64,000 bases of DNA from Candidatus Limnocylindrales bacterium (GTDB lineage: Bacteria; Chloroflexota; Limnocylindria; Limnocylindrales; CSP1-4). The DNA is taken from positions 3,347 to 67,346 of the forward strand of contig JBBSFD010000012.1 of assembly GCA_038239115.1 (NCBI GenBank). The letters run 5' to 3'. The translations under genes and the position numbers were made by a program. Of this stretch, positions 1 to 64,000 are shown in pieces (the first letter of the stretch is position 1; each line of letters starts with the position of its first letter). The notes under the pieces were generated by a model that made no database searches, was not told the origin of the DNA, and was given only the letters and a program-made list of their open reading frames with translations.

Positions 1-447
1 GGCGTTCGTCGTCGGGTCCGCAATCCGAACGACCCGGAAGAGCTTCTGCTCAACGGGGACGGGCGCATGGCTGTTGTAGATCCGCCACTCGTTGCCATCG
101 GTCAGGGCGACCCACTCGACCCCGGCCATCGTCGCGTAGTTGAGGATCTGGGCGGCCCATTTGCCATCATTGAGATGGTTGCCCAACGACTTCGCCTCGA
201 TGAACAAGCGTGGTGCACGGAGCAGGAAGAGGGCATAGTCAACGGGGTTGTCCGCGGATCGCCGTCGGTACTCGAGCTTGACATCCTCGAGGTCCTCAAC
301 GTCCCAGCCCAAGGCCCGCAGGATCGGGACAATCAGGGCAGCTTTCGTATCCTGTTCGCCGATCGCCTGCCGCTCGTCCTTGGCAATCCGTTCGCGAACC
401 GCTTCGATCGCTCCGGCCAGGTGCGTTTCGTCCGCGCTCACCGCCAC
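1..447 (-). CDS. HsdR N-terminal-like (PD-(D/E)xK nuclease fold) domain protein, partial; C-terminus lies beyond window start
   Basis: Minus-strand translation from GTG at 447 reads VAVSADETHLAGAIEAVRERIAKDERQAIGEQDTKAALIVPILRALGWDVEDLE...LFIEAKSLGNHL...WVALTDGNEWRIY. This reproduces the E-x-DTK / IVP-L-LGW / IEAK / TDG-W-Y pattern of type I restriction R-subunit N-terminal domains (Pfam HSDR_N-like). The frame stays open to position 1, so it is not in the ORF track. Confidence 0.55.
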   Translation of the reverse strand, partial: MAVSADETHLAGAIEAVRERIAKDERQAIGEQDTKAALIVPILRALGWDVEDLEDVKLEYRRRSADNPVDYALFLLRAPRLFIEAKSLGNHLNDGKWAAQILNYATMAGVEWVALTDGNEWRIYNSHAPVPVEQKLFRVVRIADPTTNA

Positions 448-498
448 CCCCGATGCCCAAGGATTCGACTTTCACTGGAGCCTAACCCAAGTTGGGAT

Positions 499-515
499 AA
501 TCCGAACATCGGATT
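499..515. promoter_or_regulatory. 17-bp palindrome AATCCGAACATCGGATT between divergent HsdR_N-like and XRE genes; candidate operator
   Basis: Perfect 6-bp inverted arms (AATCCG/CGGATT) seen directly about 25 bp upstream of the XRE-family gene start at 542. Confidence 0.35.
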
Positions 516-541
516 AGCGTGCCGCCGGTGGCGCGGTACCC

Positions 542-784
542 GTGACGAGATCCCTGTTCAGCCCGGCCTATGGGCGACTTCGCGACTGGCTCATCCGAGC
601 TCGACGCGAGCAGGGACTTAGCCAGGCGGCCCTGACCGCAAAGCTCGGGCGACCCCAATCGTTCGTCTCAAAGTATGAGCGCGGTGAACGACGGCTCGAT
701 TTCGTCGAGGTTCTCGAGATCGCGGGCGCCCTTGACGGGGACGTGCTCGACCTTGTGAAAGCCGTTGGGCCGATTCGGCTCTAG
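542..784 (+). CDS. XRE-family helix-turn-helix transcriptional regulator (80 aa)
   Basis: LSQAALTAKLGRPQSFVSKYERGERRLDFVEVLEIAGAL is a canonical HTH_XRE (Cro/C1-type) motif. Confidence 0.75.
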   Translation: MTRSLFSPAYGRLRDWLIRARREQGLSQAALTAKLGRPQSFVSKYERGERRLDFVEVLEIAGALDGDVLDLVKAVGPIRL

Positions 785-888
785 GTATCTACGGCAAGTC
801 GCCACCAGGTGGTCATCGTGTCCGATCTGCCAACCTCGAAGGCGGAGCGAGTCTGGTCGTCCGGCCTCGACCGGTCCAGACTGCCGAG

Positions 889-1788
889 ATGACCGATCGA
901 CGCGTGATTTCGAGTCTCCTCCTCGCGGTCGTTCTCGTCGGCGGCTGCGGCATGATCGGGCAGATATCGTCCGCCGATATTGCCGGGCGCCGTACACAAG
1001 CGGCGGCCGTCCTTGCCCAATGGACGGCGGCACTCCCCCCGGTCGGTACATCGCCAGCGTTCGTTCCCGTGGGCGAACTCACCAGCCAGGTCGGCGACTG
1101 GGAGCTCTCCACCGGGGACAACAACAAGGTCGCCCTGATGGCCGGGGCGATCGAGGCCGCGGTCACATTGTCGGCCCAGACACCCCCTACTGCCGAGGTC
1201 CACTGGGACGACGGCACGACCCGGCCCGTGCCGACGATCTCGGCGGATCAAGCACTCGCCGCGATCCAGGGCGGCAACGGTGCTGCGACGTGCCCGGGCT
1301 GCACATCGATCCAGGTGATCGGCGCACAGTTCTCGACGGTGCGGATCGCCACCAGTCACGGGAGGGCAAGTGCCCCAGCGTGGGAGTTCGCCCTGGCCGG
1401 CACCGCGGTCCGGGTGACCCGGATCGCAGTCGCTCCTGCGGGGATGACCACCGTCGATCCTATGTCATTGGCGTCGAGCGGTGGGTGGCTCGGACCATCG
1501 ATCCAATCCGCGACAACGAAGACCGCAGGGCTGGCGCTGACCGTCACGTTCGTTGGCGCGCCCGACCCCGGCGACAAACCCTGTGGTGCCGACTACAGCG
1601 CGGAGGCCGCCGAGTCGTCGACGGCAGTTGCCGTGTTCGTGATCGAGCATCAGAGCCTCACCGTCGGGGCTTGCTCAGCCGTCGGGGCCCTTCGCACGGC
1701 GTCAGTCGGGCTCGCTGCACCGCTGGCAGGCCGCGTCGTTCTCGATGTCAACCAAGACATCCCGGTTCCCGTCGAGCTGATCCCCTGA
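889..1788 (+). CDS. hypothetical secreted lipoprotein
   Basis: N-terminal signal peptide with lipobox LLLAVVLVGGCG, followed by a Thr/Ala/Gly-rich extracytoplasmic domain. The overlapping 765..1982 ORF is Arg-rich and judged spurious. Confidence 0.5.
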   Translation: MTDRRVISSLLLAVVLVGGCGMIGQISSADIAGRRTQAAAVLAQWTAALPPVGTSPAFVPVGELTSQVGDWELSTGDNNKVALMAGAIEAAVTLSAQTPPTAEVHWDDGTTRPVPTISADQALAAIQGGNGAATCPGCTSIQVIGAQFSTVRIATSHGRASAPAWEFALAGTAVRVTRIAVAPAGMTTVDPMSLASSGGWLGPSIQSATTKTAGLALTVTFVGAPDPGDKPCGADYSAEAAESSTAVAVFVIEHQSLTVGACSAVGALRTASVGLAAPLAGRVVLDVNQDIPVPVELIP

Positions 1789-1914
1789 CGGGTCGGCTGC
1801 GCATGATCTCCGAATGGTGTGGCCGCCGCGGCGGGTTCCGGCGGCGGTTGCAACGATGGGGTGCAACAGTGGAGCCACCTCGGGTGTTAGACCTTGTGAA
1901 GGAGGACATCCCGA

Positions 1915-2412
1915 TTGGCAGAGGTCGCTCTGGGATCAGGTCGTGCCGCAACCTCGCTCGAGGCGGCGTTCCGTGCCCATGAGCCGTGGCTCGTGCGTCG
2001 CCTTGCCCTCGTGGTTGGCGATGCCGAGGAAGCCCGCGACCTCGCCCAACAGGTATTTGTTCGTGCGACTGAGCACTGGCCGCTGGCCCCCGAACAAGAC
2101 GTGGCGCGATGGCTTGCCGTCGTGGGTCTCCGCCTTGCCCTGAATGAGCGTCGGCGACGCAAGCGTTGGGGCTTTCTGGCGATCCGGGAAAGCGACGCCA
2201 CCTGGGCGCTCGAGGTGGACCCGGATCTATGGACGGCCCTTCGAGGCCTCGACGCCCGAACTCGAGTTGCTCTGGTGCTCACGGTCCTGGATGGATATAC
2301 GCAGGAGGAGGTCGCGACCGTGCTCGGAGTTCCGCGCGGCACTGTAGCGAGCTGGCTGTCGCGAGCCCGAGACCGCCTTCGGGTCGTGTTTGAGGAGCAG
2401 CCCGGTGACTGA
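1915..2412 (+). CDS. ECF-type RNA polymerase sigma-70 factor
   Basis: Region 2 (DAEEARDLAQQVFVRATEHW) and region 4 (LDARTRVALVLTVLDGYTQEEVATVLGVPRGTVASWLSRARDRLR) motifs typical of sigma-24/ECF factors. Confidence 0.8.
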   Translation: MAEVALGSGRAATSLEAAFRAHEPWLVRRLALVVGDAEEARDLAQQVFVRATEHWPLAPEQDVARWLAVVGLRLALNERRRRKRWGFLAIRESDATWALEVDPDLWTALRGLDARTRVALVLTVLDGYTQEEVATVLGVPRGTVASWLSRARDRLRVVFEEQPGD

Positions 2413-3508
2413 TCGATTCGACGCTTGGCTGGAGAAGGGCCTGCGTGACCTGGAGCGGGCCGTGCCAGTCGGTCAGTCGGTCGCCGGCAGGCTTGATCCT
2501 GCCACGCTGGTTCGCGTGTCTGGCAGGGGCACACGCTCGCTGCGCCCAGTAGGCTCCCTGATTGTTGCGGCCGTGGCAATCGTGATCCTGGCGATCCTCC
2601 TTCCCAGGTTCAATGCTGCGGTCCCGGGAGCCTCGCAAACGACCGCGCCGAGCCTCAGTCCGACCACAACAAGCCCCACGCCCGCGCCTTCATTCTCAGG
2701 CGAAGTCACCCACCAGCTGGGATCCCTCGCGATCGTGACCCCAACCAGCTGGCAGCTGATCGCCCCGTACAAGTGGAACGATCGGACGGGGCCCTTCCTG
2801 TTCGTCAGCAGTGCGGCTATTGCCGACCCGTGCCCGACCTCGAACCTCGGGCCGAAATGCATGACGCCTCTCGCCCAGCTCCCACCAGATGGAATCGTGG
2901 TCACGTTCTCCGGATTGTCCGCCACGAGTGGGCCGAATCCGTCCCCAATTCCGGTCGACGAGCCAGTAAATGGCGCATGCGCCACGATGCGCGGCGATCG
3001 CGAGCTCGGTGTCCGCATCCAGGGGTTTGACGTAGTCGCGTGCCTGCGTGGACCTGACTTCACCGCGAATGAAACCGCATTCGATCGGCTTGTTGCCTCG
3101 ATCCCGGGCCTGCCTCCGCCCCATGGAACAAGCGTCACGACGGCGTTCACCATTCCAGGGACTGGCATCACTCTGTCGCCGCCGGGCAACGTGGTCCCGG
3201 CAACTTCGAGCGACGCGGCCTACGGGCTTTGCCTGACCCCTGGCGGGGCCGCCTGCCAGCCGGGTCCGCCGACGAGCATCGTGCTTGCCCGCATCACCGA
3301 CACGGGATCCACGCTCGTCAAGCCCGGCATCCTGGTCTGGGCGATGGGCTGGATCGGGGTCACCACCTGCGTCTTCTCGGGCGGTGGACCACCCGGTCCC
3401 GGCAGTTCGCCTGTCGTGGCGACGAGTCAACCTCTGTGCGACGCGTACGACTTCATCGATGCCACTTCCGGAAAGTTCATCTTTGAGTCCGCGGGTCCGC
3501 ACAACTAG
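2390..3508 (+). CDS. putative anti-sigma factor / membrane-anchored Pro/Thr-rich extracytoplasmic protein
   Basis: Start (TTG 2390 or GTG about 2405) overlaps the sigma stop codon. Short cytoplasmic N-terminus, single TM helix (LIVAAVAIVILAILL), then a P/T/S-rich linker and Cys-containing exported domain. This is the usual position and topology for an ECF anti-sigma. Confidence 0.5.
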   Translation: MRSSPVTDRFDAWLEKGLRDLERAVPVGQSVAGRLDPATLVRVSGRGTRSLRPVGSLIVAAVAIVILAILLPRFNAAVPGASQTTAPSLSPTTTSPTPAPSFSGEVTHQLGSLAIVTPTSWQLIAPYKWNDRTGPFLFVSSAAIADPCPTSNLGPKCMTPLAQLPPDGIVVTFSGLSATSGPNPSPIPVDEPVNGACATMRGDRELGVRIQGFDVVACLRGPDFTANETAFDRLVASIPGLPPPHGTSVTTAFTIPGTGITLSPPGNVVPATSSDAAYGLCLTPGGAACQPGPPTSIVLARITDTGSTLVKPGILVWAMGWIGVTTCVFSGGGPPGPGSSPVVATSQPLCDAYDFIDATSGKFIFESAGPHN

Positions 3509-3662
3509 AGTCGGTGCTGCGGTCCCCGATCTCAGTCGCCGAGCCTAAGCATCAGGCGCAGAGCCCCACAGACGATTTGGCCATCGTGGGGGGTGCCGGG
3601 CCATTGCCGTATCGGTAACTTCCGAAGCCGGGATTTACATGAGAGGCTCGATTCTGTAAGTT

Positions 3663-4844
3663 GTGCGTATGAGCATCTCGCGGTCGACAACCCACCGAAA
3701 TGCCCCGGGAACGTTCGTCCGGGCGAGCCAGGACGGAGTCAAATATCGGGCATGGGTGCCCGCCCCCTTGCCCCCCACGTTGCTCTTCGACTCTGCGATG
3801 GTGACGGCCGTTGCAGATGCGTCGGCGGCTCTCGGCGAGCTGGCTGGTGTCGGACGGAATCTGCCGAACCCGCACCTGCTCCTTGGTCCGTTCATGCGCA
3901 AGGAGGCCGTGCTCTCGTCGCGGATTGAAGGGACACGGGCCACGATCACTGATCTCTACGCGTATGAAGCTGGTCAGTTGCCGCTGCCGGGAATGGAGGG
4001 AGATGATCGGGACGCGAGGGAGGTTCTCAACTACGTCGAGGCTCTCGAACATGGCTTGGCGCAAATCAAGGCCTACCCATTCTCCCTGTCACTTGTGGAA
4101 GACCTGCACAGATCCCTCATGCGAGCCGTCCGGGGTAGGGAGAAAACGCCTGGGGTCTTTCGCGTCCGACAGAACCTGATTGGGCAGCCAAACGCATCGC
4201 TCGAGACCGCGACGTACGTGCCGCCACCGACCATCCAAATGCAGGACTCGCTCCGCCAACTCGAGGCCTATGTCAAGGATCCCTCCGACGGGTATCCCAA
4301 GCTCGTGCGATTGGCCTTGATCCACTATCAGTTCGAAGCGATCCACCCATTCAACGATGGGAACGGACGAGTCGGGCGCCTACTCATGTCGCTGTTGACC
4401 ACGCATTGGAATTTGCTGCCCCTGCCGCTGCTTTACCTCTCGGCGTACTTTGAGGAGAACCGCGACCAGTATTACGACCTGCTCCAGGCCGTGACTGAGA
4501 GGGCGGCCTGGCAGGAATGGACAATGTTCTTTCTCCAGGGGGTGGCCGAGCAGTCGGCGGACGCGACGCTCCGCGCGAAGCGTCTCCAGGACCTGCGCGA
4601 AAGAATGCAGGAGGAGTTCGCAAAGGAGCGTGCATCAGCTTTGGCGGCACGCCTTCTCACCCTGCTCTTCGAGCGCCCCGTGCTAACTATCGCCAACGCC
4701 GCGGCGATGCTTGGCGTCAACTACCACAATGCCCGCCGACAGGTCCATCGCCTCGTGGAAGCTGGGATCTTGAGTCCGATACCCGGAAGGGGCCATCAGG
4801 ATCTTTATGCGGCTGCGGAGATCGTCGCGACGGTGCAGGACTGA
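3663..4844 (+). CDS. Fic family protein (AMPylase/adenylyltransferase-type), class II with internal inhibitory motif
   Basis: Canonical Fic motif HPFNDGNGRVGR (HPFx[D/E]GNGR). An upstream in-protein SRIEG matches the (S/T)xxxE(G/N) inhibitory helix motif. C-terminal winged-helix-like tail. Confidence 0.85.
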   Translation: MRMSISRSTTHRNAPGTFVRASQDGVKYRAWVPAPLPPTLLFDSAMVTAVADASAALGELAGVGRNLPNPHLLLGPFMRKEAVLSSRIEGTRATITDLYAYEAGQLPLPGMEGDDRDAREVLNYVEALEHGLAQIKAYPFSLSLVEDLHRSLMRAVRGREKTPGVFRVRQNLIGQPNASLETATYVPPPTIQMQDSLRQLEAYVKDPSDGYPKLVRLALIHYQFEAIHPFNDGNGRVGRLLMSLLTTHWNLLPLPLLYLSAYFEENRDQYYDLLQAVTERAAWQEWTMFFLQGVAEQSADATLRAKRLQDLRERMQEEFAKERASALAARLLTLLFERPVLTIANAAAMLGVNYHNARRQVHRLVEAGILSPIPGRGHQDLYAAAEIVATVQD

Positions 4845-5001
4845 CGGCATCCCGGTCTGCGCTGCGTGCGCCATAGCCTCTGGGCTAGAGACTCAACGAG
4901 AGACGCCACGCCACCGCACGGCAGGGCCCACACGATGTTGCTTTCGTGCTCGATCTGATCAATTGGTGTGAGCGTCCACTCCCGCTTAGGAGACCAGGTC
5001 C

Positions 5002-5934
5002 ATGTCCACTCCCCTCCTGCCTGCCCTCGCACCGGAAGACGCCCCAGCCTGGCAGAGCTCAGTCATGGCGTTCCTCGCGGAGAAGGAACGACGCTCAGGT
5101 TCGCGACGGACGGTCGAGGGCTACGCCCGGATGCTCTGGCCGTTCCTGAACCGGATCGGCTCGCCTACGCTGGTGACCCCGGCTCATGTCCTGGCCTGGG
5201 CTCACGGCATCGGGCTGTCGGGTCGGGAACCCTCCTCGGCAACGGTCGGCGCACGGATCGCCTGCCTCTCGAGCTATTTCCGGTTCTTGATCCGAATGGA
5301 GCTCGCCCGCTCCAATCCCTGTGACGCCCTCGAGCGCCCGAAGACGGTCCAGGCAACCGCTCGGGGACTTTCGGCTGATGAGGTTCGCCGGCTCCTGGCG
5401 GTCGTGCCGGACACCGTTGCGGGCCGGCGGGACCGAGCGATCTTGCTCGTCCTGATTCTCACCGGTCGCCGACGGGCCGAGGTGATCGGACTCAGCGCTG
5501 GAGACCTCAGCCTCAACGATGGGGTGCCCTTCTACAGCTACCGCGGCAAGGGCGGCAAGCGAGGTCGCCGCGAGCTGCCCCAACCGGCCTTCGAGGCGCT
5601 GTGCGCCACCGTCGGCGACACTGGACTGGAGCTCGGGTCGATGGAGCCGTCTGCGTCGCTCTGGCAGGCGGGCGCGGGATCTCGGGGCGTGACGAGCTCG
5701 ACGTTCTACTCGCGCTTCCGGACCTACCTTCGGCTCGCGGGCTTGCCGCCCTCAGGGATTCACCTACTTCGGCACTCCGCCGCGAAACTGCGGCGCGATG
5801 CCGGTGCCTCGATCGAGGAGGTCAGCTCGTTCCTCGACCATTCGAGCCTCGCGGTGACGAGCGTCTATCTTCGGCGGCTCGAAGGGGAGACCGATCGGAC
5901 ATGGGCTGACGTTGCGGCGGCGATCGGCCTGTAG
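5002..5934 (+). CDS. tyrosine-type site-specific recombinase/integrase (XerC/D / phage integrase family)
   Basis: N-terminal SAM-like core-binding domain. Catalytic region with RDRAILLVLILTGRRRAEVIGL (Arg I box), HLLRHSAAKLRR (HxxR) and terminal VTSVYL (Tyr nucleophile). Confidence 0.85.
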   Translation: MSTPLLPALAPEDAPAWQSSVMAFLAEKERRSGSRRTVEGYARMLWPFLNRIGSPTLVTPAHVLAWAHGIGLSGREPSSATVGARIACLSSYFRFLIRMELARSNPCDALERPKTVQATARGLSADEVRRLLAVVPDTVAGRRDRAILLVLILTGRRRAEVIGLSAGDLSLNDGVPFYSYRGKGGKRGRRELPQPAFEALCATVGDTGLELGSMEPSASLWQAGAGSRGVTSSTFYSRFRTYLRLAGLPPSGIHLLRHSAAKLRRDAGASIEEVSSFLDHSSLAVTSVYLRRLEGETDRTWADVAAAIGL

Positions 5935-5984
5935 GACCATCGGGGATCTTCTGACGAGGAAGCCCTGCCGCTACGCTCGGAGCG

Positions 5985-6763
5985 ATGGACTTGGACCGCC
6001 CAGACCCAACCAGCCTTGTCAGCCAAGACACCGACTCGGTGGCCGAGCCCGAGTCCGGCGCTGCTATCGATTCCGGGACGGCTGGCGGATCGGCTCGACG
6101 CGAGTACGAGCGGAGAGCCAACCAGCGCGACGAACGCACGAAGGCCCGCTGGGGCGGACGACTCGGTGGTGTCGTCCTCGCCTTGACCAACGAGCCCCTG
6201 TCGACGGCCGCGTGGGCCCGCGGAGCGGAGGGCGAAGAGAAGCTCGCCCGCGAACTAGCCGACCTCGAAGATGTCGTCGTCCTCCACGATCGCCGGATGC
6301 CCGGGACCAAGGCGAACATCGATCATCTTGTCGTCGCGCCTGGAGGAGTGTTCGTCGTTGATGCTAAGTACTACCACGGCCGGATCGCGATCCACGACAA
6401 GGGCGGCCTGTTCCGAAGAGATCCGCGCCTCTTCGTCGGCCGGCGCGACTGCTCGGGCCTGGCCGACGGAGCGCTGTGGCAAACGCAAATGGTGCCTCTG
6501 CGCTCGCGTCGATCGGCCGCGCGACTCCCCCGCCAGTCCCGGTCCTGTGCTTCCTCGATGGCGACTGGCCGATGATCCGGCCGCCAACTGCGTATCGAGG
6601 GGTTCGGCTCGAGAGCCCACGGTCGCTGAAATCGCTGCTCGTGAGGGCCTCCGCGATCGAGCGGTCTGAAGTTGATCCACTCGCCCGGCGGCTTGCTGCC
6701 GCCTTCCCCGCGAAGCAGCCGGGCGGTATCGTTGGATATGTGCCCCGGCGGCGGAACGGGTAG
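5985..6763 (+). pseudogene. NERD (nuclease-related domain) protein, apparently frameshifted
   Basis: VVLHDRRMPGTKANIDHLVVAPGGVFVVDAKYYHGRI is a NERD domain. The expected C-terminal continuation (ALASIGRATPPPVPVLCFLDGDWPMIRP...GVRLESPRSLKSLL) is present but in the +1 frame (ORF 6476..6763). The frame switch falls about 6485..6505. Confidence 0.55.
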
Positions 6764-6936
6764 GCGCGGCCGCGCGGCGCAGCTGGCGTGGGTCGCCGCG
6801 ACCCTTCCTGTCGAGGTTCAACTCCCGGCCCGATCACACTGCTCTGGCGAGGGCGGCAGACCGGACCAGATCGCACCCAGGGTTACCGGCCCCTTACCGT
6901 GCCTTCGGGCCCCCGGCTCTGTGATGCTACTTCGCC

Positions 6937-7338
6937 TTACCCCGGACTTGACGACTGCCCGGACTGACGACTGCCCGGACCCGCGTAAAGGTGATATCTC
7001 GGCAGCTCGAGGGATTCCCGCGCTCGCACATACGAAGAGCGCATGTGGCGATAGCCCGAATAGGTGGCGTCGGGGTGCGCATTATTCCAAGCTTCAAGAC
7101 GTTTCTCCCACGACCCGAGAGGGTTCCGAAGCACGAAGTTGACGAGCTCGATCGACCGACTGCCGATTGGCCGGTTGTGCCCGGGCAGGAGTTGCCGCTG
7201 TACCTGGCGGTATGCCTGAGTCACCGCCGCGACCGGCACCCAGGCGTCAACCTCCATGACGATTCGTACCCTGCGCCGGTCATCCTGGACACTGGTCTGC
7301 GGCACGCTGAGCATGAACGGCGTCGCCTGCGGGATCAA
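6937..7338 (-). CDS. hypothetical protein (133 aa), second gene of a two-gene operon
   Basis: Protein-like composition (WEKRLEAWNNAHPDATYSGYRHMRSSYVRARESLELPRYHLY). ATGA start/stop overlap with the upstream gene. The antisense ORF is less protein-like. No family recognised. Confidence 0.4.
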   Translation of the reverse strand: MIPQATPFMLSVPQTSVQDDRRRVRIVMEVDAWVPVAAVTQAYRQVQRQLLPGHNRPIGSRSIELVNFVLRNPLGSWEKRLEAWNNAHPDATYSGYRHMRSSYVRARESLELPRYHLYAGPGSRQSGQSSSPG

Positions 7339-7943
7339 GCTTCGAGCACGAACGAAGCCGCCTGCTCGGGCTGCCAGGGATAGACCAGGGCGAGCTGCTC
7401 AGCGAGCTGCCGGAGCTCATCGAGTGGCGAGCCGGCCCAGACGTGTAGGTCGTACGCGATATGGCCGTTCTGGTATTTGAGTAGCTCCAGCGTCTCCTTC
7501 GCCTTGCCGTGATGTGGTGCTCGCGCCTCGTCGGTGTCGAGATACGCCTCTGCCTCATCCCGGCTCATCGGGGACTCTCGCTCGAGAACCCGTCGCCGAA
7601 AGTCGAGGACTTCGGAACGACCTCCGGCACTCTCCGCAGCTAATCGACTTACGGCCTCGATCCGGGGAGCGAGTGCCGCTGGCTCCACCGTTCCTTGCGC
7701 CGGCGCCGAGTGGATCTGGCCGACTAAGCGAAGGAGCTGCTCGAGGCGGCCGAATAGGCGGTCCTCAGAGTCGGGATACTCCCGACTCAAGGCCTCAGCC
7801 ACGTAGTGGTCCTCGACCAGGAAGTCCCAGGCGGCGTCGGGGATGCCGCGCCCGAGACGCTTTGCCATTCGCCGACGCAAGGAAATGTGCGCGTTATTGG
7901 TTTGCACAACTCGCACTCTAGTCTCCGGGCGTCTAGCCAACAA
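7335..7943 (-). CDS. hypothetical protein (about 180-202 aa), first gene of a two-gene operon
   Basis: Non-repetitive acidic/helical sequence (AWDFLVEDHYVAEALSREYPDSEDRLFGRLEQLLRLVG...LELLKYQNGHIAYDLHVWAGSPLDELRQLAEQLALVYPW). No family recognised. Start uncertain (alternative M at residue 26). Confidence 0.4.
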   Translation of the reverse strand: MLARRPETRVRVVQTNNAHISLRRRMAKRLGRGIPDAAWDFLVEDHYVAEALSREYPDSEDRLFGRLEQLLRLVGQIHSAPAQGTVEPAALAPRIEAVSRLAAESAGGRSEVLDFRRRVLERESPMSRDEAEAYLDTDEARAPHHGKAKETLELLKYQNGHIAYDLHVWAGSPLDELRQLAEQLALVYPWQPEQAASFVLEA

Positions 7944-8014
7944 GAGCTGACGATCGGACGGACCTCGGCGATATGCGAGACCTCACATCGCTTCAACCTT
8001 GCTACGCGCACACG

Positions 8015-8066
8015 CATAGCAACGAGCTCTCTCTAGCAACCCTCCTCCAAGAAAGAGGTTGCTAGT
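8015..8066. promoter_or_regulatory. TAGCAAC repeat cluster: two direct copies plus a 9-bp inverted repeat CTAGCAACC(N15)GGTTGCTAG in a divergent promoter region
   Basis: Seen directly: catAGCAACgag, ctcTAGCAACcc, then GGTTGCTAG overlapping the TTG start of the 8059 gene. The region is locally lower in GC and sits between divergent operons 7943<- and ->8059. Confidence 0.35.
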
Positions 8067-8550
8067 GCTACGAGCAGCACCAAGGCGTCTGTCTAGGTCG
8101 GAGGTCCAGGCGCGGGTCGAGGCGGCGCCGGACTTCGTCGCGGGCTGGATCGCCGGACCGGAGCTCGACCAGCTCGTGGCGGGCTACGAGGCGATCACCG
8201 GCGTCAGAGTCCGGTCGTTCCGGAAGCGCGACCTCATCGCCGCGACCTCCCGCACGTGGGGCCCGCTCTTCCTCGACGCTCTTCAGCGGCGACTCGCCGA
8301 GAGCGGCACCGAGACGAACCTCCTGGCCGACTTGCGTTCAGGACCGCCGCGATCAGCGGTCTCCGTGCGCCACATCCATCCCGAAGCGCACTGGTCCTGC
8401 CCGTGCGCCGAGGAGAGTCTGCTTACAGACGTGATCTACTGCGCGGCTCATCGCCCACTGTTCGATCCGACCTCGAAGCGACGCTACGATCGCCATCCTT
8501 CGAACCCGGCGGCCGCCCGATTCTTCCCCGGTGCAGGTGGCTCGGGATGA
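8059..8550 (+). CDS. hypothetical protein, first gene of the recombinase operon
   Basis: ORF with His/Cys cluster HPEAHWSCPCAEESLLTDVIYCAAH. Its stop overlaps the start of the next ORF (ATGA at 8547-8550). Confidence 0.4.
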   Translation: MLVLRAAPRRLSRSEVQARVEAAPDFVAGWIAGPELDQLVAGYEAITGVRVRSFRKRDLIAATSRTWGPLFLDALQRRLAESGTETNLLADLRSGPPRSAVSVRHIHPEAHWSCPCAEESLLTDVIYCAAHRPLFDPTSKRRYDRHPSNPAAARFFPGAGGSG

Positions 8551-8708
8551 CCGTCGCGACCGAACCTCTGCCAATCCACCGGCCGGCGACCGTGGCTGAG
8601 TCTGCCTCCGACGCGCTCGAGGCGCGGCTTGCCGACTGGCTCGCGGCTGTTGCCCAGGAGGCGATCGCGCCACCGCTGCCGCCCGATGGATTCGAAGAGC
8701 CCATATGA
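8547..8708 (+). CDS. small hypothetical protein (53 aa); possible recombination directionality factor or accessory protein
   Basis: MTVATEPLPIHRPATVAESASDALEARLADWLAAVAQEAIAPPLPPDGFEEPI. ATGA overlaps at both ends (with 8059..8550 and with the serine recombinase at 8705). Below the 60-aa cutoff of the ORF track as an independent ORF. Confidence 0.3.
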   Translation: MTVATEPLPIHRPATVAESASDALEARLADWLAAVAQEAIAPPLPPDGFEEPI

Positions 8709-10198
8709 CCGTTGCAATCGCGGCCGAACCACGCATTCATGGACGGGTGAGCCAGCACCTGATCTACGTCCGCCGCTCGTACAAGGAGGCGACGGCCGCC
8801 GACGTGAGCGACGAGATGCAAGAAGCTGCCTGTCGAGCGCTCCTGCCAGCGGGCGTCACTGCCCGGGTGATCAGCGACTCCGGCGGCCACCCGTCGGGCT
8901 CGACCGCCGCCCGGGACGGCTACCAGGCGCTCCTGCGGGCAATCGCCGACGGCGAGGCCAGCGCGATCGTGGTCTACGACCTCTCGCGTCTGGCCCGTAA
9001 TGCCCGGCTGATGCTCGATCTCCACAGCCAGCTCGAACGCCAGCAGATCCCGCTGCTCGTGGCCAACATGCCCGGGGCGAGCTTCGATGGGGCCACCGGG
9101 CGCTACATGTTCGGGCAGCTCTGCCTCGCCGCGCAGCTCCAGCGCGACCTCGATTCCGAGCGGATGACCCGGATGCAGCACGGGCTGTTCGAGGATGGCC
9201 GCCATCGCGGGCATGATCCCTTCGGCTATCGGAGCCGACGCGATCAGTCGGGAAACCTGTGCCATCCCCGTGACCTCCTCGTCGTGGCCGAGGAGGCCGG
9301 GGTCGTCCGGCGGATCTGGGATGAGCTCACGGGCCGCTCCCTGGCCGAGATCGCCGAGCTGCTCAACCGCGAAGGGATTAGCCATCGCGTCGAGCGAGCC
9401 TGGACGCGGGAGGCGGTCAAGGACATCGTCCGGCGGGGCCGGATGTACCTCGGCTACGCGGTCGAGAAGCGCGGTCGAGACGAACGACGGGGCCGCCACG
9501 AGCCGATCCTGACCGAGGTCCAGTACGCCAGCGGGGTCGAGGCGATCGAGCGGCGACGACGCGTTGGCAACAAGCCCAAGCCGTTCCGCCATTACCTGCT
9601 GCGTGGCCTCCTGGTCTGCGCTTGTGGAACGAAGATGCGAGGGGAGGCCCACCTCCAGCGCGGGACGGAGCGCCGCTACTATCGCTGCCCGACCCTAGGC
9701 TGCCGGGCTCCCCGCTCGTTTGCCGGCGATCTCGAGGCCGAAGTCCTCGCCTCGATCGCCGAAGCCGTCCTGCCCGCCGCGGTGGTCGAGGCGGCGCGGT
9801 GCGAGCTGCGGCGGAGGCTTGAGACGCCCGAGCTCGTCACGGCCGGTCGTCAGCGCGAGCGCCTGCTCACCCGGCTTGAGCAGCTCAAGAAGCAGCACGG
9901 ATGGGGTGATCTCACCGACGCCGACTACCAAGCCCAACGCGACGCGGCCCGGACGACGCTCGCGGGGCTACCCGATGAGGACAGAGTCCGTTCGTTCGAT
10001 GCCTACCGGGCTCGGCTGTTGGCCCTACCCGAGGCGATCGCACTGGCGTCGCCTGCCCGCCAGGAAGAGCTCTGCCGGCTGCTCGTCGAACGGGTTCTCG
10101 TACGGGACCGCAGGGTCGAATCGATCGACTGGGTGCCCGCAGCACGGCCATTCTTCGAAAAACAGCGGGAGTGCCCCCAAGGGGATTCGAACCCCTGA
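8705..10198 (+). CDS. large serine recombinase (resolvase N-terminal catalytic domain + recombinase domain + zinc ribbon/coiled-coil)
   Basis: N-terminal IYVRRSYKE (catalytic Ser context) with resolvase-fold motifs (AIVVYDLSRLARN). Central recombinase domain. C-terminal Cys-rich LLVCACGTKMRG...YYRCPTLGCR zinc-ribbon. The last 27 nt overlap the 3' end of tRNA-Glu. Confidence 0.85.
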   Translation: MTVAIAAEPRIHGRVSQHLIYVRRSYKEATAADVSDEMQEAACRALLPAGVTARVISDSGGHPSGSTAARDGYQALLRAIADGEASAIVVYDLSRLARNARLMLDLHSQLERQQIPLLVANMPGASFDGATGRYMFGQLCLAAQLQRDLDSERMTRMQHGLFEDGRHRGHDPFGYRSRRDQSGNLCHPRDLLVVAEEAGVVRRIWDELTGRSLAEIAELLNREGISHRVERAWTREAVKDIVRRGRMYLGYAVEKRGRDERRGRHEPILTEVQYASGVEAIERRRRVGNKPKPFRHYLLRGLLVCACGTKMRGEAHLQRGTERRYYRCPTLGCRAPRSFAGDLEAEVLASIAEAVLPAAVVEAARCELRRRLETPELVTAGRQRERLLTRLEQLKKQHGWGDLTDADYQAQRDAARTTLAGLPDEDRVRSFDAYRARLLALPEAIALASPARQEELCRLLVERVLVRDRRVESIDWVPAARPFFEKQRECPQGDSNP

Positions 10199-10245
10199 TC
10201 TCCACCTTGAAAGGGTGGCGTCCTAGGCCTCTAGACGATGGGGGC
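10172..10245 (-). tRNA. tRNA-Glu (anticodon TTC)
   Basis: Minus-strand sequence GCCCCCATCGTCTAGAGGCCTAGGACGCCACCCTTTCAAGGTGGAGATCAGGGGTTCGAATCCCCTTGGGGGCA folds as a cloverleaf: 7-bp acceptor stem, D-arm, anticodon stem CCACC/GGTGG with loop CTTTCAA (anticodon TTC), T-arm AGGGG-TTCGAAT-CCCCT. CCA is not encoded. Confidence 0.85.
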
Positions 10246-10262
10246 CGGGCCGGCCGAGTGTA

Positions 10263-10982
10263 TCAGGGCCTCGTGGCCGAGCCGCTCGTCCGACTCGCCC
10301 GCGCCGCCGGGATCCAGAGGATCCCATCGCCCGGCCAGACAAGATCGACTTCCTTCAGCGCGGCTTCGATGAGCGCCGACGCGACCGGGAATGCGGACGC
10401 AATCGTCTCGGGATGCTTGGCCACGATCTCCCGATGATGCCTCGTGGCCGGCAAGGCCAGGACAACGTGGATCGTCCGATCCGCAAGGGCACCTGACGCG
10501 AAGGCGTCACGCTTCACGTGCAGCTCGCGAATGATCTCCTCGAGGCTGCCGACCCGGGACTCGACCTCGATGAGGACGGTGCGTCCTGGCTGGTCGAGGC
10601 GCAGGTCGACCGACATGCGGGCGTTACCCGGGACAGACGCCTCCACGGTGCGCCGCCATCTCCGGTCCGTCATGGCCAGGATCGATTCGCCGATCGCGGC
10701 CTGGGCCGCGTCGCGGATCAGCGGCCCGCTTTGAGCGTAGGCGCTCACGCGCAGCTCGGCTCCCAGAAGCGCTGCCGCGCGAAAGCGGATCGGCAAGCTC
10801 ACCTGTGGGTCGCCACGCTCGAGTCGGGAGATCACCGTGCGGTCGATGGCGAGGGCGCGGCCGACTGCCGCCTGCGAGATGCCTGCTCGGAGCCTGAGCG
10901 CGGCGAGCTCGATTCCGAGGCGGTGGGCCTGAGCGCGGGCCTGCCGATCGCCTTCGCGCATTGCCGTCCGATTCGCGACCAT
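10263..10982 (-). CDS. XRE-family HTH transcriptional regulator with C-terminal domain of unknown function
   Basis: AGISQAAVGRALAIDRTVISRLERGD HTH_XRE motif near the N-terminus, then about 170 aa of non-repetitive sequence. Confidence 0.7.
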   Translation of the reverse strand: MVANRTAMREGDRQARAQAHRLGIELAALRLRAGISQAAVGRALAIDRTVISRLERGDPQVSLPIRFRAAALLGAELRVSAYAQSGPLIRDAAQAAIGESILAMTDRRWRRTVEASVPGNARMSVDLRLDQPGRTVLIEVESRVGSLEEIIRELHVKRDAFASGALADRTIHVVLALPATRHHREIVAKHPETIASAFPVASALIEAALKEVDLVWPGDGILWIPAARASRTSGSATRP

Positions 10983-11280
10983 TCGGCCTCTGCTCCGATC
11001 TGGTGCCCGCCATGTGTGTGCTCAGTACATCAAACGGGCATAGACGAGGGCTTACCGGCCCTTGAACCGGCGATTTCGGGTCCCGCCAGGAGGTTGAAGG
11101 TGAAGGATGAGCACGGCCGAGGGCGCCGTGAGCGTGGGACGATGCCGAATCGATCGGCTCAAGGGACGGAGACGCACCAAAACGGATCTGAACCGTCAGT
11201 TTGAGGTTCTGAGCACACACCCCGGCGGCGCCGGAAACCACGCCAAGGCAGCCCGGGACGAGGACTCGGGAGCAGGAGGC

Positions 11281-11607
11281 TCAGCCTGGGTGGTAGAGCA
11301 GGCCCAGGATCATGGCCACGGCCAGCGTGCCGGCGGCTGCGATCGCGGCCACGCCGCCGGCAATCGCCATGAGCACGGCCCGGCCGGCCTGGCCGTCGCG
11401 GGCGGCCCGGTAGGTCGCGCTCGCGCCGCTGACGGCGATGATGATCAGGACGATGCCCAGGATCGTGGCCGACGTGGTCAGGAGGGGGATCTGGCTGTTG
11501 TCGCGAGTGACGAATGCGTAGATCGCCAGGGCGAGCGAACCAGCCAGGGCGATCGCGATGCAGACCCGGATCGGGGTGATCCTGGGCGGCCGGATTGCTG
11601 GGGTCAT
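11281..11607 (-). CDS. small integral membrane protein (3 predicted TM helices)
   Basis: Hydrophobic segments CIAIALAGSLALAIYAF, ILGIVLIIIAVSGA, LMAIAGGVAAIAAAGTLAVAMILGLL. 4-bp overlap with the upstream gene. Confidence 0.4.
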   Translation of the reverse strand: MTPAIRPPRITPIRVCIAIALAGSLALAIYAFVTRDNSQIPLLTTSATILGIVLIIIAVSGASATYRAARDGQAGRAVLMAIAGGVAAIAAAGTLAVAMILGLLYHPG

Positions 11608-12269
11608 GCGCCGCCTTTGATGCGGTGATAGACGGCCACGTTGTAGGTCAGCCGGGGCCGCGTCAGGGAAGCCACGATCGCCGAGCCAACGCTACCGAAG
11701 GCCTCGTCCACAAAGGCCCTGATGTCATCCATCGTGTCAAAGGTCCAGAAGGTGTGCACGACGCGGATCCTGAAGCCGGTCTTGAGGAACCAGCCATCAC
11801 GACGACTCCACGTCCGGTATTCGGGCAGGTCGCCGCGTAGGCCGGACACGTCATCCCGGCCGTAGTCATGGACGATCAGCAGCCGGCCCGCGTGGCGCAG
11901 GAGGCGCTCGGCCTGCTGGAGCTCGTCCAGCCGAGGATCCGCCGGTCCGGCCGGGCCGCTCGCGTTTTCGCCAGCCGGGCCGCCGGCACCGACGCCGCCG
12001 CGGAAGCCCGACCAGTAGGCCACGATCACGTCGGCGCTGGCATCGGGCAGGGCCGCGCTGCCCGCCCACGAGTCAACGACCGTGACCCGGGCGCCCAGCT
12101 CCTGGAGCTGCCGGGCGCGCGCGGATCCGCCGCCGAGAAGGACCACATCGCGACCCCCCACCGGGCCGAGTGCCTCGAGTGCGCGTGGGATCTTGCCTTC
12201 GACGTCGAGACTGCGGAGCAGTCGCCCGGCCAGCTCGGTGTTGGCCGGATCGAACGGGAGATCAGCCAC
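11604..12269 (-). CDS. class I SAM-dependent methyltransferase-like protein
   Basis: Gly-rich nucleotide-binding motif VVLLGGGSARARQLQELGARVTVVD followed by acidic-loop residues typical of the Rossmann-fold MTase. Confidence 0.5.
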   Translation of the reverse strand: MADLPFDPANTELAGRLLRSLDVEGKIPRALEALGPVGGRDVVLLGGGSARARQLQELGARVTVVDSWAGSAALPDASADVIVAYWSGFRGGVGAGGPAGENASGPAGPADPRLDELQQAERLLRHAGRLLIVHDYGRDDVSGLRGDLPEYRTWSRRDGWFLKTGFRIRVVHTFWTFDTMDDIRAFVDEAFGSVGSAIVASLTRPRLTYNVAVYHRIKGGA

Positions 12270-12310
12270 AGGCCGGGGAGTATAGACGCGAGTCGTGCGC
12301 GGTGGCAGCC

Positions 12311-13879
12311 TCAGCCCGGCAGGAGCACCACGCCGTATCGGGCGGGCACGACCAGGTCCAGATGACCATCGGCGCCCACGGTCGAGCCGGCCAGCCGGGC
12401 CTCCGGCTCATCGCGCGTCGCCACGACCGGGGCGAGCCGCTGCCCGGCCAGCTCGACGGCCTGGATCGTCAGCTCCGCGGCACCCTCACCGGCGTTGACG
12501 ATGACCAGGGCGGGCGGCGTTCCGGGCGGCAGATCGCTCAGCTCGTCCCATGCACCGGAGCGCAGGATCCCGATCGAATCGCCGGACGTGCCCGCGATCC
12601 GCAGGCCCCCATTGCGCAGGACCGGCTGCTCGTGGCGCAGGGCCAGGAGGGCCCGCATGTACGCCAGCGTCGGCTGGTCCCAGGCCGCATCGTCCCACGG
12701 GTAGGCCCGCCGGCAGTCCGGATCGTTGGCCCCTTCCATGCCGATTTCGTCGCCGTAGTAGATGCAGGGTGCACCGGGCAAGGTGGTCTGGAGCATGAAC
12801 GCCAGCCGGATCCCCGCTTCGTCCCGGCTGAGCAGGGTTCGGACCCGGGGGGTGTCGTGGCTGTCGAGGAGGTTGAGCTGGACCGCGTCCGTCTCGGGCG
12901 CATAGGCCGCCAGGACCGACACGATCCGGCCGGCCATCTCCGCGCCGCTCAGACGCACGATCCGCGAATACTCGGCGTGGCTGTGGACGATCTCGTTGTC
13001 CAGGTGGTGGGCCCCGGCATAGCCCAGGATCGCCTCGGCCAGCGGGTAGTTCATCGTGGCATCGAAGCGGTCGCCGGCCGTCCAGTCCGGCGCGACGTGC
13101 CAGATCTCGCCGACCAGGTAGGCCTCCGGGTTGACCGCCCGGACGCGCGCCCGGAAGGCCTGCCAGAAGGCTGGATCGGCGATCTCCTCGGGCACGTCCA
13201 GCCGCCAGCCGTCGATGCCGAACCTGACCCAGTGCTCGGCCACGGTCAACAGATAATCCCGGACCGGCTGGAAGTCGGTGTTGAGCTTGGGCAGGGCGGG
13301 CAGGCCCCACCACGCCTCGTAGCCGAGGCGGTCGATCGAGCTCGCCCCTTCGCCCGCCTGGCCGGGGGCCGGAATCGTGCGGCCGGTGTCCGGATAGGCC
13401 AGCAGCTGGACCCCGCCATCAAGCGCCGGGCGGTCCTCGCGGAACCAGTCAAGGTAGGGCGACGAGGCGCCGTTCTCGAGGACGTGGTGGAACGCCCAGA
13501 AGCCCCGTCCGGTGTGGTTGAACACGCCGTCGAGGACGACCCGTATGCCCCAGGCATGGGCCGCGTCGAGCAGCTCGCGCAGGGCCGCGTCGCCACCGAG
13601 CAGGGGGTCCACTCTGAGGTAGTCATAGGTGTGGTAGCGGTGGTTCGAGGCCGAGGCAAAGATCGGAGTGAGGTAGAGCGCCGTGATCCCCAGATCGGCG
13701 AGCATCGGCAGGTGCTCGGCGATTCCGAGCAGGTCGCCGCCCTTGAAGCCGTGGGTCGTGGGCGGGTCCGACCAGGGCTGGAGGTGACCCGGCTTGGGCA
13801 CCCGGTCACTGGCGGCGAAACGGTCCGGAAAGATCTGGTAGAAGACGGCATCGCGGACCCAGCGCGGCGTGTCGATCAC
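12311..13879 (-). CDS. glycoside hydrolase family 13 (alpha-amylase family) enzyme
   Basis: GH13 conserved regions: DGVFNH (region I), GWRLDV (region II, catalytic Asp), GEIWH (region III, Glu), LLDSHDT (region IV). Confidence 0.85.
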   Translation of the reverse strand: MIDTPRWVRDAVFYQIFPDRFAASDRVPKPGHLQPWSDPPTTHGFKGGDLLGIAEHLPMLADLGITALYLTPIFASASNHRYHTYDYLRVDPLLGGDAALRELLDAAHAWGIRVVLDGVFNHTGRGFWAFHHVLENGASSPYLDWFREDRPALDGGVQLLAYPDTGRTIPAPGQAGEGASSIDRLGYEAWWGLPALPKLNTDFQPVRDYLLTVAEHWVRFGIDGWRLDVPEEIADPAFWQAFRARVRAVNPEAYLVGEIWHVAPDWTAGDRFDATMNYPLAEAILGYAGAHHLDNEIVHSHAEYSRIVRLSGAEMAGRIVSVLAAYAPETDAVQLNLLDSHDTPRVRTLLSRDEAGIRLAFMLQTTLPGAPCIYYGDEIGMEGANDPDCRRAYPWDDAAWDQPTLAYMRALLALRHEQPVLRNGGLRIAGTSGDSIGILRSGAWDELSDLPPGTPPALVIVNAGEGAAELTIQAVELAGQRLAPVVATRDEPEARLAGSTVGADGHLDLVVPARYGVVLLPG

Positions 13880-13935
13880 ACCGTCAGCCTAACGGGCCGT
13901 CCGGGACGGAGTCGGCCCGGCTCGCGACGTGCTCC

Positions 13936-14301
13936 TTAGACCTCGTTCAACCAGGCCCGCACGCCAGGGGCCAGCAGGCCCCGGAAGAGGAGCACGGCAA
14001 GGGCGGCGAAGAACAGGGTGGCCGCAATCCGGGGCCCGGTCACGTTGAACGACAGCCAGGCCAGGGGGATCGCCGGCAGGGTCAGGGTGGCCAGGCCCAG
14101 GGCCAGGGTCCGGGCGGCTTCCTTGCGCTGGATCACCAGGGTCATCGTGAAGATGGTGTAGGCCAGCAGGATCATCACGATCACCCCGATTGGGCTGACC
14201 GGGGCCGAGATGGCCTGGTCGATCACGAAGCGCAGCGAGAGCCCGATGATCATGAGGATGAGCGAGCCGTAGACCAGGAAGATTCGAATGCCGTTGGGCA
14301 T
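13936..14301 (-). CDS. small integral membrane protein (4 TM)
   Basis: Start placed at the internal MPNGIRIFLVYGSLILMIIGL. The upstream part of the 258-aa ORF is Arg/Pro-rich and overlaps the divergent DUF3105 gene. Confidence 0.4.
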   Translation of the reverse strand: MPNGIRIFLVYGSLILMIIGLSLRFVIDQAISAPVSPIGVIVMILLAYTIFTMTLVIQRKEAARTLALGLATLTLPAIPLAWLSFNVTGPRIAATLFFAALAVLLFRGLLAPGVRAWLNEV

Positions 14302-14486
14302 GTCCCGCAGGGTCGGCTTAGCCGGCGGCTGCGCCCGCCCCCCGGACCTGGCTCGCTGTTTGCTCACCGCCTGATAATGCCATGACCCGCGCACGAGTCG
14401 GCCGGGGACGGTACCCTTGGCCGCCGAGGCCGCTAGATTGGCTTCATCGAGCCCTGTCGCCCCGTCGATCTGACCCTGAGGAAACC

Positions 14487-15575
14487 TTGAGCAAAGCATC
14501 CCGCCGCAGCTCACGGACCACCCGTGGAGTTCCGGCCAACCCGAATCGCAATCCGAATGGCCCGGCCGCGTCCAGCCCGCCGCCGCCCAGCGCGGCCGCC
14601 CCCGGCAGCGCCACGCCGACCGGTCAGGGCGCGAGCTCCGTCGTCCCGCCGATGGTCGTCTCGGTGCCGGCCTCGGGCGCCAAACCGGCCGCGGGCGCCA
14701 AGCCCGGCTCAACCAGGCCGGGCTCGACCAGGCCGCCGGCCAGCCGATCGTCGAGTCGCTCGGGCAGCTCGGGACGGCCCCGTCGGACGCTCTATCAGCC
14801 CTCGTTCTACCAGCGCCATCGAACAGTCCTGCTGAGCCTCGTTGTGGTGGCGATCGTGGCGGTCGTGGGCGCCTTCTTCTTCTTCAGCGCAACGGCCAGC
14901 GCCTATACCTGCACGACCATCACTCAGCCCCAGCCGTCCGGGACGCCCCTGCCCAACGGCTCGCCGGCCCTCGTCGGCCAGGCCCAGCCGGACATGGGCA
15001 ACCTGCACATCGCGGTGGGCTCGAATCAGCGCTACTCGTACTGCCCGCCGGCCTCCGGCCCGCACTACAACAACCCGGGCGTAGATGGCCCGATCCCGGC
15101 CAAGTTCTACGGCCCGGACGCCGGCACCCGGCCGGAAGGCTGGATCCACAACCTCGAGCACGGCGCGGTGGTGATCCTCTACAACTGCAACATGGGCGCC
15201 TGTACCGCGGAGAACCAGACCGCCTTGCAGGCGCTGACCGTGAACTTCCCGGATAGCCCGGTGTGCAAGGTCAAGGCTGGCGTGCTCGCGCCCGTCATCG
15301 CCCGCTTTGACAACATGCCCGAGCCCTATGCCGCCCTGGTCTGGGATCGCGTGCTGTATCTGACGAGTGTCGACCGCGACCAGATCCTCCAGTTCTACGC
15401 GACCGAGGCCGAGACCACGAACCCGGAGATGCAGTGCACCCGGCCGTCGCCCGGCCTGGCGCCGAGTGCGGCACCGAGCGGAGCCTCGCCCGCCGCCAGC
15501 CCGGTGGCAAGTCCGACAGCCAGCCCGACGCCCAGCCCGACGCCCAGCCCAACGCCCTCGGCCAGCCCGAGCTGA
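14487..15575 (+). CDS. DUF3105-family membrane-anchored protein with Pro/Ser/Thr-rich tails
   Basis: Conserved CPPASGPHY...WIHNLEHGAVVILYNC core typical of DUF3105. One TM helix (LLSLVVVAIVAVVGAFFFF). Start chosen at TTG 14487 preceded by GAGGAAA. C-terminal (SPTP)n low-complexity tail. Confidence 0.6.
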   Translation: MSKASRRSSRTTRGVPANPNRNPNGPAASSPPPPSAAAPGSATPTGQGASSVVPPMVVSVPASGAKPAAGAKPGSTRPGSTRPPASRSSSRSGSSGRPRRTLYQPSFYQRHRTVLLSLVVVAIVAVVGAFFFFSATASAYTCTTITQPQPSGTPLPNGSPALVGQAQPDMGNLHIAVGSNQRYSYCPPASGPHYNNPGVDGPIPAKFYGPDAGTRPEGWIHNLEHGAVVILYNCNMGACTAENQTALQALTVNFPDSPVCKVKAGVLAPVIARFDNMPEPYAALVWDRVLYLTSVDRDQILQFYATEAETTNPEMQCTRPSPGLAPSAAPSGASPAASPVASPTASPTPSPTPSPTPSASPS

Positions 15576-15577
15576 GG

Positions 15578-16480
<903 letters not shown>

Positions 16481-16484
16481 CAAC

Positions 16485-17558
16485 ATGGCCGAGGGGCAGA
16501 TCCCGGACACGATGCGGGCGCTGGTCAAGGCCAGTCCGTCGGCCGGGGCCGAGCTGCGCGACGTGCCCGTGCCCGTGCCCGGCGACGGCGAGCTCCTCAT
16601 CCGGGTCGAGGCGGCCAGCCTGTGTGGAACGGACCTGCACATCTATCGCTGGGACGACTGGGCGATGAACCGGCTGGGCGGCGGCCTGCCCCGGATCTTC
16701 GGCCATGAGATGGCCGGCCGGGTGGTTGCCCACGGACCCAATGTCCGCGGCCGGGGCGAGATTCCGCTGGGCACGCTGGTCGCCGCCGAGACCCACCTGG
16801 TCGACCAGAGCTGCTACCAGTGCCGGACCGGCCGCGAGCACGTCTGCGCCAACCTGCGCATCCTGGGCGTGGACACGAATGGGGCGTTCGCCCAGTACGT
16901 CGCTCTGCCGGCCCACAACGCCTGGCCGTCGGAGGGCTTGAGCGCCGAGATCGCGGCCATCCAGGAGCCCATGGGCAACGCCGTCCACGCCGCTTTCGTC
17001 GAAGAGCTCGCCGGCCAGACGGTCGTGGTCACCGGCTGCGGCCCGATCGGCCTCATGACCGTCGCGATTGCCAACCTCGCCGGGGCGGCCAAGGTCTTCG
17101 CCACCGACATCAACCCCGAGCGACTCGAGATCGCCCGCCGGCTGGGTGCCGATGTCGTGATCAACGGCAACGAGGAGGACGTGGTCGCCCGGTTGCGCCA
17201 GCTGACCGGCGGGGTGGGCGTCGACGTGGTCCTCGAGATGAGCGGCGCCGAGATCGCCATCCGCCAGGGCTTCGAAGCGGTCACGAACGGCGGCCGGGTC
17301 TCGCTGCTGGGGATCCCGGAGCGGCCGATCACGCTGGACCTGGCCAGCGACGTCATCTTCAAGGGACTGCGGGTCTACGGGATCACCGGCCGCAAGATGT
17401 TCGAGACCTGGTATCGGACCCAGGCCCTCCTGGCCCAGGGCCTCGACCTGACCCCGATCGTGACCCACCGGATCCCGTTGCGCGACTACCACCAGGCGTT
17501 CGAGCTGCTGGCCGGTGGCCACGCCGGCAAAGTCGTGCTCCTGCCGCAGGAGGCCTGA
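16485..17558 (+). CDS. tdh: L-threonine 3-dehydrogenase
   Basis: Zn-dependent MDR fold (CGTDLHIY, GHEMAG, GCGPIGL Rossmann) and the TDH-specific C-terminus GRKMFETWYRTQALL...GKVVL. Closely collinear with characterised Tdh. Confidence 0.85.
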   Translation: MAEGQIPDTMRALVKASPSAGAELRDVPVPVPGDGELLIRVEAASLCGTDLHIYRWDDWAMNRLGGGLPRIFGHEMAGRVVAHGPNVRGRGEIPLGTLVAAETHLVDQSCYQCRTGREHVCANLRILGVDTNGAFAQYVALPAHNAWPSEGLSAEIAAIQEPMGNAVHAAFVEELAGQTVVVTGCGPIGLMTVAIANLAGAAKVFATDINPERLEIARRLGADVVINGNEEDVVARLRQLTGGVGVDVVLEMSGAEIAIRQGFEAVTNGGRVSLLGIPERPITLDLASDVIFKGLRVYGITGRKMFETWYRTQALLAQGLDLTPIVTHRIPLRDYHQAFELLAGGHAGKVVLLPQEA

Positions 17559-17559
17559 G

Positions 17560-18783
17560 GTGACTGCTTCTCGATCCGATCCGCTCGAGTTCATCGCCGA
17601 GGAGTTGGCCGACCTGCGCGCCAAGCACCTCTATCGTGCCCTGCGGGTGATGAGCTCGGCCCAGGGTCCGGAGGTGGTGGTCGATGGCCGGCCGTGTGTC
17701 AGCTTCAGCTCGAACGACTACCTGGGCCTGACCCATCATCCCCGGCTGCGGGCGGCAGCCCTTGGGGCGGTCCAGTCCTACGGGGCTGGCTCGGGCGCCG
17801 TCCGGACGATCGCCGGGACCATGTCCCTGCACGAGGAGCTCGAGGCGACCCTCGCGAAGTTCAAGCACACCGAGGCGGTCCTGACCTTCCCGTCGGGATT
17901 CAGCGCCAACACCGGGGTGATCCCGACGATCGCCGGCGAGGGAGACCTGATCGTCAGCGACAGCCTCAACCACGCCTCGATCATCGACGGGATGCGCCTG
18001 TCGAAGGCACCCCGGGTCATCTACCAGCACGCGGACGTGGTTGCCCTCCGGGAGCAGCTGGCGGCGGCCCGGACGGCCGGCCGGAGCGACGGCGGCGGCC
18101 CACATCGGCTCATCCTGGTCGTCACCGACGGCGTGTTCAGCATGGACGGCGACATCGCCCCGCTACCGGGTATCGTGGACGCGGCCGAGGAGTTCGGGGC
18201 GGCGGTGATGGTCGACGATGCTCACGCCTCTGGCGTCCTCGGGGATGCCGGCCGGGGCACGGTCGATCACTTCGGGTTGCACGGCCGGGTGGCCATCCAG
18301 GTGGGCACCCTGAGCAAGGCCGTCGGCGTCCTGGGGGGCTACGTGGCGGGCTCGCAGGACCTCCGCGACCTCCTCGTCCAGCGGGCCCGGCCGATCCTCT
18401 TCTCGACGTCGGCTCCGCCGGCCGTTGCCGCGGCCTGCCTCGAGGCGATCCACGTGCTCGAAGAGGAGCCGCAGCTCCACGAGCGCCTGTGGGCCAATAC
18501 CCGCCGGTTCAAGGCGGAGCTGAGCCGGCTGGGCCTCGACACCGGCGTCTCGGAGACCCCGATCACGCCGGTGATGATGGGCGACTCGGCAACCGCCGGC
18601 CAGTTCTCCGACCTGCTCTTCGAGGCCGGCGTCTTCGCCCAGCCGATCGTCTACCCGACCGTCGCCCTGGACAAGGCCCGGATCCGGACGATCGTCACCG
18701 CGGCCCACACCGACGACCATATCGATCGAGCCCTCGAGGCGTTTGGCCGGATCGGCCGGCAGCTGGGCCTGATCGGCGGGTGA
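17560..18783 (+). CDS. kbl: 2-amino-3-ketobutyrate CoA ligase (glycine C-acetyltransferase)
   Basis: PLP-dependent alpha-oxoamine synthase motifs (NDYLGL, SGFSAN, DDAHASGVLG, GTLSKA with the Lys). GTG start follows GGAGG. Immediately downstream of tdh (classic tdh-kbl pair). Confidence 0.85.
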   Translation: MTASRSDPLEFIAEELADLRAKHLYRALRVMSSAQGPEVVVDGRPCVSFSSNDYLGLTHHPRLRAAALGAVQSYGAGSGAVRTIAGTMSLHEELEATLAKFKHTEAVLTFPSGFSANTGVIPTIAGEGDLIVSDSLNHASIIDGMRLSKAPRVIYQHADVVALREQLAAARTAGRSDGGGPHRLILVVTDGVFSMDGDIAPLPGIVDAAEEFGAAVMVDDAHASGVLGDAGRGTVDHFGLHGRVAIQVGTLSKAVGVLGGYVAGSQDLRDLLVQRARPILFSTSAPPAVAAACLEAIHVLEEEPQLHERLWANTRRFKAELSRLGLDTGVSETPITPVMMGDSATAGQFSDLLFEAGVFAQPIVYPTVALDKARIRTIVTAAHTDDHIDRALEAFGRIGRQLGLIGG

Positions 18784-19697
18784 CCGACGCCACCACCGCC
18801 CCGATCACCGTTACCGATCGGCAGGCCCGCGATCTGCCGCTCGATAGCCACGTCCATACCAACCTGTCGCCCGACAGCTCCGTCGCGATCGACGTTTATG
18901 CCGCGATCGCCGTCGAGCTGGGGATCAGCGAGTTCGCCGTCACTGACCACATCGATTTCGACTCTCGTGACCCGGCTTACAACTACAGCACCTATGCCGA
19001 TCGAGAACGGACGGTGCGGGCCGCGGCCGAGCGCTGGGCGGCCCACGGGCTGGCGATCCGGTTCGGGGCCGAGCTGACCTACAACACGGCCTGGGACGCC
19101 GCCCTGCGAGACCACCTGGCCGGCCATGGCTACGACTTCACGATCGGTTCGGTCCACGATTGGCCCGATTCCCCATACATCCCGAGCCGGGTCAGGACGT
19201 TTGCCAGCGGACGATCCCTCGATGAGGTGGTCGCGCCCTATTTCGCCCAGGTCACGGCTGCTGCGCGGACCGGCCTGTTCGACACGATTGGCCACCTGGA
19301 CGTGGTCAAGCGTTACCTCTATCCGGTGATCCCGCCGGCCGTCCTCGGGGAACGATCCGATCTCTTCGAGCCCGCCCTGAGAGCGCTCATCGACAGCGGG
19401 ACCGCCCTTGAGGTGAACACCAGCGGGCTGCGTCACGCGGTCGGCGAGACATATCCGGCGCCATCGGTGGTGGCCCGGTTCAGGGAGCTCGGCGGCGAAC
19501 GCGTCAGCGTCGGCTCGGACGCCCACCAACCGGACTGGTTCGCCTATGGCCTCGACCGGGCCTACCGGATCGCGGCCGATTCCGGCTTCGACCAGGTGTC
19601 CTTCCGACGCGAGCCGCGGGATGCCGCCAGCTCGAGCGAAGGCCGGGTCGCCATCGAGATCCCGGAACGGTTCCGAGCTGCGGCGGCCAGTCGATGA
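18780..19697 (+). CDS. PHP-domain phosphoesterase (histidinol-phosphatase HisK family-like)
   Basis: N-terminal LDSHVHTNLSPDS (PHP HxH metal site) and later GHLD / SDAH motifs. GTGA overlap with the kbl stop. Real gene is the 3' part of the 17694..19697 track ORF. Confidence 0.65.
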   Translation: MTDATTAPITVTDRQARDLPLDSHVHTNLSPDSSVAIDVYAAIAVELGISEFAVTDHIDFDSRDPAYNYSTYADRERTVRAAAERWAAHGLAIRFGAELTYNTAWDAALRDHLAGHGYDFTIGSVHDWPDSPYIPSRVRTFASGRSLDEVVAPYFAQVTAAARTGLFDTIGHLDVVKRYLYPVIPPAVLGERSDLFEPALRALIDSGTALEVNTSGLRHAVGETYPAPSVVARFRELGGERVSVGSDAHQPDWFAYGLDRAYRIAADSGFDQVSFRREPRDAASSSEGRVAIEIPERFRAAAASR

Positions 19698-20554
19698 AGC
19701 TCGACGTGATCGGGGCCGGGCCGGCCTACACCGACCGACCGGGGGCCGTGGGCTCCAGCTACCTCGTGTCGCTCCAGGGCGATGGCCGCAGCGGTGGAGA
19801 CGGCAGCGGCGACCAAGGCGCGACCCACCTGCTGCTCGACCTTGGCCACGGCGCCTTCGCCAATCTGGCCGGCGCGATCGAGCCGTCGAGCCTGACCGGG
19901 ATTGCGATCAGCCACCTCCATCCCGACCATTTCATCGACCTCGTCCCGCTGCGCCACTACCTGCGCTACGAGTTCGAGCCACCCCGCCGGCTGCCGGTGC
20001 TGGCCCCCAGCGCCCTGACTCACCGCCTCGATGCCCTCCTCGGCGAGCCTGGCTTCACGGCGGCGTCGTTCGACGTCGAGGCGTTGGGCGACCGGATGGT
20101 TCGCCAGGTCGGCGGCTTCGTGCTCGAGGCCAGGCGGGTCACCCACACCGACGACTCCTATGCGTTCCGGGTCAGCCCGGCCTCGTTTGCCGATTACGAG
20201 GTGCTCCAGCTCAACATCCGGCACGGTTCTGGGGGCGTGACCGGGTACGGAGCGGCGACGGGGCTGGTCTATTCGGGCGACTGCGGGCGGGCGGCGGACC
20301 TCAAGCCGCTCATCCGGCCCGGCGACAGCCTGCTGACCGAGGTGTCGTTCGGCCTCGGGCCGGTCCAGCCCGGAGCCCAGCACCTGGACGCGGGCGACGT
20401 GGCCGAGATCGCCCGGGACGCCGGGGTCAGCCGGATCCTGCTGACCCACCTTCTGGCCGGTCGCGACCGGGCCGCCACCGTGGCCGAGGTAACCCGGCTG
20501 AGCGGTGGCATCCCGACCGCGCTGGTTGACCCGGGAGACACCTTCGACCTCTGA
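19694..20554 (+). CDS. MBL-fold metallo-hydrolase
   Basis: ISHLHPDHF (HxHxDH) metallo-beta-lactamase motif. ATGA overlap with the upstream gene. Confidence 0.7.
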   Translation: MKLDVIGAGPAYTDRPGAVGSSYLVSLQGDGRSGGDGSGDQGATHLLLDLGHGAFANLAGAIEPSSLTGIAISHLHPDHFIDLVPLRHYLRYEFEPPRRLPVLAPSALTHRLDALLGEPGFTAASFDVEALGDRMVRQVGGFVLEARRVTHTDDSYAFRVSPASFADYEVLQLNIRHGSGGVTGYGAATGLVYSGDCGRAADLKPLIRPGDSLLTEVSFGLGPVQPGAQHLDAGDVAEIARDAGVSRILLTHLLAGRDRAATVAEVTRLSGGIPTALVDPGDTFDL

Positions 20555-20609
20555 GGCTTGGACCCGTGGGCTGGACGTCTGGGCCGAGAGCTCGGCTACC
20601 ATTCCGGGC

Positions 20610-22310
20610 GTGACGATCAGCCCGGCCATTGAGCCGACCCTGCGCAGCGCAGCCATCCACGCCGTCGAGCGTGCCCTGGCCGCCGCGATCGCCGCCGGGA
20701 CGTTGCCCCAGGCCCCGACCGAGGGTCCGGCGGTTTCGGTCGACGTCGGCCGACCGGCGAATGCCGAGCACGGCGACCTGGCCACGAACCTGGCCCTCAA
20801 GCTGGCCAGGCCGCTTCGCCGCGCGCCGCTCGAGATTGCCGCGGCGATCGCGGCCGAGCTCAACCGCGAGTCGGCCACGAGCTCGTCGAGCAGCCCGATC
20901 GCGTCGGCCGAGCTCGCCCCACCCGGCTTCGTCAACCTGCACCTGGCGGACCCCGCCCTCGATCGGGTCCTGGCCGGGATCCTGGCCAACCCGACCGACT
21001 GGGGCCGGGTCGCGGCGGCGATGCCGCGCCGGATCAATGTCGAGTTCGTGTCGGCCAACCCGACCGGGCCGCTCACGATCGGCAACGCCCGGGGTGCCTT
21101 CGTTGGCGACGTCCTGTGCCGAGTGCTCGAGGCCGGCGGGCATACCGTCGAGCGCGAGTACTACTTCAACGACTCGGGCGCCCAGATCCAGAAGCTTGGT
21201 GCCACCGTGTTCGCCCTCCGGACGGGCCAGCCGGTACCCGAGGACGGCTACCACGGCGACTACACCCAGACCCTGGCCGACGCCCTGCCGGCCGGGCGCC
21301 TCGCCGACGCCCAGGCACCCGGGGCCGATCCGGCCGACCTGGTCGGACGCTGGGCGGCCGGCGAGGTCCGCAAGGGGATCGAGGCGAGCCTGGACCACCT
21401 CGGCGTCCACTTCGACGTATGGAAGAGCGAGGGCTCGCTCCACACCGAAGGCTGGGTCGAGCGGGCGATCGAGCGACTCCGAGCCGGCAATTTCGTGTAC
21501 GTCCAGGACGGCGCCACCTGGTTTCGGTCGACCAGCTTCGGCGACGACAAGGATCGAGTGATCCTGCGCTCCAACGGCGAGCCGACCTACTTCGCCTCCG
21601 ACATCGGCTACGTCACCGAGAAGTTCAGCCGCGGCTTCGAGGAGCTGATCTACATCTGGGGCGCGGACCATCACGGCACCGTGGCCCGGGTGCGCAACGC
21701 GGCCGAGGCGATGGGCTACGACAAGGAAGCCGTACGCATGCTCCTGATCGCCTGGGTGCGCTTCATCGTCGACGGCGTCGAGGTCTCGATGAGCAAGCGC
21801 GCGGGCACGTTCATCACCCTCGACCAGCTCCTGGACGAGGTCGGGGTCGATGCCGCCCGCTGGTTCTTCGCGTCACGCGGCCCGACCTCAGGGATCGACT
21901 TCGACATCGAGCTGGCCAAGAAGCAATCGAGCGAGAACCCGGTCTACTACGTCCAGTACGCCCACGCCCGGATCGCTTCGCTCCTGCGCCGGGCCGGCGA
22001 GGCCGGCCTCCAACCTGCATCGGCTGTAGGCGACGCGCTGGCCGGGCCGGCCGAGGCCGTCCTGGCCCGCCACATCGTCCGGTTTCCGGAGGTGGTCGAG
22101 GACGCTGCAGCACTCGAGGAGGCCCAGGGGATCACGGCCTATGCGACCGAGCTGGCCACGGCCTTCCACGCCTTCTACCGGGACGCCAAGGTCGTCGACC
22201 CGGCCGAGCCGGACCGATCTGCCGCGCGCCTCGCCCTCGTCGCGGCCGCCCAGCGGACCCTGGCCAACGCCCTGGCCCTGCTCGGAATCTCCGCGCCGGA
22301 GTCCATGTAG
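20610..22310 (+). CDS. argS: arginine--tRNA ligase
   Basis: Class I aaRS with N-terminal Arg-anticodon-binding add-on, GADHHGT (HIGH-like) and C-terminal DALR domain (YYVQYAHARIASLLRRA). Start at GTG about 20610 is inferred; the track ORF begins at 20505. Confidence 0.85.
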   Translation: MTISPAIEPTLRSAAIHAVERALAAAIAAGTLPQAPTEGPAVSVDVGRPANAEHGDLATNLALKLARPLRRAPLEIAAAIAAELNRESATSSSSSPIASAELAPPGFVNLHLADPALDRVLAGILANPTDWGRVAAAMPRRINVEFVSANPTGPLTIGNARGAFVGDVLCRVLEAGGHTVEREYYFNDSGAQIQKLGATVFALRTGQPVPEDGYHGDYTQTLADALPAGRLADAQAPGADPADLVGRWAAGEVRKGIEASLDHLGVHFDVWKSEGSLHTEGWVERAIERLRAGNFVYVQDGATWFRSTSFGDDKDRVILRSNGEPTYFASDIGYVTEKFSRGFEELIYIWGADHHGTVARVRNAAEAMGYDKEAVRMLLIAWVRFIVDGVEVSMSKRAGTFITLDQLLDEVGVDAARWFFASRGPTSGIDFDIELAKKQSSENPVYYVQYAHARIASLLRRAGEAGLQPASAVGDALAGPAEAVLARHIVRFPEVVEDAAALEEAQGITAYATELATAFHAFYRDAKVVDPAEPDRSAARLALVAAAQRTLANALALLGISAPESM

Positions 22311-22857
22311 CCTCGGCCCGGCCCCCAGCCGCGGGACTCCGCCGCCTCAGCCCGCCCACTCTTGTCGTTTAGCAATCGGCGTGCTGTTAGGCGGGGACGC
22401 GCCCCGGTTCTGACCCGAATCGAGCGACCGGGCGAGCTACCCAAGCACGATGGAAGGGTGGCGAGACGTGCCGGAGGGCCAGAATGCCGCTCAGTCTCCG
22501 CCCAAGACCACGTCCATTGCTAAACGACAGGTTTGGGCCGCGGCTCGGGGCGCTGGCCCGAGGCGTCGGCTCGGTGATCTGACACACGGCACCCGACCCA
22601 ACGTTTCGCCGGATGGGACAAATTGGGCATCTCGCCGATCGAGCCGCCCTTTGCGGTCGTCTGTTCGGCCCGATTCATCCCGAGCCACGCTCGTCGCGGT
22701 ACGAATTACAGCTCCGGCCATCGCCACGCCAGCTCGACCGAGCCGAAACCGCGGTTTTGTCTCACCACGATCAACAACGTCCTATCGCGGGAACGTCACG
22801 CGGGTCTCCGGCTGAGGAATGCCACGCCGGAGCTCCGGCACGGACGATGAGGAACCT

Positions 22858-24183
22858 TTAGCCGGCCAGCCCCAGCGCCGCGGCCAGGGCGTTGATCGTG
22901 ACCTGATCGGAGGCCACGAACAGGACCACCTGGTTGGTGCTGCCCGGGTCGATCATCGCCGTGGCCCCGGCTGTGGAGGTGGGCAGCAGCTTGAGCGTCG
23001 GACCGGCGGCAGCGGCGAACTCGGCGGCGTCCGCGGGAGTGTCCCAGTTGGTGATGAGCGCGATCCCGAACGTCGACCCGTGCTCGACCAGAGCCAGGCG
23101 ATCACCGCCCCAGCCGGCCGCCGCCGCTTCCGCCTGGCCCACCGGCAGCTTGCCAACCTGCTCGAGCCAGATCCGGACCTGCAGCTCGCCGAAGGTGTCG
23201 GTGAGGGGCATCGTCCAGCCCTTACCCAGCTTGGCGGCCAGCGTCGTCGGGATGGTCACCTGGATCGGCGGCTCGTGGCTGGCCCACTTGTCCGGGTGGA
23301 GGATCTGCTCGGTCGAATCGGGCGGCTTTGCGTAGGCGGCATTGACGGCGGCCCAACCGCCGCTGGTCTGCAACCCGTTGACCCAGCTGAGGCCCTGCTG
23401 GTACGGGAAGAGGAGTGTCTCCTTGAGGTCATCGGGCATGGCCGCGAGGATCGCCGTCTGGCTTGGGTCGTTCGCCTCCGAGGCGAGCTCAAGGAGCTGG
23501 CCGGTGGTCATGTGCGCCTCGGCCCACTGGGTCATCAGGAGGGTGGCGTCGCCCTCGGGCAGCGACAGGCGGGCGAGCCCCCGATCCGAGTTGCTGGTGT
23601 CGTCCAGGCCAAGCTTGGCCAGGCCGAAGTTCTGGTCCTGGAGGGCGTGATCGAACTCATGGGCGTACGTGATCTGCTCGATCGGGCCGAGCTGGCCGCT
23701 CTTCGATACGACGTCCATCGTCTTGGTGTCCGGGTCGTACAGTCCGGCGACCTGGCTCGACAGGAGCTTGACATCGAGGTCCTTGAGCGAGGCATCCGCT
23801 GGTAGCAGCCCGAGCGCCTTGAGCAGCTGCTCGTTGGCGGCGATGAGGGCCCGCGGGTTGCTCTTGTCGAACGAGGCCGCGATCTGGGCGGCGAGCTGGC
23901 CCTCGTCCAGGATCCGGCGAGCGACGTCGGAAGTCTTGGACAGCTGCCGGATCTGCTGGACCTGGCCTTCGATCGAATTGAAGATCGCGTCGTTGCTGAG
24001 CGAGGCGATCGGGCTGGGGGCCCGCGCCGAGGGCGAGGCCGGCAGCGTGGTCGGGCTCAAGCTCGGCTGGGCCGAGCTGGCCGAGGGCGGTCCGCTGGAG
24101 CCGCACGCGCCGGCAAGGATTGCGACGATGCCAAGCGCGATGCCCATCTCCGCCAGGCGCCGCGATCCGGTCAGGTTGGCCAT
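22858..24183 (-). CDS. secreted lipoprotein with HExxH motif (putative zinc metallopeptidase)
   Basis: Signal peptide plus lipobox (IVAILAGACGSS) from the internal MANLTG start. YAHEFDHALQDQNF contains HEFDH (HExxH). No further family assignment possible by eye. Confidence 0.5.
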   Translation of the reverse strand: MANLTGSRRLAEMGIALGIVAILAGACGSSGPPSASSAQPSLSPTTLPASPSARAPSPIASLSNDAIFNSIEGQVQQIRQLSKTSDVARRILDEGQLAAQIAASFDKSNPRALIAANEQLLKALGLLPADASLKDLDVKLLSSQVAGLYDPDTKTMDVVSKSGQLGPIEQITYAHEFDHALQDQNFGLAKLGLDDTSNSDRGLARLSLPEGDATLLMTQWAEAHMTTGQLLELASEANDPSQTAILAAMPDDLKETLLFPYQQGLSWVNGLQTSGGWAAVNAAYAKPPDSTEQILHPDKWASHEPPIQVTIPTTLAAKLGKGWTMPLTDTFGELQVRIWLEQVGKLPVGQAEAAAAGWGGDRLALVEHGSTFGIALITNWDTPADAAEFAAAAGPTLKLLPTSTAGATAMIDPGSTNQVVLFVASDQVTINALAAALGLAG

Positions 24184-24505
24184 CGATCGATTGTGGCAGT
24201 TCCACTCGACCGGGCCGTCCCCCGGTCGTCCCATGACCCGGACCGTGCCTCGAGCCTGACGGCCCCCTGACCGAGCCCAGGGCAGCGTGTCCCTTTCTTA
24301 ATCAAACGGCGCGTTGTGCCTGAATCAGCACGACCTAACGTTGTCCCCGGAACCGTACGACGAGTTCCACCTCCCTCCCTCCGACCGGGAGTGCCGATTG
24401 GGCAGGCGCTCCCGGTCCTTCCTTGTCCGGACCGCCGTTCTGGCCGAAGCGCGAGCCAACCGCCAGCTACGGCGCGGGTGATCGCCATCTGTCAGAATCC
24501 GGCCA

Positions 24506-25180
24506 ATGGAACTCACCTGGTACGGTCGGACGTGCGTCCGCCTCAAGGGTCGCGACGCCGTCGTGGTGGCCGACCCATTCCCATCCATCGTCGGACCCAC
24601 CGGTCGGGGGATCACGGCCGAGATCGTGACCTACAGCCATCCCGACGACGCACCCCCGTCGCGGGCCAAGGGCAAGACCGCGCGTGACGGCAAGACGATC
24701 ATCCCGAGCAGCCTGGAAGAGGCGTTCGTCCTGGACGGGCCGGGCGAGTACGAGATCCGGCACGTCCTGCTCACGGGCGTGCGCACCTATCGGGACGACA
24801 AGCGGGGTGAGGATCGGGGTCGCCAGACCGCCTTCGTGGTCGAGCTCGACCAGATGCAGACCATCCACCTGGGCGACATCGGCCACCTGCTGACCGAGGA
24901 GAAGCTCGGCGATATCGGCTCGGTCGACATCGCCTGCGTCCCGATCGGCGGCAACCTGAGCGCCACCCGGGCCGCCGAGCTGATCGCCCAGCTCGACCCC
25001 AGGATCGTGGTCCCGATGCCCGTCTGCGAGAACGAGGCCGACTGCGACGAGGCGATGGCCAAGTTCTTCCACGAGATGGGCGGCGCCCCCGGGCCCGCCC
25101 AGCCCAAGCTCCAGATCGCGATGTCCGCCCTACCCGACGAAACGACCGTCGTCCTCCTGGAGTCTCGCGGCAAGCAGTAG
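24506..25180 (+). CDS. MBL-fold metal-dependent hydrolase (UPF0173-like)
   Basis: WYGRTCVRLKG...TYSHPDD...HLGDIGH pattern of the small Zn-dependent hydrolase family. Confidence 0.65.
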   Translation: MELTWYGRTCVRLKGRDAVVVADPFPSIVGPTGRGITAEIVTYSHPDDAPPSRAKGKTARDGKTIIPSSLEEAFVLDGPGEYEIRHVLLTGVRTYRDDKRGEDRGRQTAFVVELDQMQTIHLGDIGHLLTEEKLGDIGSVDIACVPIGGNLSATRAAELIAQLDPRIVVPMPVCENEADCDEAMAKFFHEMGGAPGPAQPKLQIAMSALPDETTVVLLESRGKQ

Positions 25181-25225
25181 ACCCGCGGCAGGCAGGAGGC
25201 CTGCGGCAGGCAGGAGCGCCGAGCC

Positions 25226-26584
25226 ATGCTCTTCGCCATCGATCCGGTGCCGGCGATCAATCTTCTCGCTGCCCGGGACCAGATGGCCTTCACCCTGGGC
25301 TTCCACATCATCCTGGCCTGCCTCGGGGTGGCCCTGCCCACCTTCCTCCTGATCGCCAACTGGCGGGCAATTCGCAGCGACGATGCGGACGCGCTGCGCC
25401 TCGCCCGGCGCTGGACCCGGATCATCGCCGTGACCTTTGCCGTGGGCGCCGTGTCGGGCACGATCCTGTCATTCGAGATGGGCCTGCTCTGGCCGGGCCT
25501 GATGGGCCGCTTCGGGGCGGCCTATGGCATCCCGTTCGCGATCGAAGGGATCTTTTTCTTCCTCGAGGCGATCTTCATCGCGATCTACATCTACGGCTGG
25601 GACCGCCTCTCGCCGTGGGCCCACCTCCTGAGCGGCGTGCCGATCGTGATTGCCGGCTTCGGGGGCACGTTCTCGGTCGTGTCGGCCAACGCCTGGCTCA
25701 ACCAGCCCGCCGGATTCACGCTCGATGCTGCGGGCAATGTGACGGCGGTGAACGTGGTCGGGGTCATCTTCAACAACGCCACCTGGTACGAGGCGGCGCA
25801 CATGTTCCTGGCGGCCTACATGGTCAGCGGCTTCCTGCTCGCCTCGGTCTATGCCCTCGGCCGGCTGCGCGGGCGGCTCGATCGCTACACCCGCCTCGGC
25901 TTCGTGATCCCATTCGCCGTGGCGGCCATCGCCACGCCGCTCCAGATCGGGGTCGGCGATATCGCCGCCCGGGCCGTATTCACCGACCAGCCGATCAAGT
26001 TCGCCGCCATGGAGCTCGTCCAGAAGACCGGCCCGGACACACCGGTCGTCATCGGCGGCGTGCTGGTCGACGGCAAGGTCGTAGGCGGCCTGGTCATCCC
26101 GTCGCTCGACTCACTGCTGGCCGGCTTCAACACGAATACCGTCGTCCAGGGCCTGGACGCCGTGCCGATCGACCAGCAGCCACCCGTCAACGTGGTCCAC
26201 CTGGCCTGGGACACGATGCTCACGATGGGCTTTTCCCTGCTGGCCCTGGCCGCCTGGTTCGGCCTGGCCTGGCTGCGCCGTCGGGACCTGCCCACGAGTC
26301 GCTGGTTCTATCGCTTTGCCACGGTGGCGGGCGTGGCGGCCGTGGTCGCCCTCGAGGCTGGCTGGGTGGTGACCGAGGTCGGGCGCCAGCCCTGGGTGGT
26401 GTACGGCCTGCTGCGGACATCCGACGCGGTCAGCCGGGCGCCGGGCATCGTGATCTCCTTCGTGGTGCTCCTCGGGATCTACATCGTCCTAGGCGCGGCG
26501 ACGTTCATCGTGCTGCGCTCGATGAGCCGCCAGGGAGCCGCTGAGGCGCGGGCCGCCGACACGCCCTACGGGCCGAGCCAATGA
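25226..26584 (+). CDS. cydA: cytochrome bd ubiquinol oxidase subunit I
   Basis: Nine-TM protein with Q-loop and the GRQPW signature (VTEVGRQPWVVYG). Confidence 0.9.
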   Translation: MLFAIDPVPAINLLAARDQMAFTLGFHIILACLGVALPTFLLIANWRAIRSDDADALRLARRWTRIIAVTFAVGAVSGTILSFEMGLLWPGLMGRFGAAYGIPFAIEGIFFFLEAIFIAIYIYGWDRLSPWAHLLSGVPIVIAGFGGTFSVVSANAWLNQPAGFTLDAAGNVTAVNVVGVIFNNATWYEAAHMFLAAYMVSGFLLASVYALGRLRGRLDRYTRLGFVIPFAVAAIATPLQIGVGDIAARAVFTDQPIKFAAMELVQKTGPDTPVVIGGVLVDGKVVGGLVIPSLDSLLAGFNTNTVVQGLDAVPIDQQPPVNVVHLAWDTMLTMGFSLLALAAWFGLAWLRRRDLPTSRWFYRFATVAGVAAVVALEAGWVVTEVGRQPWVVYGLLRTSDAVSRAPGIVISFVVLLGIYIVLGAATFIVLRSMSRQGAAEARAADTPYGPSQ

Positions 26585-26597
26585 ACGGCAACCGGCC

Positions 26598-27605
26598 GTG
26601 ACCAGCGCCGATGTCGTCGCCCTCGTCCTGTGGCTGGGCGTGTCGACCTATGCCGTCTTCGGCGGGGCCGACTTCGGGGCCGGGCTATGGGACCTGCTCG
26701 CCGGTCCTACCGACCAGGGCGAGCAGCCCCGTGGCTTGATCGACGCCTCGATCGGGCCGGTCTGGGAGGCCAACCACACCTGGCTGATCTTCGACGTGGT
26801 GATCCTGTGGAGCGCCTTTCCGCTGGCCTTCTCGTCGCTCATGTCGACCCTGTACATCCCGCTCACTCTGGCGGCCTTCGGGATCATCCTGCGCGGGGCC
26901 GGCTTCGCGTTCCGCAAGTACACCAGCAAGCTGGCCGGCCGCCGGGCGTTCGGCGCCACCTTCGCCCTGTCGTCGGTCATCACCCCGTTCTTCCTGGGCT
27001 CCGCCCTCGGCGGGATCGCGTCGGGCCGGGTGCCGGCGGGCAATGCCGCCGGGGACCCGTGGACGAGCTGGCTCAACCCGACCTCCGTCCTGGTCGGTAG
27101 CCTGGCCGTGGCTGCCGGCGCCTACCTGGCCGCCGTCTTCCTGGTGGCGGCCGCTCGCCGGCGTGACGAGCCGAGCCTCGAGGCTTACTTCCGGCGACGC
27201 GCCCTGGCCATGGGCATCGTCGCCGGCGGGTTGGCGGTCGGCGGACTGGGCGTGATCGGGGCCGATGCGCCCGACCTGGCGGCCGGCCTGGCCGGGCGAG
27301 CCCTGCCACTGGTTGGCCTGTCGGTGGTCCTGGGCAGTGCCAGCCTGGTCCTCCTGGCTCGCGGCGCGACCCGCGGAATCCGGGCCGTGGCGGCCGGGGC
27401 GGTCACGGCCATCGTGTGGGGCTGGGGCCTGGCCCAGTACCCCTCGATCCTGCCCGGCTCCCTGAGCATCACCGCGGCGGCGGCTCCGGCTGGAACACTC
27501 GATGCCCTGCTCGTCATCTCGATTGCGGCGGCCCTCACGATCGGCCCGTCCCTGGCCCTGCTGTTCGTCCTCGACGGTCGCAGCCGGCTCGAGGCCGGCC
27601 ACTAG
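26598..27605 (+). CDS. cydB: cytochrome bd ubiquinol oxidase subunit II
   Basis: Polytopic membrane protein immediately downstream of cydA. N-terminal WLGVSTYAVFGGADFGAGLWDL is typical of CydB. Confidence 0.85.
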   Translation: MTSADVVALVLWLGVSTYAVFGGADFGAGLWDLLAGPTDQGEQPRGLIDASIGPVWEANHTWLIFDVVILWSAFPLAFSSLMSTLYIPLTLAAFGIILRGAGFAFRKYTSKLAGRRAFGATFALSSVITPFFLGSALGGIASGRVPAGNAAGDPWTSWLNPTSVLVGSLAVAAGAYLAAVFLVAAARRRDEPSLEAYFRRRALAMGIVAGGLAVGGLGVIGADAPDLAAGLAGRALPLVGLSVVLGSASLVLLARGATRGIRAVAAGAVTAIVWGWGLAQYPSILPGSLSITAAAAPAGTLDALLVISIAAALTIGPSLALLFVLDGRSRLEAGH

Positions 27606-27648
27606 CCCGAAGCCGGGCGACCTGGGCGTCCTGAGCCACCCGGTCGGC

Positions 27649-28995
27649 TCAGCGCTGGAAGACGGTTCGGCCGCGCTTGATGACGGTCCGGACGAGGTTG
27701 GCGCCCGGCCAGTACGGGATCTGGCTGTGGCTGGGCACCCGCCAGATGACGAGGTCGGCCTGCTTGCCCAACTCGATCGAGCCGATGTCGTCACCGAGGC
27801 CGAGGGCGTGAGCCGGGTTGATCGTGACCGCCGCCAGGACCTCGGCCGGCGTGAGCTTCAGCTCCAGGCAGGCCACGGTCATCGCCAGGGGCAGGCTGGC
27901 CGTGGGCGAGGTGCCGGGATTGAAGTCGGTGGCGATCGCCACTGGCACACCGCGCTCGATGAGCGTGCGTGCCGGAGCGTAGTGGTCGGCCATCAGGAAC
28001 CAGGTCGTGGCCGGCAGCAGAGTCGCGACCACCGGATGCTCGGTTCCCGCCGCGGCCGCCAGGGCCGCGATGCCCGCCTCCGATGGAGCCGCCAGGTGAT
28101 CGGCCGACAGTGCCCCGATCTCCGCCGCCAGCTCGGCCCCACCCGATGGCGCCAGCTCGTCGGCGTGGAGCCGCGGCCGCATCCCGAAGGCCTCTGCCGC
28201 CATCAGGATCCGGCGGGACTGATCCGGGTTGAACACGCCCGACTCGCAGAAGACGTCGGCGAAGCGCGCCCGGCCCTGGGCGGCGATCCCCGGCAGCTGC
28301 TCCTCGAGCAGGTAGCGGGTGAAGGCCTCGGCCGGATCGCGCCGGCTGCGGTACTCGGCAGGCACGGCGTGGGCCCCCAGCCAGGTCGGCCAGATCTCGA
28401 TCGGTCCCACGCGGCCGAGCAGGTAGGCCGCCTCGAGGAGGCGCAGCTCGGTGGCCAGGTCCAGGCCGTAGCCGGACTTCGCCTCGATCGTGGTCACGCC
28501 GTGGCTCAGCATCTCCTCGAGCCAGCGCCGGCCGTGGACCATCAGCTCCTCGGTCGAGGCTGCCCTGGTGGCTTCGACGGTCGACAGGATGCCCCCACCA
28601 GCGGCCAGGATCTCGAGGTAGCCGGCGCCCTGCTGGCGGAGACGGAGCTCGGCCTCGCGACTGCCGCCGAACAGGAGATGGGTGTGTGCGTCGACCAGGC
28701 CGGGCGTGATCGTGCCGCCGGCCGCGTCGATCCGGGCGAAACGAGCGATCGGCAGGCCCTGGCCTTCGAGCGAGCGCTCAACCGCCGCCCGCGGTCCGAC
28801 CGCCACGATCCGGTCCTCCCAGGTCGCCACGATCGGCGCGTCGACCTCGCCCTCGGCACGCAGGACGGCAGGGTCGTCCTGGGCCGATCCGATCCGCAGG
28901 CCGCCGGCCAGGGTGGCGATCTCACTCGCGCCCAGGATCAGCATGCCGGCCGAGCGGCCGTCGGTCAGTCCCCCCTCGATCACCCGAAAGGTCAT
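27649..28995 (-). CDS. hutI: imidazolonepropionase
   Basis: Amidohydrolase fold with GLVDAHTHL, SGYGLD, LHADE, DFNPGTSP motifs. Start taken at the internal MTFRVIEGG; the track ORF extends to 29139 through an Arg-rich artefact. Confidence 0.85.
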   Translation of the reverse strand: MTFRVIEGGLTDGRSAGMLILGASEIATLAGGLRIGSAQDDPAVLRAEGEVDAPIVATWEDRIVAVGPRAAVERSLEGQGLPIARFARIDAAGGTITPGLVDAHTHLLFGGSREAELRLRQQGAGYLEILAAGGGILSTVEATRAASTEELMVHGRRWLEEMLSHGVTTIEAKSGYGLDLATELRLLEAAYLLGRVGPIEIWPTWLGAHAVPAEYRSRRDPAEAFTRYLLEEQLPGIAAQGRARFADVFCESGVFNPDQSRRILMAAEAFGMRPRLHADELAPSGGAELAAEIGALSADHLAAPSEAGIAALAAAAGTEHPVVATLLPATTWFLMADHYAPARTLIERGVPVAIATDFNPGTSPTASLPLAMTVACLELKLTPAEVLAAVTINPAHALGLGDDIGSIELGKQADLVIWRVPSHSQIPYWPGANLVRTVIKRGRTVFQR

Positions 28996-29005
28996 GGCCG
29001 GCGGA

Positions 29006-29986
29006 TCAGCCGTCGCCGCGCTGGGCCGAGGCCAGGCGCAGCTCCAGGATCTGCATCGGGCTGAAGTCGGGCAGCCGGAGATAACCGGCCGCCGAGGTAC
29101 AACGGTCTTCGACCGACGCCGAGGGATCGAACCCGGCATGGTCGGCCACGGCCAGGAAGGCGGCCAGCGGGCACAGGCCGATCAGCTCGGACTCGCGCAG
29201 GTCCAGCCCGTCGGCGGCAGCCTCCGCTCGAACGGTGTCCCAGACCAGCCACAGCGGGGTCACGGCAAAGTCGAGCAGGTTCATCGAGACCTGGGCGCAG
29301 GCCGGCCGATCCCGGGTCTCGGCCAGCTCGACACCCATCGCCTGGACCCGGGGCAGGCCGCCACCCGACTCGCGCACCCGGCGGGCGGTCCGCTTGGCCA
29401 GCTCGAGGTCATCCGAGGCCAGGTTGATGTTGTAGGCGATCAGGAACGGCCGCGCTCCGACGGCGACGGCGCCGGCCGACGGATGCATCCGGGCCGGTCC
29501 GAAGTCGGGCCCCCGGCCCTCCTGGCCGATCTCGACCTTCAGGCCTTCGTACTGGCCGCGCCGGACATCGGCCAGCTTGACCCGATCGGAACGGCTCGCC
29601 GCGGCAGCGTAGAGGTAGACCGGCAGGTCGAAGCGGCGGGCGATCCGGGCCCCGAAGTCGCGGGCAAGCTCGACGCACTCGTCCAGGGTCGTTTCGCCCA
29701 GGGGCACGAACGGAATCACATCGATCGCGCCAATCCGCGGGTGCTCGCCGGCCTGGCGCTCCATGTCGATCTCGCCGATCGCCACCTCGACCACCCGGTC
29801 CATGGCCAGGACCACGGCGTCGGCCTCGCCGGCCAGGGTCAGCACGCTCCGGTTGTGGCTGGGGTCGCTGGTCCGGTCGAGCAGGAGCGCACCGGGTGTC
29901 CGAACGACGGCCTCGGCCAGGCGATCCACGACCTCCGTTCGGCGGCCCTCGGAGAAGTTGGGAACGCACTCAACGAGCCTGACCAC
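29006..29986 (-). CDS. ftcD: glutamate formimidoyltransferase (formiminotransferase domain protein)
   Basis: N-terminus MVRLVECVPNFSEGRR matches the formiminotransferase N-subdomain signature (ECVPNFSEGR). Confidence 0.75.
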   Translation of the reverse strand: MVRLVECVPNFSEGRRTEVVDRLAEAVVRTPGALLLDRTSDPSHNRSVLTLAGEADAVVLAMDRVVEVAIGEIDMERQAGEHPRIGAIDVIPFVPLGETTLDECVELARDFGARIARRFDLPVYLYAAAASRSDRVKLADVRRGQYEGLKVEIGQEGRGPDFGPARMHPSAGAVAVGARPFLIAYNINLASDDLELAKRTARRVRESGGGLPRVQAMGVELAETRDRPACAQVSMNLLDFAVTPLWLVWDTVRAEAAADGLDLRESELIGLCPLAAFLAVADHAGFDPSASVEDRCTSAAGYLRLPDFSPMQILELRLASAQRGDG

Positions 29987-30084
29987 CGGTGCATCCTGCC
30001 ACGTCTGCCCGGCACCCGGCGGTCCTCCACGCAGGCCGCCTGTTCGGCCCGTAACTGCCGTACGTTAGATGCTAGGCTAACGCG

Positions 30085-31452
30085 ATGCCCGACCCGGAAC
30101 CGGTGGCCGAGCCTCGTCCCGAGCCCCGCCCTAACCTCTTCCACCACCCGAACTTTCGCAAGCTCTGGGTGGGCGACACGATCAGCCAGTTCGGCACGCA
30201 GGTCAGCCAGCTGGCGATCCCGCTGGTTGCGATCCTGATCCTCGGGGCGACGCCCTTCGAGGTCGCCCTGCTGGGCACTGTCGAGTTCCTGCCGTTCTTG
30301 CTGTTCACCCTGCCGGCCGGGGCCTGGGTTGACCGCCTTCAGCGCCGGCCGATCCTGATCACGGGCGACCTCGGCCGCGCCCTGTGCCTGATCTCGATCC
30401 CGATTGCCTACGAGCTTGGCGTGCTGACGATCGCCCAGCTCTACGTCGTCGGCTTCGCGATGGGCGTGCTGACCGTCTTCTTCGATGTTTCGTACCAGTC
30501 CTACCTGCCCTCGCTGGTCGAGCGCGACCAACTGGTCGAGGGCAATGCCAAGCTGCAGGCCAGCCAGTCGGCGGCCCAGATCCTCGGGCCCGGCTTCGGC
30601 GGCTACCTGATCGGGGTCCTGACCGCCCCGGTCGCGGTGATCGTTGACGCGATCAGCTACCTGGCCTCGGCGCTGTTCGTGTTCAGCATCCACGGCAGCG
30701 AGGCGCCGATCCCGCCCCGGGACGGCCCGCAAGGCAGCCGGGCCGAGCGCCTGCGCGGCTTCGGCGGCGAGATCCGGGAGGGCCTCAAGTTCGTTGTCGG
30801 GCACCCCTACCTGCGGATGATCGCGGGCGCGACGAGCAGCAGCAACCTCTTCTCGAACGTCGCGATGGGGATCTATCTCGTCTACGTCGTGCGCGTCCTT
30901 GGCCTCGACCCGCTGCGGATCGGCCTGGTCTTCTCGCTGGGCAGCATCGGGACGTTCGTGGGCGCCCTGGTGGCCAACAAGATCGCGGCCCGGATTGGGG
31001 TCGGCCGCACGATCGTGCTGTCGATGGCGCTCAACGGCCCGTCGGTACTGCTGATCGCGCTTGCCCCGGTGGGAGCCGCCGAGCCGTTCCTGATCGCCTC
31101 TGCCGCCCTGGGTGGCTTCAGCGCACTGATCTACAACATCAACCAAGTGAGCTTCCGGCAGGCGATCACGCCCGAGCGGATGCAGGGCCGGATGAATGCC
31201 ACGATGCGCTTCCTGGTCTGGGGCACGATCCCGATCGGCTCGGTGATCAGCGGGGTGCTGGCCACGATCTTCGGCCTGTCGGCCACGATCTGGGTCGGCG
31301 CGATCCTGTCGTTCACGCCGGTCCTGTTCCTGATCTTCTCGCCCATCCTGAGCATCAAGAAGATGCCCAGCAGCCCCGAGGACTGGGCGGCCCGCAACGA
31401 AGCGCTCGACGCCGCCGCGGCCGCCGAACCAGGACCGCCGCCGAAGATCTAG
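30085..31452 (+). CDS. MFS transporter (12-TM, EntS/macrolide-efflux-like)
   Basis: Twelve hydrophobic segments and the MFS loop motif near TM2-3 (DRLQRRPILITGDLGRA). Confidence 0.8.
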   Translation: MPDPEPVAEPRPEPRPNLFHHPNFRKLWVGDTISQFGTQVSQLAIPLVAILILGATPFEVALLGTVEFLPFLLFTLPAGAWVDRLQRRPILITGDLGRALCLISIPIAYELGVLTIAQLYVVGFAMGVLTVFFDVSYQSYLPSLVERDQLVEGNAKLQASQSAAQILGPGFGGYLIGVLTAPVAVIVDAISYLASALFVFSIHGSEAPIPPRDGPQGSRAERLRGFGGEIREGLKFVVGHPYLRMIAGATSSSNLFSNVAMGIYLVYVVRVLGLDPLRIGLVFSLGSIGTFVGALVANKIAARIGVGRTIVLSMALNGPSVLLIALAPVGAAEPFLIASAALGGFSALIYNINQVSFRQAITPERMQGRMNATMRFLVWGTIPIGSVISGVLATIFGLSATIWVGAILSFTPVLFLIFSPILSIKKMPSSPEDWAARNEALDAAAAAEPGPPPKI

Positions 31453-31458
31453 GGCGCC

Positions 31459-33141
<1,683 letters not shown>

Positions 33142-33206
33142 GGCCCGATTCTAGCCGCCGGGCGGCTGGTCGGGCCGGCGCGCGAGCCGTCGGGTACGCT
33201 CCCGTC

Positions 33207-34538
33207 ATGGCCATCCTTGCCGTCCGCCGCTGGTCCAGCCTGGATCGGGCCGAGCGCGAGCGCCTGCTGGCGCGCTCGACCGCGGCGATCTTCGATCCGG
33301 CCCTGATGGCCTCGATCGAGGCGATCTTCCGCGACGTAGCCGAGCGCGGAGACGCTGCAGTCCTCGAGGCAACGGCCAGGTTTGACGGGATCCAGTTCGC
33401 TTCCGCCGGCGAGCAACGGCTGCCGCGCGCGGACCTCGTGGCGGCTCATGCCGCGATCGACCCGGGGCTCCTGGCCGGGATTCGCGAGGCGATCGCCAAC
33501 AGCCGCCGGTTCAACGAGGCGCAGGTCGCCCAGACCGGCCGTTCCTGGGCGGACGAGGTCCGTCCAGGCTTCGTGGTCGGGGAGCAGTTCGCGCCGATCC
33601 CCTCAGTCGGCCTGTTCGTGCCCACCGGCAAGGCGTCGTATCCGTCGGTGCTGTGCCAGATCGGGACACCCGCCGTTGTCGCCGGCGTAGACCGGATCGT
33701 CGTGCTCGTGCCGCCCGTCCCGGGCGGCGATGGGAGCGTGGATCCGGCGACCCTGGCCGTCGCCCACGAGCTGGGCATCGACGAGGTCTACCGGGCCAAC
33801 GGTCCGGCCGGGATCGCCGCCCTGACCTTCGGCACGGCCACGATCCCGCGCGTGCGCAAGATCGTCGGGCCGGGCAGCCCGGCCGTGACGGCGGCCCAGG
33901 TCCTGGCCCAGCGCTATGGCGTCGCGACCCAGATGCTGTGCGGGCCATCGGAGAGCCTGATCATCGCCGACGAGACGGCCGACCCGTGGCGGCTGGCGAT
34001 CGATCTGCTCAACGAGGCCGAGCACGGCGTCGACTCGGCAGCAACGCTGGTCACGACCTCGCCGGTCGTGGTCGACGCGGTCGAGCTTGCCCTGGCCGAG
34101 CAGTTGCCCCAACTAAGTGCGGTTCGAGCCGACTCCGCCCGGGCAGTCCTGTCCGATCTCGGTGGCGCGATCCTCGTCGACACCCTCGCCGAAGCGGTCG
34201 CGCTGGCCAACGAGTACGCCGCTGAGCACGTCCAGCTGGCCACCGCCGATCCCGAAGCCACCCTGGCCGGTCTGCGCTACGCCGGGGAGGCGCTGCTCGG
34301 CCAGGACACCCCGATCGGTGCCTCGAGCTACACCCTTGGCATCCCGGCCACCCTGCCGACGGGCGGCTACGCCCAGCTCAACGGCGGGGTCACGGCCCGC
34401 ACGTTCATGACGTCGACGTCCACGGCCCGGCTCTCACCGGAGGCCCTGGCCGAGCTGGCCGAGCCGACCCTGGCCCTGGCCGATCACGAGTGCTTCCCGG
34501 CCCACGCCGCGGCGTTCCGGTTGCGCGGCCTAGGCTAG
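33207..34538 (+). CDS. histidinol dehydrogenase family protein (HisD paralog located in the hut cluster)
   Basis: HisD-like motifs GLFVPTGKASYPS, GPGSPAVTAAQ, NEAEHG. Divergent from hutU. Confidence 0.75.
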   Translation: MAILAVRRWSSLDRAERERLLARSTAAIFDPALMASIEAIFRDVAERGDAAVLEATARFDGIQFASAGEQRLPRADLVAAHAAIDPGLLAGIREAIANSRRFNEAQVAQTGRSWADEVRPGFVVGEQFAPIPSVGLFVPTGKASYPSVLCQIGTPAVVAGVDRIVVLVPPVPGGDGSVDPATLAVAHELGIDEVYRANGPAGIAALTFGTATIPRVRKIVGPGSPAVTAAQVLAQRYGVATQMLCGPSESLIIADETADPWRLAIDLLNEAEHGVDSAATLVTTSPVVVDAVELALAEQLPQLSAVRADSARAVLSDLGGAILVDTLAEAVALANEYAAEHVQLATADPEATLAGLRYAGEALLGQDTPIGASSYTLGIPATLPTGGYAQLNGGVTARTFMTSTSTARLSPEALAELAEPTLALADHECFPAHAAAFRLRGLG

Positions 34539-34611
34539 CCGGCGGTTCTTGCCCCGTACCGCTTGATATTCCGGAAGAACCGACCGGCACGGCGCTCACG
34601 CGGGGCGGTCA

Positions 34612-35079
34612 TCACTGGTCGGGCAGTCCGTCACCGATCGTGTATGTCGCCTGGATCGCGTTGTCGGGCCGATCGACCCACTTCGAGTAGCCATGGCCCT
34701 CGAAGAGCATCGCTTCGTCCTCGTAGTCCTGCTCGCCGTCGGTATCGGAGTTGAACGAGCGATAGACACTGGGCTCAGTCCAGTCGTGAGTCAGGACCCT
34801 GAGGTCGAGCTCGAGCTGCTTGAGATGAGCATCGGCCTCGAGGTCAGCCGCCGATTCGGCTTGGGCAGCCGGGCCACCAGGATGGTCGCGAGTGTCATGT
34901 GGACCCTTGACCAGATCACACCAGCACGGGTGGGACTCGAGGTCAGCGCCGGCGTAAGCGGCCGGAGCATCCCCAACGGGGGAATCAGGCCGCGGGGCTC
35001 CGCAGTTGTAGCAATGCGTCTCCGAGACATTAAGCGTGTGGCACGCCGGGCACTCCCATGCGTCAACGCTCACGCTCAC
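34612..35079 (-). CDS. hypothetical zinc-ribbon protein with acidic C-terminal region
   Basis: N-terminal CPACHTLNVSETHCYNCG (CxxC...CxxC) ribbon, then a D/E-rich tail. No family recognised. Confidence 0.4.
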   Translation of the reverse strand: MSVSVDAWECPACHTLNVSETHCYNCGAPRPDSPVGDAPAAYAGADLESHPCWCDLVKGPHDTRDHPGGPAAQAESAADLEADAHLKQLELDLRVLTHDWTEPSVYRSFNSDTDGEQDYEDEAMLFEGHGYSKWVDRPDNAIQATYTIGDGLPDQ

Positions 35080-35101
35080 TCCCCGGCCACGACAGCCAGG
35101 C

Positions 35102-35770
35102 CTAGCCGGCGGTCGGCTTGCGGCCGGGTCGGCCGGGCATTCCGAGGCGCCACCAGACGAAGGCCACGACGGCGCTGACCACGATCACCAGGATCAGCGT
35201 GTCGAAGGGCTGGAGGGTGTGCCGGATGTCGACCCAGTTCGCGCCCAGGACCGTCCCGGCATAAACCAGACCGACCGACCACAGGAACGCGCCCGCGGCC
35301 GAGTAGGCGATGAACTTGCCCAGGTTCATTCGGGCGACCCCGGCCGGGAAGCTGATGAACGTCCGGACGACCGGCAGGAAGCGGCTGAAGAAAGCGGTCT
35401 GCGAGCCCCACTTGGCAAAGAACCGCTCGGCCGTGTCGATCTCGTGCGGCCGGATGAGCACGTACTTGCCGTAGCGCTCGAGGAGGGGCCGGCCGCCCCA
35501 GGCTCCGATCGCATAGGCGATCAGCGAGCCGATCACGTTGCCGATCGTGGCCGCGATGACGACCAGCCAGAAATTCCAGGGTCCGCCGGTCAACGGCTCG
35601 ACCGCGTGCGGGTCGGACACGAGGAACCCGGCAAAGGGCAGGATCAGCTCGGACGGCAGCGGGATCATGGCCGATTCGATCGCGCTGGCGACCAGGACCC
35701 CGAGATAGCCGATCCACCCGTACAGGTTGGTCAGGAACGGGATGACGAACTGGTCGAGGAAGGCGAGCAT
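35102..35770 (-). CDS. DedA/SNARE-associated (TVP38/TMEM64) family membrane protein
   Basis: MLAFLDQFVIPFLTNLYGWIGYLGVLVASAIESAMIPLPSELILPFAGFLV is a DedA-type start. The upstream part of the track ORF overlaps divergent hutH and is judged non-coding. Confidence 0.65.
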   Translation of the reverse strand: MLAFLDQFVIPFLTNLYGWIGYLGVLVASAIESAMIPLPSELILPFAGFLVSDPHAVEPLTGGPWNFWLVVIAATIGNVIGSLIAYAIGAWGGRPLLERYGKYVLIRPHEIDTAERFFAKWGSQTAFFSRFLPVVRTFISFPAGVARMNLGKFIAYSAAGAFLWSVGLVYAGTVLGANWVDIRHTLQPFDTLILVIVVSAVVAFVWWRLGMPGRPGRKPTAG

Positions 35771-35828
35771 CAGGCCGCGCCAGGGGGCTGGGTCACGCCG
35801 GGCAGGATAGCCGACTACCATCGACGCC

Positions 35829-37400
35829 GTGACCGACCCAATCGTCCTCACCGGCGCCACGCTGACGATCGCCGACGTCGAGGCGGTGGCTCGCCAGGGC
35901 GTCACGGCCAGCCTTGATCCCGACGCCCGGGCCCGGGTCCAGGAGTCGCGCGAGGTGATCGAGCGCCTGGTCAACACCGGGCAGGTCGTCTACGGGGTGA
36001 CCACAGGGTTCGGCGACCTGGCCACCACGTTCATCGCCCCGGCGGATGCCGCCCGCCTCCAGCAGAACCTGCTGATGAGCCATGCCGCGGGCGTCGGATC
36101 GGCGTTCCCGGGCGAGGTCGTCCGGGCGATGCTCCTGCTCCGGGCCAACACCCTGGCCCTCGGCCACAGCGGCTGCCGGCCGCTGATCATCGATCGGCTG
36201 CTGGAGATGCTCGAGCTGGGCATCCACCCGGTCGTGCCCGAGCAGGGCTCGCTGGGCGCGTCGGGCGATCTCGCCCCACTGGCCCACCTGGCCCTGCCCC
36301 TGATCGGGCGGGGCGAGGTCGAGTTCCACGGCCAGCACGTGCCCGCCCTGATCGCGCTGCGTGAGGCCGGTCTCGAACCGATCGTCCTCGAGGCGAAGGA
36401 AGGCCTGGCCCTCCTCAACGGAACCCAGATGATGTCGGCCGTGGGTGCCCTCGCCCTGGCCGATGCCGATCGCCTGGCCCGGACGGCCAGTGTCGCGGCG
36501 GCCCTATCGGTCGAAGCCCTGCTGGGCACGGACGTTGCCTTCGCTGCCGAGTACCAGCTCGCCCGACCCCACCCTGGACAGATCACCGTGGCCGCCGAGC
36601 TGCGCCACCTCCTGCGCGACTCGACCCTCCAGACGAGCCACCACGGCCACGCCCACAAGGTCCAGGACCCCTACTCGCTGCGCTGTGTGCCGCAGGTCCA
36701 TGGCGCGGTGCGCGATGCGCTCGACTACCTCCGCCGGGTGCTCGTGATTGAGCTCAACAGCGCCACTGATAACCCGCTCGTCTTTCCCGGTGGAGGTAGC
36801 GCCGACCCCAGCGCGATCGCGACCGGCGGCGGCCTCGTGATCAGCGGCGGCAACTTCCACGGCGAGCCGATCGGCCTGGCCCTCGACTTCGCCAAGTTGG
36901 CCGTGGCCGAGCTCGGCTCGATCAGCGAGCGACGCACGGCGCTCCTCGTGGACGCCCGGCTCAACGGCGGGCTGCCACCGTTCCTGGCCGCCTCGTCGGG
37001 GGTGGATTCGGGCCTGATGATCCTGCAGTACACGGCGGCGGCCCTGGTGTCCGAGAACAAGGTCCTGGTTCATCCGGCGACGGCCGATTCGATCCCGACC
37101 AGCGCCAACCAGGAAGACCACGTGTCGATGGGCTCAATCGCCGCTCGCCACGCCCGGACGGTGGTCGAGCACGTCGAGCTGGTGATCTCGATCGAGCTGA
37201 TCGTGGCCGCCCAGGCGCTCGACCTGCGCCTCGAGCTGCTGCCCGGCACCGAGGCCGGAGTCGGCGTGCGCGAGGCCCACGCCGCGATCCGGGCCGTCGT
37301 CCCGCACCTGGACGCCGATCGGGAGCCGGGGCCCGACCTGGCCGCCGCCCTGCGCCTGGTTCGGAGCGGTCAGCTGGCGGGCCTGGCCGGGCAGCCATGA
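35829..37400 (+). CDS. hutH: histidine ammonia-lyase
   Basis: GSLGASGDLAPL contains the Ala-Ser-Gly triad that forms the MIO cofactor. Full-length HAL/PAL collinearity. Confidence 0.9.
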   Translation: MTDPIVLTGATLTIADVEAVARQGVTASLDPDARARVQESREVIERLVNTGQVVYGVTTGFGDLATTFIAPADAARLQQNLLMSHAAGVGSAFPGEVVRAMLLLRANTLALGHSGCRPLIIDRLLEMLELGIHPVVPEQGSLGASGDLAPLAHLALPLIGRGEVEFHGQHVPALIALREAGLEPIVLEAKEGLALLNGTQMMSAVGALALADADRLARTASVAAALSVEALLGTDVAFAAEYQLARPHPGQITVAAELRHLLRDSTLQTSHHGHAHKVQDPYSLRCVPQVHGAVRDALDYLRRVLVIELNSATDNPLVFPGGGSADPSAIATGGGLVISGGNFHGEPIGLALDFAKLAVAELGSISERRTALLVDARLNGGLPPFLAASSGVDSGLMILQYTAAALVSENKVLVHPATADSIPTSANQEDHVSMGSIAARHARTVVEHVELVISIELIVAAQALDLRLELLPGTEAGVGVREAHAAIRAVVPHLDADREPGPDLAAALRLVRSGQLAGLAGQP

Positions 37401-38167
37401 TCCGGATCGTCGACGTGGTCGACGCCGAGGGATTCGGCCTGGTCCCGCCCTGCGCCGACCCGGGCTTCGATCACCGCTCGTGCGACTACTGGGAAGACGC
37501 CGACCGAGGCTCGAAGGCCGCTCGGCTGGGCTGGCTCGAACCGGCCGCCGCAGCCTCGGCCTCGAAGCGCCCGAACCCGTTCGGCGACGACGATGACGTT
37601 CCACTCGGCGCCCCGGCCAGCAACCCGTTCGCTTTCACCGGGAGCGGCCTGTCGCCGGCGGCCAACCCGCTCCTGGAGGAGCGCACCGTCATCGCCGACA
37701 ATCCGTTCGCTCCGAGGCCCAAGGCGCAGTCGGGGGTCGGCCGCGATGGACCACGCAAGCTCGGCCTGCTGACCCGCGGCCTGGCCGTCTTCGGGAGCTA
37801 CGCCAAGGTCCTCCTGGTCGGCGATCGGCCGGCGTGCTATGCCCAGTTCGGACCCTTGTCGGCCTACCCCCGGGCGCTCCGACTGCGCGAGCTCTACCCG
37901 CAGCTGCCCGATGCTCCCCTGCCGGCCGTCATCACCTGCATCGCGACGAGCTCCTCGGAGCGCAGACGCGGCTATGCCCAGGTGCTCGTGGCCGCCGTCT
38001 GCGATGACCTGGCCGAGCGCGGCTTCGCGGCGGTGGAGGCGTATCCGCAGGCCGGTGTCCAGCCCGATTCGACCAGCGCGGCCACGCCCGGCTTCTGGCT
38101 CGGGTGCGGGTTCGGGCTGGCCGTCGATGACGAGCGGTTCCCCGTCCTGCGCCGGGAGCTCGATTGA
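37397..38167 (+). CDS. hypothetical protein with C-terminal GNAT-like acetyltransferase fold
   Basis: ATGA overlap with the hutH stop (co-transcribed). C-terminal RRGYAQVLVAAVCDDLAERGFAAVEAYPQ resembles the GNAT acetyl-CoA binding core. The N-terminal half is low complexity. Confidence 0.45.
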   Translation: MIRIVDVVDAEGFGLVPPCADPGFDHRSCDYWEDADRGSKAARLGWLEPAAAASASKRPNPFGDDDDVPLGAPASNPFAFTGSGLSPAANPLLEERTVIADNPFAPRPKAQSGVGRDGPRKLGLLTRGLAVFGSYAKVLLVGDRPACYAQFGPLSAYPRALRLRELYPQLPDAPLPAVITCIATSSSERRRGYAQVLVAAVCDDLAERGFAAVEAYPQAGVQPDSTSAATPGFWLGCGFGLAVDDERFPVLRRELD

Positions 38168-38829
38168 TCACGGCTCGGCGGTGGTCGGCCGGCCTGCTCG
38201 TCGTGGGCCTGCTCGTCGGCGGGTGCAGCGCCAATCTCAGTCCGGCGCCGGCCGTCTCGGCCGCGGCGGCAACGGCCTTTGCGCCTTCGCCGGCTGCAAC
38301 CCCCAGCGTGGCAGCGCCGTCGGCTTCCCCAGTTGCCTCGGCGGGTTCCTCACCGTCGGCCTCGGGCAGCGCCGGCCCCGCGATCCCGATCGATCCGCTC
38401 CTGCTGGCGATCCTGCCGGTCACGGTCGGCGGCCAGCCGATCAGCGAGATGCCCGACATCGAAACCAACCTGATGACCGACCCGGACCTCCAGACCAACG
38501 CCGCGTCGCTGGCAGTGGCCCTCGGGATCAACTCGGCCACCGGCGACTTCGCGTACGTGGCGATCATCCAGCTCAAGCCGCTGGTCTTCAGCGACGCCTG
38601 GTACACATCCTGGCGGCAGAGCTACGACGAGGGCGCCTGCTCCCAGTCGAGCGGGCTGAAGAGCACGAGCAGCACGACGATCGCCGGCCGCCGGGTCTTC
38701 GTCGGCCATTGCGCCGGCGGGGCGCTGACCTATCACGTCCACCTGACCGGGCCCGACCGGGTGGTCTCGATCACCTCGGTCGGCAGCGCGGGCTTCGGGG
38801 CGCTGGTCGTCGGCGCGCTCAAGCCGTAG
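38164..38829 (+). CDS. hypothetical lipoprotein
   Basis: Signal peptide/lipobox LLVVGLLVGGCS. Ala/Ser/Pro-rich linker, then a globular domain with two Cys. ATGA overlap with the upstream gene. Confidence 0.45.
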   Translation: MITARRWSAGLLVVGLLVGGCSANLSPAPAVSAAAATAFAPSPAATPSVAAPSASPVASAGSSPSASGSAGPAIPIDPLLLAILPVTVGGQPISEMPDIETNLMTDPDLQTNAASLAVALGINSATGDFAYVAIIQLKPLVFSDAWYTSWRQSYDEGACSQSSGLKSTSSTTIAGRRVFVGHCAGGALTYHVHLTGPDRVVSITSVGSAGFGALVVGALKP

Positions 38830-38838
38830 GCAGGCCGG

Positions 38839-39519
38839 CTACTCCCAGGGTGTCTTGGGCGGCCGCCGAAGATGGGCCAGGTCGTTGAGCAGGATCAGGC
38901 GGGCATCGCCCGGCCCGGACCCGTGCTCGAACCGGAGCGCCGTCAGGTTGGCCTGTGACTGCTGGAGGCGGAGCCTGAACTCGCGGACCGCGATGCCCAG
39001 GGCGACGCATACGAGGATCCGATTGAGCGAGCTGTGGGCGACGACGAGGATCGGCCGTTCGGCCAGCCGGGCATCGCCGCTGAGGCGCTCGTGGGCGGTC
39101 AGCTGGTCGGCCAGGAACGAGGTCACCCGACGGGCCACGTCGTCGCCCGATTCGCCGCCCGGGCAGGCAATCGTGGCTGGATCGAGCTCCCAGGCGAGGC
39201 GCTCGACGGGGTCACGCTCCTCGATCTGGGCGTAGGTCAGGCCTTCCCAGTGGCCGTAATCCATCTCGCGCAGGCGCGGGTCGGCCTCGACCGGTGGGGC
39301 CTGGGGACTCCGGCCGGCGATGATCGCGGCCGTCTCACGGGCTCGAACGAGGGGGCTGCACAGGATCCGTTCGAAGCGGACCTTGTCCAGGCGGACCGCC
39401 AGGGCCATCGCCTGGGCCTGGCCGGCAGGCGACAGCTCCACGTCGATTCGCTGTCCGAGGTGCTGCTCTGGATCCGAGCGGGGGGTCAGGCCGTGGCGCG
39501 TCAGGACCAGGGTGAGCAC
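38839..39519 (-). CDS. histidine phosphatase superfamily (phosphoglycerate mutase-like) protein
   Basis: LVLTRHG catalytic RHG motif at the N-terminus and a downstream HSSLNR-type His. Confidence 0.7.
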   Translation of the reverse strand: MLTLVLTRHGLTPRSDPEQHLGQRIDVELSPAGQAQAMALAVRLDKVRFERILCSPLVRARETAAIIAGRSPQAPPVEADPRLREMDYGHWEGLTYAQIEERDPVERLAWELDPATIACPGGESGDDVARRVTSFLADQLTAHERLSGDARLAERPILVVAHSSLNRILVCVALGIAVREFRLRLQQSQANLTALRFEHGSGPGDARLILLNDLAHLRRPPKTPWE

Positions 39520-39568
39520 GGCAGGAGTCTACGGGATGCGAGAATAGGTCCGGAGGTAGCGCATCTCG

Positions 39569-39733
39569 ATGACTGACCCACACGACGGAGGCCACGGCGG
39601 CCACGATGCGGCTGGCGGCCACGACGAGGCCCTCGGTCCGGTCGACCTGGCGATGTGGGGCGTGGGCGTGCTGGGCGTGGCGGTTGGCCTGCTCGTGTGC
39701 CTGTGCTTCGCCTTCGCCACGGGAGTGCTCTAG
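39569..39733 (+). CDS. small His-rich single-TM membrane peptide (54 aa)
   Basis: ATG preceded by GGAGG. MTDPHDGGHGGHDAAGGHDEALGPVDLAMWGVGVLGVAVGLLVCLCFAFATGVL. Tightly wedged between two genes (49-bp gap upstream; stop codon abuts the fhs stop). Below the track cutoff. Confidence 0.3.
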   Translation: MTDPHDGGHGGHDAAGGHDEALGPVDLAMWGVGVLGVAVGLLVCLCFAFATGVL

Positions 39734-41440
39734 CTAGAACAGGCCGACGATGTTCCCGCTGGCGTCGATGTCGATGCGCTCGCCACCCGGAATCGAGGGC
39801 AGCCCGGGCATCGTCCGCATCTCGCCGATGAGCGGCGTCACGAAGCCTGCCCCGGCCGAGAGGCGGACATCGCGGATCGGGATGGTGAAGCCGCTGGGTC
39901 GACCCTTCAGGTTCGGATCGTGGCTGATCGAGTACTGGGTCTTGGCCATGTTCACCGCGAGATGGCCGTAACCGAGCTCCTCGTACAGCTTGAGCGCCCG
40001 GCTGGCCGCCGGCAGGTATTCGACCCCGGCCGCCCCGTAGACCTCGGTCGCGATGGTTTCGATCTTCATGCGCAGTGAGGCTTCGTCGAGGTACAGAAAA
40101 TGGAAGTCAGGCGAGCCGATCTGGGCCGTGTCCCAGACGGCCCGGGCCAGCGCCTCGGCCCCCGCCCCACCGTCGGTGAAATGGGTCGATACGAGCGCGT
40201 CGCGGGCGCCGGCTGCCAGGGCCACCTCCTGGATCGCGGCCACTTCGGCGGGCGTATCGGTGGGGAAGGCGTTGATCGCAACGACCACCTCCACGCCATA
40301 GCTCCGGACGATCTCGATCTGCTTAGCCAGGTTCTGGGCGCCCAGCCGAACCGCCTCGACGTTCTCCTCGAGCAGGGCCGGGTCGAGCGGCTTGCCGGCC
40401 ACGATCCGACCCACGCCGCCGTGCATCTTGAGCGCGCGGATCGTGCCCACGATGACCGCCGCATCCGGGCGCAGGCCTGACTGGCGGCACTTGATGTCGA
40501 AGAACTTCTGGGCGCCCATGTCGGCACCGAAGCCGGCCTCGGTGCACACGATGTCGTTGGTCACCAAGGCCAGCCGGTCGGCCAGGACCGAGTTGTTGCC
40601 ATGGGCGATGTTGGCGAACGGCCCGCAATGGACGAAGGCTGGTCCACCCTCGAGCGTCTGGAGCAGGTTCGGCTTGATCGCGTCGACGAGCAGCACGGTC
40701 ATCGCTCCGGCAACCTTGAGATCCTCGAGGGTGACCGGCTTGGCATCGCGGGTATAGGCCACGACGACCCGGCTGAGCCGGTTGCGCAGGTCGTGGATGT
40801 CGGAGGCGAGGGCCAGGATCGCCATCACCTCGGAGGCGACCGTGATCATCGTCTCGGTTTCGCGCGGGATCCCGCCATCGCGGCCACCCAGGCCGATGAC
40901 CACCTTGCGCAGAGCGCGATCGCTGATGTCCACGACCCGTGGCCAGGTGATCGTGAGGGGGTCGATGCCGAGTGGATTCTTGTGATAGAGGCTGTTGTCG
41001 AGGAAGGCGGCCGCCAGGTTGTGGGCCGCGCCGATGGCATGGACATCGCCCGTCAGGTGCAGGTTGAAATCCTCCATCGGGATGACCTGGCTGTAGCCGC
41101 CGCCGGCCGCTCCACCCTTGATCCCGAACACCGGCCCGAGCGACGGCTGGCGGATCGTGACCGCGGCCCGCTTGCCGATCCGGTTCAAGCCCTGGACGAG
41201 GCCCACGACCGTGGTGGATTTGCCCTCGCCCAGGGGCGTCGGGGTGATGCCGGTGACGAGGATGTACTTGCCCTTTGGGTTAGAAGCCTCCAGGCGCTCG
41301 ATCGCGGCCAGCGGGACCTTGGCCTTGCGCGGGCCGTACTGCTCGATCTCGTCGTCGCGCAGGCCCAGCTCGCGGGCGATATCGATGATCGGCCGGGGCG
41401 TGACGGATCGGGCGATCTCGAGGTCGGTGGGAAAGGTCAT
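39734..41440 (-). CDS. fhs: formate--tetrahydrofolate ligase
   Basis: Full-length FTHFS collinearity (TPLGEGKSTT P-loop, GGAAGGGY, FANIAHGNNS). Start MTFPTDLEI. The upstream part of the 1080-aa track ORF is artefact. Confidence 0.9.
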   Translation of the reverse strand: MTFPTDLEIARSVTPRPIIDIARELGLRDDEIEQYGPRKAKVPLAAIERLEASNPKGKYILVTGITPTPLGEGKSTTVVGLVQGLNRIGKRAAVTIRQPSLGPVFGIKGGAAGGGYSQVIPMEDFNLHLTGDVHAIGAAHNLAAAFLDNSLYHKNPLGIDPLTITWPRVVDISDRALRKVVIGLGGRDGGIPRETETMITVASEVMAILALASDIHDLRNRLSRVVVAYTRDAKPVTLEDLKVAGAMTVLLVDAIKPNLLQTLEGGPAFVHCGPFANIAHGNNSVLADRLALVTNDIVCTEAGFGADMGAQKFFDIKCRQSGLRPDAAVIVGTIRALKMHGGVGRIVAGKPLDPALLEENVEAVRLGAQNLAKQIEIVRSYGVEVVVAINAFPTDTPAEVAAIQEVALAAGARDALVSTHFTDGGAGAEALARAVWDTAQIGSPDFHFLYLDEASLRMKIETIATEVYGAAGVEYLPAASRALKLYEELGYGHLAVNMAKTQYSISHDPNLKGRPSGFTIPIRDVRLSAGAGFVTPLIGEMRTMPGLPSIPGGERIDIDASGNIVGLF

Positions 41441-42360
41441 GGACCGTTGACTCCAGCTTTGAGGGCCGATGTTGAGCGCGCCGCGCCGGCCTGGGCGCGG
41501 GCGGCCTGCAGGACGTGGGTCATGAGCAGGGCGTTGGTGACCGGGCCAACGCCGCCGGGAACCGGCGTGATTGCCCCAGCGACCAGGCGGGCCGAGTCGA
41601 AGTCGACGTCGCCCACCAGGACCTGACCGGCCGGGCCCCGATCGACCATGTTGATGCCCACGTCGACGACCGTCGCCCCCGGTTTGATCATCGCGCCGGT
41701 GACCAGCCCGGGCCTGCCCGCTGCAACCACCACGACGTCGGCCGTCGCCAGCATGACGGCGAGGTTGGGCGTGCGCGAGTGGCAGATCGTGACGGTTGCG
41801 TCCTCCCGGGTCAGGAGGATGGCCGCCGGCCAGCCGACCACGTTGGACCGGCCGATGACCACGACCTGCTTGCCCCTCAGCTCGATCCCCGAGCGCTTGA
41901 GGAGCTCCACCGCGGCCTGCGCCGTCGTCGGCACGAAACCCGGGTGGCCGAGCAGGAGCCGGCCGGCATTGAGGGGATGAATGCCATCGACGTCCTTGGT
42001 CGGGTCGATTGTGTCGGTCACGGTCGACAGTGGGATCGACTTGGGCAGCGGCATCTGGACGATGATCCCGCTGACCAGCGGGTCGCGGTTCAGCTCGATC
42101 AGGTGGTGTCGGAGCTGCATGGCCGATGCCTGACCCGGAATCTCGACGAGGCGACCGTCGATGCCGGCCGAGCGACAGCCGCGCAGGATCTGCTGGAGGT
42201 AGACCGCCGACGGCGCATCGGCGCCGACGATCACCACGCCCAGGGCCGGAGGGTAGCCGTGATCCACCTTGAACTGGGCGACCTCGGCCTGGACCGAGGC
42301 GCGAATATCCGCCGCGATCGGGCTGCCCAGGAGGAGTCGAGCCTCGCTCGGGTGGGTCAC
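41437..42360 (-). CDS. folD: bifunctional methylenetetrahydrofolate dehydrogenase/methenyl-THF cyclohydrolase
   Basis: GIIVQMPLP, VVVIGRSNVVGWP, VDVGIN and PVPGGVGPVT motifs of FolD. GTG start inferred at 42360. ATGA overlap with fhs. Confidence 0.85.
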   Translation of the reverse strand: MTHPSEARLLLGSPIAADIRASVQAEVAQFKVDHGYPPALGVVIVGADAPSAVYLQQILRGCRSAGIDGRLVEIPGQASAMQLRHHLIELNRDPLVSGIIVQMPLPKSIPLSTVTDTIDPTKDVDGIHPLNAGRLLLGHPGFVPTTAQAAVELLKRSGIELRGKQVVVIGRSNVVGWPAAILLTREDATVTICHSRTPNLAVMLATADVVVVAAGRPGLVTGAMIKPGATVVDVGINMVDRGPAGQVLVGDVDFDSARLVAGAITPVPGGVGPVTNALLMTHVLQAARAQAGAARSTSALKAGVNGP

Positions 42361-42365
42361 TCCGA

Positions 42366-43049
42366 TCAGGCGCCCTCGGCCAGCGCCGCGCGGAGCTCGC
42401 TCGAGGCCACCACCTCGCGGGTCGCCAGCGATAGCTCGTCGATCTCGCCGAGCAGCTCGCCGACCCGGGCCGACATCGCGCTGCTGAAGTCCGGATCGCC
42501 CACGGCAGGCAGGTTGACCAGCACGTTGGCCCCGGCCCCATGCGCAGCCGCCGTTGCGAGCAGGCAAGCCACGGCGAGATCGCTCGATGCGTTCTGGTTG
42601 CTCCGGCCGGCCAGGGCCTGGGCTGCCTCGACCACCTCGCGGCAGGCCTCGACGCAGGCCAACGGCACGTTCGAGGCAGCTCGGGCGGCGGAGCGCAGGG
42701 CCATCTTCCGAGCAGCCTGCTCGTCGTCCGTTTCCTTGGGCTGGCGCAGCGCGGCGGCGAAGACAGCGTACGCGGCCGCGTCGTCGTCGGCCAGGCGCAA
42801 GAGGCGCTGGGCAAGCTCCCGGCCGGCGGCCCCTGCTGAGGCGTGAGTAGCGGCATGGTCGGCGTACTTCGGCCGACCCTCCGACAGGGTCGCCACCATG
42901 GCCACCAGGCTCGCGGCCAAGGATGCTGCGACGGCAGAGGCGCTGCCTCCGCCCGGAACCGGCTCGGACGACGCAAGGGCCTCGACGAACCCGGCGACGG
43001 TCACGTCCGCGAAGCGCGCCGGCTCGGCCGATACAGGTCCGCTGGGCAT
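42366..43049 (-). CDS. formiminotetrahydrofolate cyclodeaminase / methenyl-THF cyclohydrolase family (FTCD C-terminal-like) protein
   Basis: All-helical protein. VAGFVEALASSEPVPGGGSASAVAASLAASLVAMV matches the cyclodeaminase domain signature. First gene of the cyclodeaminase-folD-fhs operon. Confidence 0.7.
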   Translation of the reverse strand: MPSGPVSAEPARFADVTVAGFVEALASSEPVPGGGSASAVAASLAASLVAMVATLSEGRPKYADHAATHASAGAAGRELAQRLLRLADDDAAAYAVFAAALRQPKETDDEQAARKMALRSAARAASNVPLACVEACREVVEAAQALAGRSNQNASSDLAVACLLATAAAHGAGANVLVNLPAVGDPDFSSAMSARVGELLGEIDELSLATREVVASSELRAALAEGA

Positions 43050-43199
43050 GACCGAATTGTAGGCGCGCCGGTTGCCGAGGCAGAGGAGATGTCTCGCAGG
43101 GCAGGCACGGTACCGGCGTGCCGCCCCGCGAGACTTTATGCCCGTCGACGACCGGGGGAGGGCCCGGTGCGCAGGCTCAGATGTTGGACCGAGCGCCGG

Positions 43200-43529
43200 T
43201 CAGGCGGCGATCCGGGACTCGGCCAGTCCTCGCGATTCGATCCGGTCGGCGGCCTCCACGACCCAACGCCTCGGCCGGTGCTGGTAGGTCACCTGGAAAC
43301 GCGCACGCGCCGTCTGGACCTCGAAGAACGAGCGCGGCCCGGTCTCGACCGGATAGGCCGATCGCTCCTCGCGGACGAGATTGTGCGACGTGATTGGCAG
43401 GCGCTCGTCGGCCCAGGTGATCTCGCGCGGCCGGCCATCGAACCAGTCGGTCTTGACGTGGACGTGCGTCGGCTCGACTCGGAGCATTGCCATTGGTCCA
43501 CTCCTTCCCAGACCCTTGGGCGGGCCCAA
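43200..43529 (-). CDS. small hypothetical protein preceded by two SOS (Cheo-type) boxes
   Basis: ORF ...MAMLRVEPTHVHVKTDWFDGRPREITWADERLPITSHNLVREERSAYPVETGPRSFFEVQTARARFQVTYQHRPRRWVVEAADR. Globular-looking, no recognised family. Operator pair sits immediately upstream. Confidence 0.45.
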   Translation of the reverse strand: MGPPKGLGRSGPMAMLRVEPTHVHVKTDWFDGRPREITWADERLPITSHNLVREERSAYPVETGPRSFFEVQTARARFQVTYQHRPRRWVVEAADRIESRGLAESRIAA

Positions 43530-43545
43530 ACCTGCAGCTTTGTGA

Positions 43546-43591
43546 CAGAACGTGTGTTCGGTATGCCTGACACTAGATCGAACATCCGTTC
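43546..43591. promoter_or_regulatory. two tandem LexA (Cheo-type, GAAC-N4-GTTC) boxes
   Basis: AGAACGTGTGTTCG and CGAACATCCGTTCG seen directly, about 18 bp apart. They lie between the dinB stop and the start of the small gene at 43529. Confidence 0.55.
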
Positions 43592-43651
43592 GGTGTCAAG
43601 AGCTCAAGCGCAGGATCATCGGCCGCCGCGTCAGCTTGCCTGTCACAGCGA

Positions 43652-44926
43652 TCAGGAGTCCCGGCGTGGCCTTGGCGGCGAGGGCGGATCGGCGTCCGAC
43701 ATGCCGGTGCGCCGCTCGAGCGGCTTCATCGGGTCGCGCTCGAAGGGTGCCGGGAGGCCTGAACCGAGCAAGCGCGCCCGGGTCACGGCCTGGTCGCCGA
43801 ACCTGCGCCGGACAGCGTCGGCGGCCTCGGTTGCCCGGCGCCTGCGGCCATCCGGTCCGGCCGACTCATCGCCGAACATCGTCAGCTGCTCGCGTTCGGC
43901 AAAACCGGAGGTGCCTACACCCAGCAGACGCACCCGGATCCCCTTGATCTCCGGCTGGGCCAGCTCGAGGGCCGTTCGCCAGATCGGCTCGGCCAGGTCG
44001 GTCGGCTCGGGCAGGGTCTTCTGGCGGGTAATCGTCCGAAACGACGAGTCCCGGATCTTGACCTGGACGGTGGCTGCCCGCAGACCGGCCGAGCGCAGCC
44101 GGCTGGCCACCCCGTCGGCCATGGCCAGGAGCGTCTTGTCGATCAGGGCCCGGTCGTTGGTGTCCACGTCGAAGGTGTGCTCGTGCGAGATCGACTTGGC
44201 CGGTCCCCCGTCGCTCACCGGATCGTCGTCGATGCCCTGGGCGCGCAGGGCGAGGGTCGCGCCGTGCTTGCCAAACCGACGGACGAGCAGGTCGGAGGGC
44301 AGGACGGCCAGGTCACCCATCGTGGACACGCCGAGCTCGCCCAGGCCGGCGGCGGTTCGCTCGCCGACGCCCGACAGGCGCCGGATCGGCAGGGGCGCCA
44401 GGAAGGCGGCCTCGGTGCCCGGCTCCACAACCACCAGCGCGTCGGGCTTGCGCAGGTCGGAGGCGATCTTGGCCACGAGCTTGGTGGTCGCGACACCGAC
44501 CGAGGCAGTCAGCCGGACCTCCTCGAGGATCGCAGCCCGGATCGTCCGGCCGATCTCGGGACCGTCGCCAAACAGGGCGTGCGAGGCCGTCACGTCCAGG
44601 AAGGCCTCGTCAATCGAGATCGGTTCGACCAGCGGCGTGAACCGCCGCAGGATCGCCATCACCTCGCGGCTGACAGCCTGGTATCTGCGCCCGTCGACCG
44701 GCAGGAAGACGGCGTCCGGGCAGAGCGCGCCGGCCGTCCGGAGGGGCATGGCCGAGTGAATCCCGAAGCGCCGAGCCTCATAGCTGGCCGCCGAGACCAC
44801 CCCGCGCTGATCCGGTCCGCCGCCGCCGACCACGACGGGCCGGCCGCGCAGCTCCGGCCGGTCGCGCTGCTCGACGGCAGCAAAGAACGCGTCGAGATCG
44901 ACGTGCAGGATCGTCCGGCTGGTCAC
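43652..44926 (-). CDS. dinB: DNA polymerase IV (Y-family)
   Basis: ILHVDLDAFFAAVEQ...GRPVVVGG and SIDEAFLD catalytic motifs (both Asp and the Glu present, so an active polymerase rather than an ImuB-like pseudo-polymerase). Confidence 0.85.
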   Translation of the reverse strand: MTSRTILHVDLDAFFAAVEQRDRPELRGRPVVVGGGGPDQRGVVSAASYEARRFGIHSAMPLRTAGALCPDAVFLPVDGRRYQAVSREVMAILRRFTPLVEPISIDEAFLDVTASHALFGDGPEIGRTIRAAILEEVRLTASVGVATTKLVAKIASDLRKPDALVVVEPGTEAAFLAPLPIRRLSGVGERTAAGLGELGVSTMGDLAVLPSDLLVRRFGKHGATLALRAQGIDDDPVSDGGPAKSISHEHTFDVDTNDRALIDKTLLAMADGVASRLRSAGLRAATVQVKIRDSSFRTITRQKTLPEPTDLAEPIWRTALELAQPEIKGIRVRLLGVGTSGFAEREQLTMFGDESAGPDGRRRRATEAADAVRRRFGDQAVTRARLLGSGLPAPFERDPMKPLERRTGMSDADPPSPPRPRRDS

Positions 44927-44964
44927 CGGTCCATGATGCGCCCGGCCGTCAGCCGGGCCGGGGC

Positions 44965-45411
44965 TCAGCCCTTGGGCTCGACCACCACGGTGACCTCGGG
45001 GGTCATCCCGGCCAGGACCCGGATTGCGACCTTGTAGGTGCCCAGGGACTTGAGCGGCTCGTCCAGGTCGATCTTGTGGCGATCGACGTCGATTCCGCGC
45101 CGGGCGAGGGCGTCGGCGATGTCCTTGGCCGTGATCGAGCCGTACAGCTTGCCGCCGTCGCCGACCTTCACGCCCATCGTCAGGGTTGTCCCGCCGATCC
45201 GGTTGGCGTTGATCTCGGCCTCGTCGCGTTCGCGCTTGCGCTTGTCCTCGCGGCTGGCGATGTCGTGCTGCCAGGCGCGATAGGCGCCGCCAGCGGCCGG
45301 TACGGCCACCTTCTGGGGGATCAGGAAGTTGAGCGCATAGCCGTCGGCCACCACTTTCATCTCGCCACTCTTACCGAGCGCGGCGACATCAGCCGTCAGG
45401 ATGACCTTCAC
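44965..45411 (-). CDS. rplI: 50S ribosomal protein L9
   Basis: MKVILTADVAALGKSGEMKVVADGYALNFLIPQ N-domain and C-domain collinear with bacterial L9. Confidence 0.9.
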   Translation of the reverse strand: MKVILTADVAALGKSGEMKVVADGYALNFLIPQKVAVPAAGGAYRAWQHDIASREDKRKRERDEAEINANRIGGTTLTMGVKVGDGGKLYGSITAKDIADALARRGIDVDRHKIDLDEPLKSLGTYKVAIRVLAGMTPEVTVVVEPKG

Positions 45412-45917
45412 GCGAGCGAACCCTCCTTGTTGATCCAGCTCCGGACCCGCGGTCCGATCCTGGTCGAGCGCAGCGCCCCTGCACCCAGGTCAATTGCCTG
45501 GGGGACCCGGCGGATGGCGCGCCGGATCGGGCCCGGCATGAGGCGTCGAATTTGGGCGACATCGCGGTCGAACTCCGAGCGCTCGATCCCGAGCACGTCG
45601 AGCTTCTCGACCAGGACCTCGTGCGGCACGCCGTCCAGGAACACGTCGACCGCCAGGACCATCACGACCAGGTCATCGAGCCCGCCGATCACCGGGATGC
45701 GATCGGGAATGAGGTCGGCCGGCAGGATCAGGTAGCCGAGCGCGCCGGCAAGGAGCACCTTGCGGCTCATCGGCGTGCGCTCGTCCATGACCAGCGCCCA
45801 CATCAGCCGAGCGTAGATCGGGGCGCGGCTGGCAACCGGCAAGAAGGCACTCATGGTCATGACCCGGCCGAATGCCCGGCCCGAGCCCCCGTGTGCTTTC
45901 GACTTCGAGCTTGCCAT
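45408..45917 (-). CDS. DUF1232 (YkvA-like) membrane protein
   Basis: LLAGALGYLILPADLIPDRIPVIGGLDDLVV is the DUF1232 core. Start uncertain (track ORF extends to 46124; internal MASSKSKAHG start preferred). Confidence 0.5.
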   Translation of the reverse strand: MASSKSKAHGGSGRAFGRVMTMSAFLPVASRAPIYARLMWALVMDERTPMSRKVLLAGALGYLILPADLIPDRIPVIGGLDDLVVMVLAVDVFLDGVPHEVLVEKLDVLGIERSEFDRDVAQIRRLMPGPIRRAIRRVPQAIDLGAGALRSTRIGPRVRSWINKEGSLA

Positions 45918-46044
45918 CTGTGGTCCTACTCCAGGAACTGCGTCCACCCGGCTTCGTCGATCCGGGACAGCGCAGTCTACCAGCGGCGTGCGACGAGGCA
46001 ACCAGCGGCAGTCAGGGGATGACACCAGGTGCCTCCCGGGAGCC

Positions 46045-46073
46045 TTGACAATCGAACGGACGTTCTGTACCGT
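46045..46073. promoter_or_regulatory. lexA promoter with embedded SOS box: TTGACA - at CGAACGGACGTTCT g - TACCGT
   Basis: Seen directly: -35 TTGACA, 17-bp spacer containing a Cheo-type box CGAACGGACGTTC (fits CGAACRNRYGTTYC), -10-like TACCGT, then AGGAGG RBS and the lexA ATG at 46093. Confidence 0.65.
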
Positions 46074-46092
46074 GCTCGTGACAGGAGGTCGG

Positions 46093-46743
46093 ATGACCAA
46101 GCACGACGCAGATCGCAAGCTCAAGATCGTCGACTACATCGCCGCCACGCTGCGCACCCGCGGGGTTCCGCCGTCGGTCCGCGAGATCGCGCTTGCCGTG
46201 AACCTGGCCTCCACATCTGCGGTCCACCATCACCTCCAGATCCTCGAGCGCGAGGGCTACCTCGAGCGTGGTGCGGGCCAGGCGCGGTCGATCCGGCTGA
46301 CGCCAACAGCCGCCCTCCAGCTGGGCCTGTCGAGCGAGCTCACGCCCCAGACCGCGGCGACCGAATCGCACCTCCTGCCGATCATCGGCGAGATTGCCGC
46401 CGGCGGTCCGATCGAGGCCTACCAGCGGGCCGACGAGACGATGGCAGTGCCCGAGATGCTGGCCCCCAGCGGCGACGCCTACGTGCTGCGCGTTCGGGGT
46501 GACTCGATGATCGACGCCCACATCGCCGACGGCGACTTCGTAGTGATCCGGCCGCAGTCCACCGCCCGCAACGGCGACATCGTGGTCGCCCAGGTCGAGG
46601 AGAACGCGGTCACCCTGAAACGCTTTTTCAAGGAGTCCGGCCGCATCCGGCTGCAGCCGGCGAACACCGAGTACGCCCCGATGTTCTACGACGACGTGTT
46701 GATCCAGGGCAAGCTCATCGGGGTGATCCGCCGCCTCGACTAG
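46093..46743 (+). CDS. lexA: LexA repressor
   Basis: N-terminal winged-helix (SVREIALAVNLASTSAVHHHLQILEREGYLER). AGGP cleavage site (IAAGGPIEA). S24 peptidase Ser (GDSMIDA) and Lys (TLKRF). Confidence 0.9.
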   Translation: MTKHDADRKLKIVDYIAATLRTRGVPPSVREIALAVNLASTSAVHHHLQILEREGYLERGAGQARSIRLTPTAALQLGLSSELTPQTAATESHLLPIIGEIAAGGPIEAYQRADETMAVPEMLAPSGDAYVLRVRGDSMIDAHIADGDFVVIRPQSTARNGDIVVAQVEENAVTLKRFFKESGRIRLQPANTEYAPMFYDDVLIQGKLIGVIRRLD

Positions 46744-46835
46744 GGCGCGGACCCGGGTGACCGGGCGATCTCCACAACCCTATCCACATCCGGTCAACTT
46801 CGGGCCGGGATTGGTGGACGGCACGCCATCGCCCG

Positions 46836-48296
46836 GTGCGGCTTGTTGATCGATCGGGCGGTCGAGCGACGACCATAGAAGCTTCCTCGCCGACCCGCCA
46901 TGACAGCCTGGTTGTCACGGCCGGCCCGCAGCCTGGGTGTGCCTTGATCGACCGACTTCCGCCCCAAAGCCTCGAAGCGGAGCAATCCGTCCTGGGCTCG
47001 ATCCTGATCGATCGCGATGCGATCGTCGAGATCGCCGAGTTCCTGCGGGCGGAAGATTTCTATCGCCAGGCGAACGGCTCGATCTACGCCGTGATGCTCG
47101 ATCTGTTCGAGCGACGCGAGCCGGTCGACATCGTGACCGTGGCCGAGGCGCTCGAGCGGAACGACCAGCTCGACGCGATTGGTGGCCGCTCGTACCTGGC
47201 CAGCTTGTCCAACCAGACCCCGACCGCGGTTCACGCTGTGCAGTACGGCCGGATCGTCGAACGCAAGGCGGTCCTGCGCAACCTGATCGCCGCGGCAGGC
47301 AAGATCGCCGGGATCGGCTACGAGGATCCGGCCGAGATCCAGGAGGCGATCGACCGGGCCGAAAGCGAGCTGTTCAGCGTCAGCCAGCGCCGGATCGAGA
47401 CGGGCTTCAGCAAGCTCAACTCGCTGCTCCACGACGCCTACGACCGGCTCGACTACCTGCATGCCCATCGGGGCGAGATCAGCGGCGTCCGGACCGGCTT
47501 CACCGACCTGGACACCCTCACGACAGGCCTCCAGAAGAGCGACCTGGTCGTGCTCGCCGCCCGGCCCAGCGTGGGCAAGACGAGCTTTGCCCTGAACATC
47601 GCCGAGCACGCCGCGGTCAAGGACGGCCGCAGTGTGGGTGTATTCAGCCTCGAGATGAGCAAGGAGCAGCTCGTTCTGCGGCTCCTTTCGAGCGTCGCCA
47701 ACATCGACTCGCAGCGGCTCCGGAGCGGCTTCCTCGAGGAGATGGACTTCGCCCGGATCGCGCCGGCCATGAACTCGCTGTCGGCGGCCCCGATCTACAT
47801 CGACGACACGCCCAATATCAGTGCGATGGAGCTGCGGACCAAAGCGCGCCGACTGCAGGCCGAAGCCGGCCTCGACCTGATCATCGTGGACTACCTCCAG
47901 CTTATGCAGGCCACCACCCAGAACCGCGACTCGAACCGGGTCCAGGAAGTGTCTGAGATCTCGCGCGGGCTCAAGGCCCTCGCCCGCGAGCTGTCGGTGC
48001 CCGTGATCGCCCTGTCGCAGCTATCCCGCCAGCCGGAGATGCGCGAGTCGCGCGAGCCGCGCCTGTCGGACCTGCGCGAGTCCGGGGCAATCGAGCAGGA
48101 TGCCGACCTGGTCATGTTCCTGTGGCGGGAGAAGGAGCGGGCCGGCGAGGAGCAGGAGTCCGACGGCGAGGTCATCAACCTGAAGCTGGCCAAGCACCGC
48201 AACGGGCCCACGGGCGAGATCAAGCTGTGGTTCAAGAAGACCCAGACCCGCTTCGTCAGCTATGCCGGCGAGCGCTACGCAGACGTCGCCAACTAG
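46836..48296 (+). CDS. dnaB: replicative DNA helicase
   Basis: N-terminal PPQSLEAEQSVLGSIL, Walker A ARPSVGKTSFALN, Walker B LIIVDYLQLM, arginine finger region. 486 aa, no intein. True start may be TTG about 46944. Confidence 0.85.
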   Translation: MRLVDRSGGRATTIEASSPTRHDSLVVTAGPQPGCALIDRLPPQSLEAEQSVLGSILIDRDAIVEIAEFLRAEDFYRQANGSIYAVMLDLFERREPVDIVTVAEALERNDQLDAIGGRSYLASLSNQTPTAVHAVQYGRIVERKAVLRNLIAAAGKIAGIGYEDPAEIQEAIDRAESELFSVSQRRIETGFSKLNSLLHDAYDRLDYLHAHRGEISGVRTGFTDLDTLTTGLQKSDLVVLAARPSVGKTSFALNIAEHAAVKDGRSVGVFSLEMSKEQLVLRLLSSVANIDSQRLRSGFLEEMDFARIAPAMNSLSAAPIYIDDTPNISAMELRTKARRLQAEAGLDLIIVDYLQLMQATTQNRDSNRVQEVSEISRGLKALARELSVPVIALSQLSRQPEMRESREPRLSDLRESGAIEQDADLVMFLWREKERAGEEQESDGEVINLKLAKHRNGPTGEIKLWFKKTQTRFVSYAGERYADVAN

Positions 48297-48371
48297 CGCT
48301 GGGCGGTCCCCTTGCGGTGCTCTGGCGCACCACTTTGGTCGGCTAGGTGGAGAGCGGTGCACTCGCTCCGT

Positions 48372-48391
48372 GCGATTCGTGCACGAATCGC
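48372..48391. repeat. perfect 20-bp palindrome GCGATTCGTGCACGAATCGC
   Basis: Self-complementary, seen directly, followed by a partial third half-site CGAATCGCC. In the dnaB / zinc-ribbon intergenic region. Confidence 0.5.
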
Positions 48392-48573
48392 CCCTCCGGT
48401 TCGAATCGCCACTCTATGCGCATCTTGACGAGGCGGGTATCGTCCCGCTTCTAGAGTCCGACCAAACCGCCGGCCGATCGCGAACCGGGCACGCGACACG
48501 CTCGACTCCGTCGTCCGTCCCCCAGGGCGGGCTCCGATTCATCCTCGCTCAGGGCGCAGGAGGCCGGATCAGG

Positions 48574-48882
48574 GTGCATCAGGATCGAACGCTCGTCTGC
48601 CGCGACTGTGCCGAGGAGTTCGTCTTCTCGGCCGGCGAGCAGGCTTTCTTCGAGAGCAAGGGTCTGCAGAACGACCCGCAGCGCTGCCTGTCGTGTCGGG
48701 CGGCGGCGAAACGAGCCCGGTCGATTGGGGGGCCGCGCGAGTTCCATGCCGCGATCTGCGGAACCTGCGGCGGTCAGGCGATCGTGCCGTTTGCTCCGCG
48801 CAACGACCGGCCGATCTACTGCAGCTCTTGCTACGACCATGTCCAGGCCGCTCGCGAGGTCCAGTCCGCCTCCCCAGCCTGA
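48574..48882 (+). CDS. zinc-ribbon protein (zf-trcl-like, CxxC-x17-CxxC ...CxxC-x16-CxxC)
   Basis: GTG preceded by AGGAGG. LVCRDCAEEFVFSAGEQAFFESKGLQNDPQRCLSCR and ICGTCGGQAIVPFAPRNDRPIYCSSC are two ribbon knuckle pairs. Confidence 0.5.
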   Translation: MHQDRTLVCRDCAEEFVFSAGEQAFFESKGLQNDPQRCLSCRAAAKRARSIGGPREFHAAICGTCGGQAIVPFAPRNDRPIYCSSCYDHVQAAREVQSASPA

Positions 48883-49203
48883 GCGTTCCTCAGGGGAACT
48901 GGCGCCGGCTCACGGAACGGCCCCGCGGCCAGGTCCTGACAAACTCGCGCTGGAGCGGTTCTTATGGTCGTTGGCGACCGCCGCCGCGGGACAACCACGT
49001 CCGGACGTCGCCGTTTTCGACGAATTCGTGCGCTGCGGCCTCGCGCCACGCCCCGGAACCGGCACGCGGGTGCTGCTGATCCACCCGAGTCGCCGTAAGC
49101 GTCGCTGCAGCGCGAATTGTCACAGACGATGTTCGAGGCAACGGACTGGGCAGGATCCGCGGCTATCCTGAAGGGGTTCGGCACGATTGGAGGAGAGGTA
49201 CCC

Positions 49204-49407
49204 GTGGGCGTCATCATCATTCGGGAGATGGTCGGGACCAGCCCGCGCTCATGGAGCGACGCGGCTCGCCAGGCCGTTGCGACCGCTTCGAAAACCGTCC
49301 GGAATATCCAGACGGTGGATGTCGTGAAGTCGAGCGCGGTCGTAGAGAACGGCGAGATCGTCGAATACCGGGTCGAGGTCAAGATCGGCTTCGAGTACGA
49401 GGACTGA
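49204..49407 (+). CDS. dodecin-family flavin-binding protein
   Basis: VGVIIIREMVGTSPRSWSDAARQAVATASKTVRNIQTVDVVKSSAVVENGEIVEYRVEVKIGFEYED is collinear with bacterial dodecins (VGTSP...W..A...A......V.VKIGF..ED). GTG start after GGAGAGG. Confidence 0.6.
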   Translation: MGVIIIREMVGTSPRSWSDAARQAVATASKTVRNIQTVDVVKSSAVVENGEIVEYRVEVKIGFEYED

Positions 49408-49479
49408 TCGAGGATTGATCGCCTGGATTGAGCGGCGCAGACCGCGCAGCTAATCGGTTGGTGAGCGCCGCCGAGGAAG

Positions 49480-52400
49480 ATGCCCGGCATGGCACTCCCT
49501 CGCAGCGAAAGCGACCGCCGCCAGCCGGATGAGTCGGAACGCTCGTCCGTTGACAGGCGCGCGACGGCGTCCGTATCGTTCCCCATCCACCGGACAGCCC
49601 AGCCGCCTCCCGGCGGTCATATCCCGGTGGCAGTCGGTCCGGGGCGGACACAACCCGGTGCGTCCCCGAATCGCGAGTCGGGGGAGCGCGTGTCTGAGTT
49701 CCCGCTCCAGACAGCCAAGGTCCAGCGTCCCGCCCTGCGGGTGGAGACGTTGCAGCGCGACCGGTTGCTTGACTGGCTGACCGCCCAGGAGCAGTCGCGG
49801 GTGATCCTGATCAGCGCCGAAGCGGGCTACGGCAAGACCACCCTGCTCGCGGACTTCTCCCGGCGGACCCGCCGTCGCGTGCTCTGGTTCCGGATCGACG
49901 AAGGCGATCGGAGCTGGGTCAGCCTGGTCCGCTACCTGCTCGCAGCCGGCCAGGAACTGGATCCGGAGTTCGGTCTCGAGACTGGCCGCCTGATCGAACG
50001 CCTCGGCTCACCCGAATCTCCCATACGTGACGAGATCGTGGCCAGTCTGATCCGCGACTTCAGCGTGCTCGGACTCGGCGGCGGTGCTCTGCTGATCCTG
50101 GACGACTATCACCAAATCGACGATGTCGCGGAGATCCGCGAGATCCTCAATGAGTTCGTGGCCCGTGCTCCGGAGCGACTGACCATCGTGATCGCGGGAC
50201 GGCGTCCGCCGAGCCTGGCGCTAGCCCGGCTGCGCTCGATCGGCGCCGTGGCTGAGCTGCGCACCGACGACCTGCGCTTTGACGTGACCGAGTCGGAACG
50301 GCTGTTTCGGGTTACATACGGACGCGCCCTGGACCAGGACGTGCTGGCCGATCTGACCCGCCGAATCGATGGCTGGGCAGCCTGCCTGCAACTCGTTCAG
50401 GCCGCTCTCCGAGACCGATCCACCGCCGAGATCCGGGAGTTTGTCGCTGACCTCAGCGGCGCAACCGGCGACCTCCACGACTACCTCGCCGAGGAGGTGG
50501 TCGGCGACCTCGATCCGCCGATCCAGCGATTTCTGATGCGGGCCTCCCTGCTCCAATCGATCTATCCCAAGCTGGCCGCCGTGGTCGGCGAGGTCAACGA
50601 CCTTGACGCGGGCAGGCTCGTCGCCGAAACCGAGCGGATTGGCCTCCTCAGCCGCCGAAGCGACGCGCCGGCAGGCGGACGGCGTTTCCACCCCTTGGTG
50701 AAGGAGTTCCTCGAGGCTCGTTTGCGGCGGGAGGCGGGCGAGGACGAAATCATCCGCCTACATCGGCTGATCGCCATCCACGCCCGCGCCACCGACTGGC
50801 GGCTGGCGGCCCACCACTTTGCCGCCGCCGGTGACATCGACGACCTCCATGCACTCGTCGAGGCCTCGTTGCCGTCGATCATGGCGGCGGGCGACTTCGC
50901 CATCGCCGAATCGTTCATCGATCGCATGCCGGACGGCCGGACCTGGCCGATCTTCGACATCGTGCTGTCGCGCATGGAGCTCCATCGCGGCCGACCAACC
51001 GATGCTGTTCGCCTGGCCGAGACGGCGGTCGCGGGCCTGGGATCAAGTCCTGGTAGCCCAATCCTCGACCAAGCCCTCGCGAACCTGACCTCGGTCTATT
51101 ACCAGGCCGGCCTCTTGAAGAAAGCGCGCGAGACCGCAACAAACCTCTATCGGGATGGCCCAAATGGCCAATTCGCGAACATCGCGAAAGCCACCGCCGA
51201 CGTCATCGATTCGTCGATCGATGGTTCGCTTACCGCTCCAGTCGATGTCCTCTACTCGATGGCGACACAGCAGCAAGCCGGCGGGGATCTCCATTACTTC
51301 GGGATCACCCAACTCAATATCGGCGAATTCGAGCGCGCACGAGGCAACCCAAATGCCGCACTCGTGGCGGCGAACGAGGCCGTGGGCGCACTCAGTGCAA
51401 GCTCGGCTAGCCACGAGGTGCCCGCGGCTCGCCTGATCAAAGCTTGGGCCCAGGCGCATCTCAATGAGATGGAGGGTGCACTCTCTGAGGTCGAGACTGC
51501 GCTCAACTCCGAATTCCGGCTGGTCCGTGACGAAGTCCGGATCGAAGCGGCGTCAATTCTGCTCACGTATGCGGACGCCGCCAAGGCCAGAGCTGTTCTT
51601 GCACGCGTGGGCAACCTCGAAGCCCTCGCACCCGATGTTCTGGATCAATACGCCGTTTCCATGGCGGAGCTGGACATCACAGACGGGCTGTACGAGAACG
51701 CTCGTAGTCGACTCGATAGGCTCGCGATCGACGAGCCCCATCGGGAGCCGGGGTTCAAGGCTCGGGTAATGACACTACGTGCAATCTCGGCAGCTCTATG
51801 CGCTGATCCCAGGGCGACCGATCTTCTCGAGGCGGCGCTCCATCAGGCGATGCTACAGGGTGCGGGCAGGTGGGGAACTGAGGCTGCGATAGCGCTGCGT
51901 CTAGTTCGTCCCGAAGGTGACCTCGAGGAGTTGGTTCTGACCCGAGACGACGCGATTGAGCCGTGGTTGAGCGCCATTGCCGAGCTCGTCCTCACGCGTA
52001 ATGAGAGCGCATCTCCTGCTGTAGACCGTCTGGTCGCGGAATCTGCGCTTTCGAGGCCCAGTCGATGGCGGCCTGCCCTGCGACGGTCCATGGGCGCGGG
52101 CAGTCGGGCATCTCGAACAATCGCAGCGAACCTCCTCGAGTTGGTTGGCGAAGCCCAGGACGTACCGCTCCTCATTGCGTTTGCGCATGAGGCAAGGCTC
52201 GGTCAAGGCGCCAGGTTTGGGCGTGACTTGGCGCGCCGGGTGGCAAGTCCAATCCATGTCGCCGACCTGGGCCGCGTAGGCATTCAGATTGGTGACCGCG
52301 TCGTCGAAGGCGAGTCAGTCCGCCGCAAGGTGCTCGCATTGCTGTGCTTCCTGATCACGCGTCCGAACATGTCGGCGGCCCGAGACCAGGTCGTCGATGC

Positions 52401-52961
52401 ACTTTGGCCGGATCAAGACCCAGCGGCCGCTTCGAACTCCCTGAATCAAACCGTGTACTTCCTGAGGCGGTCTTCGAGCCCAAATACGCCGAGGATCAAT
52501 CGCCCGGGTACCTGAGACACGAAACCGACTTGCTTTGGGTCGATGCCCGGCTCGTGACAGCACAGTCGCTGGCGTGCCGGCAGTGGATCGACGAAGCTCG
52601 TGGTTCGTCCTCCTGGGCAATCGTCGAGTCACTAAGTCGAGGCTACAAAGGTCGCTTCGCCCTCGACTTTGAGTACGAAGAATGGTGCGCGACCTACCGC
52701 GACAATCTCCATGCCTCGTACCTCGAAGTCATTGAGAAGGCGATCGACGACGAGATACAGGCCGCGCGATTCGGCCGAGCCATCGAGCTTTGCAGGCGGG
52801 CGTTGGATGTGGACCCGACCTGTGAGCCCATTGAGCGCCAACTTCTTCGGACCTACCGAACGACAGGTGCACATGCTGCGGCTGAGGAGCAGTACCGCCA
52901 CTACGCCGCGACCATGTCGGAGGAGCTCGGGATTACCCCGCCTCCGCTGGCAGATCTCTAG
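49480..52961 (+). CDS. large STAND/AAA ATPase - helical repeat - OmpR-type winged helix - BTAD regulator; apparent frameshift near 52466-52472
   Basis: P-loop VILISAEAGYGKTTLLADF and hhhhDD Walker B LLILDDYHQ (MalT/AfsR-like NTPase). Long helical/TPR-like middle. C-terminal wHTH (RRKVLALLCFLITRPNMSAARDQVVDALWPD...LNQTVYFLRR). The BTAD continuation (EPKYAEDQSPGYLRHETDLLWVDARLV...LGITPPPLADL) is in the +1 frame (ORF 52344..52961). Confidence 0.6.
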
Positions 52962-53429
52962 GCTCCCACGCGGGGCGTCGACCTTTATAGCCGCCTTACT
53001 CTCCCGGAGCGGATAGGTAAGGTGCCGTATTGACCGGTCTAGAGCGTCCTCCCTATAGTCCGGTCGACTTTCCAGTACGGAAGTACTAGAAAGCAATGTC
53101 AAGTTCGGACGCGCTGACGCACCACCTGAAATGGGCACTTGGGGTGGGGCCGAGCGACTGGTGCAACCGGCGAACACATCAAGTCTGGGCCGGCTCCCGC
53201 TCGGAGCCGGAGGAGGAGTCCTATGAAGGCCGAAGCCGCAATCAAGGGCTGGTAGTCGAGCACGATTGTGCTTACTCGACTGATTCGTGGGGTCCTTCTG
53301 ATCAGCACCGTCCTGGGGACCCTGCTGGCCGGAGGGGCCTCACTGAGGGTGTTTTAGGACGTTGGTCCTATTCCGGGGAGGACCCGGAGGGGTTAGATTC
53401 TCTGCGCCGACTGAATAAGCGGAACTGAG

Positions 53430-54944
53430 ATGACTAGATCCCTAGCCCTTTTCATCGCTGGGCTCGTGGCAGTCAGCGCAATCGCGCTGGTAGCCGCGAG
53501 CCTTCTATATGGATTCGACGCGCGGATCGCGATCGTCGTAGATAGCCGCGCGTCCGAGGGCGTAGGCATCGCCTTTGGCCTCGCGTTCTGGACCGGCATC
53601 ACCCTTGTAGCGTCTGCCCTTCCGGTTCGCTTCTCTGGCGGCGCCATCGTCGCCGTGTCGACGGCGCCAATTCTCGCGGCAATGAACCTCGGTGGCCCAG
53701 CTGCGGCTGGGTGGGTCGCTCTGATCGGTTCTACGGAGCTCCGAGAGCTGCGCGGCGATATTCCCTGGTTCGGAAGTCTTTCGAACCATGCGGGGATTGC
53801 CTTGCCGGCGGTGATCGCTGGCTTCGTTCTCCGAGCCCTCGTGCCAACCTCTGGCGACCCGTTCGCCGACCTATTAGGAACAGGGGTGGCAGCCGGTGTG
53901 TTCTTTGCGATGAACTTCGTCTTTGCCTCGGCGGTGCTTGCCCTTCGGACGCGGGTCCCGATTTGGACGGTAATCCGGGGGAGCGATCGAGGTCTTGCGC
54001 TGAGTTTCATGGCCTTGGCGCCTCTCGCCTGGCTCATGACCCAGACATACGAGAAGGTCGGCTGGTGGACGACAGCCCTGTACGCGTTGCCGCTGTATAC
54101 GATCCGGCTGGCCAACGAGCGCCTGGTCGAGATGCGCGAGATGTTCACCCAGACGATCGGCGCCCTGGCCGAGGCCGTGGACAAGCGCGACCCGATGACC
54201 GCCAAGCACAGCCACCGGGTCAAGGAGATCGCCTCGGACATCGGCCGGGTGATGCACCTGAGCTCACGCGACATGGAGGCGCTCGAGTGGGGCGGCCTGC
54301 TCCACGACGTAGGCAAGATTGGCGTCCCGGACCACGTCCTGCTCAAGGAAGACCGGCTGACCCGCGATGAGCGCCAGGTCATGAACTCGCATCCGGTCCT
54401 GGGCGCCCAGATCATTGCCCCTGTGGTCAAGCTGGCCCCCGAGCTGCCGATCATTCGCCACCACCACGAGTGGTACAACGGCTCGGGCTACCCCGATCGG
54501 CTCCTGGGCGAGGAGATTCCGCGGCTGGCCCGGGTCCTCCACGTCGCCGATGCCTTCGAGGCCATGACCGCCGCCCGGCCGTACCGCAAGAAGCCCCTCA
54601 CGGTGGAGCAGGCGCTCGGCGAGCTGCGCAAGTTCGCCGGGATCCAGTTCGACCCCGAGGTCGTTGACGCGTTCGTCAAGACCGACTGGGTGGAGGGCGT
54701 CCCGGATCCGGGCCGCTCGATCGAGCCCCGGCCGGTCCCGATGCTCGCGGCGGCGGCGGGCCGGATGGCGGCCAGTAGCAGCGCCCCGGCCGCCATCGCC
54801 CCGGCCACCCTGACCCCGGCCACGATCACGACGGGCACGATCACGACACACACCCTCGCCGATGGCGGCATCGAGACTCCGGCAGCCCCGATCCCGTTCG
54901 CGGCGCAGCCAGAGGCTGGGCCCCGGGCCATCGACGCCGGCTAG
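53430..54944 (+). CDS. HD-GYP domain c-di-GMP phosphodiesterase with N-terminal polytopic membrane domain
   Basis: About 230 aa of TM helices, then HD-GYP: HSHRV, LLHDVGKIGVPD, HHEWYNGSGYP. Confidence 0.85.
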   Translation: MTRSLALFIAGLVAVSAIALVAASLLYGFDARIAIVVDSRASEGVGIAFGLAFWTGITLVASALPVRFSGGAIVAVSTAPILAAMNLGGPAAAGWVALIGSTELRELRGDIPWFGSLSNHAGIALPAVIAGFVLRALVPTSGDPFADLLGTGVAAGVFFAMNFVFASAVLALRTRVPIWTVIRGSDRGLALSFMALAPLAWLMTQTYEKVGWWTTALYALPLYTIRLANERLVEMREMFTQTIGALAEAVDKRDPMTAKHSHRVKEIASDIGRVMHLSSRDMEALEWGGLLHDVGKIGVPDHVLLKEDRLTRDERQVMNSHPVLGAQIIAPVVKLAPELPIIRHHHEWYNGSGYPDRLLGEEIPRLARVLHVADAFEAMTAARPYRKKPLTVEQALGELRKFAGIQFDPEVVDAFVKTDWVEGVPDPGRSIEPRPVPMLAAAAGRMAASSSAPAAIAPATLTPATITTGTITTHTLADGGIETPAAPIPFAAQPEAGPRAIDAG

Positions 54945-54956
54945 GCCGGCGAGCGC

Positions 54957-56996
54957 GTGCTTTTCGGCGGGATCGCCCTCGGTCTCGTCCTTGGGCTGCT
55001 GAACGGCGGCCGCATCACCAATGTTTCCACGGTCCGCCTGAAATGGGCCGCCCTGATCTTCCTGGCGGTGGTCGTCCGCTACGGCTCGGAAGCCCTGATC
55101 GTGCGCGGCTTCGACCCCGCGATCGCCCTGCAGGTGCCGCTACTCGTGGGCGCCTCGGTCATCCTCATGGCCGGCCTGTGGGCCAACCGGCGCATGCCGG
55201 GCATGGCCATCGTCTTTGTCGGCGTCCTCTCGAACGCGATTGTCCTGGCCGCCAACGAGGGCCGGATGCCGGTCTGGCTGCCAAGCCTGACGGCAGCCGG
55301 GTTCCGGCCCGAGGACGTCTCGCCCGCCCTCCACACGATCCTGCCGGCGACGATCGATCTCAACTTCCTGGTCCATCTCGGCCCGTTTGCGGACATCCTG
55401 CCGATCCCGCTTCCGGTCATCGCCAACGTCGACTCGATCGGCGACGTGCTCATCGCCTTCGGACTGGCGTTCTTCCTGTTCGCGATCGTCCAGCGCCAGC
55501 CAGGGCCGCCCGAGGACGAGGCGGAGCTCGAGGCCGAGCCCCAGCTCCAGCCCAAGCTGGGCCTGGCCGGAGCAGCCCGCCTGTCGAGCGTTGGGCCTGG
55601 ATCTCCGACCCTGCCGGCCGGTACCGGGCTGATCCCGGGCCTGAGCGAGGCCTCGCGTCTCGACCGGCCGATCCTGCTCGGCAGCTCCGGCCTGGCGATG
55701 GGCTCGCCCGCCAGCGCGGCGTTGCCGGAGCAAGCCCGGCCAGGCCGCCTGCCGGTCGCAGTCGCAGCTCGAGCGCGGCGCAACCCATACGGCCGGCTGG
55801 CCCTGAACCAGCCCTTCGCGACGCTCTGGACGGGTGGCCTGTTCAGCCTCTTCGGCGACCGGGTCAACCAGGTCGTGCTCGGGTTCTTCATGCTCCAGCA
55901 GACCGGCTCGTTCATCGCCGTGAGCTTCGTGTTCTTCGTGGCGACCGTGCCCAACCTGATCTTCGGGTCGCTGGCCGGAACATTCGTGGACCGAGCGAAC
56001 CAGAAGCGAATCATGGTGGCCAGCGACTTCCTGCGGGCCGGCCTCGTCTTCATGCTGCCCGTGGCCGCGGCAGCCAACACCGTGCTGGTCTACCCGCTGG
56101 TCTTCGCGGTCACGTCCGTGTCGATTTTCTTCCGGCCGGCCCGCGAGTCGGTCATCCCCCGGATCGTGCCCTCGGACGAGCTGATGGCCGCCAACTCGGC
56201 CACCTGGATGTCCGAGACCCTGGCCGACATCGTGGGCTACGGCCTGGCCGGCCTGCTGCTCATCGTCCTGGGCAGCGCCTTCACCCTGGCCTTCTGGTTC
56301 GATGCGGTCACCTACATTGTGTCGGGCACCCTGATCGCCACGATCGCCATTCCGGTCGTGGCCTATCGGACGCAGCTGTCGGAGCGGACGTTCCGCTCGG
56401 ACTTCCTGGAGGGTTGGCGGTTCCTCCGTCACGATGCGGTCCTGTTCGCCAACACGCTCCAGGGGATTGCCGGCCAGGCGGCCGTCGGCGCACTGCTCCC
56501 GCTCTCGGTGTTCTATGCCAACGACGTGATCAAAGGTGGCTCGTTACCCGGTACGAGCGTCTACGCCTTCCTGGAAGGCGCGATCGGCATCGGCAACCTG
56601 ATCGGCGGGATCGCGGTCGGCCTGATCGCGGCGCGGATCGGCAAGGGCCGGCTGGTCATCGCCGGCTACGCCGTGATGGGCGCCTGCATCAGCCTGTACA
56701 GCCGGACCGACCTGCTGCCGTTGGCAATTGGCCTGATGGTCGGCGTCGGCATCTCGAACCTGTTCTTCGTGATCCCGAGCCAGACCCTCTTCCAGCAACG
56801 CGTGCCGCGAGACATGATGGCCCGGGTCGTATCGATCCGGTTCTCGCTCGTCCTGGGCACGATGACCCTGGCCACCGGGGTCAGCGGCATCCTGGCCCAG
56901 GTCTTCGGTGTCGCCAACGTGATCGGCGCGTTCGGCCTGCTGGCCTTGCTGGCTGGCATCGCCGGCCTGTTCAAGCCGGCTGTCCGCGACGCGTGA
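54957..56996 (+). CDS. membrane protein: N-terminal 5-6 TM domain of unknown function fused (or adjacent with no intervening stop) to an MFS transporter
   Basis: Residues 1-190 are hydrophobic with no MFS signature. Then a Pro/Glu/Ala-rich linker. From LWTGGLFSLFGDRVNQVVLGFFML onward, a 12-TM MFS fold. 13 bp after the HD-GYP gene. Confidence 0.65.
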   Translation: MLFGGIALGLVLGLLNGGRITNVSTVRLKWAALIFLAVVVRYGSEALIVRGFDPAIALQVPLLVGASVILMAGLWANRRMPGMAIVFVGVLSNAIVLAANEGRMPVWLPSLTAAGFRPEDVSPALHTILPATIDLNFLVHLGPFADILPIPLPVIANVDSIGDVLIAFGLAFFLFAIVQRQPGPPEDEAELEAEPQLQPKLGLAGAARLSSVGPGSPTLPAGTGLIPGLSEASRLDRPILLGSSGLAMGSPASAALPEQARPGRLPVAVAARARRNPYGRLALNQPFATLWTGGLFSLFGDRVNQVVLGFFMLQQTGSFIAVSFVFFVATVPNLIFGSLAGTFVDRANQKRIMVASDFLRAGLVFMLPVAAAANTVLVYPLVFAVTSVSIFFRPARESVIPRIVPSDELMAANSATWMSETLADIVGYGLAGLLLIVLGSAFTLAFWFDAVTYIVSGTLIATIAIPVVAYRTQLSERTFRSDFLEGWRFLRHDAVLFANTLQGIAGQAAVGALLPLSVFYANDVIKGGSLPGTSVYAFLEGAIGIGNLIGGIAVGLIAARIGKGRLVIAGYAVMGACISLYSRTDLLPLAIGLMVGVGISNLFFVIPSQTLFQQRVPRDMMARVVSIRFSLVLGTMTLATGVSGILAQVFGVANVIGAFGLLALLAGIAGLFKPAVRDA

Positions 56997-57057
56997 GGTT
57001 CACTTCGGTACACTGGCGCCCGCGCCGAGCCTGCGCCCAGAGGAGCACGACTTCCGA

Positions 57058-57768
57058 ATGACGGCCCCAGAAGACGGCGATCCAACCTTGCCTTCGTCGT
57101 ATCCCGAACCGTCCCTGGGCGGCGGACTCGACCCGGCCGAGCAGCTCCGCGACGAGGAGCACGCCACCGAGGAGACCGACACGCTCAACCCGGTCTCCGA
57201 GGAGCAGGGCGAAGGGCTCGTCTACCACTTCGACGACGCCCCAGCCGCCGAAGAGGACGAGGCGGCCCAAGAGGACGAGGCGGCCGAAGAGGACGACGAA
57301 GAGGAAGGCGAGGACGAGGAAGTCGCCCCGGCGGTTGCAGCCGGAGCGGGCGCGGCCGTGGCGGCGAGCGGCGTGCGAGATCGGACCACCAGGCGCGGGT
57401 CCTCCTCGACGGCAGCGCCAACGCCGTCCGAGATGGCCGTCCATGTCACCGACCGTGTGTCGTCCGCGTTCGTGATCGGCGTGGTCGTGGTCTTCGTGGC
57501 GATCTTCGCCTACGCCGCGCTGTTTGGCGCGGGCGGCACCCTGAGCCCGACGCCCACCGCGGCGCCCGTCCCGAGCTTGGCGCCATCGAGCGGCCCGTCG
57601 GTCGCACCATCGAGCGGGCCCAGCTCCGCGCCATCGCCGTCGGCCGCACCGAGCCAGTCCGCACCACCGAGTGCCCCGGCATCGGCCGGTCCCAGCTCGG
57701 CCGCCAGTCCGTCCGCAGTTCCGAGCGCCAGCCCAGTCGCCAGCCCTGCCGCCAGTCCGTCGAGCTAG
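57058..57768 (+). CDS. hypothetical membrane-anchored protein with acidic N-terminus and Pro/Ser/Ala-rich C-terminus
   Basis: D/E-rich N-terminal 100 aa, single TM (AFVIGVVVVFVAIFAYAALF), then (SPS/APS)n low complexity. Coding likely but function unknown. Confidence 0.4.
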   Translation: MTAPEDGDPTLPSSYPEPSLGGGLDPAEQLRDEEHATEETDTLNPVSEEQGEGLVYHFDDAPAAEEDEAAQEDEAAEEDDEEEGEDEEVAPAVAAGAGAAVAASGVRDRTTRRGSSSTAAPTPSEMAVHVTDRVSSAFVIGVVVVFVAIFAYAALFGAGGTLSPTPTAAPVPSLAPSSGPSVAPSSGPSSAPSPSAAPSQSAPPSAPASAGPSSAASPSAVPSASPVASPAASPSS

Positions 57769-57789
57769 GCCAACCCCGGCCCGTCTGGC

Positions 57790-58497
57790 ATGCGCTGGTC
57801 GCCGCGTCGCACCGGGCCCTCGACCGAGGATCGGCTCGCGGCCGCCCGCCGGACCATGGTCGAGCGCCAGCTGCGCGGACGCGGGATCCGGGACGAGCGC
57901 GTCCTGGCGGCGATGGGCAGCCTGCCCCGCGAGCGATTCCTGCCCGACGAGCTCCGGGCCCGGGCCTACGACGACGATGCCCTGCCGACCGCTGGCGGCC
58001 AATCGATCAGCCAGCCCTACATCGTGGCCTGGATGACCGAGCTGCTCGAGCTGCAACCGGGCCAGCGCGTCCTCGAGATTGGCACTGGGACGGGCTACCA
58101 GGCCGCCGTGCTGGCGACAATGGGCGCCAACGTCCGCTCGATCGAACGGTTGCCCGAGCTGGCGGCGGCCGCGTCCGCCCGCCTGGCGGACCTGGGCCTG
58201 TTGCGATCGGCGGGACCGGCCGGGTCGGTTGAGGTCATCGTCGGCGACGGCAGCCTGGGCGATCCCGGCCGCGCTCCATATGCTCGGATCGTGGTCACCG
58301 CAGGCGCACCGCGCGTGCCCGCCCCGCTCGTCGAGCAGCTCGCCGACGGCGGGCGCCTCGTCCTTCCAGTTGGCCCAGCCGGCGACCAGCAGATGGTGGT
58401 CGTGGTCCGCCATGGCGCCGCGGTCACGGAGTCACCGGTCGGCCGGGTGATGTTCGTGCCCCTGATCGGGGCGGCCGGCTTCCAGGCCGACGGCTAG
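57790..58497 (+). CDS. pcm: protein-L-isoaspartate O-methyltransferase
   Basis: SISQPYIVAWMTELLEL and VLEIGTGTGYQAAVLA (SAM motif I) are PIMT signatures. Start may be slightly downstream. Confidence 0.8.
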   Translation: MRWSPRRTGPSTEDRLAAARRTMVERQLRGRGIRDERVLAAMGSLPRERFLPDELRARAYDDDALPTAGGQSISQPYIVAWMTELLELQPGQRVLEIGTGTGYQAAVLATMGANVRSIERLPELAAAASARLADLGLLRSAGPAGSVEVIVGDGSLGDPGRAPYARIVVTAGAPRVPAPLVEQLADGGRLVLPVGPAGDQQMVVVVRHGAAVTESPVGRVMFVPLIGAAGFQADG

Positions 58498-58536
58498 CCC
58501 CGGCGGCGGGGAACGGGCCGGTATAATCCGGGCGCC

Positions 58537-59610
58537 ATGACCCACGTGTTCGTTGCGCCCCACCCGGACGATGTCGCGCTCTCGTGCGGCGGCCTGATCG
58601 CCTCCCTGCGCGAGCTCGGCCAGAACGTGGCGATCATCACCGTGTTCTCGGGCAATGGCGGCGCCGATCACCTGACGGCCTACCAGCGCGAGGCCCTCGG
58701 CTTCGGGTCAAAGGCGCTCTGGCCGGTGACCGAGGCATTCAACCGGGCCAACATCCCCAACGACGTCAGCCTCGGCTCGGAGGCTTCGCCAGCCTGGGCG
58801 GCCACGGCCGACCGACTCGACGCCACCCAGGCTGACGCGGATGCCGCCGCCAAGCGCTTCTGGCAGCGCTCGTCGTGGTATCGCCGGGCCTCGATCCACA
58901 ACGAGTCCCTGGCCGGCCAGCCGGTCATCGACGATCTGCCCACCCAGGGGGCCGTCCTGACCACGGTCCTGACCGATGCCGAAGCCGCGTCGGACGTTCA
59001 GGCCACCCGGCGCCTCGAGGACGAGCGCTACGCCTATTTCGCCGAGGCGTCACTGATCCTGCTGGACCTGCCCGACGCGGTCTTCCGCGGCTATACGGGT
59101 GACGACCAGCTGCTGGGCAGCCCGCGCGAGGACGACCAGGCGCCGGCCGCCCTGCTCCGACGCGAGATCACCCGGCTCGAGCCTCAGAAGGTCTATTTCC
59201 CGCTGGGCGTCGGTGGCCACGTGGACCATCAGCTCGTCCGGAACGTGGGCCTGGCAATGATCGGCGACGCCCGGCGCTGGGTGATGCCCGGTCCCGAGTG
59301 GGCCGGGATCGTGTCGTTCTACGAGGACTTCCCGTACGCCTGGTGGAACGATTTTCGTTCGATCGATGAGCTCGGCGACGGCTTCCGCGAGATGCCTTAC
59401 GACGTCTCGATCGTGCCCGCTTATGCCGACATCAGCGACCAGCTCGAGCGCAAGATCAACGGCCTGACCATCTACGAGAGCCAGCTGCCGCGCCTGTTCG
59501 GGGGACCGCGCGAGATGGCCGCCGCGGTCCGGGGCTACGGCCGGAAGATCGGCGCGCTGGGCGGGCTGCCCGGCCACGCCGAGCGCTACTGGTCCTCGGT
59601 CACCCTCTAG
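58537..59610 (+). CDS. PIG-L / LmbE family N-acetylglucosaminyl deacetylase-like protein
   Basis: VFVAPHPDDVALSCGG matches the PIG-L HPDDE zinc-binding signature. Longer than MshB/BshB-type enzymes (extra C-terminal region). Confidence 0.7.
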   Translation: MTHVFVAPHPDDVALSCGGLIASLRELGQNVAIITVFSGNGGADHLTAYQREALGFGSKALWPVTEAFNRANIPNDVSLGSEASPAWAATADRLDATQADADAAAKRFWQRSSWYRRASIHNESLAGQPVIDDLPTQGAVLTTVLTDAEAASDVQATRRLEDERYAYFAEASLILLDLPDAVFRGYTGDDQLLGSPREDDQAPAALLRREITRLEPQKVYFPLGVGGHVDHQLVRNVGLAMIGDARRWVMPGPEWAGIVSFYEDFPYAWWNDFRSIDELGDGFREMPYDVSIVPAYADISDQLERKINGLTIYESQLPRLFGGPREMAAAVRGYGRKIGALGGLPGHAERYWSSVTL

Positions 59611-59623
59611 TGCGCTCCCGGCG

Positions 59624-61093
59624 TCAACGCCGGACGAACACCACGCCGTCGGCGTCCTGGTAGAGGACGGACCAGGCCGGCGAGGCCTCCATCAGGGGGA
59701 TGAGCGCGGCCTGCTCGTTCTTGCTCGCCACGACCACCGTCACTTGCCAGCGATCCAGGATCGCCTGCCAGTCCGAAGCTCCGCCCGAGAGCGCGATGTG
59801 GTCGTCCCAGGCCATGGTCGGGATGACCTCGATCCGGGAATCGACCGCCACAGGCACGCCCGGGGTGGCGAATTCGAGCCACGACCCCCAGGCCTGAGCA
59901 TTCCAGATGCGATCCGAGGGACCGACCTTTCCGACCAGGGCAACAGTGATGCCCGGTGGCGCATCGGCGAGCAGCCCGGCTGGCCCGAGCAGGGTAGTCC
60001 CGCCGCGCCAGATTGGCAGCAGGATGACACCAGCCAGCAACAGGACGATGACAATCGCGCCGTTCAACGCAGAGGCGCGCTCCGCTCGAACCGGCTTGGC
60101 CTCGGCGTCCGATTCCGCGCTCGAAGGTCGCACCGCGCCGGCCCGGCCGAGAATCCCGGCGACCGCAACCGGAGCACCCAGCGCCCACCAGGCGATGCCC
60201 CGCTCGGCCTGGATGGCCACCAAGCCGAGAAACACCAGCCACAGCAGAGTGGGCCCGATGTCGCGCCACGAGTGCCCGCGCCGGTTCACCAGGATGACCG
60301 CTCCGAAGACGACCATCGAGCCGTACAGGAGGAGGCCGCTGGCCGACAAGGGCGCGGTCGGCTGCCATTCGGTGATGAGCCGCCGGATCGTGGGATTGGC
60401 CGTCAGGCCGATGGCGTACGACCAGACCCCGAATCCGAACGGGTTGAGGAGACTGGCGGCTGCGGTGGCGATCGTCACCAGGAGCAGCCGCCGGGCACCC
60501 GGGCGGGCGGCCAGGAGGTCCTCCAGCCAGGCCACGCCAAGGGCCGCCGGGGCAAAGATGAAGCTGCCGTGGAGGCTGGCCCAGGGGATTACGAGGAGGG
60601 GGATCAACCAGACCAGCCGCGGTCGGCGGTCCCGGCTGGCCAGGAGGGCCAGGGTGGCCGCAAAGAGGGTCATCCCGAACAACTGGGGTCGGAGACCCAA
60701 CGCCGCAGCCGCCAGGATGAACGAGCCGAGGGTCAGCCAGGCGGCGACCCGCAGGCCGACGCCCTGGCGCCGGCAGGCCACCAAGACCAGGCCGACCGTG
60801 ATCGCGACGAGGGCGGCGCGCAGGATCGCCAGCCCGGACCATCCGCCCAGCCAGTAGCCCAGGGCCAGGAGTAGCTGGGCGCCCCACTGCTGGTCGAGCC
60901 AGGGAGCCCCGCCGGTCGTGAACGCGAAGGGATCAGTGCGCAGAATGGCGCCCTGCTGGAACATCAGCTGGCCGGCCCGGACGTGGTAGGCCAGGTCCAC
61001 CGTTGACATCGTCGCGATCAACGCGGCGAGCACGGGCAGGAGGATGGCGAGCGCGACCCACAGGCGTGGGAAGGTCAGGCGAGGGAAGGTCAT
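59624..61093 (-). CDS. polytopic membrane protein, GT-C-type glycosyltransferase-like (mannosyl/arabinosyltransferase-like)
   Basis: About 11 TM helices in the N-terminal two-thirds with loop motifs (DPF...W) typical of GT-C enzymes, then a C-terminal soluble domain. Confidence 0.5.
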   Translation of the reverse strand: MTFPRLTFPRLWVALAILLPVLAALIATMSTVDLAYHVRAGQLMFQQGAILRTDPFAFTTGGAPWLDQQWGAQLLLALGYWLGGWSGLAILRAALVAITVGLVLVACRRQGVGLRVAAWLTLGSFILAAAALGLRPQLFGMTLFAATLALLASRDRRPRLVWLIPLLVIPWASLHGSFIFAPAALGVAWLEDLLAARPGARRLLLVTIATAAASLLNPFGFGVWSYAIGLTANPTIRRLITEWQPTAPLSASGLLLYGSMVVFGAVILVNRRGHSWRDIGPTLLWLVFLGLVAIQAERGIAWWALGAPVAVAGILGRAGAVRPSSAESDAEAKPVRAERASALNGAIVIVLLLAGVILLPIWRGGTTLLGPAGLLADAPPGITVALVGKVGPSDRIWNAQAWGSWLEFATPGVPVAVDSRIEVIPTMAWDDHIALSGGASDWQAILDRWQVTVVVASKNEQAALIPLMEASPAWSVLYQDADGVVFVRR

Positions 61094-61159
61094 CGCGGCG
61101 ATCGTACCCGCCGGGCCTCAGCCGCCGATCCCCCCGATCGTCCTGGACGGCGGGATCGG

Positions 61160-62359
61160 CTACGAGGCGATCGCCCCGCTGATTCGGACGGCGCGGGCGC
61201 CGGTGTCGTAGATCTGCTCGACCGCCTTGACCATCAGACCGATGCAGAAACGCTGGTGGACCACGTCGTGGCCGGCTCGTCCGATCATGTCCGCCAGGGG
61301 ATGGTTGGTCAGCAGCCGGATGATCGCTCCGGCCAGGGCGTCCGGATCACGGGGTGGCACGAGCAAGCCCGAGACACCATCCTCGATCACCTCGGGAATG
61401 CCCCCGACCCGGCTGGCCACGACTGGCCGGCTGAGGGCCATTGCCTCGAGGATCGACAGGCCCTGGGCTTCGCGATACGAAGGCAGCACGGCCACGTCGA
61501 GGGCGGCCGTCACCTCCGGCACGTCGTCGCGCCGGCCGGTGAACGTGACCCGATGGGCAATCCGGAGCGAGGCGGCCTGGCGCTCGAGCTCATCTCGTCG
61601 GCTGCCTTCACCCACGATCAGCAGGGAGGCGTTAGGGACGGCCCGCACGACGGCCGGCCACGCCTCGAGCAGGGTGGGGTGGCCCTTCTCCGGCTCGAGG
61701 CGGGCGACCACGCCAACCACGACGGCATCCGGCTCAATCCCGTACTGCTCCCGGAACGTGCAGCAGGGCTCGGTGTGGTCGTAGCGCTCCAGGTCCACCC
61801 CGTTGTAGATGAGCTGGACGGGCGCGCCCACCCGGTCTTCGTCGGCAATCTTGGCTTCTATCGCCCGGGACACGGCGATGAGCTGGTCGATCTCGGGCGT
61901 CAGGATGCGCAGCTCGCGCCGGTCTTCGTCCGAGCGGACCCGGCTCGAATGGACCGTCGACACGATGTACGGGCGGCGATGGCCGGCCTCGCCCAGGGCG
62001 ATTGCGGCCCGGGTGCCCACCAGCTCGGCTCGATACATGTGGTTGTGGATCACGTCCGGGTTGATGTCGGCCAGCAGGGTCGCCACCGCGCCGGTCGAGA
62101 TCGCATCGTCGGCGTCGTCCAGGACGGTCACCGGAAAGCCGGCGCGCTGGAGCTTGCGCACGGCGCTGCCACCGGACAACGAGATCACGCTGGCGTCGTA
62201 GCGCGTCTGGTCGAGCCGGCTGAGGAGCCCGAACAGGTGCTCCTGGGCGCCGCCGTTCGAGCCCGTCGCCAGGATCTCCACGATCCGGACCCGGCCGCCC
62301 GGAACGGCCGGCCAACTGACCGGCTCGAGGCAGGGATCGCCTGGCGCGGGCCGACCCAT
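61160..62359 (-). CDS. glycosyltransferase family 4 (retaining GT-B)
   Basis: GT4 C-terminal domain with EX7E motif (EAQGLSILEAMALSRP) and GGIPEVIEDGVSGLLV. Start at the internal MGRPAPG (computed 62359); the upstream part of the track ORF is Arg-rich artefact. Confidence 0.8.
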   Translation of the reverse strand: MGRPAPGDPCLEPVSWPAVPGGRVRIVEILATGSNGGAQEHLFGLLSRLDQTRYDASVISLSGGSAVRKLQRAGFPVTVLDDADDAISTGAVATLLADINPDVIHNHMYRAELVGTRAAIALGEAGHRRPYIVSTVHSSRVRSDEDRRELRILTPEIDQLIAVSRAIEAKIADEDRVGAPVQLIYNGVDLERYDHTEPCCTFREQYGIEPDAVVVGVVARLEPEKGHPTLLEAWPAVVRAVPNASLLIVGEGSRRDELERQAASLRIAHRVTFTGRRDDVPEVTAALDVAVLPSYREAQGLSILEAMALSRPVVASRVGGIPEVIEDGVSGLLVPPRDPDALAGAIIRLLTNHPLADMIGRAGHDVVHQRFCIGLMVKAVEQIYDTGARAVRISGAIAS

Positions 62360-63603
62360 CAGCCCACGCTCCGGCGGACGAGCAGACGCTGGATCGGTTC
62401 GTCCTCGGCGCCCCACTCGTACTTGTAGGGCTCGTTGCCGCGCAGGAAGTCCATCCGCTCGAAGCGGCCAGCCAGGGCAGCCTGGACGTAGGCGGCCGCC
62501 ATCAGCACGCCTGGGCTGAGCTCGCGCGCGTCGGGATCCATGCCCGCGTTGTAGTAGAGCAATGAGCGCCCGTCCTCGAGGTGGACGCCGGCCCCGATCC
62601 GGCGGTCGCCCACCGACAGGAACGACAGGACGAGCGGGCCGCTCGGACCGAGCAGCTCGAACAGGCGCTGGAAGAACGTCTGGCTGGCGGTGCCACCCGG
62701 AGTGCCGGGAAACAGGCCCTCGTCGCCCCAGCGCTTCTGGTGGAGCTCGATGAACGCCGGCAGGTCGGCCAGCGGATCGAGCGAGCGAGTGAGGCTGATC
62801 GGCCCCACGGCCTCGGCCCGCCGGATCTTGCGCCGGATCTCGTGGCGCTCCTTCCCGCCGAGGGTCGCGAGGTAGCCGTCGAAATCCGCGTCGACCGGCA
62901 GCGTGACGACCGGGCAGACCTCCTCCCGCTCGAGGTTGAGGGTCCAGCCATCGGCGCCCTCGCGCCGCCCGAAGGCGGCGGCCAGGGCCTCGGCGGCCGG
63001 ATCGCCGCAGCGCAGGCGGCGCAGGTCGATCGCGTCCCACTCCGGGCCGGCCGGGCTGGCCAGGTGGGCGGCCACCGCCTCGGCCACGTCGTCGAAGTCA
63101 GCCGGCGCAGCCAGGAGGCTGGCGTAGTCGGCGTGATACGAGGCTCCGAAGAAGATCGCGGTGGCCGTGCCGGGCACGGCGGTCATCTCCATCGCTGCGG
63201 AGTGGCGCATTCGGCTGCTCTCGCCCAGGTCGCTTGGTTCGACCTCGTGGCGATGCATCAAGGGCACGATCCCGATCGGGTCAGCGCCGGGCAGGCCCGC
63301 GCCATCGGGGCCGGTTGGGACCACCACCAGGGTCTCGTCGTGGGCGCTCGCGCCGTAGGCGTCCCACCAGGCTCGCTGGAAGGCCCAGCTCGAGAACGGG
63401 GTGGCCCAGGGATTCCGGGCTAGCAGGCCATCCCAGGTGACGTGGTCGATCGAGTCGAATGGCCGGCGGGTCGCGACGAAGCGCGCGTGCGGGTTCGCTT
63501 CGGAGTTCGCTTGGGGGATCGGGGCGCTCGCCGTTGCGGTCCGTCCGGAGCCGTCAACGGCGCTGGGACAGACAAGCTCCGCCGTCAATGTGGGGGTGGT
63601 CAC
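62359..63603 (-). CDS. FemAB/CelD-like (Acetyltransf_6, GNAT-related) acyl/aminoacyl transferase family protein
   Basis: W-rich N-region (SWAFQRAWWDAYGASAHDETLVVV), central helical region and C-terminal LSFLSVGDRRIGAGVHLEDGRSLLYYNAGMDPDARELSPG typical of the BioF2-like acetyltransferase domain. GTG start inferred. 1-nt TGATG overlap with the GT4 start. Confidence 0.45.
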   Translation of the reverse strand: MTTPTLTAELVCPSAVDGSGRTATASAPIPQANSEANPHARFVATRRPFDSIDHVTWDGLLARNPWATPFSSWAFQRAWWDAYGASAHDETLVVVPTGPDGAGLPGADPIGIVPLMHRHEVEPSDLGESSRMRHSAAMEMTAVPGTATAIFFGASYHADYASLLAAPADFDDVAEAVAAHLASPAGPEWDAIDLRRLRCGDPAAEALAAAFGRREGADGWTLNLEREEVCPVVTLPVDADFDGYLATLGGKERHEIRRKIRRAEAVGPISLTRSLDPLADLPAFIELHQKRWGDEGLFPGTPGGTASQTFFQRLFELLGPSGPLVLSFLSVGDRRIGAGVHLEDGRSLLYYNAGMDPDARELSPGVLMAAAYVQAALAGRFERMDFLRGNEPYKYEWGAEDEPIQRLLVRRSVG

Positions 63604-63677
63604 ACGGCCGAGAATAGCACTAGATCGAGGTAGGTCATTGCGCGGGCAACCGACGCCGTCCGCCGCCTCGATCCGGC

Positions 63678-64000
63678 CTAGAGGTGATAGGCCCAGTACA
63701 CGCCGCCGGCCCCGACGACCACGCCGAATCCGATGGCCAGGCGCCAGATCCAGCCGACCCCGTGACGCGCGGCGGCAAGGCAGCACAGGGCCATGGCGAA
63801 GGGGATCGCGTCGAGCGCGTAGCGATAGCCGTACTGGAGCCAGCCGCCGCCGTAGTAGAGCAGGTTCGGGATCAGGGTCAGGAGCAGGGCGGCCAGCAAC
63901 AGCCACGATGGGCGGTTAGTCCAGCCGGCCCGGACGGCAAAGAACAGGCCCGGGCTGGTGATCAGGATCGACATGCCCAGGCCATCAGGCTTGAAGAACG
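63678..64000 (-). CDS. integral membrane protein, partial (runs off window end)
   Basis: Hydrophobic ORF (LLLAALLLTLIPNLLYYGGGWLQYGYRYALDAIPFAMALCCLAA). Upstream limit not visible within the window. Confidence 0.3.
   Translation of the reverse strand, partial: FFKPDGLGMSILITSPGLFFAVRAGWTNRPSWLLLAALLLTLIPNLLYYGGGWLQYGYRYALDAIPFAMALCCLAAARHGVGWIWRLAIGFGVVVGAGGVYWAYHL

Follow-up and report, generated by a model that had tools for sequence, protein, structure and literature searches.

ImuB-C is a non-catalytic domain that within ImuB makes the contacts with DnaE2 and ImuA. Proteins that consist of this domain alone (solo ImuB-C) are predicted to be partners of translesion polymerases, and to our knowledge none has a demonstrated function. 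The domain was described by Aravind et al. (2013, PMC3765255) as beta-rich, a C-terminal Trp and two or more basic residues being conserved in it, and they found it often as a stand-alone protein, most frequently beside DinB and LexA. Timinskas and Venclovas (2019, PMC6511836) reported that the Y-family polymerases (PolYs) paired with solo ImuB-C carry a motif resembling the N-terminus of RecA, which was detected using HHpred, and that the Geobacter lexA-imuB-C-polY operon is damage-induced. A survey of 2026 regards ImuB-C as a novel beta-barrel without relatives in the PDB (PMC12926913). The combination of an active Y-family polymerase with a LexA-regulated solo ImuB-C encoded next to it is then already known, and the examples to which we will refer are the GSU0042-like proteins (Geobacter sulfurreducens lexA-imuB-C-polY operon) and Swol_1669.

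The locus that we are discussing lies in a window of 64 kb, this being the whole stretch of DNA that was analysed. The region around the small gene has a high G+C content, and the local genes on the minus strand are, in order, a DUF1232 gene, rplI, dinB, the small ORF, an FTCD_C gene, folD and fhs, with lexA on the plus strand and divergent from the DUF1232 gene. The features that matter for the discussion are as follows.

42366-43049, minus strand: FTCD_C cyclodeaminase-type gene
43092-43133, minus strand: covarying RNA hairpin with loop CCGGUAC, downstream of the small gene
43200-43493, minus strand: small gene, 97 aa plus stop (MAMLRVEP...SRIAA), from the ORF and its homologues
43501-43506, minus strand: Shine-Dalgarno sequence AAGGAG of the small gene, 7 nt before the ATG, read from the sequence
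43547-43560, minus strand: LexA box 2 (proximal), CGAACACACGTTCT on the gene strand, at about +4 to +17 of the inferred transcription start
43570-43575, minus strand: inferred -10 hexamer TAGTGT, read from the sequence
43579-43592, minus strand: LexA box 1 (distal), CGAACGGATGTTCG on the gene strand, wholly within the -35/-10 spacer
43594-43599, minus strand: inferred -35 hexamer TTGACA, read from the sequence
43652-44926, minus strand: dinB, Y-family polymerase of 424 aa, with Pfam IMS and IMS_C
44965-45411, minus strand: rplI
46053-46066, plus strand: lexA operator CGAACGGACGTTCT, 27 nt before the lexA ATG
46093-46743, plus strand: lexA, with LexA DNA-binding domain and S24 peptidase domain, the start at 46093 being inferred from the 217-aa orthologues in L011

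An imuB/dnaE2 cassette was sought beside lexA in the window and not found, the genes there being dnaB and those for a zinc-finger protein and a STAND-type regulator, and there is no imuA or dnaE2 gene in the window or in any of the related loci that were fetched.

The small ORF, for which an earlier note on this DNA gave a length of 97-109 aa, is a real gene at the lower of these lengths. The TTG start that would give 109 aa is not used, as the homologues are of 86-97 aa and start at the position of the ATG at 43493 (MAMLRVEP), 7 nt after AAGGAG. The homologues begin MA[MLF], and the AAGGAG is found before the gene in related loci too. Among 84 distinct sequences the differences at the three codon positions are 0.21/0.14/0.46, which indicates coding selection on the protein. 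Searched with a profile, 1.8 billion representative proteins gave 145 representatives of the family, a word-indexed search gave 421 clusters at 90% identity, and relatives were found in 277 GTDB species (one genome per species scanned). Nearly all species among the matches listed carry the label Chloroflexota, 'Candidatus Limnocylindria' or Limnocylindrales, and the 95 related loci are all from the Chloroflexota class Limnocylindria, with protein identity going down to about 35%. A tblastn search of plasmids with the small protein gave only noise. Some long matches in the profile search were considered as possible true fusions and rejected, being frameshifted fusions with the neighbouring dinB or FTCD_C genes.

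The two LexA boxes quoted in the earlier note are both present, as AGAACGTGTGTTCG at 43547-43560 and CGAACATCCGTTCG at 43579-43592, and it is only their distance that has to be changed: it was given as 20-60 bp upstream, and from the ATG at 43493 to the nearest edge of each box is about 54 and 86 nt. There are 3 exact GAAC-N4-GTTC sites in the 64 kb, where shuffles would lead one to expect 0.68, and two of these are the pair upstream of the small ORF, 32 bp apart, while the third is before lexA. The LexA proteins of Firmicutes and Actinobacteria have GAAC-N4-GTTC as their motif (PMC3323433), and the presence of this motif at an autoregulated lexA gene argues that the LexA of this same organism uses it. 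The paired boxes before the small gene are far beyond chance.

On the gene strand the promoter reads TTGACA, an 18-nt spacer that includes box 1, TAGTGT, 9 nt, box 2, about 40 nt, AAGGAG, 7 nt and ATG. A generic sigma-70 promoter scan called no promoter upstream of the small gene because TAGTGT matches only 3 of the 6 positions of TATAAT, and we therefore put the promoter forward on the strength of its conservation, which is extensive. At least two exact boxes lie within 200 nt upstream of the small-gene start in 92 of the 95 fetched loci, the three exceptions being one incomplete locus, one (L048) with the boxes slightly further upstream, and one with a point change in box 2. A strict pattern of TTGAC[AG], a 17-18 nt spacer with box 1, TAnnnT, 8-15 nt and box 2 is found in 71 of 93 distinct upstream regions. 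Among the 22 that do not fit it, L031 is cut short at 31 nt, and the remaining 21 share the arrangement but have a poorer -10, for example CAGGAT. In the 71 parsed loci the spacer is of 18 nt in 66 and 17 nt in 5, and the -35 is TTGACA in 66 and TTGACG in 5, with TTGACA also visible in the other 21 regions with enough sequence. The commonest form of TAnnnT among the upstream regions is TAGTGT itself. The family consensus of box 2 is CGAACAGA[TC]GTTCT, the core of which is invariant in all 71 parsed loci, and that of box 1 is CGAAC[AG][CG][CG]TGTTCG. Both boxes and the layout are also present in the divergent clades L011, L014, L015, L096 and L097, in which protein identity is 35-46%. Helical phasing of the boxes was looked for, but as the box-to-box spacing varies from 30 to 36 bp across the loci we make no claim of cooperativity. 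The strong LexA gating proposed in the earlier note is supported by this layout, with putative operators in the spacer and at the start throughout the family and the same motif at lexA. From operator placement and conservation we infer that the small gene is a real SOS gene, directly repressed by LexA and monocistronic.

As was also proposed, dinB of the window has no box in the 38-bp gap after rplI, and this extends to the family, as in 77 of 77 related loci the 250 nt before dinB are free of exact boxes. The catalytic motifs of the window DinB (DLDAFFAAVE and SIDEAFLDVT) are intact, and after the little-finger domain it has a C-terminal extension that includes a clamp-binding-like QLTMF and a sequence, AVRRRFGDQAVTRARLL, that is like the N-terminus of RecA. 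Among 87 distinct tails of DinB orthologues Q[LIVM]x[LIVM]F is present in 84 and [IVL]Rx[RK][FY]Gxx[AS][IVL] in 71. The resemblance of the DinB AVRRRFGxxAVTRARLL, which follows QLxxF, to QIEKQFGKGSIMRLG of RecA was seen by eye, and hmmscan gave no match to DUF4113.

In 75 of 88 loci the small gene directly follows dinB, and in the other 13 dinB is also upstream and on the same strand, within about 2 kb, but with 0.7-2.1 kb of inserted genes, examples being a Doc/Fic-like gene in L020 and genes for an ECF sigma factor and an NHL-repeat protein in L039. In these 13 loci the boxes stay with the small gene, which indicates that it is a LexA-controlled unit of its own. In the clade L011 to L013 lexA is followed by an AlkZ-like gene, dinB and the small gene, an arrangement in which transcription from the lexA promoter could extend to dinB. 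All of the loci are within one class with inherited gene order, and there is no case in which the linkage to dinB has been re-created independently, so that adjacency to dinB is weak independent evidence on function.

On the other side of the small gene, between it and FTCD_C, there is a hairpin with a 14-bp stem and an invariant loop, CCGGUAC. It is present in 87 of the 95 loci, sometimes in 2-3 copies, and is nearly absent elsewhere in those loci; in the window it was found only once more. Compensatory changes are present at 13 of the 14 pairs, with 93% of cells paired as against about 45% when the partners are slid, and the G-U pairs fit the gene strand. The hairpin has no U tail, and a scan of 42000-47000 gave no Rfam match at E up to 1. 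It probably marks the end of the small-gene transcription unit and may terminate the SOS transcript, and the invariance of the loop suggests specific recognition. A TACAAT 6 nt before the ATG of FTCD_C suggests that FTCD_C has its own promoter.

The small protein is soluble (GRAVY -0.70) and basic (pI 9.7, with 15 Arg), and has no hydrophobic or membrane segment, the maximum 19-residue hydropathy being about 0. An AF2 model made with 109 sequences (pLDDT 82, pTM 0.70) has six beta strands, at residues 4-15, 22-27, 30-43, 54-61, 64-71 and 76-84, forming an all-beta core from 4 to 84. The invariant or near-invariant residues are P22, R41, E43, G52-P53-R54, R76 and W77: there is no variation at W77 and R41, at least 90% of family members have R54 and R76, and the invariant Trp of the last strand is thus preceded by Arg. 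After the last strand the tail is variable in length and sequence, and yet 139 of 172 full-length relatives finish in Ala-Ala, and 155 have Ala as the last residue. It is chiefly by a terminal Ala-Ala that ClpXP recognises ssrA-like degrons, including those of natural substrates (PMC7652416), and the conserved tail suggests, as a hint only, that the small protein is under proteolytic (ClpXP) control. There was no match at threshold to Pfam, NCBIfam, PHROGs or PADLOC, a PDB sequence search gave nothing, and a Foldseek search of PDB and BFVD with the model gave nothing below E 0.04, with TM below 0.45.

Among the matches below threshold the most recurrent in Pfam is DUF6504 (PF20114), found for 15 of 109 members with a best E of 0.0087 and covering model positions 20-85 of 103. 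The best score in the family is about 16.4 bits against a gathering cut-off of 24.2, which no member reaches, and a spurious family, Peptidase_S6, was matched by 10 of the 109 members at similar E-values. To relate DUF6504 to ImuB-C we used genuine ImuB proteins from imuA-imuB-dnaE2 cassettes on plasmids of Burkholderia and Agrobacterium, found by way of a plasmid DnaE2 search. Their C-termini score 18.6, 23.1 and 29.4 bits on DUF6504, and PF20114 is present in homologues of the C-terminus of the Agrobacterium ImuB, to which their sources give the name 'protein ImuB'. We conclude from this that DUF6504 is the ImuB-C of Aravind et al. (2013). We found no literature on DUF6504, on PF20114 or on LexA in Limnocylindria. 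A protein of 177 aa encoded directly upstream of a DnaE2-like gene on the Kineococcus plasmid pKRAD01 may be recorded as a weak lead: it scores only 6-8 bits, and shares GRPxxVRW...LPVT with the small-protein family and WRG...ER...WW with ImuB-C.

Comparison of the family with rhizobial ImuB-C using hhalign gave 75 colinear columns (P 0.049), and with a trimmed template a score of 18.8 (P 0.013), which was reached by 2 of 300 column shuffles and has to be read against 17.3 for a reversed-profile control. Direct HMM-to-sequence scores for the same comparison are 8-9 bits, no better than for reversed sequences, and for this reason we do not claim proven homology to ImuB-C. The exhaustive profile search of the 1.8 billion proteins returned only the small-protein family, and no ImuB or DUF6504 proteins. 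A genuine ImuB-C, P0276, was also modelled with AF2 (pLDDT 83). Its strands are at 6-11, 21-24, 27-41, 54-62, 67-73 and 85-91, and the hhalign alignment, made from sequence only, puts each of these on the matching strand of the window protein, the two proteins having been modelled separately. Both models have a dip in confidence at residues 41-50. The P0276 model also had no fold match in the PDB, and the lack of a PDB match for either model agrees with the published view of ImuB-C as a novel beta-barrel (PMC12926913). Motifs in which the family can be matched to ImuB-C by alignment are P-x-x-[IV]-x-W, R-[DS]-[YF]-F-x-[VI]-[EQ] and [RH]-W of the last strand, and in W77, R41, R54 and R76 the family has the features that Aravind et al. 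list for ImuB-C (PMC3765255). On balance we think it probable that the small protein is a highly divergent, stand-alone member of the ImuB-C superfamily, for which statistical homology is not secure.

The locus may be compared with those of the solo ImuB-C proteins that sit beside an active PolY. Like them the small protein is of about 90 aa, is predicted to be beta-rich and non-catalytic, has a C-terminal Trp and conserved basic residues, and has no fold relatives in the PDB; its gene appears to be under LexA control and adjoins a gene for a catalytically intact DinB-type polymerase, the extension of which may be RecA-NT-like. It differs in that its similarity to them is not significant and the Pfam and NCBIfam models miss the family, in that the gene is after and not before the polymerase gene, in having its own two-operator promoter with no operator at dinB, and in the conserved Ala-Ala C-terminus and confinement to Limnocylindria. 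With the C-terminal domain of ImuB in the ImuA-ImuB-DnaE2 mutasome it shares the predicted order and lengths of the six strands. However, unlike in ImuB it is not fused to a polymerase-like domain, and the domain of ImuB binds the PHP domain of DnaE2, a partner not seen at the small-gene loci. UmuD with UmuC, and YolD/YqjX with UvrX/YqjW, are cases of a small SOS-induced accessory protein beside a Y-family polymerase, as is proposed here, and UmuD is controlled by proteolysis, as may also be true of the small protein. However, the small protein has neither the S24 peptidase domain nor the SH3-like YolD fold, with no Pfam match to YolD-like or S24 peptidase families at E up to 5 in 109 members, and UmuD and the YolD-type partners are encoded upstream in one operon with their polymerase, which the small protein is not.

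The best explanation, in our judgement with a probability of about 0.55, is that the small gene encodes a LexA-repressed solo ImuB-C-like partner that joins DinB in a damage-induced translesion complex. To call it an undescribed SOS effector, as was done in the earlier note, overstates the case, as solo ImuB-C proteins beside DinB-type polymerases and lexA have been published (PMC3765255, PMC6511836), and it is the clade itself that current models have missed. Of the three functions offered there, mutagenesis accessory factor fits best, given the resemblance to solo ImuB-C, while for a division inhibitor or a toxin there is no positive support beyond the tight repression and the degron-like tail.

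It is less likely that the protein does not belong with ImuB-C. It would then be a Limnocylindria-specific SOS effector of new fold, for example a cytosolic checkpoint or DNA-damage-binding factor, with its timing set by an Ala-Ala degron of the ClpXP type. That it has nothing to do with polymerases, and is a cytosolic division checkpoint (a SulA analogue) or growth-arresting factor that is repressed by two operators and quickly proteolysed, we consider unlikely. It does resemble SulA and other LexA-controlled checkpoint proteins in being small, apparently tightly repressed by LexA and probably short-lived, and the very tight occlusion of the promoter that two operators would give, together with the degron-like C-terminus, is what one would expect of such a protein. 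The family is also lineage-restricted, as SOS division inhibitors usually are, there is no significant family or fold match, and the homology to ImuB-C is unproven. However there is no sequence or fold similarity to SulA, nor to the MazF, CcdB or AbrB folds or any known toxin, there is no PADLOC or PHROG match and no antitoxin-like partner gene, and the membrane anchor of the Gram-positive and alphaproteobacterial inhibitors (YneA, ChiZ, SidA) is absent, as is LysM. The several weak lines that lead to ImuB-C would also all need to be coincidence.

The neighbouring one-carbon genes have to be considered too, as FTCD_C follows the small gene in 86 of the 95 loci, and is thus as constant after it as dinB is before it. 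The small gene might work with FTCD_C, folD and fhs, as a damage-induced regulator or partner of folate-dependent nucleotide supply, or by readthrough from the LexA promoter, and the conserved structured RNA between the small gene and FTCD_C, with its sequence-specific loop, and a third GAAC-N4-GTTC just past the small-gene stop in one clade could be seen in this light. We think this most unlikely, as the hairpin and the TACAAT suggest separate units, in several loci FTCD_C is set apart from the small gene by insertions of 0.5-1.5 kb, the most divergent clades lack the hairpin and yet keep both boxes, and the small protein is unlike folate enzymes or known regulators. There is finally the question of whether the boxes are functional LexA sites and the ORF is expressed as a protein at all. 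The failure of the generic scan to call a promoter there would fit a negative answer, but this is scarcely credible when boxes, placement, Shine-Dalgarno sequence and reading frame are kept in about 90 loci, even where protein identity falls to 35%, and the same motif is at lexA.

For a LexA-repressed ImuB-C-like partner of DinB the sequence of events would be as follows. One LexA dimer would occupy the -35/-10 spacer and another would cover the transcription start, and operator placement and conservation suggest that the small gene would be silent until RecA-stimulated self-cleavage of LexA after DNA damage. The product, a protein of about 80 residues that is soluble, basic and probably like a beta-barrel, would join the neighbouring DinB and so form or regulate a damage-induced translesion complex, and from the clamp-binding-like and RecA-N-terminus-like motifs of DinB it is probable that RecA would also be in the complex. 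ClpXP might then remove the small protein by way of its Ala-Ala once LexA repression returns. As dinB of this lineage lacks an operator, the module may be under SOS control by way of its accessory subunit, and LexA may control translesion synthesis in the lineage only in this way, with the polymerase gene constitutive.

What appears to be new is a divergent, class-specific clade that is missed by the models, with its own two-operator promoter beside an operator-less dinB and with a conserved Ala-Ala. The practical value is modest, in that it improves the annotation of several hundred 'hypothetical proteins' and gives a testable hypothesis for a partner of DinB. The clade offers an example that is clean, small and under regulation of its own, in a class of soil and freshwater bacteria that is abundant and for the most part uncultured. 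If the link is true, the ImuB-C superfamily would extend beyond the reach of current models, and the SOS switch and a proteolytic timer would act on the accessory protein and not on the polymerase.

The gap between the small LexA-boxed gene and the cyclodeaminase-type gene FTCD_C on its 3' side contains a GC-rich RNA hairpin.

43092-43133, minus strand: GC-rich RNA hairpin between the small gene and FTCD_C, found also in the related loci L001, L005 and L016-L095

It is present in 87 of the 95 loci, and in the related loci its 7-nt loop, CCGGUAC, is invariant. Compensatory changes are seen at 13 of the 14 stem pairs. The G-U pairs are consistent with the strand of the genes. The hairpin carries no U tail and has no match in Rfam; the most divergent clades, L011-L015 and L096, lack it.

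There is variation around the element in some genomes. In two loci, L033 and L068, the gap 3' of the small gene has grown to 337-415 nt by repeated units, each of which contains a full or partial copy of the CCGGTACC hairpin, as if this element were able to multiply locally. In one clade (L005-L009) there is a third exact GAAC-N4-GTTC about 24 nt past the stop codon of the small gene (position 2976 of L005), which stands 5' of both the hairpin and FTCD_C.

The FTCD_C gene itself has a promoter-like sequence very near its start.

43056-43061, minus strand: TACAAT, -10-like, 6 nt 5' of the FTCD_C ATG at 43049

In the window this is too close to the start codon for a Shine-Dalgarno sequence, and 'CCTACAAT' is found again at the same site, just 5' of FTCD_C, in many related loci, a recurrence which suggests that the FTCD_C-folD-fhs mRNA is leaderless. 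Further along, within the formate-tetrahydrofolate ligase reading frame (fhs), ARAGORN calls an 85-nt tRNA-Pro(GGG) at 40085-40169 (minus strand), which is probably a false positive.

With regard to the genes downstream of lexA and dnaB in the window, neither imuB nor dnaE2 was found among them, and they include the following.

48262-48882, plus strand: treble-clef zinc-finger protein (zf_Tbcl)
49480-52515, plus strand: STAND-type ATPase of 1011 aa with a C-terminal OmpR-type DNA-binding domain

A DnaE2-like gene is present in the locus from Kineococcus radiotolerans plasmid pKRAD01 (L105), directly 3' of a gene for a hypothetical protein.

L105, 3443-3976: hypothetical protein, 177 aa, directly 5' of a gene for a 1280-aa DnaE2-like PHP-domain protein

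The motifs of the 177-aa protein are between those of the window family (GRPxxVRW..LPVT) and those of ImuB-C (WRG...ER...WW), with a low-complexity insert dividing them, and the protein may be a solo ImuB-C that has escaped annotation.

Gene order around dinB and lexA also varies. In L011-L013, the clade with an 87-aa protein, a single strand (2836-6264) carries first lexA, next a gene for an AlkZ-like predicted crosslink glycosylase, then dinB and last the small gene, and the dinB block is thus on the opposite side of lexA from that in the window. In both orders it lies less than 3 kb from lexA. In some genomes dinB and the small gene have been separated by the insertion of other genes: in L020 one for a Doc/Fic-like toxin (3432-3845), and in L039 those for an ECF sigma factor and an NHL-repeat protein (2009-3768). 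The LexA-boxed promoter remains with the small gene.

Follow-up and report, generated by a model that had tools for sequence, protein, structure and literature searches.

Do two overlapping open reading frames (ORFs) of a Candidatus Limnocylindrales bacterium (Chloroflexota; Limnocylindria) together encode a single regulator, and, if so, what is to be made of the frame break that separates them? The window, i.e. the whole stretch of DNA that was analysed (64,000 nt of contig JBBSFD010000012.1), holds ORF A (49480..52515, 1011 aa) and ORF B (52344..52961, 205 aa) on its + strand in the ORF list; the frame of ORF B lies one base back relative to that of ORF A, and the two frames overlap by 172 nt. 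The original prediction had described a STAND-type NTPase whose BTAD continues in the second of these ORFs, and this layout is found, with coordinates as listed and a Pfam match to BTAD (PF03704) within ORF B (E 1.4e-15, 58.4 bits, cutoff 22.1). As read from the sequence, ORFs A and B together are one regulator, of 1090 residues once repaired. We consider it highly probable that this protein is a STAND transcription activator with a MalT-type switch, a sensor and a C-terminal SARP, and that the missing base is not programmed. The features on which the argument draws are the following.

49550..49579, + strand: sigma-70-like promoter of the regulator gene (TTGACA, 18-nt spacer, TATCGT), inside ORF A
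49580..49689, + strand: conserved 5' leader with hairpins, about 100 nt, consensus fold -32.8 kcal/mol
49690..52470, + strand: part 1 of the coding sequence, GTG start, residues 1-927, ending with the recognition helix of the winged helix (NSLNQTVYFLRR)
49711..50934, + strand: MalT-like nucleotide-binding oligomerisation module, residues 8-415
49825-49842, + strand: Walker A motif GYGKTT
50092-50106, + strand: Walker B motif LILDD
50194-50205, + strand: AGRR motif
50371-50394, + strand: GWAACLQL motif
50686-50700, + strand: FHPLV motif
50935..52239, + strand: all-helical repeat (TPR-like) sensor, residues about 416-850
51130..52961, + strand: 3' block with saturated synonymous divergence and lower GC3, containing the frameshift site
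52240..52562, + strand: probable OmpR-type winged-helix DNA-binding domain, residues about 851-958, broken by the frameshift after residue 927
52468..52470, + strand: site of the missing base, at which the second Arg codon (CG[N]) has its last base in common with the Val codon GTC
52470..52961, + strand: part 2 of the coding sequence in the -1 frame, residues 928-1090 plus TAG, comprising the wing of the winged helix and the BTAD (about 52563-52946)

When the DNA is aligned with 11 syntenic orthologous loci, the window sequence has one gap, of a single base, at AGGCG-GTCTTC, where the other loci have CGN GTN TTY. The frameshift had been placed correctly to the base, and the change that is needed is indeed a shift of -1, one base having been lost. 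The "G-run" proposed at this position, on the other hand, consists of two G, or of three if the lost base was itself a G; orthologues carry G, C or A there, and the site is therefore not a long homopolymer. The segment LRRVFEP is restored only by insertions at 52468-52470, where a one-base insertion gives ...NSLNQTVYFLRRVFEPKYAEDQSPGYL..., and the repaired junction is the reading of every intact homologue (LNQTVYFLRRVFEP in the A1 and A3 alignments). All 11 loci are in one frame, and more than 100 homologues, with 43-70% identity and 100% coverage, pass through the junction in a single frame. Part 1 of the coding sequence contains the MalT-type NOD-arm-WHD, the helical sensor and that portion of the OmpR-type winged helix which closes with the recognition helix; in the frame as sequenced, 14 junk codons follow position 52470 before TGA at 52513-52515, giving a 941-aa product. 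Part 2 stays open to the orthologous stop and has the same PPLxxL ending as the orthologues.

The coding sequence most probably starts at GTG 49690 and not at ATG 49480, with a Shine-Dalgarno sequence, GGGGGAG, at 49680-49686. The ORF start at 49480 is probably 210 nt too far upstream, because the segment 49480-49689 holds an invariant promoter and evolves as constrained non-coding DNA: its dS is 0.34-0.49, versus about 1.0-1.4 in the NOD-WHD segment, with a dN/dS of 0.44-0.91. The promoter has 10 of 12 matches to sigma-70-like hexamers, with 0.0 expected from shuffles, and both hexamers are invariant across 13 orthologous loci. In the consensus fold of the leader, compensatory changes occur in only two of 30 pairs, and part of the Shine-Dalgarno sequence is paired in the last predicted hairpin (CCCCGA...TCGGGG). 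For annotation, this means that ORFs A and B should be merged, or the gene flagged as frameshifted, and that the start should be moved to 49690. The ORF at 39734-43000 (- strand, 1088 aa), considered as a paralogue of the regulator, was rejected because no similarity was found; it looks like a formate-tetrahydrofolate ligase in an over-extended open frame.

The P-loop NTPase was recognised from GYGKTT and LILDD, both of which are present (the general forms of Walker A and B in this class are GxxGxGK[ST] and hhhhDD), and profile searches identify its type. Residues 8-415 match positions 4-402 of the NCBIfam MalT model (E 2.8e-60), an alignment that takes in YHPLF/FHPLV and thus the arm and winged helix that follow the NTPase; the score of 204.3 bits is far below the equivalog cutoff of 537, and the regulator is therefore not MalT itself. 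Among structures, too, MalT is matched (8bob, E 2.9e-37 in the PDB search; 8bob_C, 1.4e-14 in Foldseek). Pfam reports AAA_16, AAA_22 and NPHP3_N at the N-terminus, with AAA_16 and AAA_22 scoring near their cutoffs, and NB-ARC reaches only E 0.25 on the repaired protein; WHD_MalT (PF25873) is precomputed on all close homologues but was unreported by the local Pfam copy on the repaired protein. Walker A and B, a sensor-I-like Arg, the GWA motif and the His of HPLV (H334) are invariant in 31 family members. The long helical middle that had been proposed is borne out by the AlphaFold model, in which continuous helical hairpins, about 25 consecutive helices, extend over residues 335-835 with pLDDT mostly above 90. 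Sequence matches of this sensor are weak (TPR_12, and a profile match to the TPR region of Rap phosphatase); its Foldseek matches are 6mfv, a STAND protein with a TPR sensor (1.1e-11), and Apaf-1.

The SARP module occupies residues 851-1090 of 1090. In the AlphaFold model its winged helix has a topology of three strands (855-873), three helices (879-890, 898-905 and 911-929) and a wing hairpin (948-958), and the break after residue 927 lies between the recognition helix and the wing. Trans_reg_C scores 25.2 bits on the repaired protein against a cutoff of 26.2, the match stopping at profile position 56-60 of 77; in ORF A alone, its positions 8-56 are matched at the end of the frame. On the repaired protein BTAD remains clear (E 3.9e-14, 53.7 bits), the C-terminus matches the NCBIfam SARP model (E 4.6e-6), and the C-terminal 215 residues align continuously to AfsR 60-273 (8hvr, E 2.2e-5) and EmbR 27-246 (2fez, E 8e-4). 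These profile and PDB matches uphold the original prediction of a C-terminal BTAD and, like the AlphaFold topology, agree with a winged helix immediately before it; the order is the reverse of that in AfsR, and, taken with the N-terminal MalT match, the layout is MalT-like with a SARP-type output, as predicted. No GerE/LuxR helix-turn-helix was matched in the repaired protein by Pfam at E <= 1.

This architecture is neither rare nor a curiosity. The family to which the regulator belongs is common in soil Chloroflexota (Limnocylindria), and no experimental study of its proteins was found in the searched literature. The family search gave 1472 matches at E < 1e-5; the SARP module matches at least 243 clusters (50% identity) at E <= 1e-30, and it is C-terminal in 150 of the 150 representatives listed. 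Annotation pipelines already name such proteins "BTAD domain-containing putative transcriptional regulator" (NCBI) or "MalT/SARP" and "MalT + SARP family" (JGI). All intact orthologues carry the BTAD, contrary to the refuting observation named in the original prediction, orthologues with no C-terminal BTAD at all. The nearest members among Chloroflexota MAGs are 62-70% identical over 100% of the length with the same synteny, and the window protein differs only by the missing base. The order LexA-DnaB-zf-dodecin-regulator-HD-GYP-MFS is kept in 11 loci. A c-di-GMP-II riboswitch lies immediately downstream of the regulator gene.

Of the explanations for the break, those that give it a function fare worst. 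Programmed -1 ribosomal frameshifting or transcriptional slippage, which would yield a truncated and a full-length regulator, might be suggested by the 172-nt overlap and by the perfect conservation of the downstream frame. Programmed -1 sites combine a slippery heptamer X XXY YYZ with a downstream stimulatory structure, both conserved in relatives. At and near CTG AGG CGG TCT, however, there is no such heptamer, the 97 nt that follow are predicted to fold no more stably than shuffled sequences (z = -0.05), and the junction is in one frame in all 11 orthologous loci and in every intact homologue; for slippage of RNA polymerase the homopolymers are too short, and no A6 or T6 run occurs anywhere in the window. 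We regard this explanation as effectively refuted and have dropped the "programmed-frameshift curiosity" that had been offered as one option. Hardly any credence can be given, either, to a natural split in which the sensor-NTPase of ORF A and a separately translated BTAD protein act as two subunits. In-frame start codons (TTG 52530 or GTG 52554) do lie just past the stop of ORF A, but the break falls inside the winged helix, so that neither product would have a complete DNA-binding domain, and none of the 11 loci or the relatives is broken at the same position.

The rest of the gene is intact and under purifying selection, which leaves a consensus error or a very recent deletion. The most likely cause, in our judgement by a little better than an even chance, is a consensus error of the metagenome assembly. 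Nanopore-only MFD MAGs of the same lineage (PMC12313526) have one to three frame switches in the regulator gene, at other positions, and one locus (L006) has two in the essential gene dnaB, indicating that artefactual frameshifts occur in such assemblies. The competing explanation, to which we give an appreciable probability that falls somewhat short of even, is a real, very recent strain-level deletion of one base, which would make the gene a fresh pseudogene or leave a truncated 941-aa sensor/NTPase without output. A long homopolymer is the classic place for indel errors in long reads, and this site is not one. Moreover, the gap is the only frameshift backed by ortholog comparison in the window between 45 and 59.6 kb (about 14 kb), according to an automatic screen of the stop-to-stop ORFs of all loci, which was noisy and was then filtered by hand; the other operon junctions inspected look normal, and between 1 and 45 kb of the window frameshifts were judged by inspection of ORF junctions. 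Errors are thus not widespread in the assembly, which speaks to some degree for a real mutation. The copies of relatives are often disrupted too, among them that of a JGI contig (L018) in which homology ends at residue 1013; these disruptions suggest that the regulator gene is dispensable and often lost, and a non-essential regulator is a plausible target of inactivation. Against a deletion stand the isolated frame switches in nanopore MAGs of sister lineages and the state of the segment after the shift, which has no second lesion, shows no decay (dN/dS 0.09-0.14, i.e. about 0.1) and carries only three private substitutions in columns that do not vary elsewhere, as many as in intact orthologues; any deletion would therefore have to be extremely young. 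Conspecific sequence at the site was sought in several ways, and none was found. A search of metagenome contigs for the exact DNA, with or without an added base, had no matches, protein-guided scans gave at best 76% identity in GTDB genomes and 72% in JGI metagenomes, the identical neighbouring dodecin was found only in a sister MAG and in two short contigs that end before the site, and a collection of 5.8 billion proteins held no self match for the regulator. On present evidence, the observed frameshift itself is without a biological message.

The 3' block is a different matter. Unexpectedly, its synonymous divergence reaches the random level even in comparisons of sister genomes that are 84-90% identical in the flanking genes and in the 5' half of the regulator gene. 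GC3 is about 0.80 before a sharp boundary and about 0.67 after it in 12 of 12 loci, and gene disruptions recur among assemblies. It is conceivable, but we think it unlikely, that the 3' half (the second half of the sensor and the SARP output) is a hypervariable, frequently exchanged or hypermutating cassette. If so, members of the family would act as NLR-like intracellular sensors that diversify rapidly and control transcription by way of a C-terminal SARP; the sensed signals would be, for example, phage or strain-specific, and strains would repeatedly switch the regulator off by frameshifts like the one in this copy. This locally saturated half is the part of the gene that could repay further study.

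For the intact protein, we can propose a mechanism of activation that rests entirely on analogy with MalT and AfsR. The resting state would be an ADP-bound, auto-inhibited monomer; a signal at the sensor would permit ATP binding, leading to oligomerisation via the NTPase module, and the oligomer would align SARP modules next to one another on direct repeats of the target promoter, where they would recruit RNA polymerase. SARPs bind direct heptamer repeats that overlap the -35 region and recruit RNA polymerase. Inspection by eye of two conserved neighbouring promoters found no convincing SARP-type direct repeats with 11-nt spacing. The copy as written, a 941-aa protein without the wing and the BTAD, should not activate transcription.

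STAND/NLR-type switches are modular, and the relatives of the regulator illustrate two different combinations of the same parts. With MalT of Escherichia coli and the LAL (large ATP-binding LuxR-type) regulators it shares the order of STAND NTPase-arm-WHD_MalT, helical repeat sensor and C-terminal DNA-binding output, as well as Walker A and B and the HPL motif; their output, however, is a LuxR/GerE helix-turn-helix, whereas that of the window regulator is an OmpR-type winged helix with a BTAD, and no sequence similarity is detected between its sensor and MalT domain III. With AfsR and the "large SARPs" of Streptomyces and EmbR of Mycobacterium it shares the two-part effector, a winged helix followed by a helical BTAD, which in AfsR is likewise fused to a STAND NTPase and a TPR-like sensor. 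The AfsR-type proteins differ in that they belong to Actinomycetota and not to Chloroflexota, that the NTPase of AfsR is of the NB-ARC and not of the MalT type, and that its SARP is N-terminal, whereas that of the window regulator follows the sensor; for the latter, no link to a biosynthetic cluster was seen. The order of secondary structure elements published for the AfsR SARP matches our AlphaFold model, and the same work found that ATP binding, not hydrolysis, activates and that NOD and TPR inhibit the SARP effector (PMC10936776). In the small, medium, large and SARP-LAL classes the SARP module is N-terminal throughout (PMC10972967). Published SARP classifications list only N-terminal modules, and the MalT-like order with a C-terminal SARP is a well-populated clade outside them. 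This clade shows that a STAND scaffold can drive a SARP effector attached at either of its ends, and the family provides a model outside the actinobacteria for the way in which oligomerisation places SARP domains on DNA.

The regulator, a STAND NTPase gene with a C-terminal SARP module (winged helix plus BTAD), is read in two frames.

49480-52515, plus strand: ORF A, 1011 aa
52344-52961, plus strand: ORF B, 205 aa, in a frame one base back from ORF A

The Pfam P-loop NTPase models AAA_16, AAA_22 and NPHP3_N matched the N-terminus of ORF A, Trans_reg_C matched its extreme end but reached no further than position 56 of the 77 in the profile. BTAD was found in ORF B (E 1.4e-15). One base inserted anywhere in 52468-52470 fuses the frames as ...NSLNQTVYFLRRVFEPKYAEDQSPGYL..., with the sole stop terminal. 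Because the ORFs, the domains and the one-base join were all confirmed, the frameshift described in the original prediction is real as an observation and correctly placed. When the window was aligned with 11 orthologous genomic loci from GTDB species representatives, a single one-base gap appeared (window AGGCG-GTCTTC versus CGN GTN TTY); the second Arg codon has lost its third base. In the orthologues that base is G, C or A, so that at most GGG became GG; the proposed G-run was thus right to the base as a site but not as a long homopolymer.

Coding had been taken to run from 49480, a reading that most probably does not hold, as an invariant promoter and a conserved leader (49550-49689) sit within the supposed coding sequence.

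49550-49579, plus strand: sigma-70-like promoter TTGACA-18-TATCGT, both hexamers invariant in the 13-locus alignment
up to 49689, plus strand: conserved leader of about 100 nt, after the promoter
49680-49686, plus strand: Shine-Dalgarno GGGGGAG
49690, plus strand: GTG start shared by most homologues (M/VSEFPLQ)

ORF A behaves over its first 70 codons like constrained non-coding DNA (dS 0.34-0.49 versus about 1.0-1.4 in the NOD-WHD segment; dN/dS 0.44-0.91). The promoter scan gave 10/12 matches (0.0 expected) and, since its -35 hexamer is perfect, the regulator's own promoter probably needs no activator. RNAalifold predicted leader hairpins, the last pairing with the Shine-Dalgarno sequence; as compensatory changes occur in only 2 of 30 pairs, we regard this structure as a lead rather than a result. 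An invariant GCAGCTAATCG motif lies upstream of the promoter, at about 49445-49456.

From the GTG, the repaired protein (ORFs A and B joined by one added base) is therefore 1090 aa. Queried with this sequence, a collection of 5.8 billion proteins yielded 1472 matches at E < 1e-5. Nearly all of the best 120 span the full length (about 1080-1170 aa), share 43-70% identity and keep to one frame; at the site of the break, the single-frame version to be sought in orthologues is thus found both at the 11 loci and among the best homologues. All intact members of the homologue alignments A1 and A3 read LNQTVYFLRRVFEPxY..D.SPGY, and N916-R927 is the protein's longest invariant run there. AlphaFold modelling places the break where the recognition helix of the winged helix (911-929) ends, ahead of the wing hairpin (948-958) and BTAD. 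The product as sequenced, read from the GTG, 941 aa (927 native and 14 junk residues), would be without wing and BTAD.

Programmed recoding, offered as one possible cause, is in practice excluded: the relatives stay in frame, CTG AGG CGG TCT holds no X XXY YYZ heptamer for the required -1 shift, the downstream RNA folds as shuffled sequence does (z = -0.05), and no long homopolymers that could promote slippage were found. The post-shift segment has dN/dS of 0.09-0.14 against seven orthologues, a constraint equal to the rest, and its three private substitutions at otherwise invariant columns are within the intact-gene range. Because this segment remains constrained, the lesion is, judged from the alignments, either not real or very young. 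We lean slightly towards an assembly error. The closest relatives are Nanopore-only metagenome-assembled genomes (MAGs) built with Flye and one Medaka round (PMC12313526), and their regulator copies carry one to three frame switches at other positions (L001, L002 and L009 two each, L006 one, L011 three); L006 also has two in the essential dnaB. A recent real one-base deletion, to which we give somewhat less than an even chance, would better fit the context, which is not a long homopolymer, the normal appearance of other gene junctions, and the fact that this is the only ortholog-supported frameshift within window 45-59.6 kb, observations that count against an assembly error. Any other explanation is very improbable. 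No conspecific sequence across the site was found among the 5.8 billion proteins, GTDB genomes and JGI metagenomes and metagenome contigs searched. The frameshift is the loss of one base, with no biological meaning demonstrated.

With L011 left aside, frame switches in the regulator copies of the other four Nanopore MAGs are about 4x denser than in their flanking genes. The regulator is broken at differing positions across many assemblies, L008, L018 and L019 also being listed, and in L018 homology stops at residue 1013, with different DNA after it. Such disruptions may be errors or real decay.

The gene is a mosaic of two parts at every locus compared, and the frameshift site lies within the second.

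about 51130-52961, plus strand: divergent block, the 3' 55% of the regulator gene, also in L001-L011 and L016

Up to about nt 51129, the sister pairs window/L001, L002/L009, L003/L016 and L007/L008 are 84-90% identical in DNA, with agreement at four-fold degenerate sites of 0.58-0.82 (flanking genes, 0.53-0.85). From about 51130 to the gene end, four-fold identity is down at 0.15-0.53, where chance alone would give about 0.3, the winged-helix region included although its protein identity is near 0.8. GC3 declines there from about 0.80 to about 0.67, with a sharp boundary near residue 550 (counted from 49480). At the level of sequence, such a pattern suggests recombination with a deep allele pool, gene conversion or a raised local mutation rate. 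In a case of modest overall interest, this mosaic 3' half offers the best lead.

Window 50001-54000 has the lowest G+C of the 64 kb (0.62-0.64 versus about 0.70) and overlaps both the 3' half of the regulator and a riboswitch leader.

about 53020-53430, plus strand: region around the riboswitch
53098-53180, plus strand: c-di-GMP-II riboswitch RF01786, 54.3 bits versus gathering score 53.5 (up to 67.4 bits in orthologues)
riboswitch in relatives: L001 7037-7119; L002 7024-7107; L006 7014-7096; L008 7023-7106; L009 7034-7117; L010 7028-7110; L011 7034-7116
39734-43000, minus strand: stop-to-stop frame, 1088 codons

The riboswitch lies within the 468 nt that separate the regulator from a MASE9/HD-GYP phosphodiesterase gene (53430-54944), in the same place in 7/8 orthologous loci; c-di-GMP controlling its own degrading enzyme would be a feedback arrangement. 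Upstream, a promoter-like TTGACC...TATAGT is conserved, with GGATAGGTAA, invariant, directly before it and a perfect palindrome, CTTTCCAGTAC-N4-GTACTAGAAAG, directly after it; the riboswitch is followed by a Shine-Dalgarno sequence, a conserved 10-codon mini-ORF (MK.E....KGW*) and, before the HD-GYP gene, a short hydrophobic ORF ending ...LAGGASLRVF*. The frame at 39734-43000, considered as a relative of the regulator, is unrelated: motifs in its C-terminal half (FGIKGGAAGGGY...) presumably denote formate-tetrahydrofolate ligase, and its N-terminal half is possibly a second gene or an open frame extended too far.

The block LexA-DnaB-zinc-ribbon protein-dodecin-regulator-HD-GYP-MFS is conserved at 11/11 loci, and the regulator is therefore a vertically inherited core gene of the lineage.

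49205-49407, plus strand: dodecin gene, 67 aa, GTG start after GGAGGAG

At the protein level, the dodecin is 100% identical to its counterparts in the sister MAG (L001/L013) and on two soil contigs from JGI (L014, L015); public soil metagenomes therefore hold close relatives of the window organism. HMMER with the 246-aa SARP module against 1.84 billion cluster representatives returned 243 proteins at E <= 1e-30, and in 150/150 matches listed no more than about 30 residues, and mostly no more than about 10, lie between the end of the module and the C-terminus. Full-length proteins (about 1020-1190 aa) and N-terminally cut fragments do not differ in this. Where such proteins carry names, NCBI calls them 'BTAD domain-containing putative transcriptional regulator' (Candidatus Limnocylindrales, Chloroflexota MAGs) and JGI 'MalT / SARP family'; the published SARP classification covers N-terminal SARP modules only (PMC10972967), and our literature search found no paper on the C-terminal-SARP STAND architecture. 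Given these representatives, names and that search, the architecture is an unstudied, database-visible variant of known STAND activators, real but common in the lineage, with nothing out of the ordinary about the window gene as a member.

The layout originally proposed, MalT-like with a SARP output and the AfsR order reversed, is borne out by domain models, PDB matches, AlphaFold and Foldseek. Residues 8-415 match positions 4-402 of the NCBIfam MalT model (E 2.8e-60, 204 bits versus a cutoff of 537) and residues 868-1084 a SARP model (E 4.6e-6); the Pfam scan found no LuxR/GerE domain in the regulator. By sequence, the PDB matches were MalT 8bob (E 2.9e-37, improving to 9e-56 with a family profile), AfsR 8hvr (2.2e-5) and EmbR 2fez (8e-4); Foldseek placed MalT top (1.4e-14), then 6mfv (a STAND protein with a TPR sensor), Apaf-1 and Avs4. 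The AlphaFold model (mean pLDDT 86) has four successive parts: an alpha/beta NTPase, a helical arm/WHD, an unbroken helical solenoid (about 335-835), and a winged helix (three strands, three helices, hairpin) with six helices after it, the same topology as in the published AfsR SARP module (PMC10936776). A working nucleotide switch is expected, because all 31 members compared share Walker A, Walker B, the arginine of AGRR, GWAxxLQ and the histidine of HPLV without variation.

MalT acts with inducer plus ATP. In AfsR, ATP binding lifts NOD/TPR inhibition of the SARP effector (PMC10936776). By analogy with both, we expect that the sensor solenoid would bind a signal, upon which the NTPase would swap ADP for ATP and oligomerise; the C-terminal SARP modules could then be lined up on tandem repeats near a -35 element and recruit RNA polymerase. 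The regulator shares with MalT the N-terminal NTPase part, although its score stays below the MalT-equivalog cutoff, and with AfsR, in the AlphaFold model, the winged helix-BTAD topology, but in reversed domain order.
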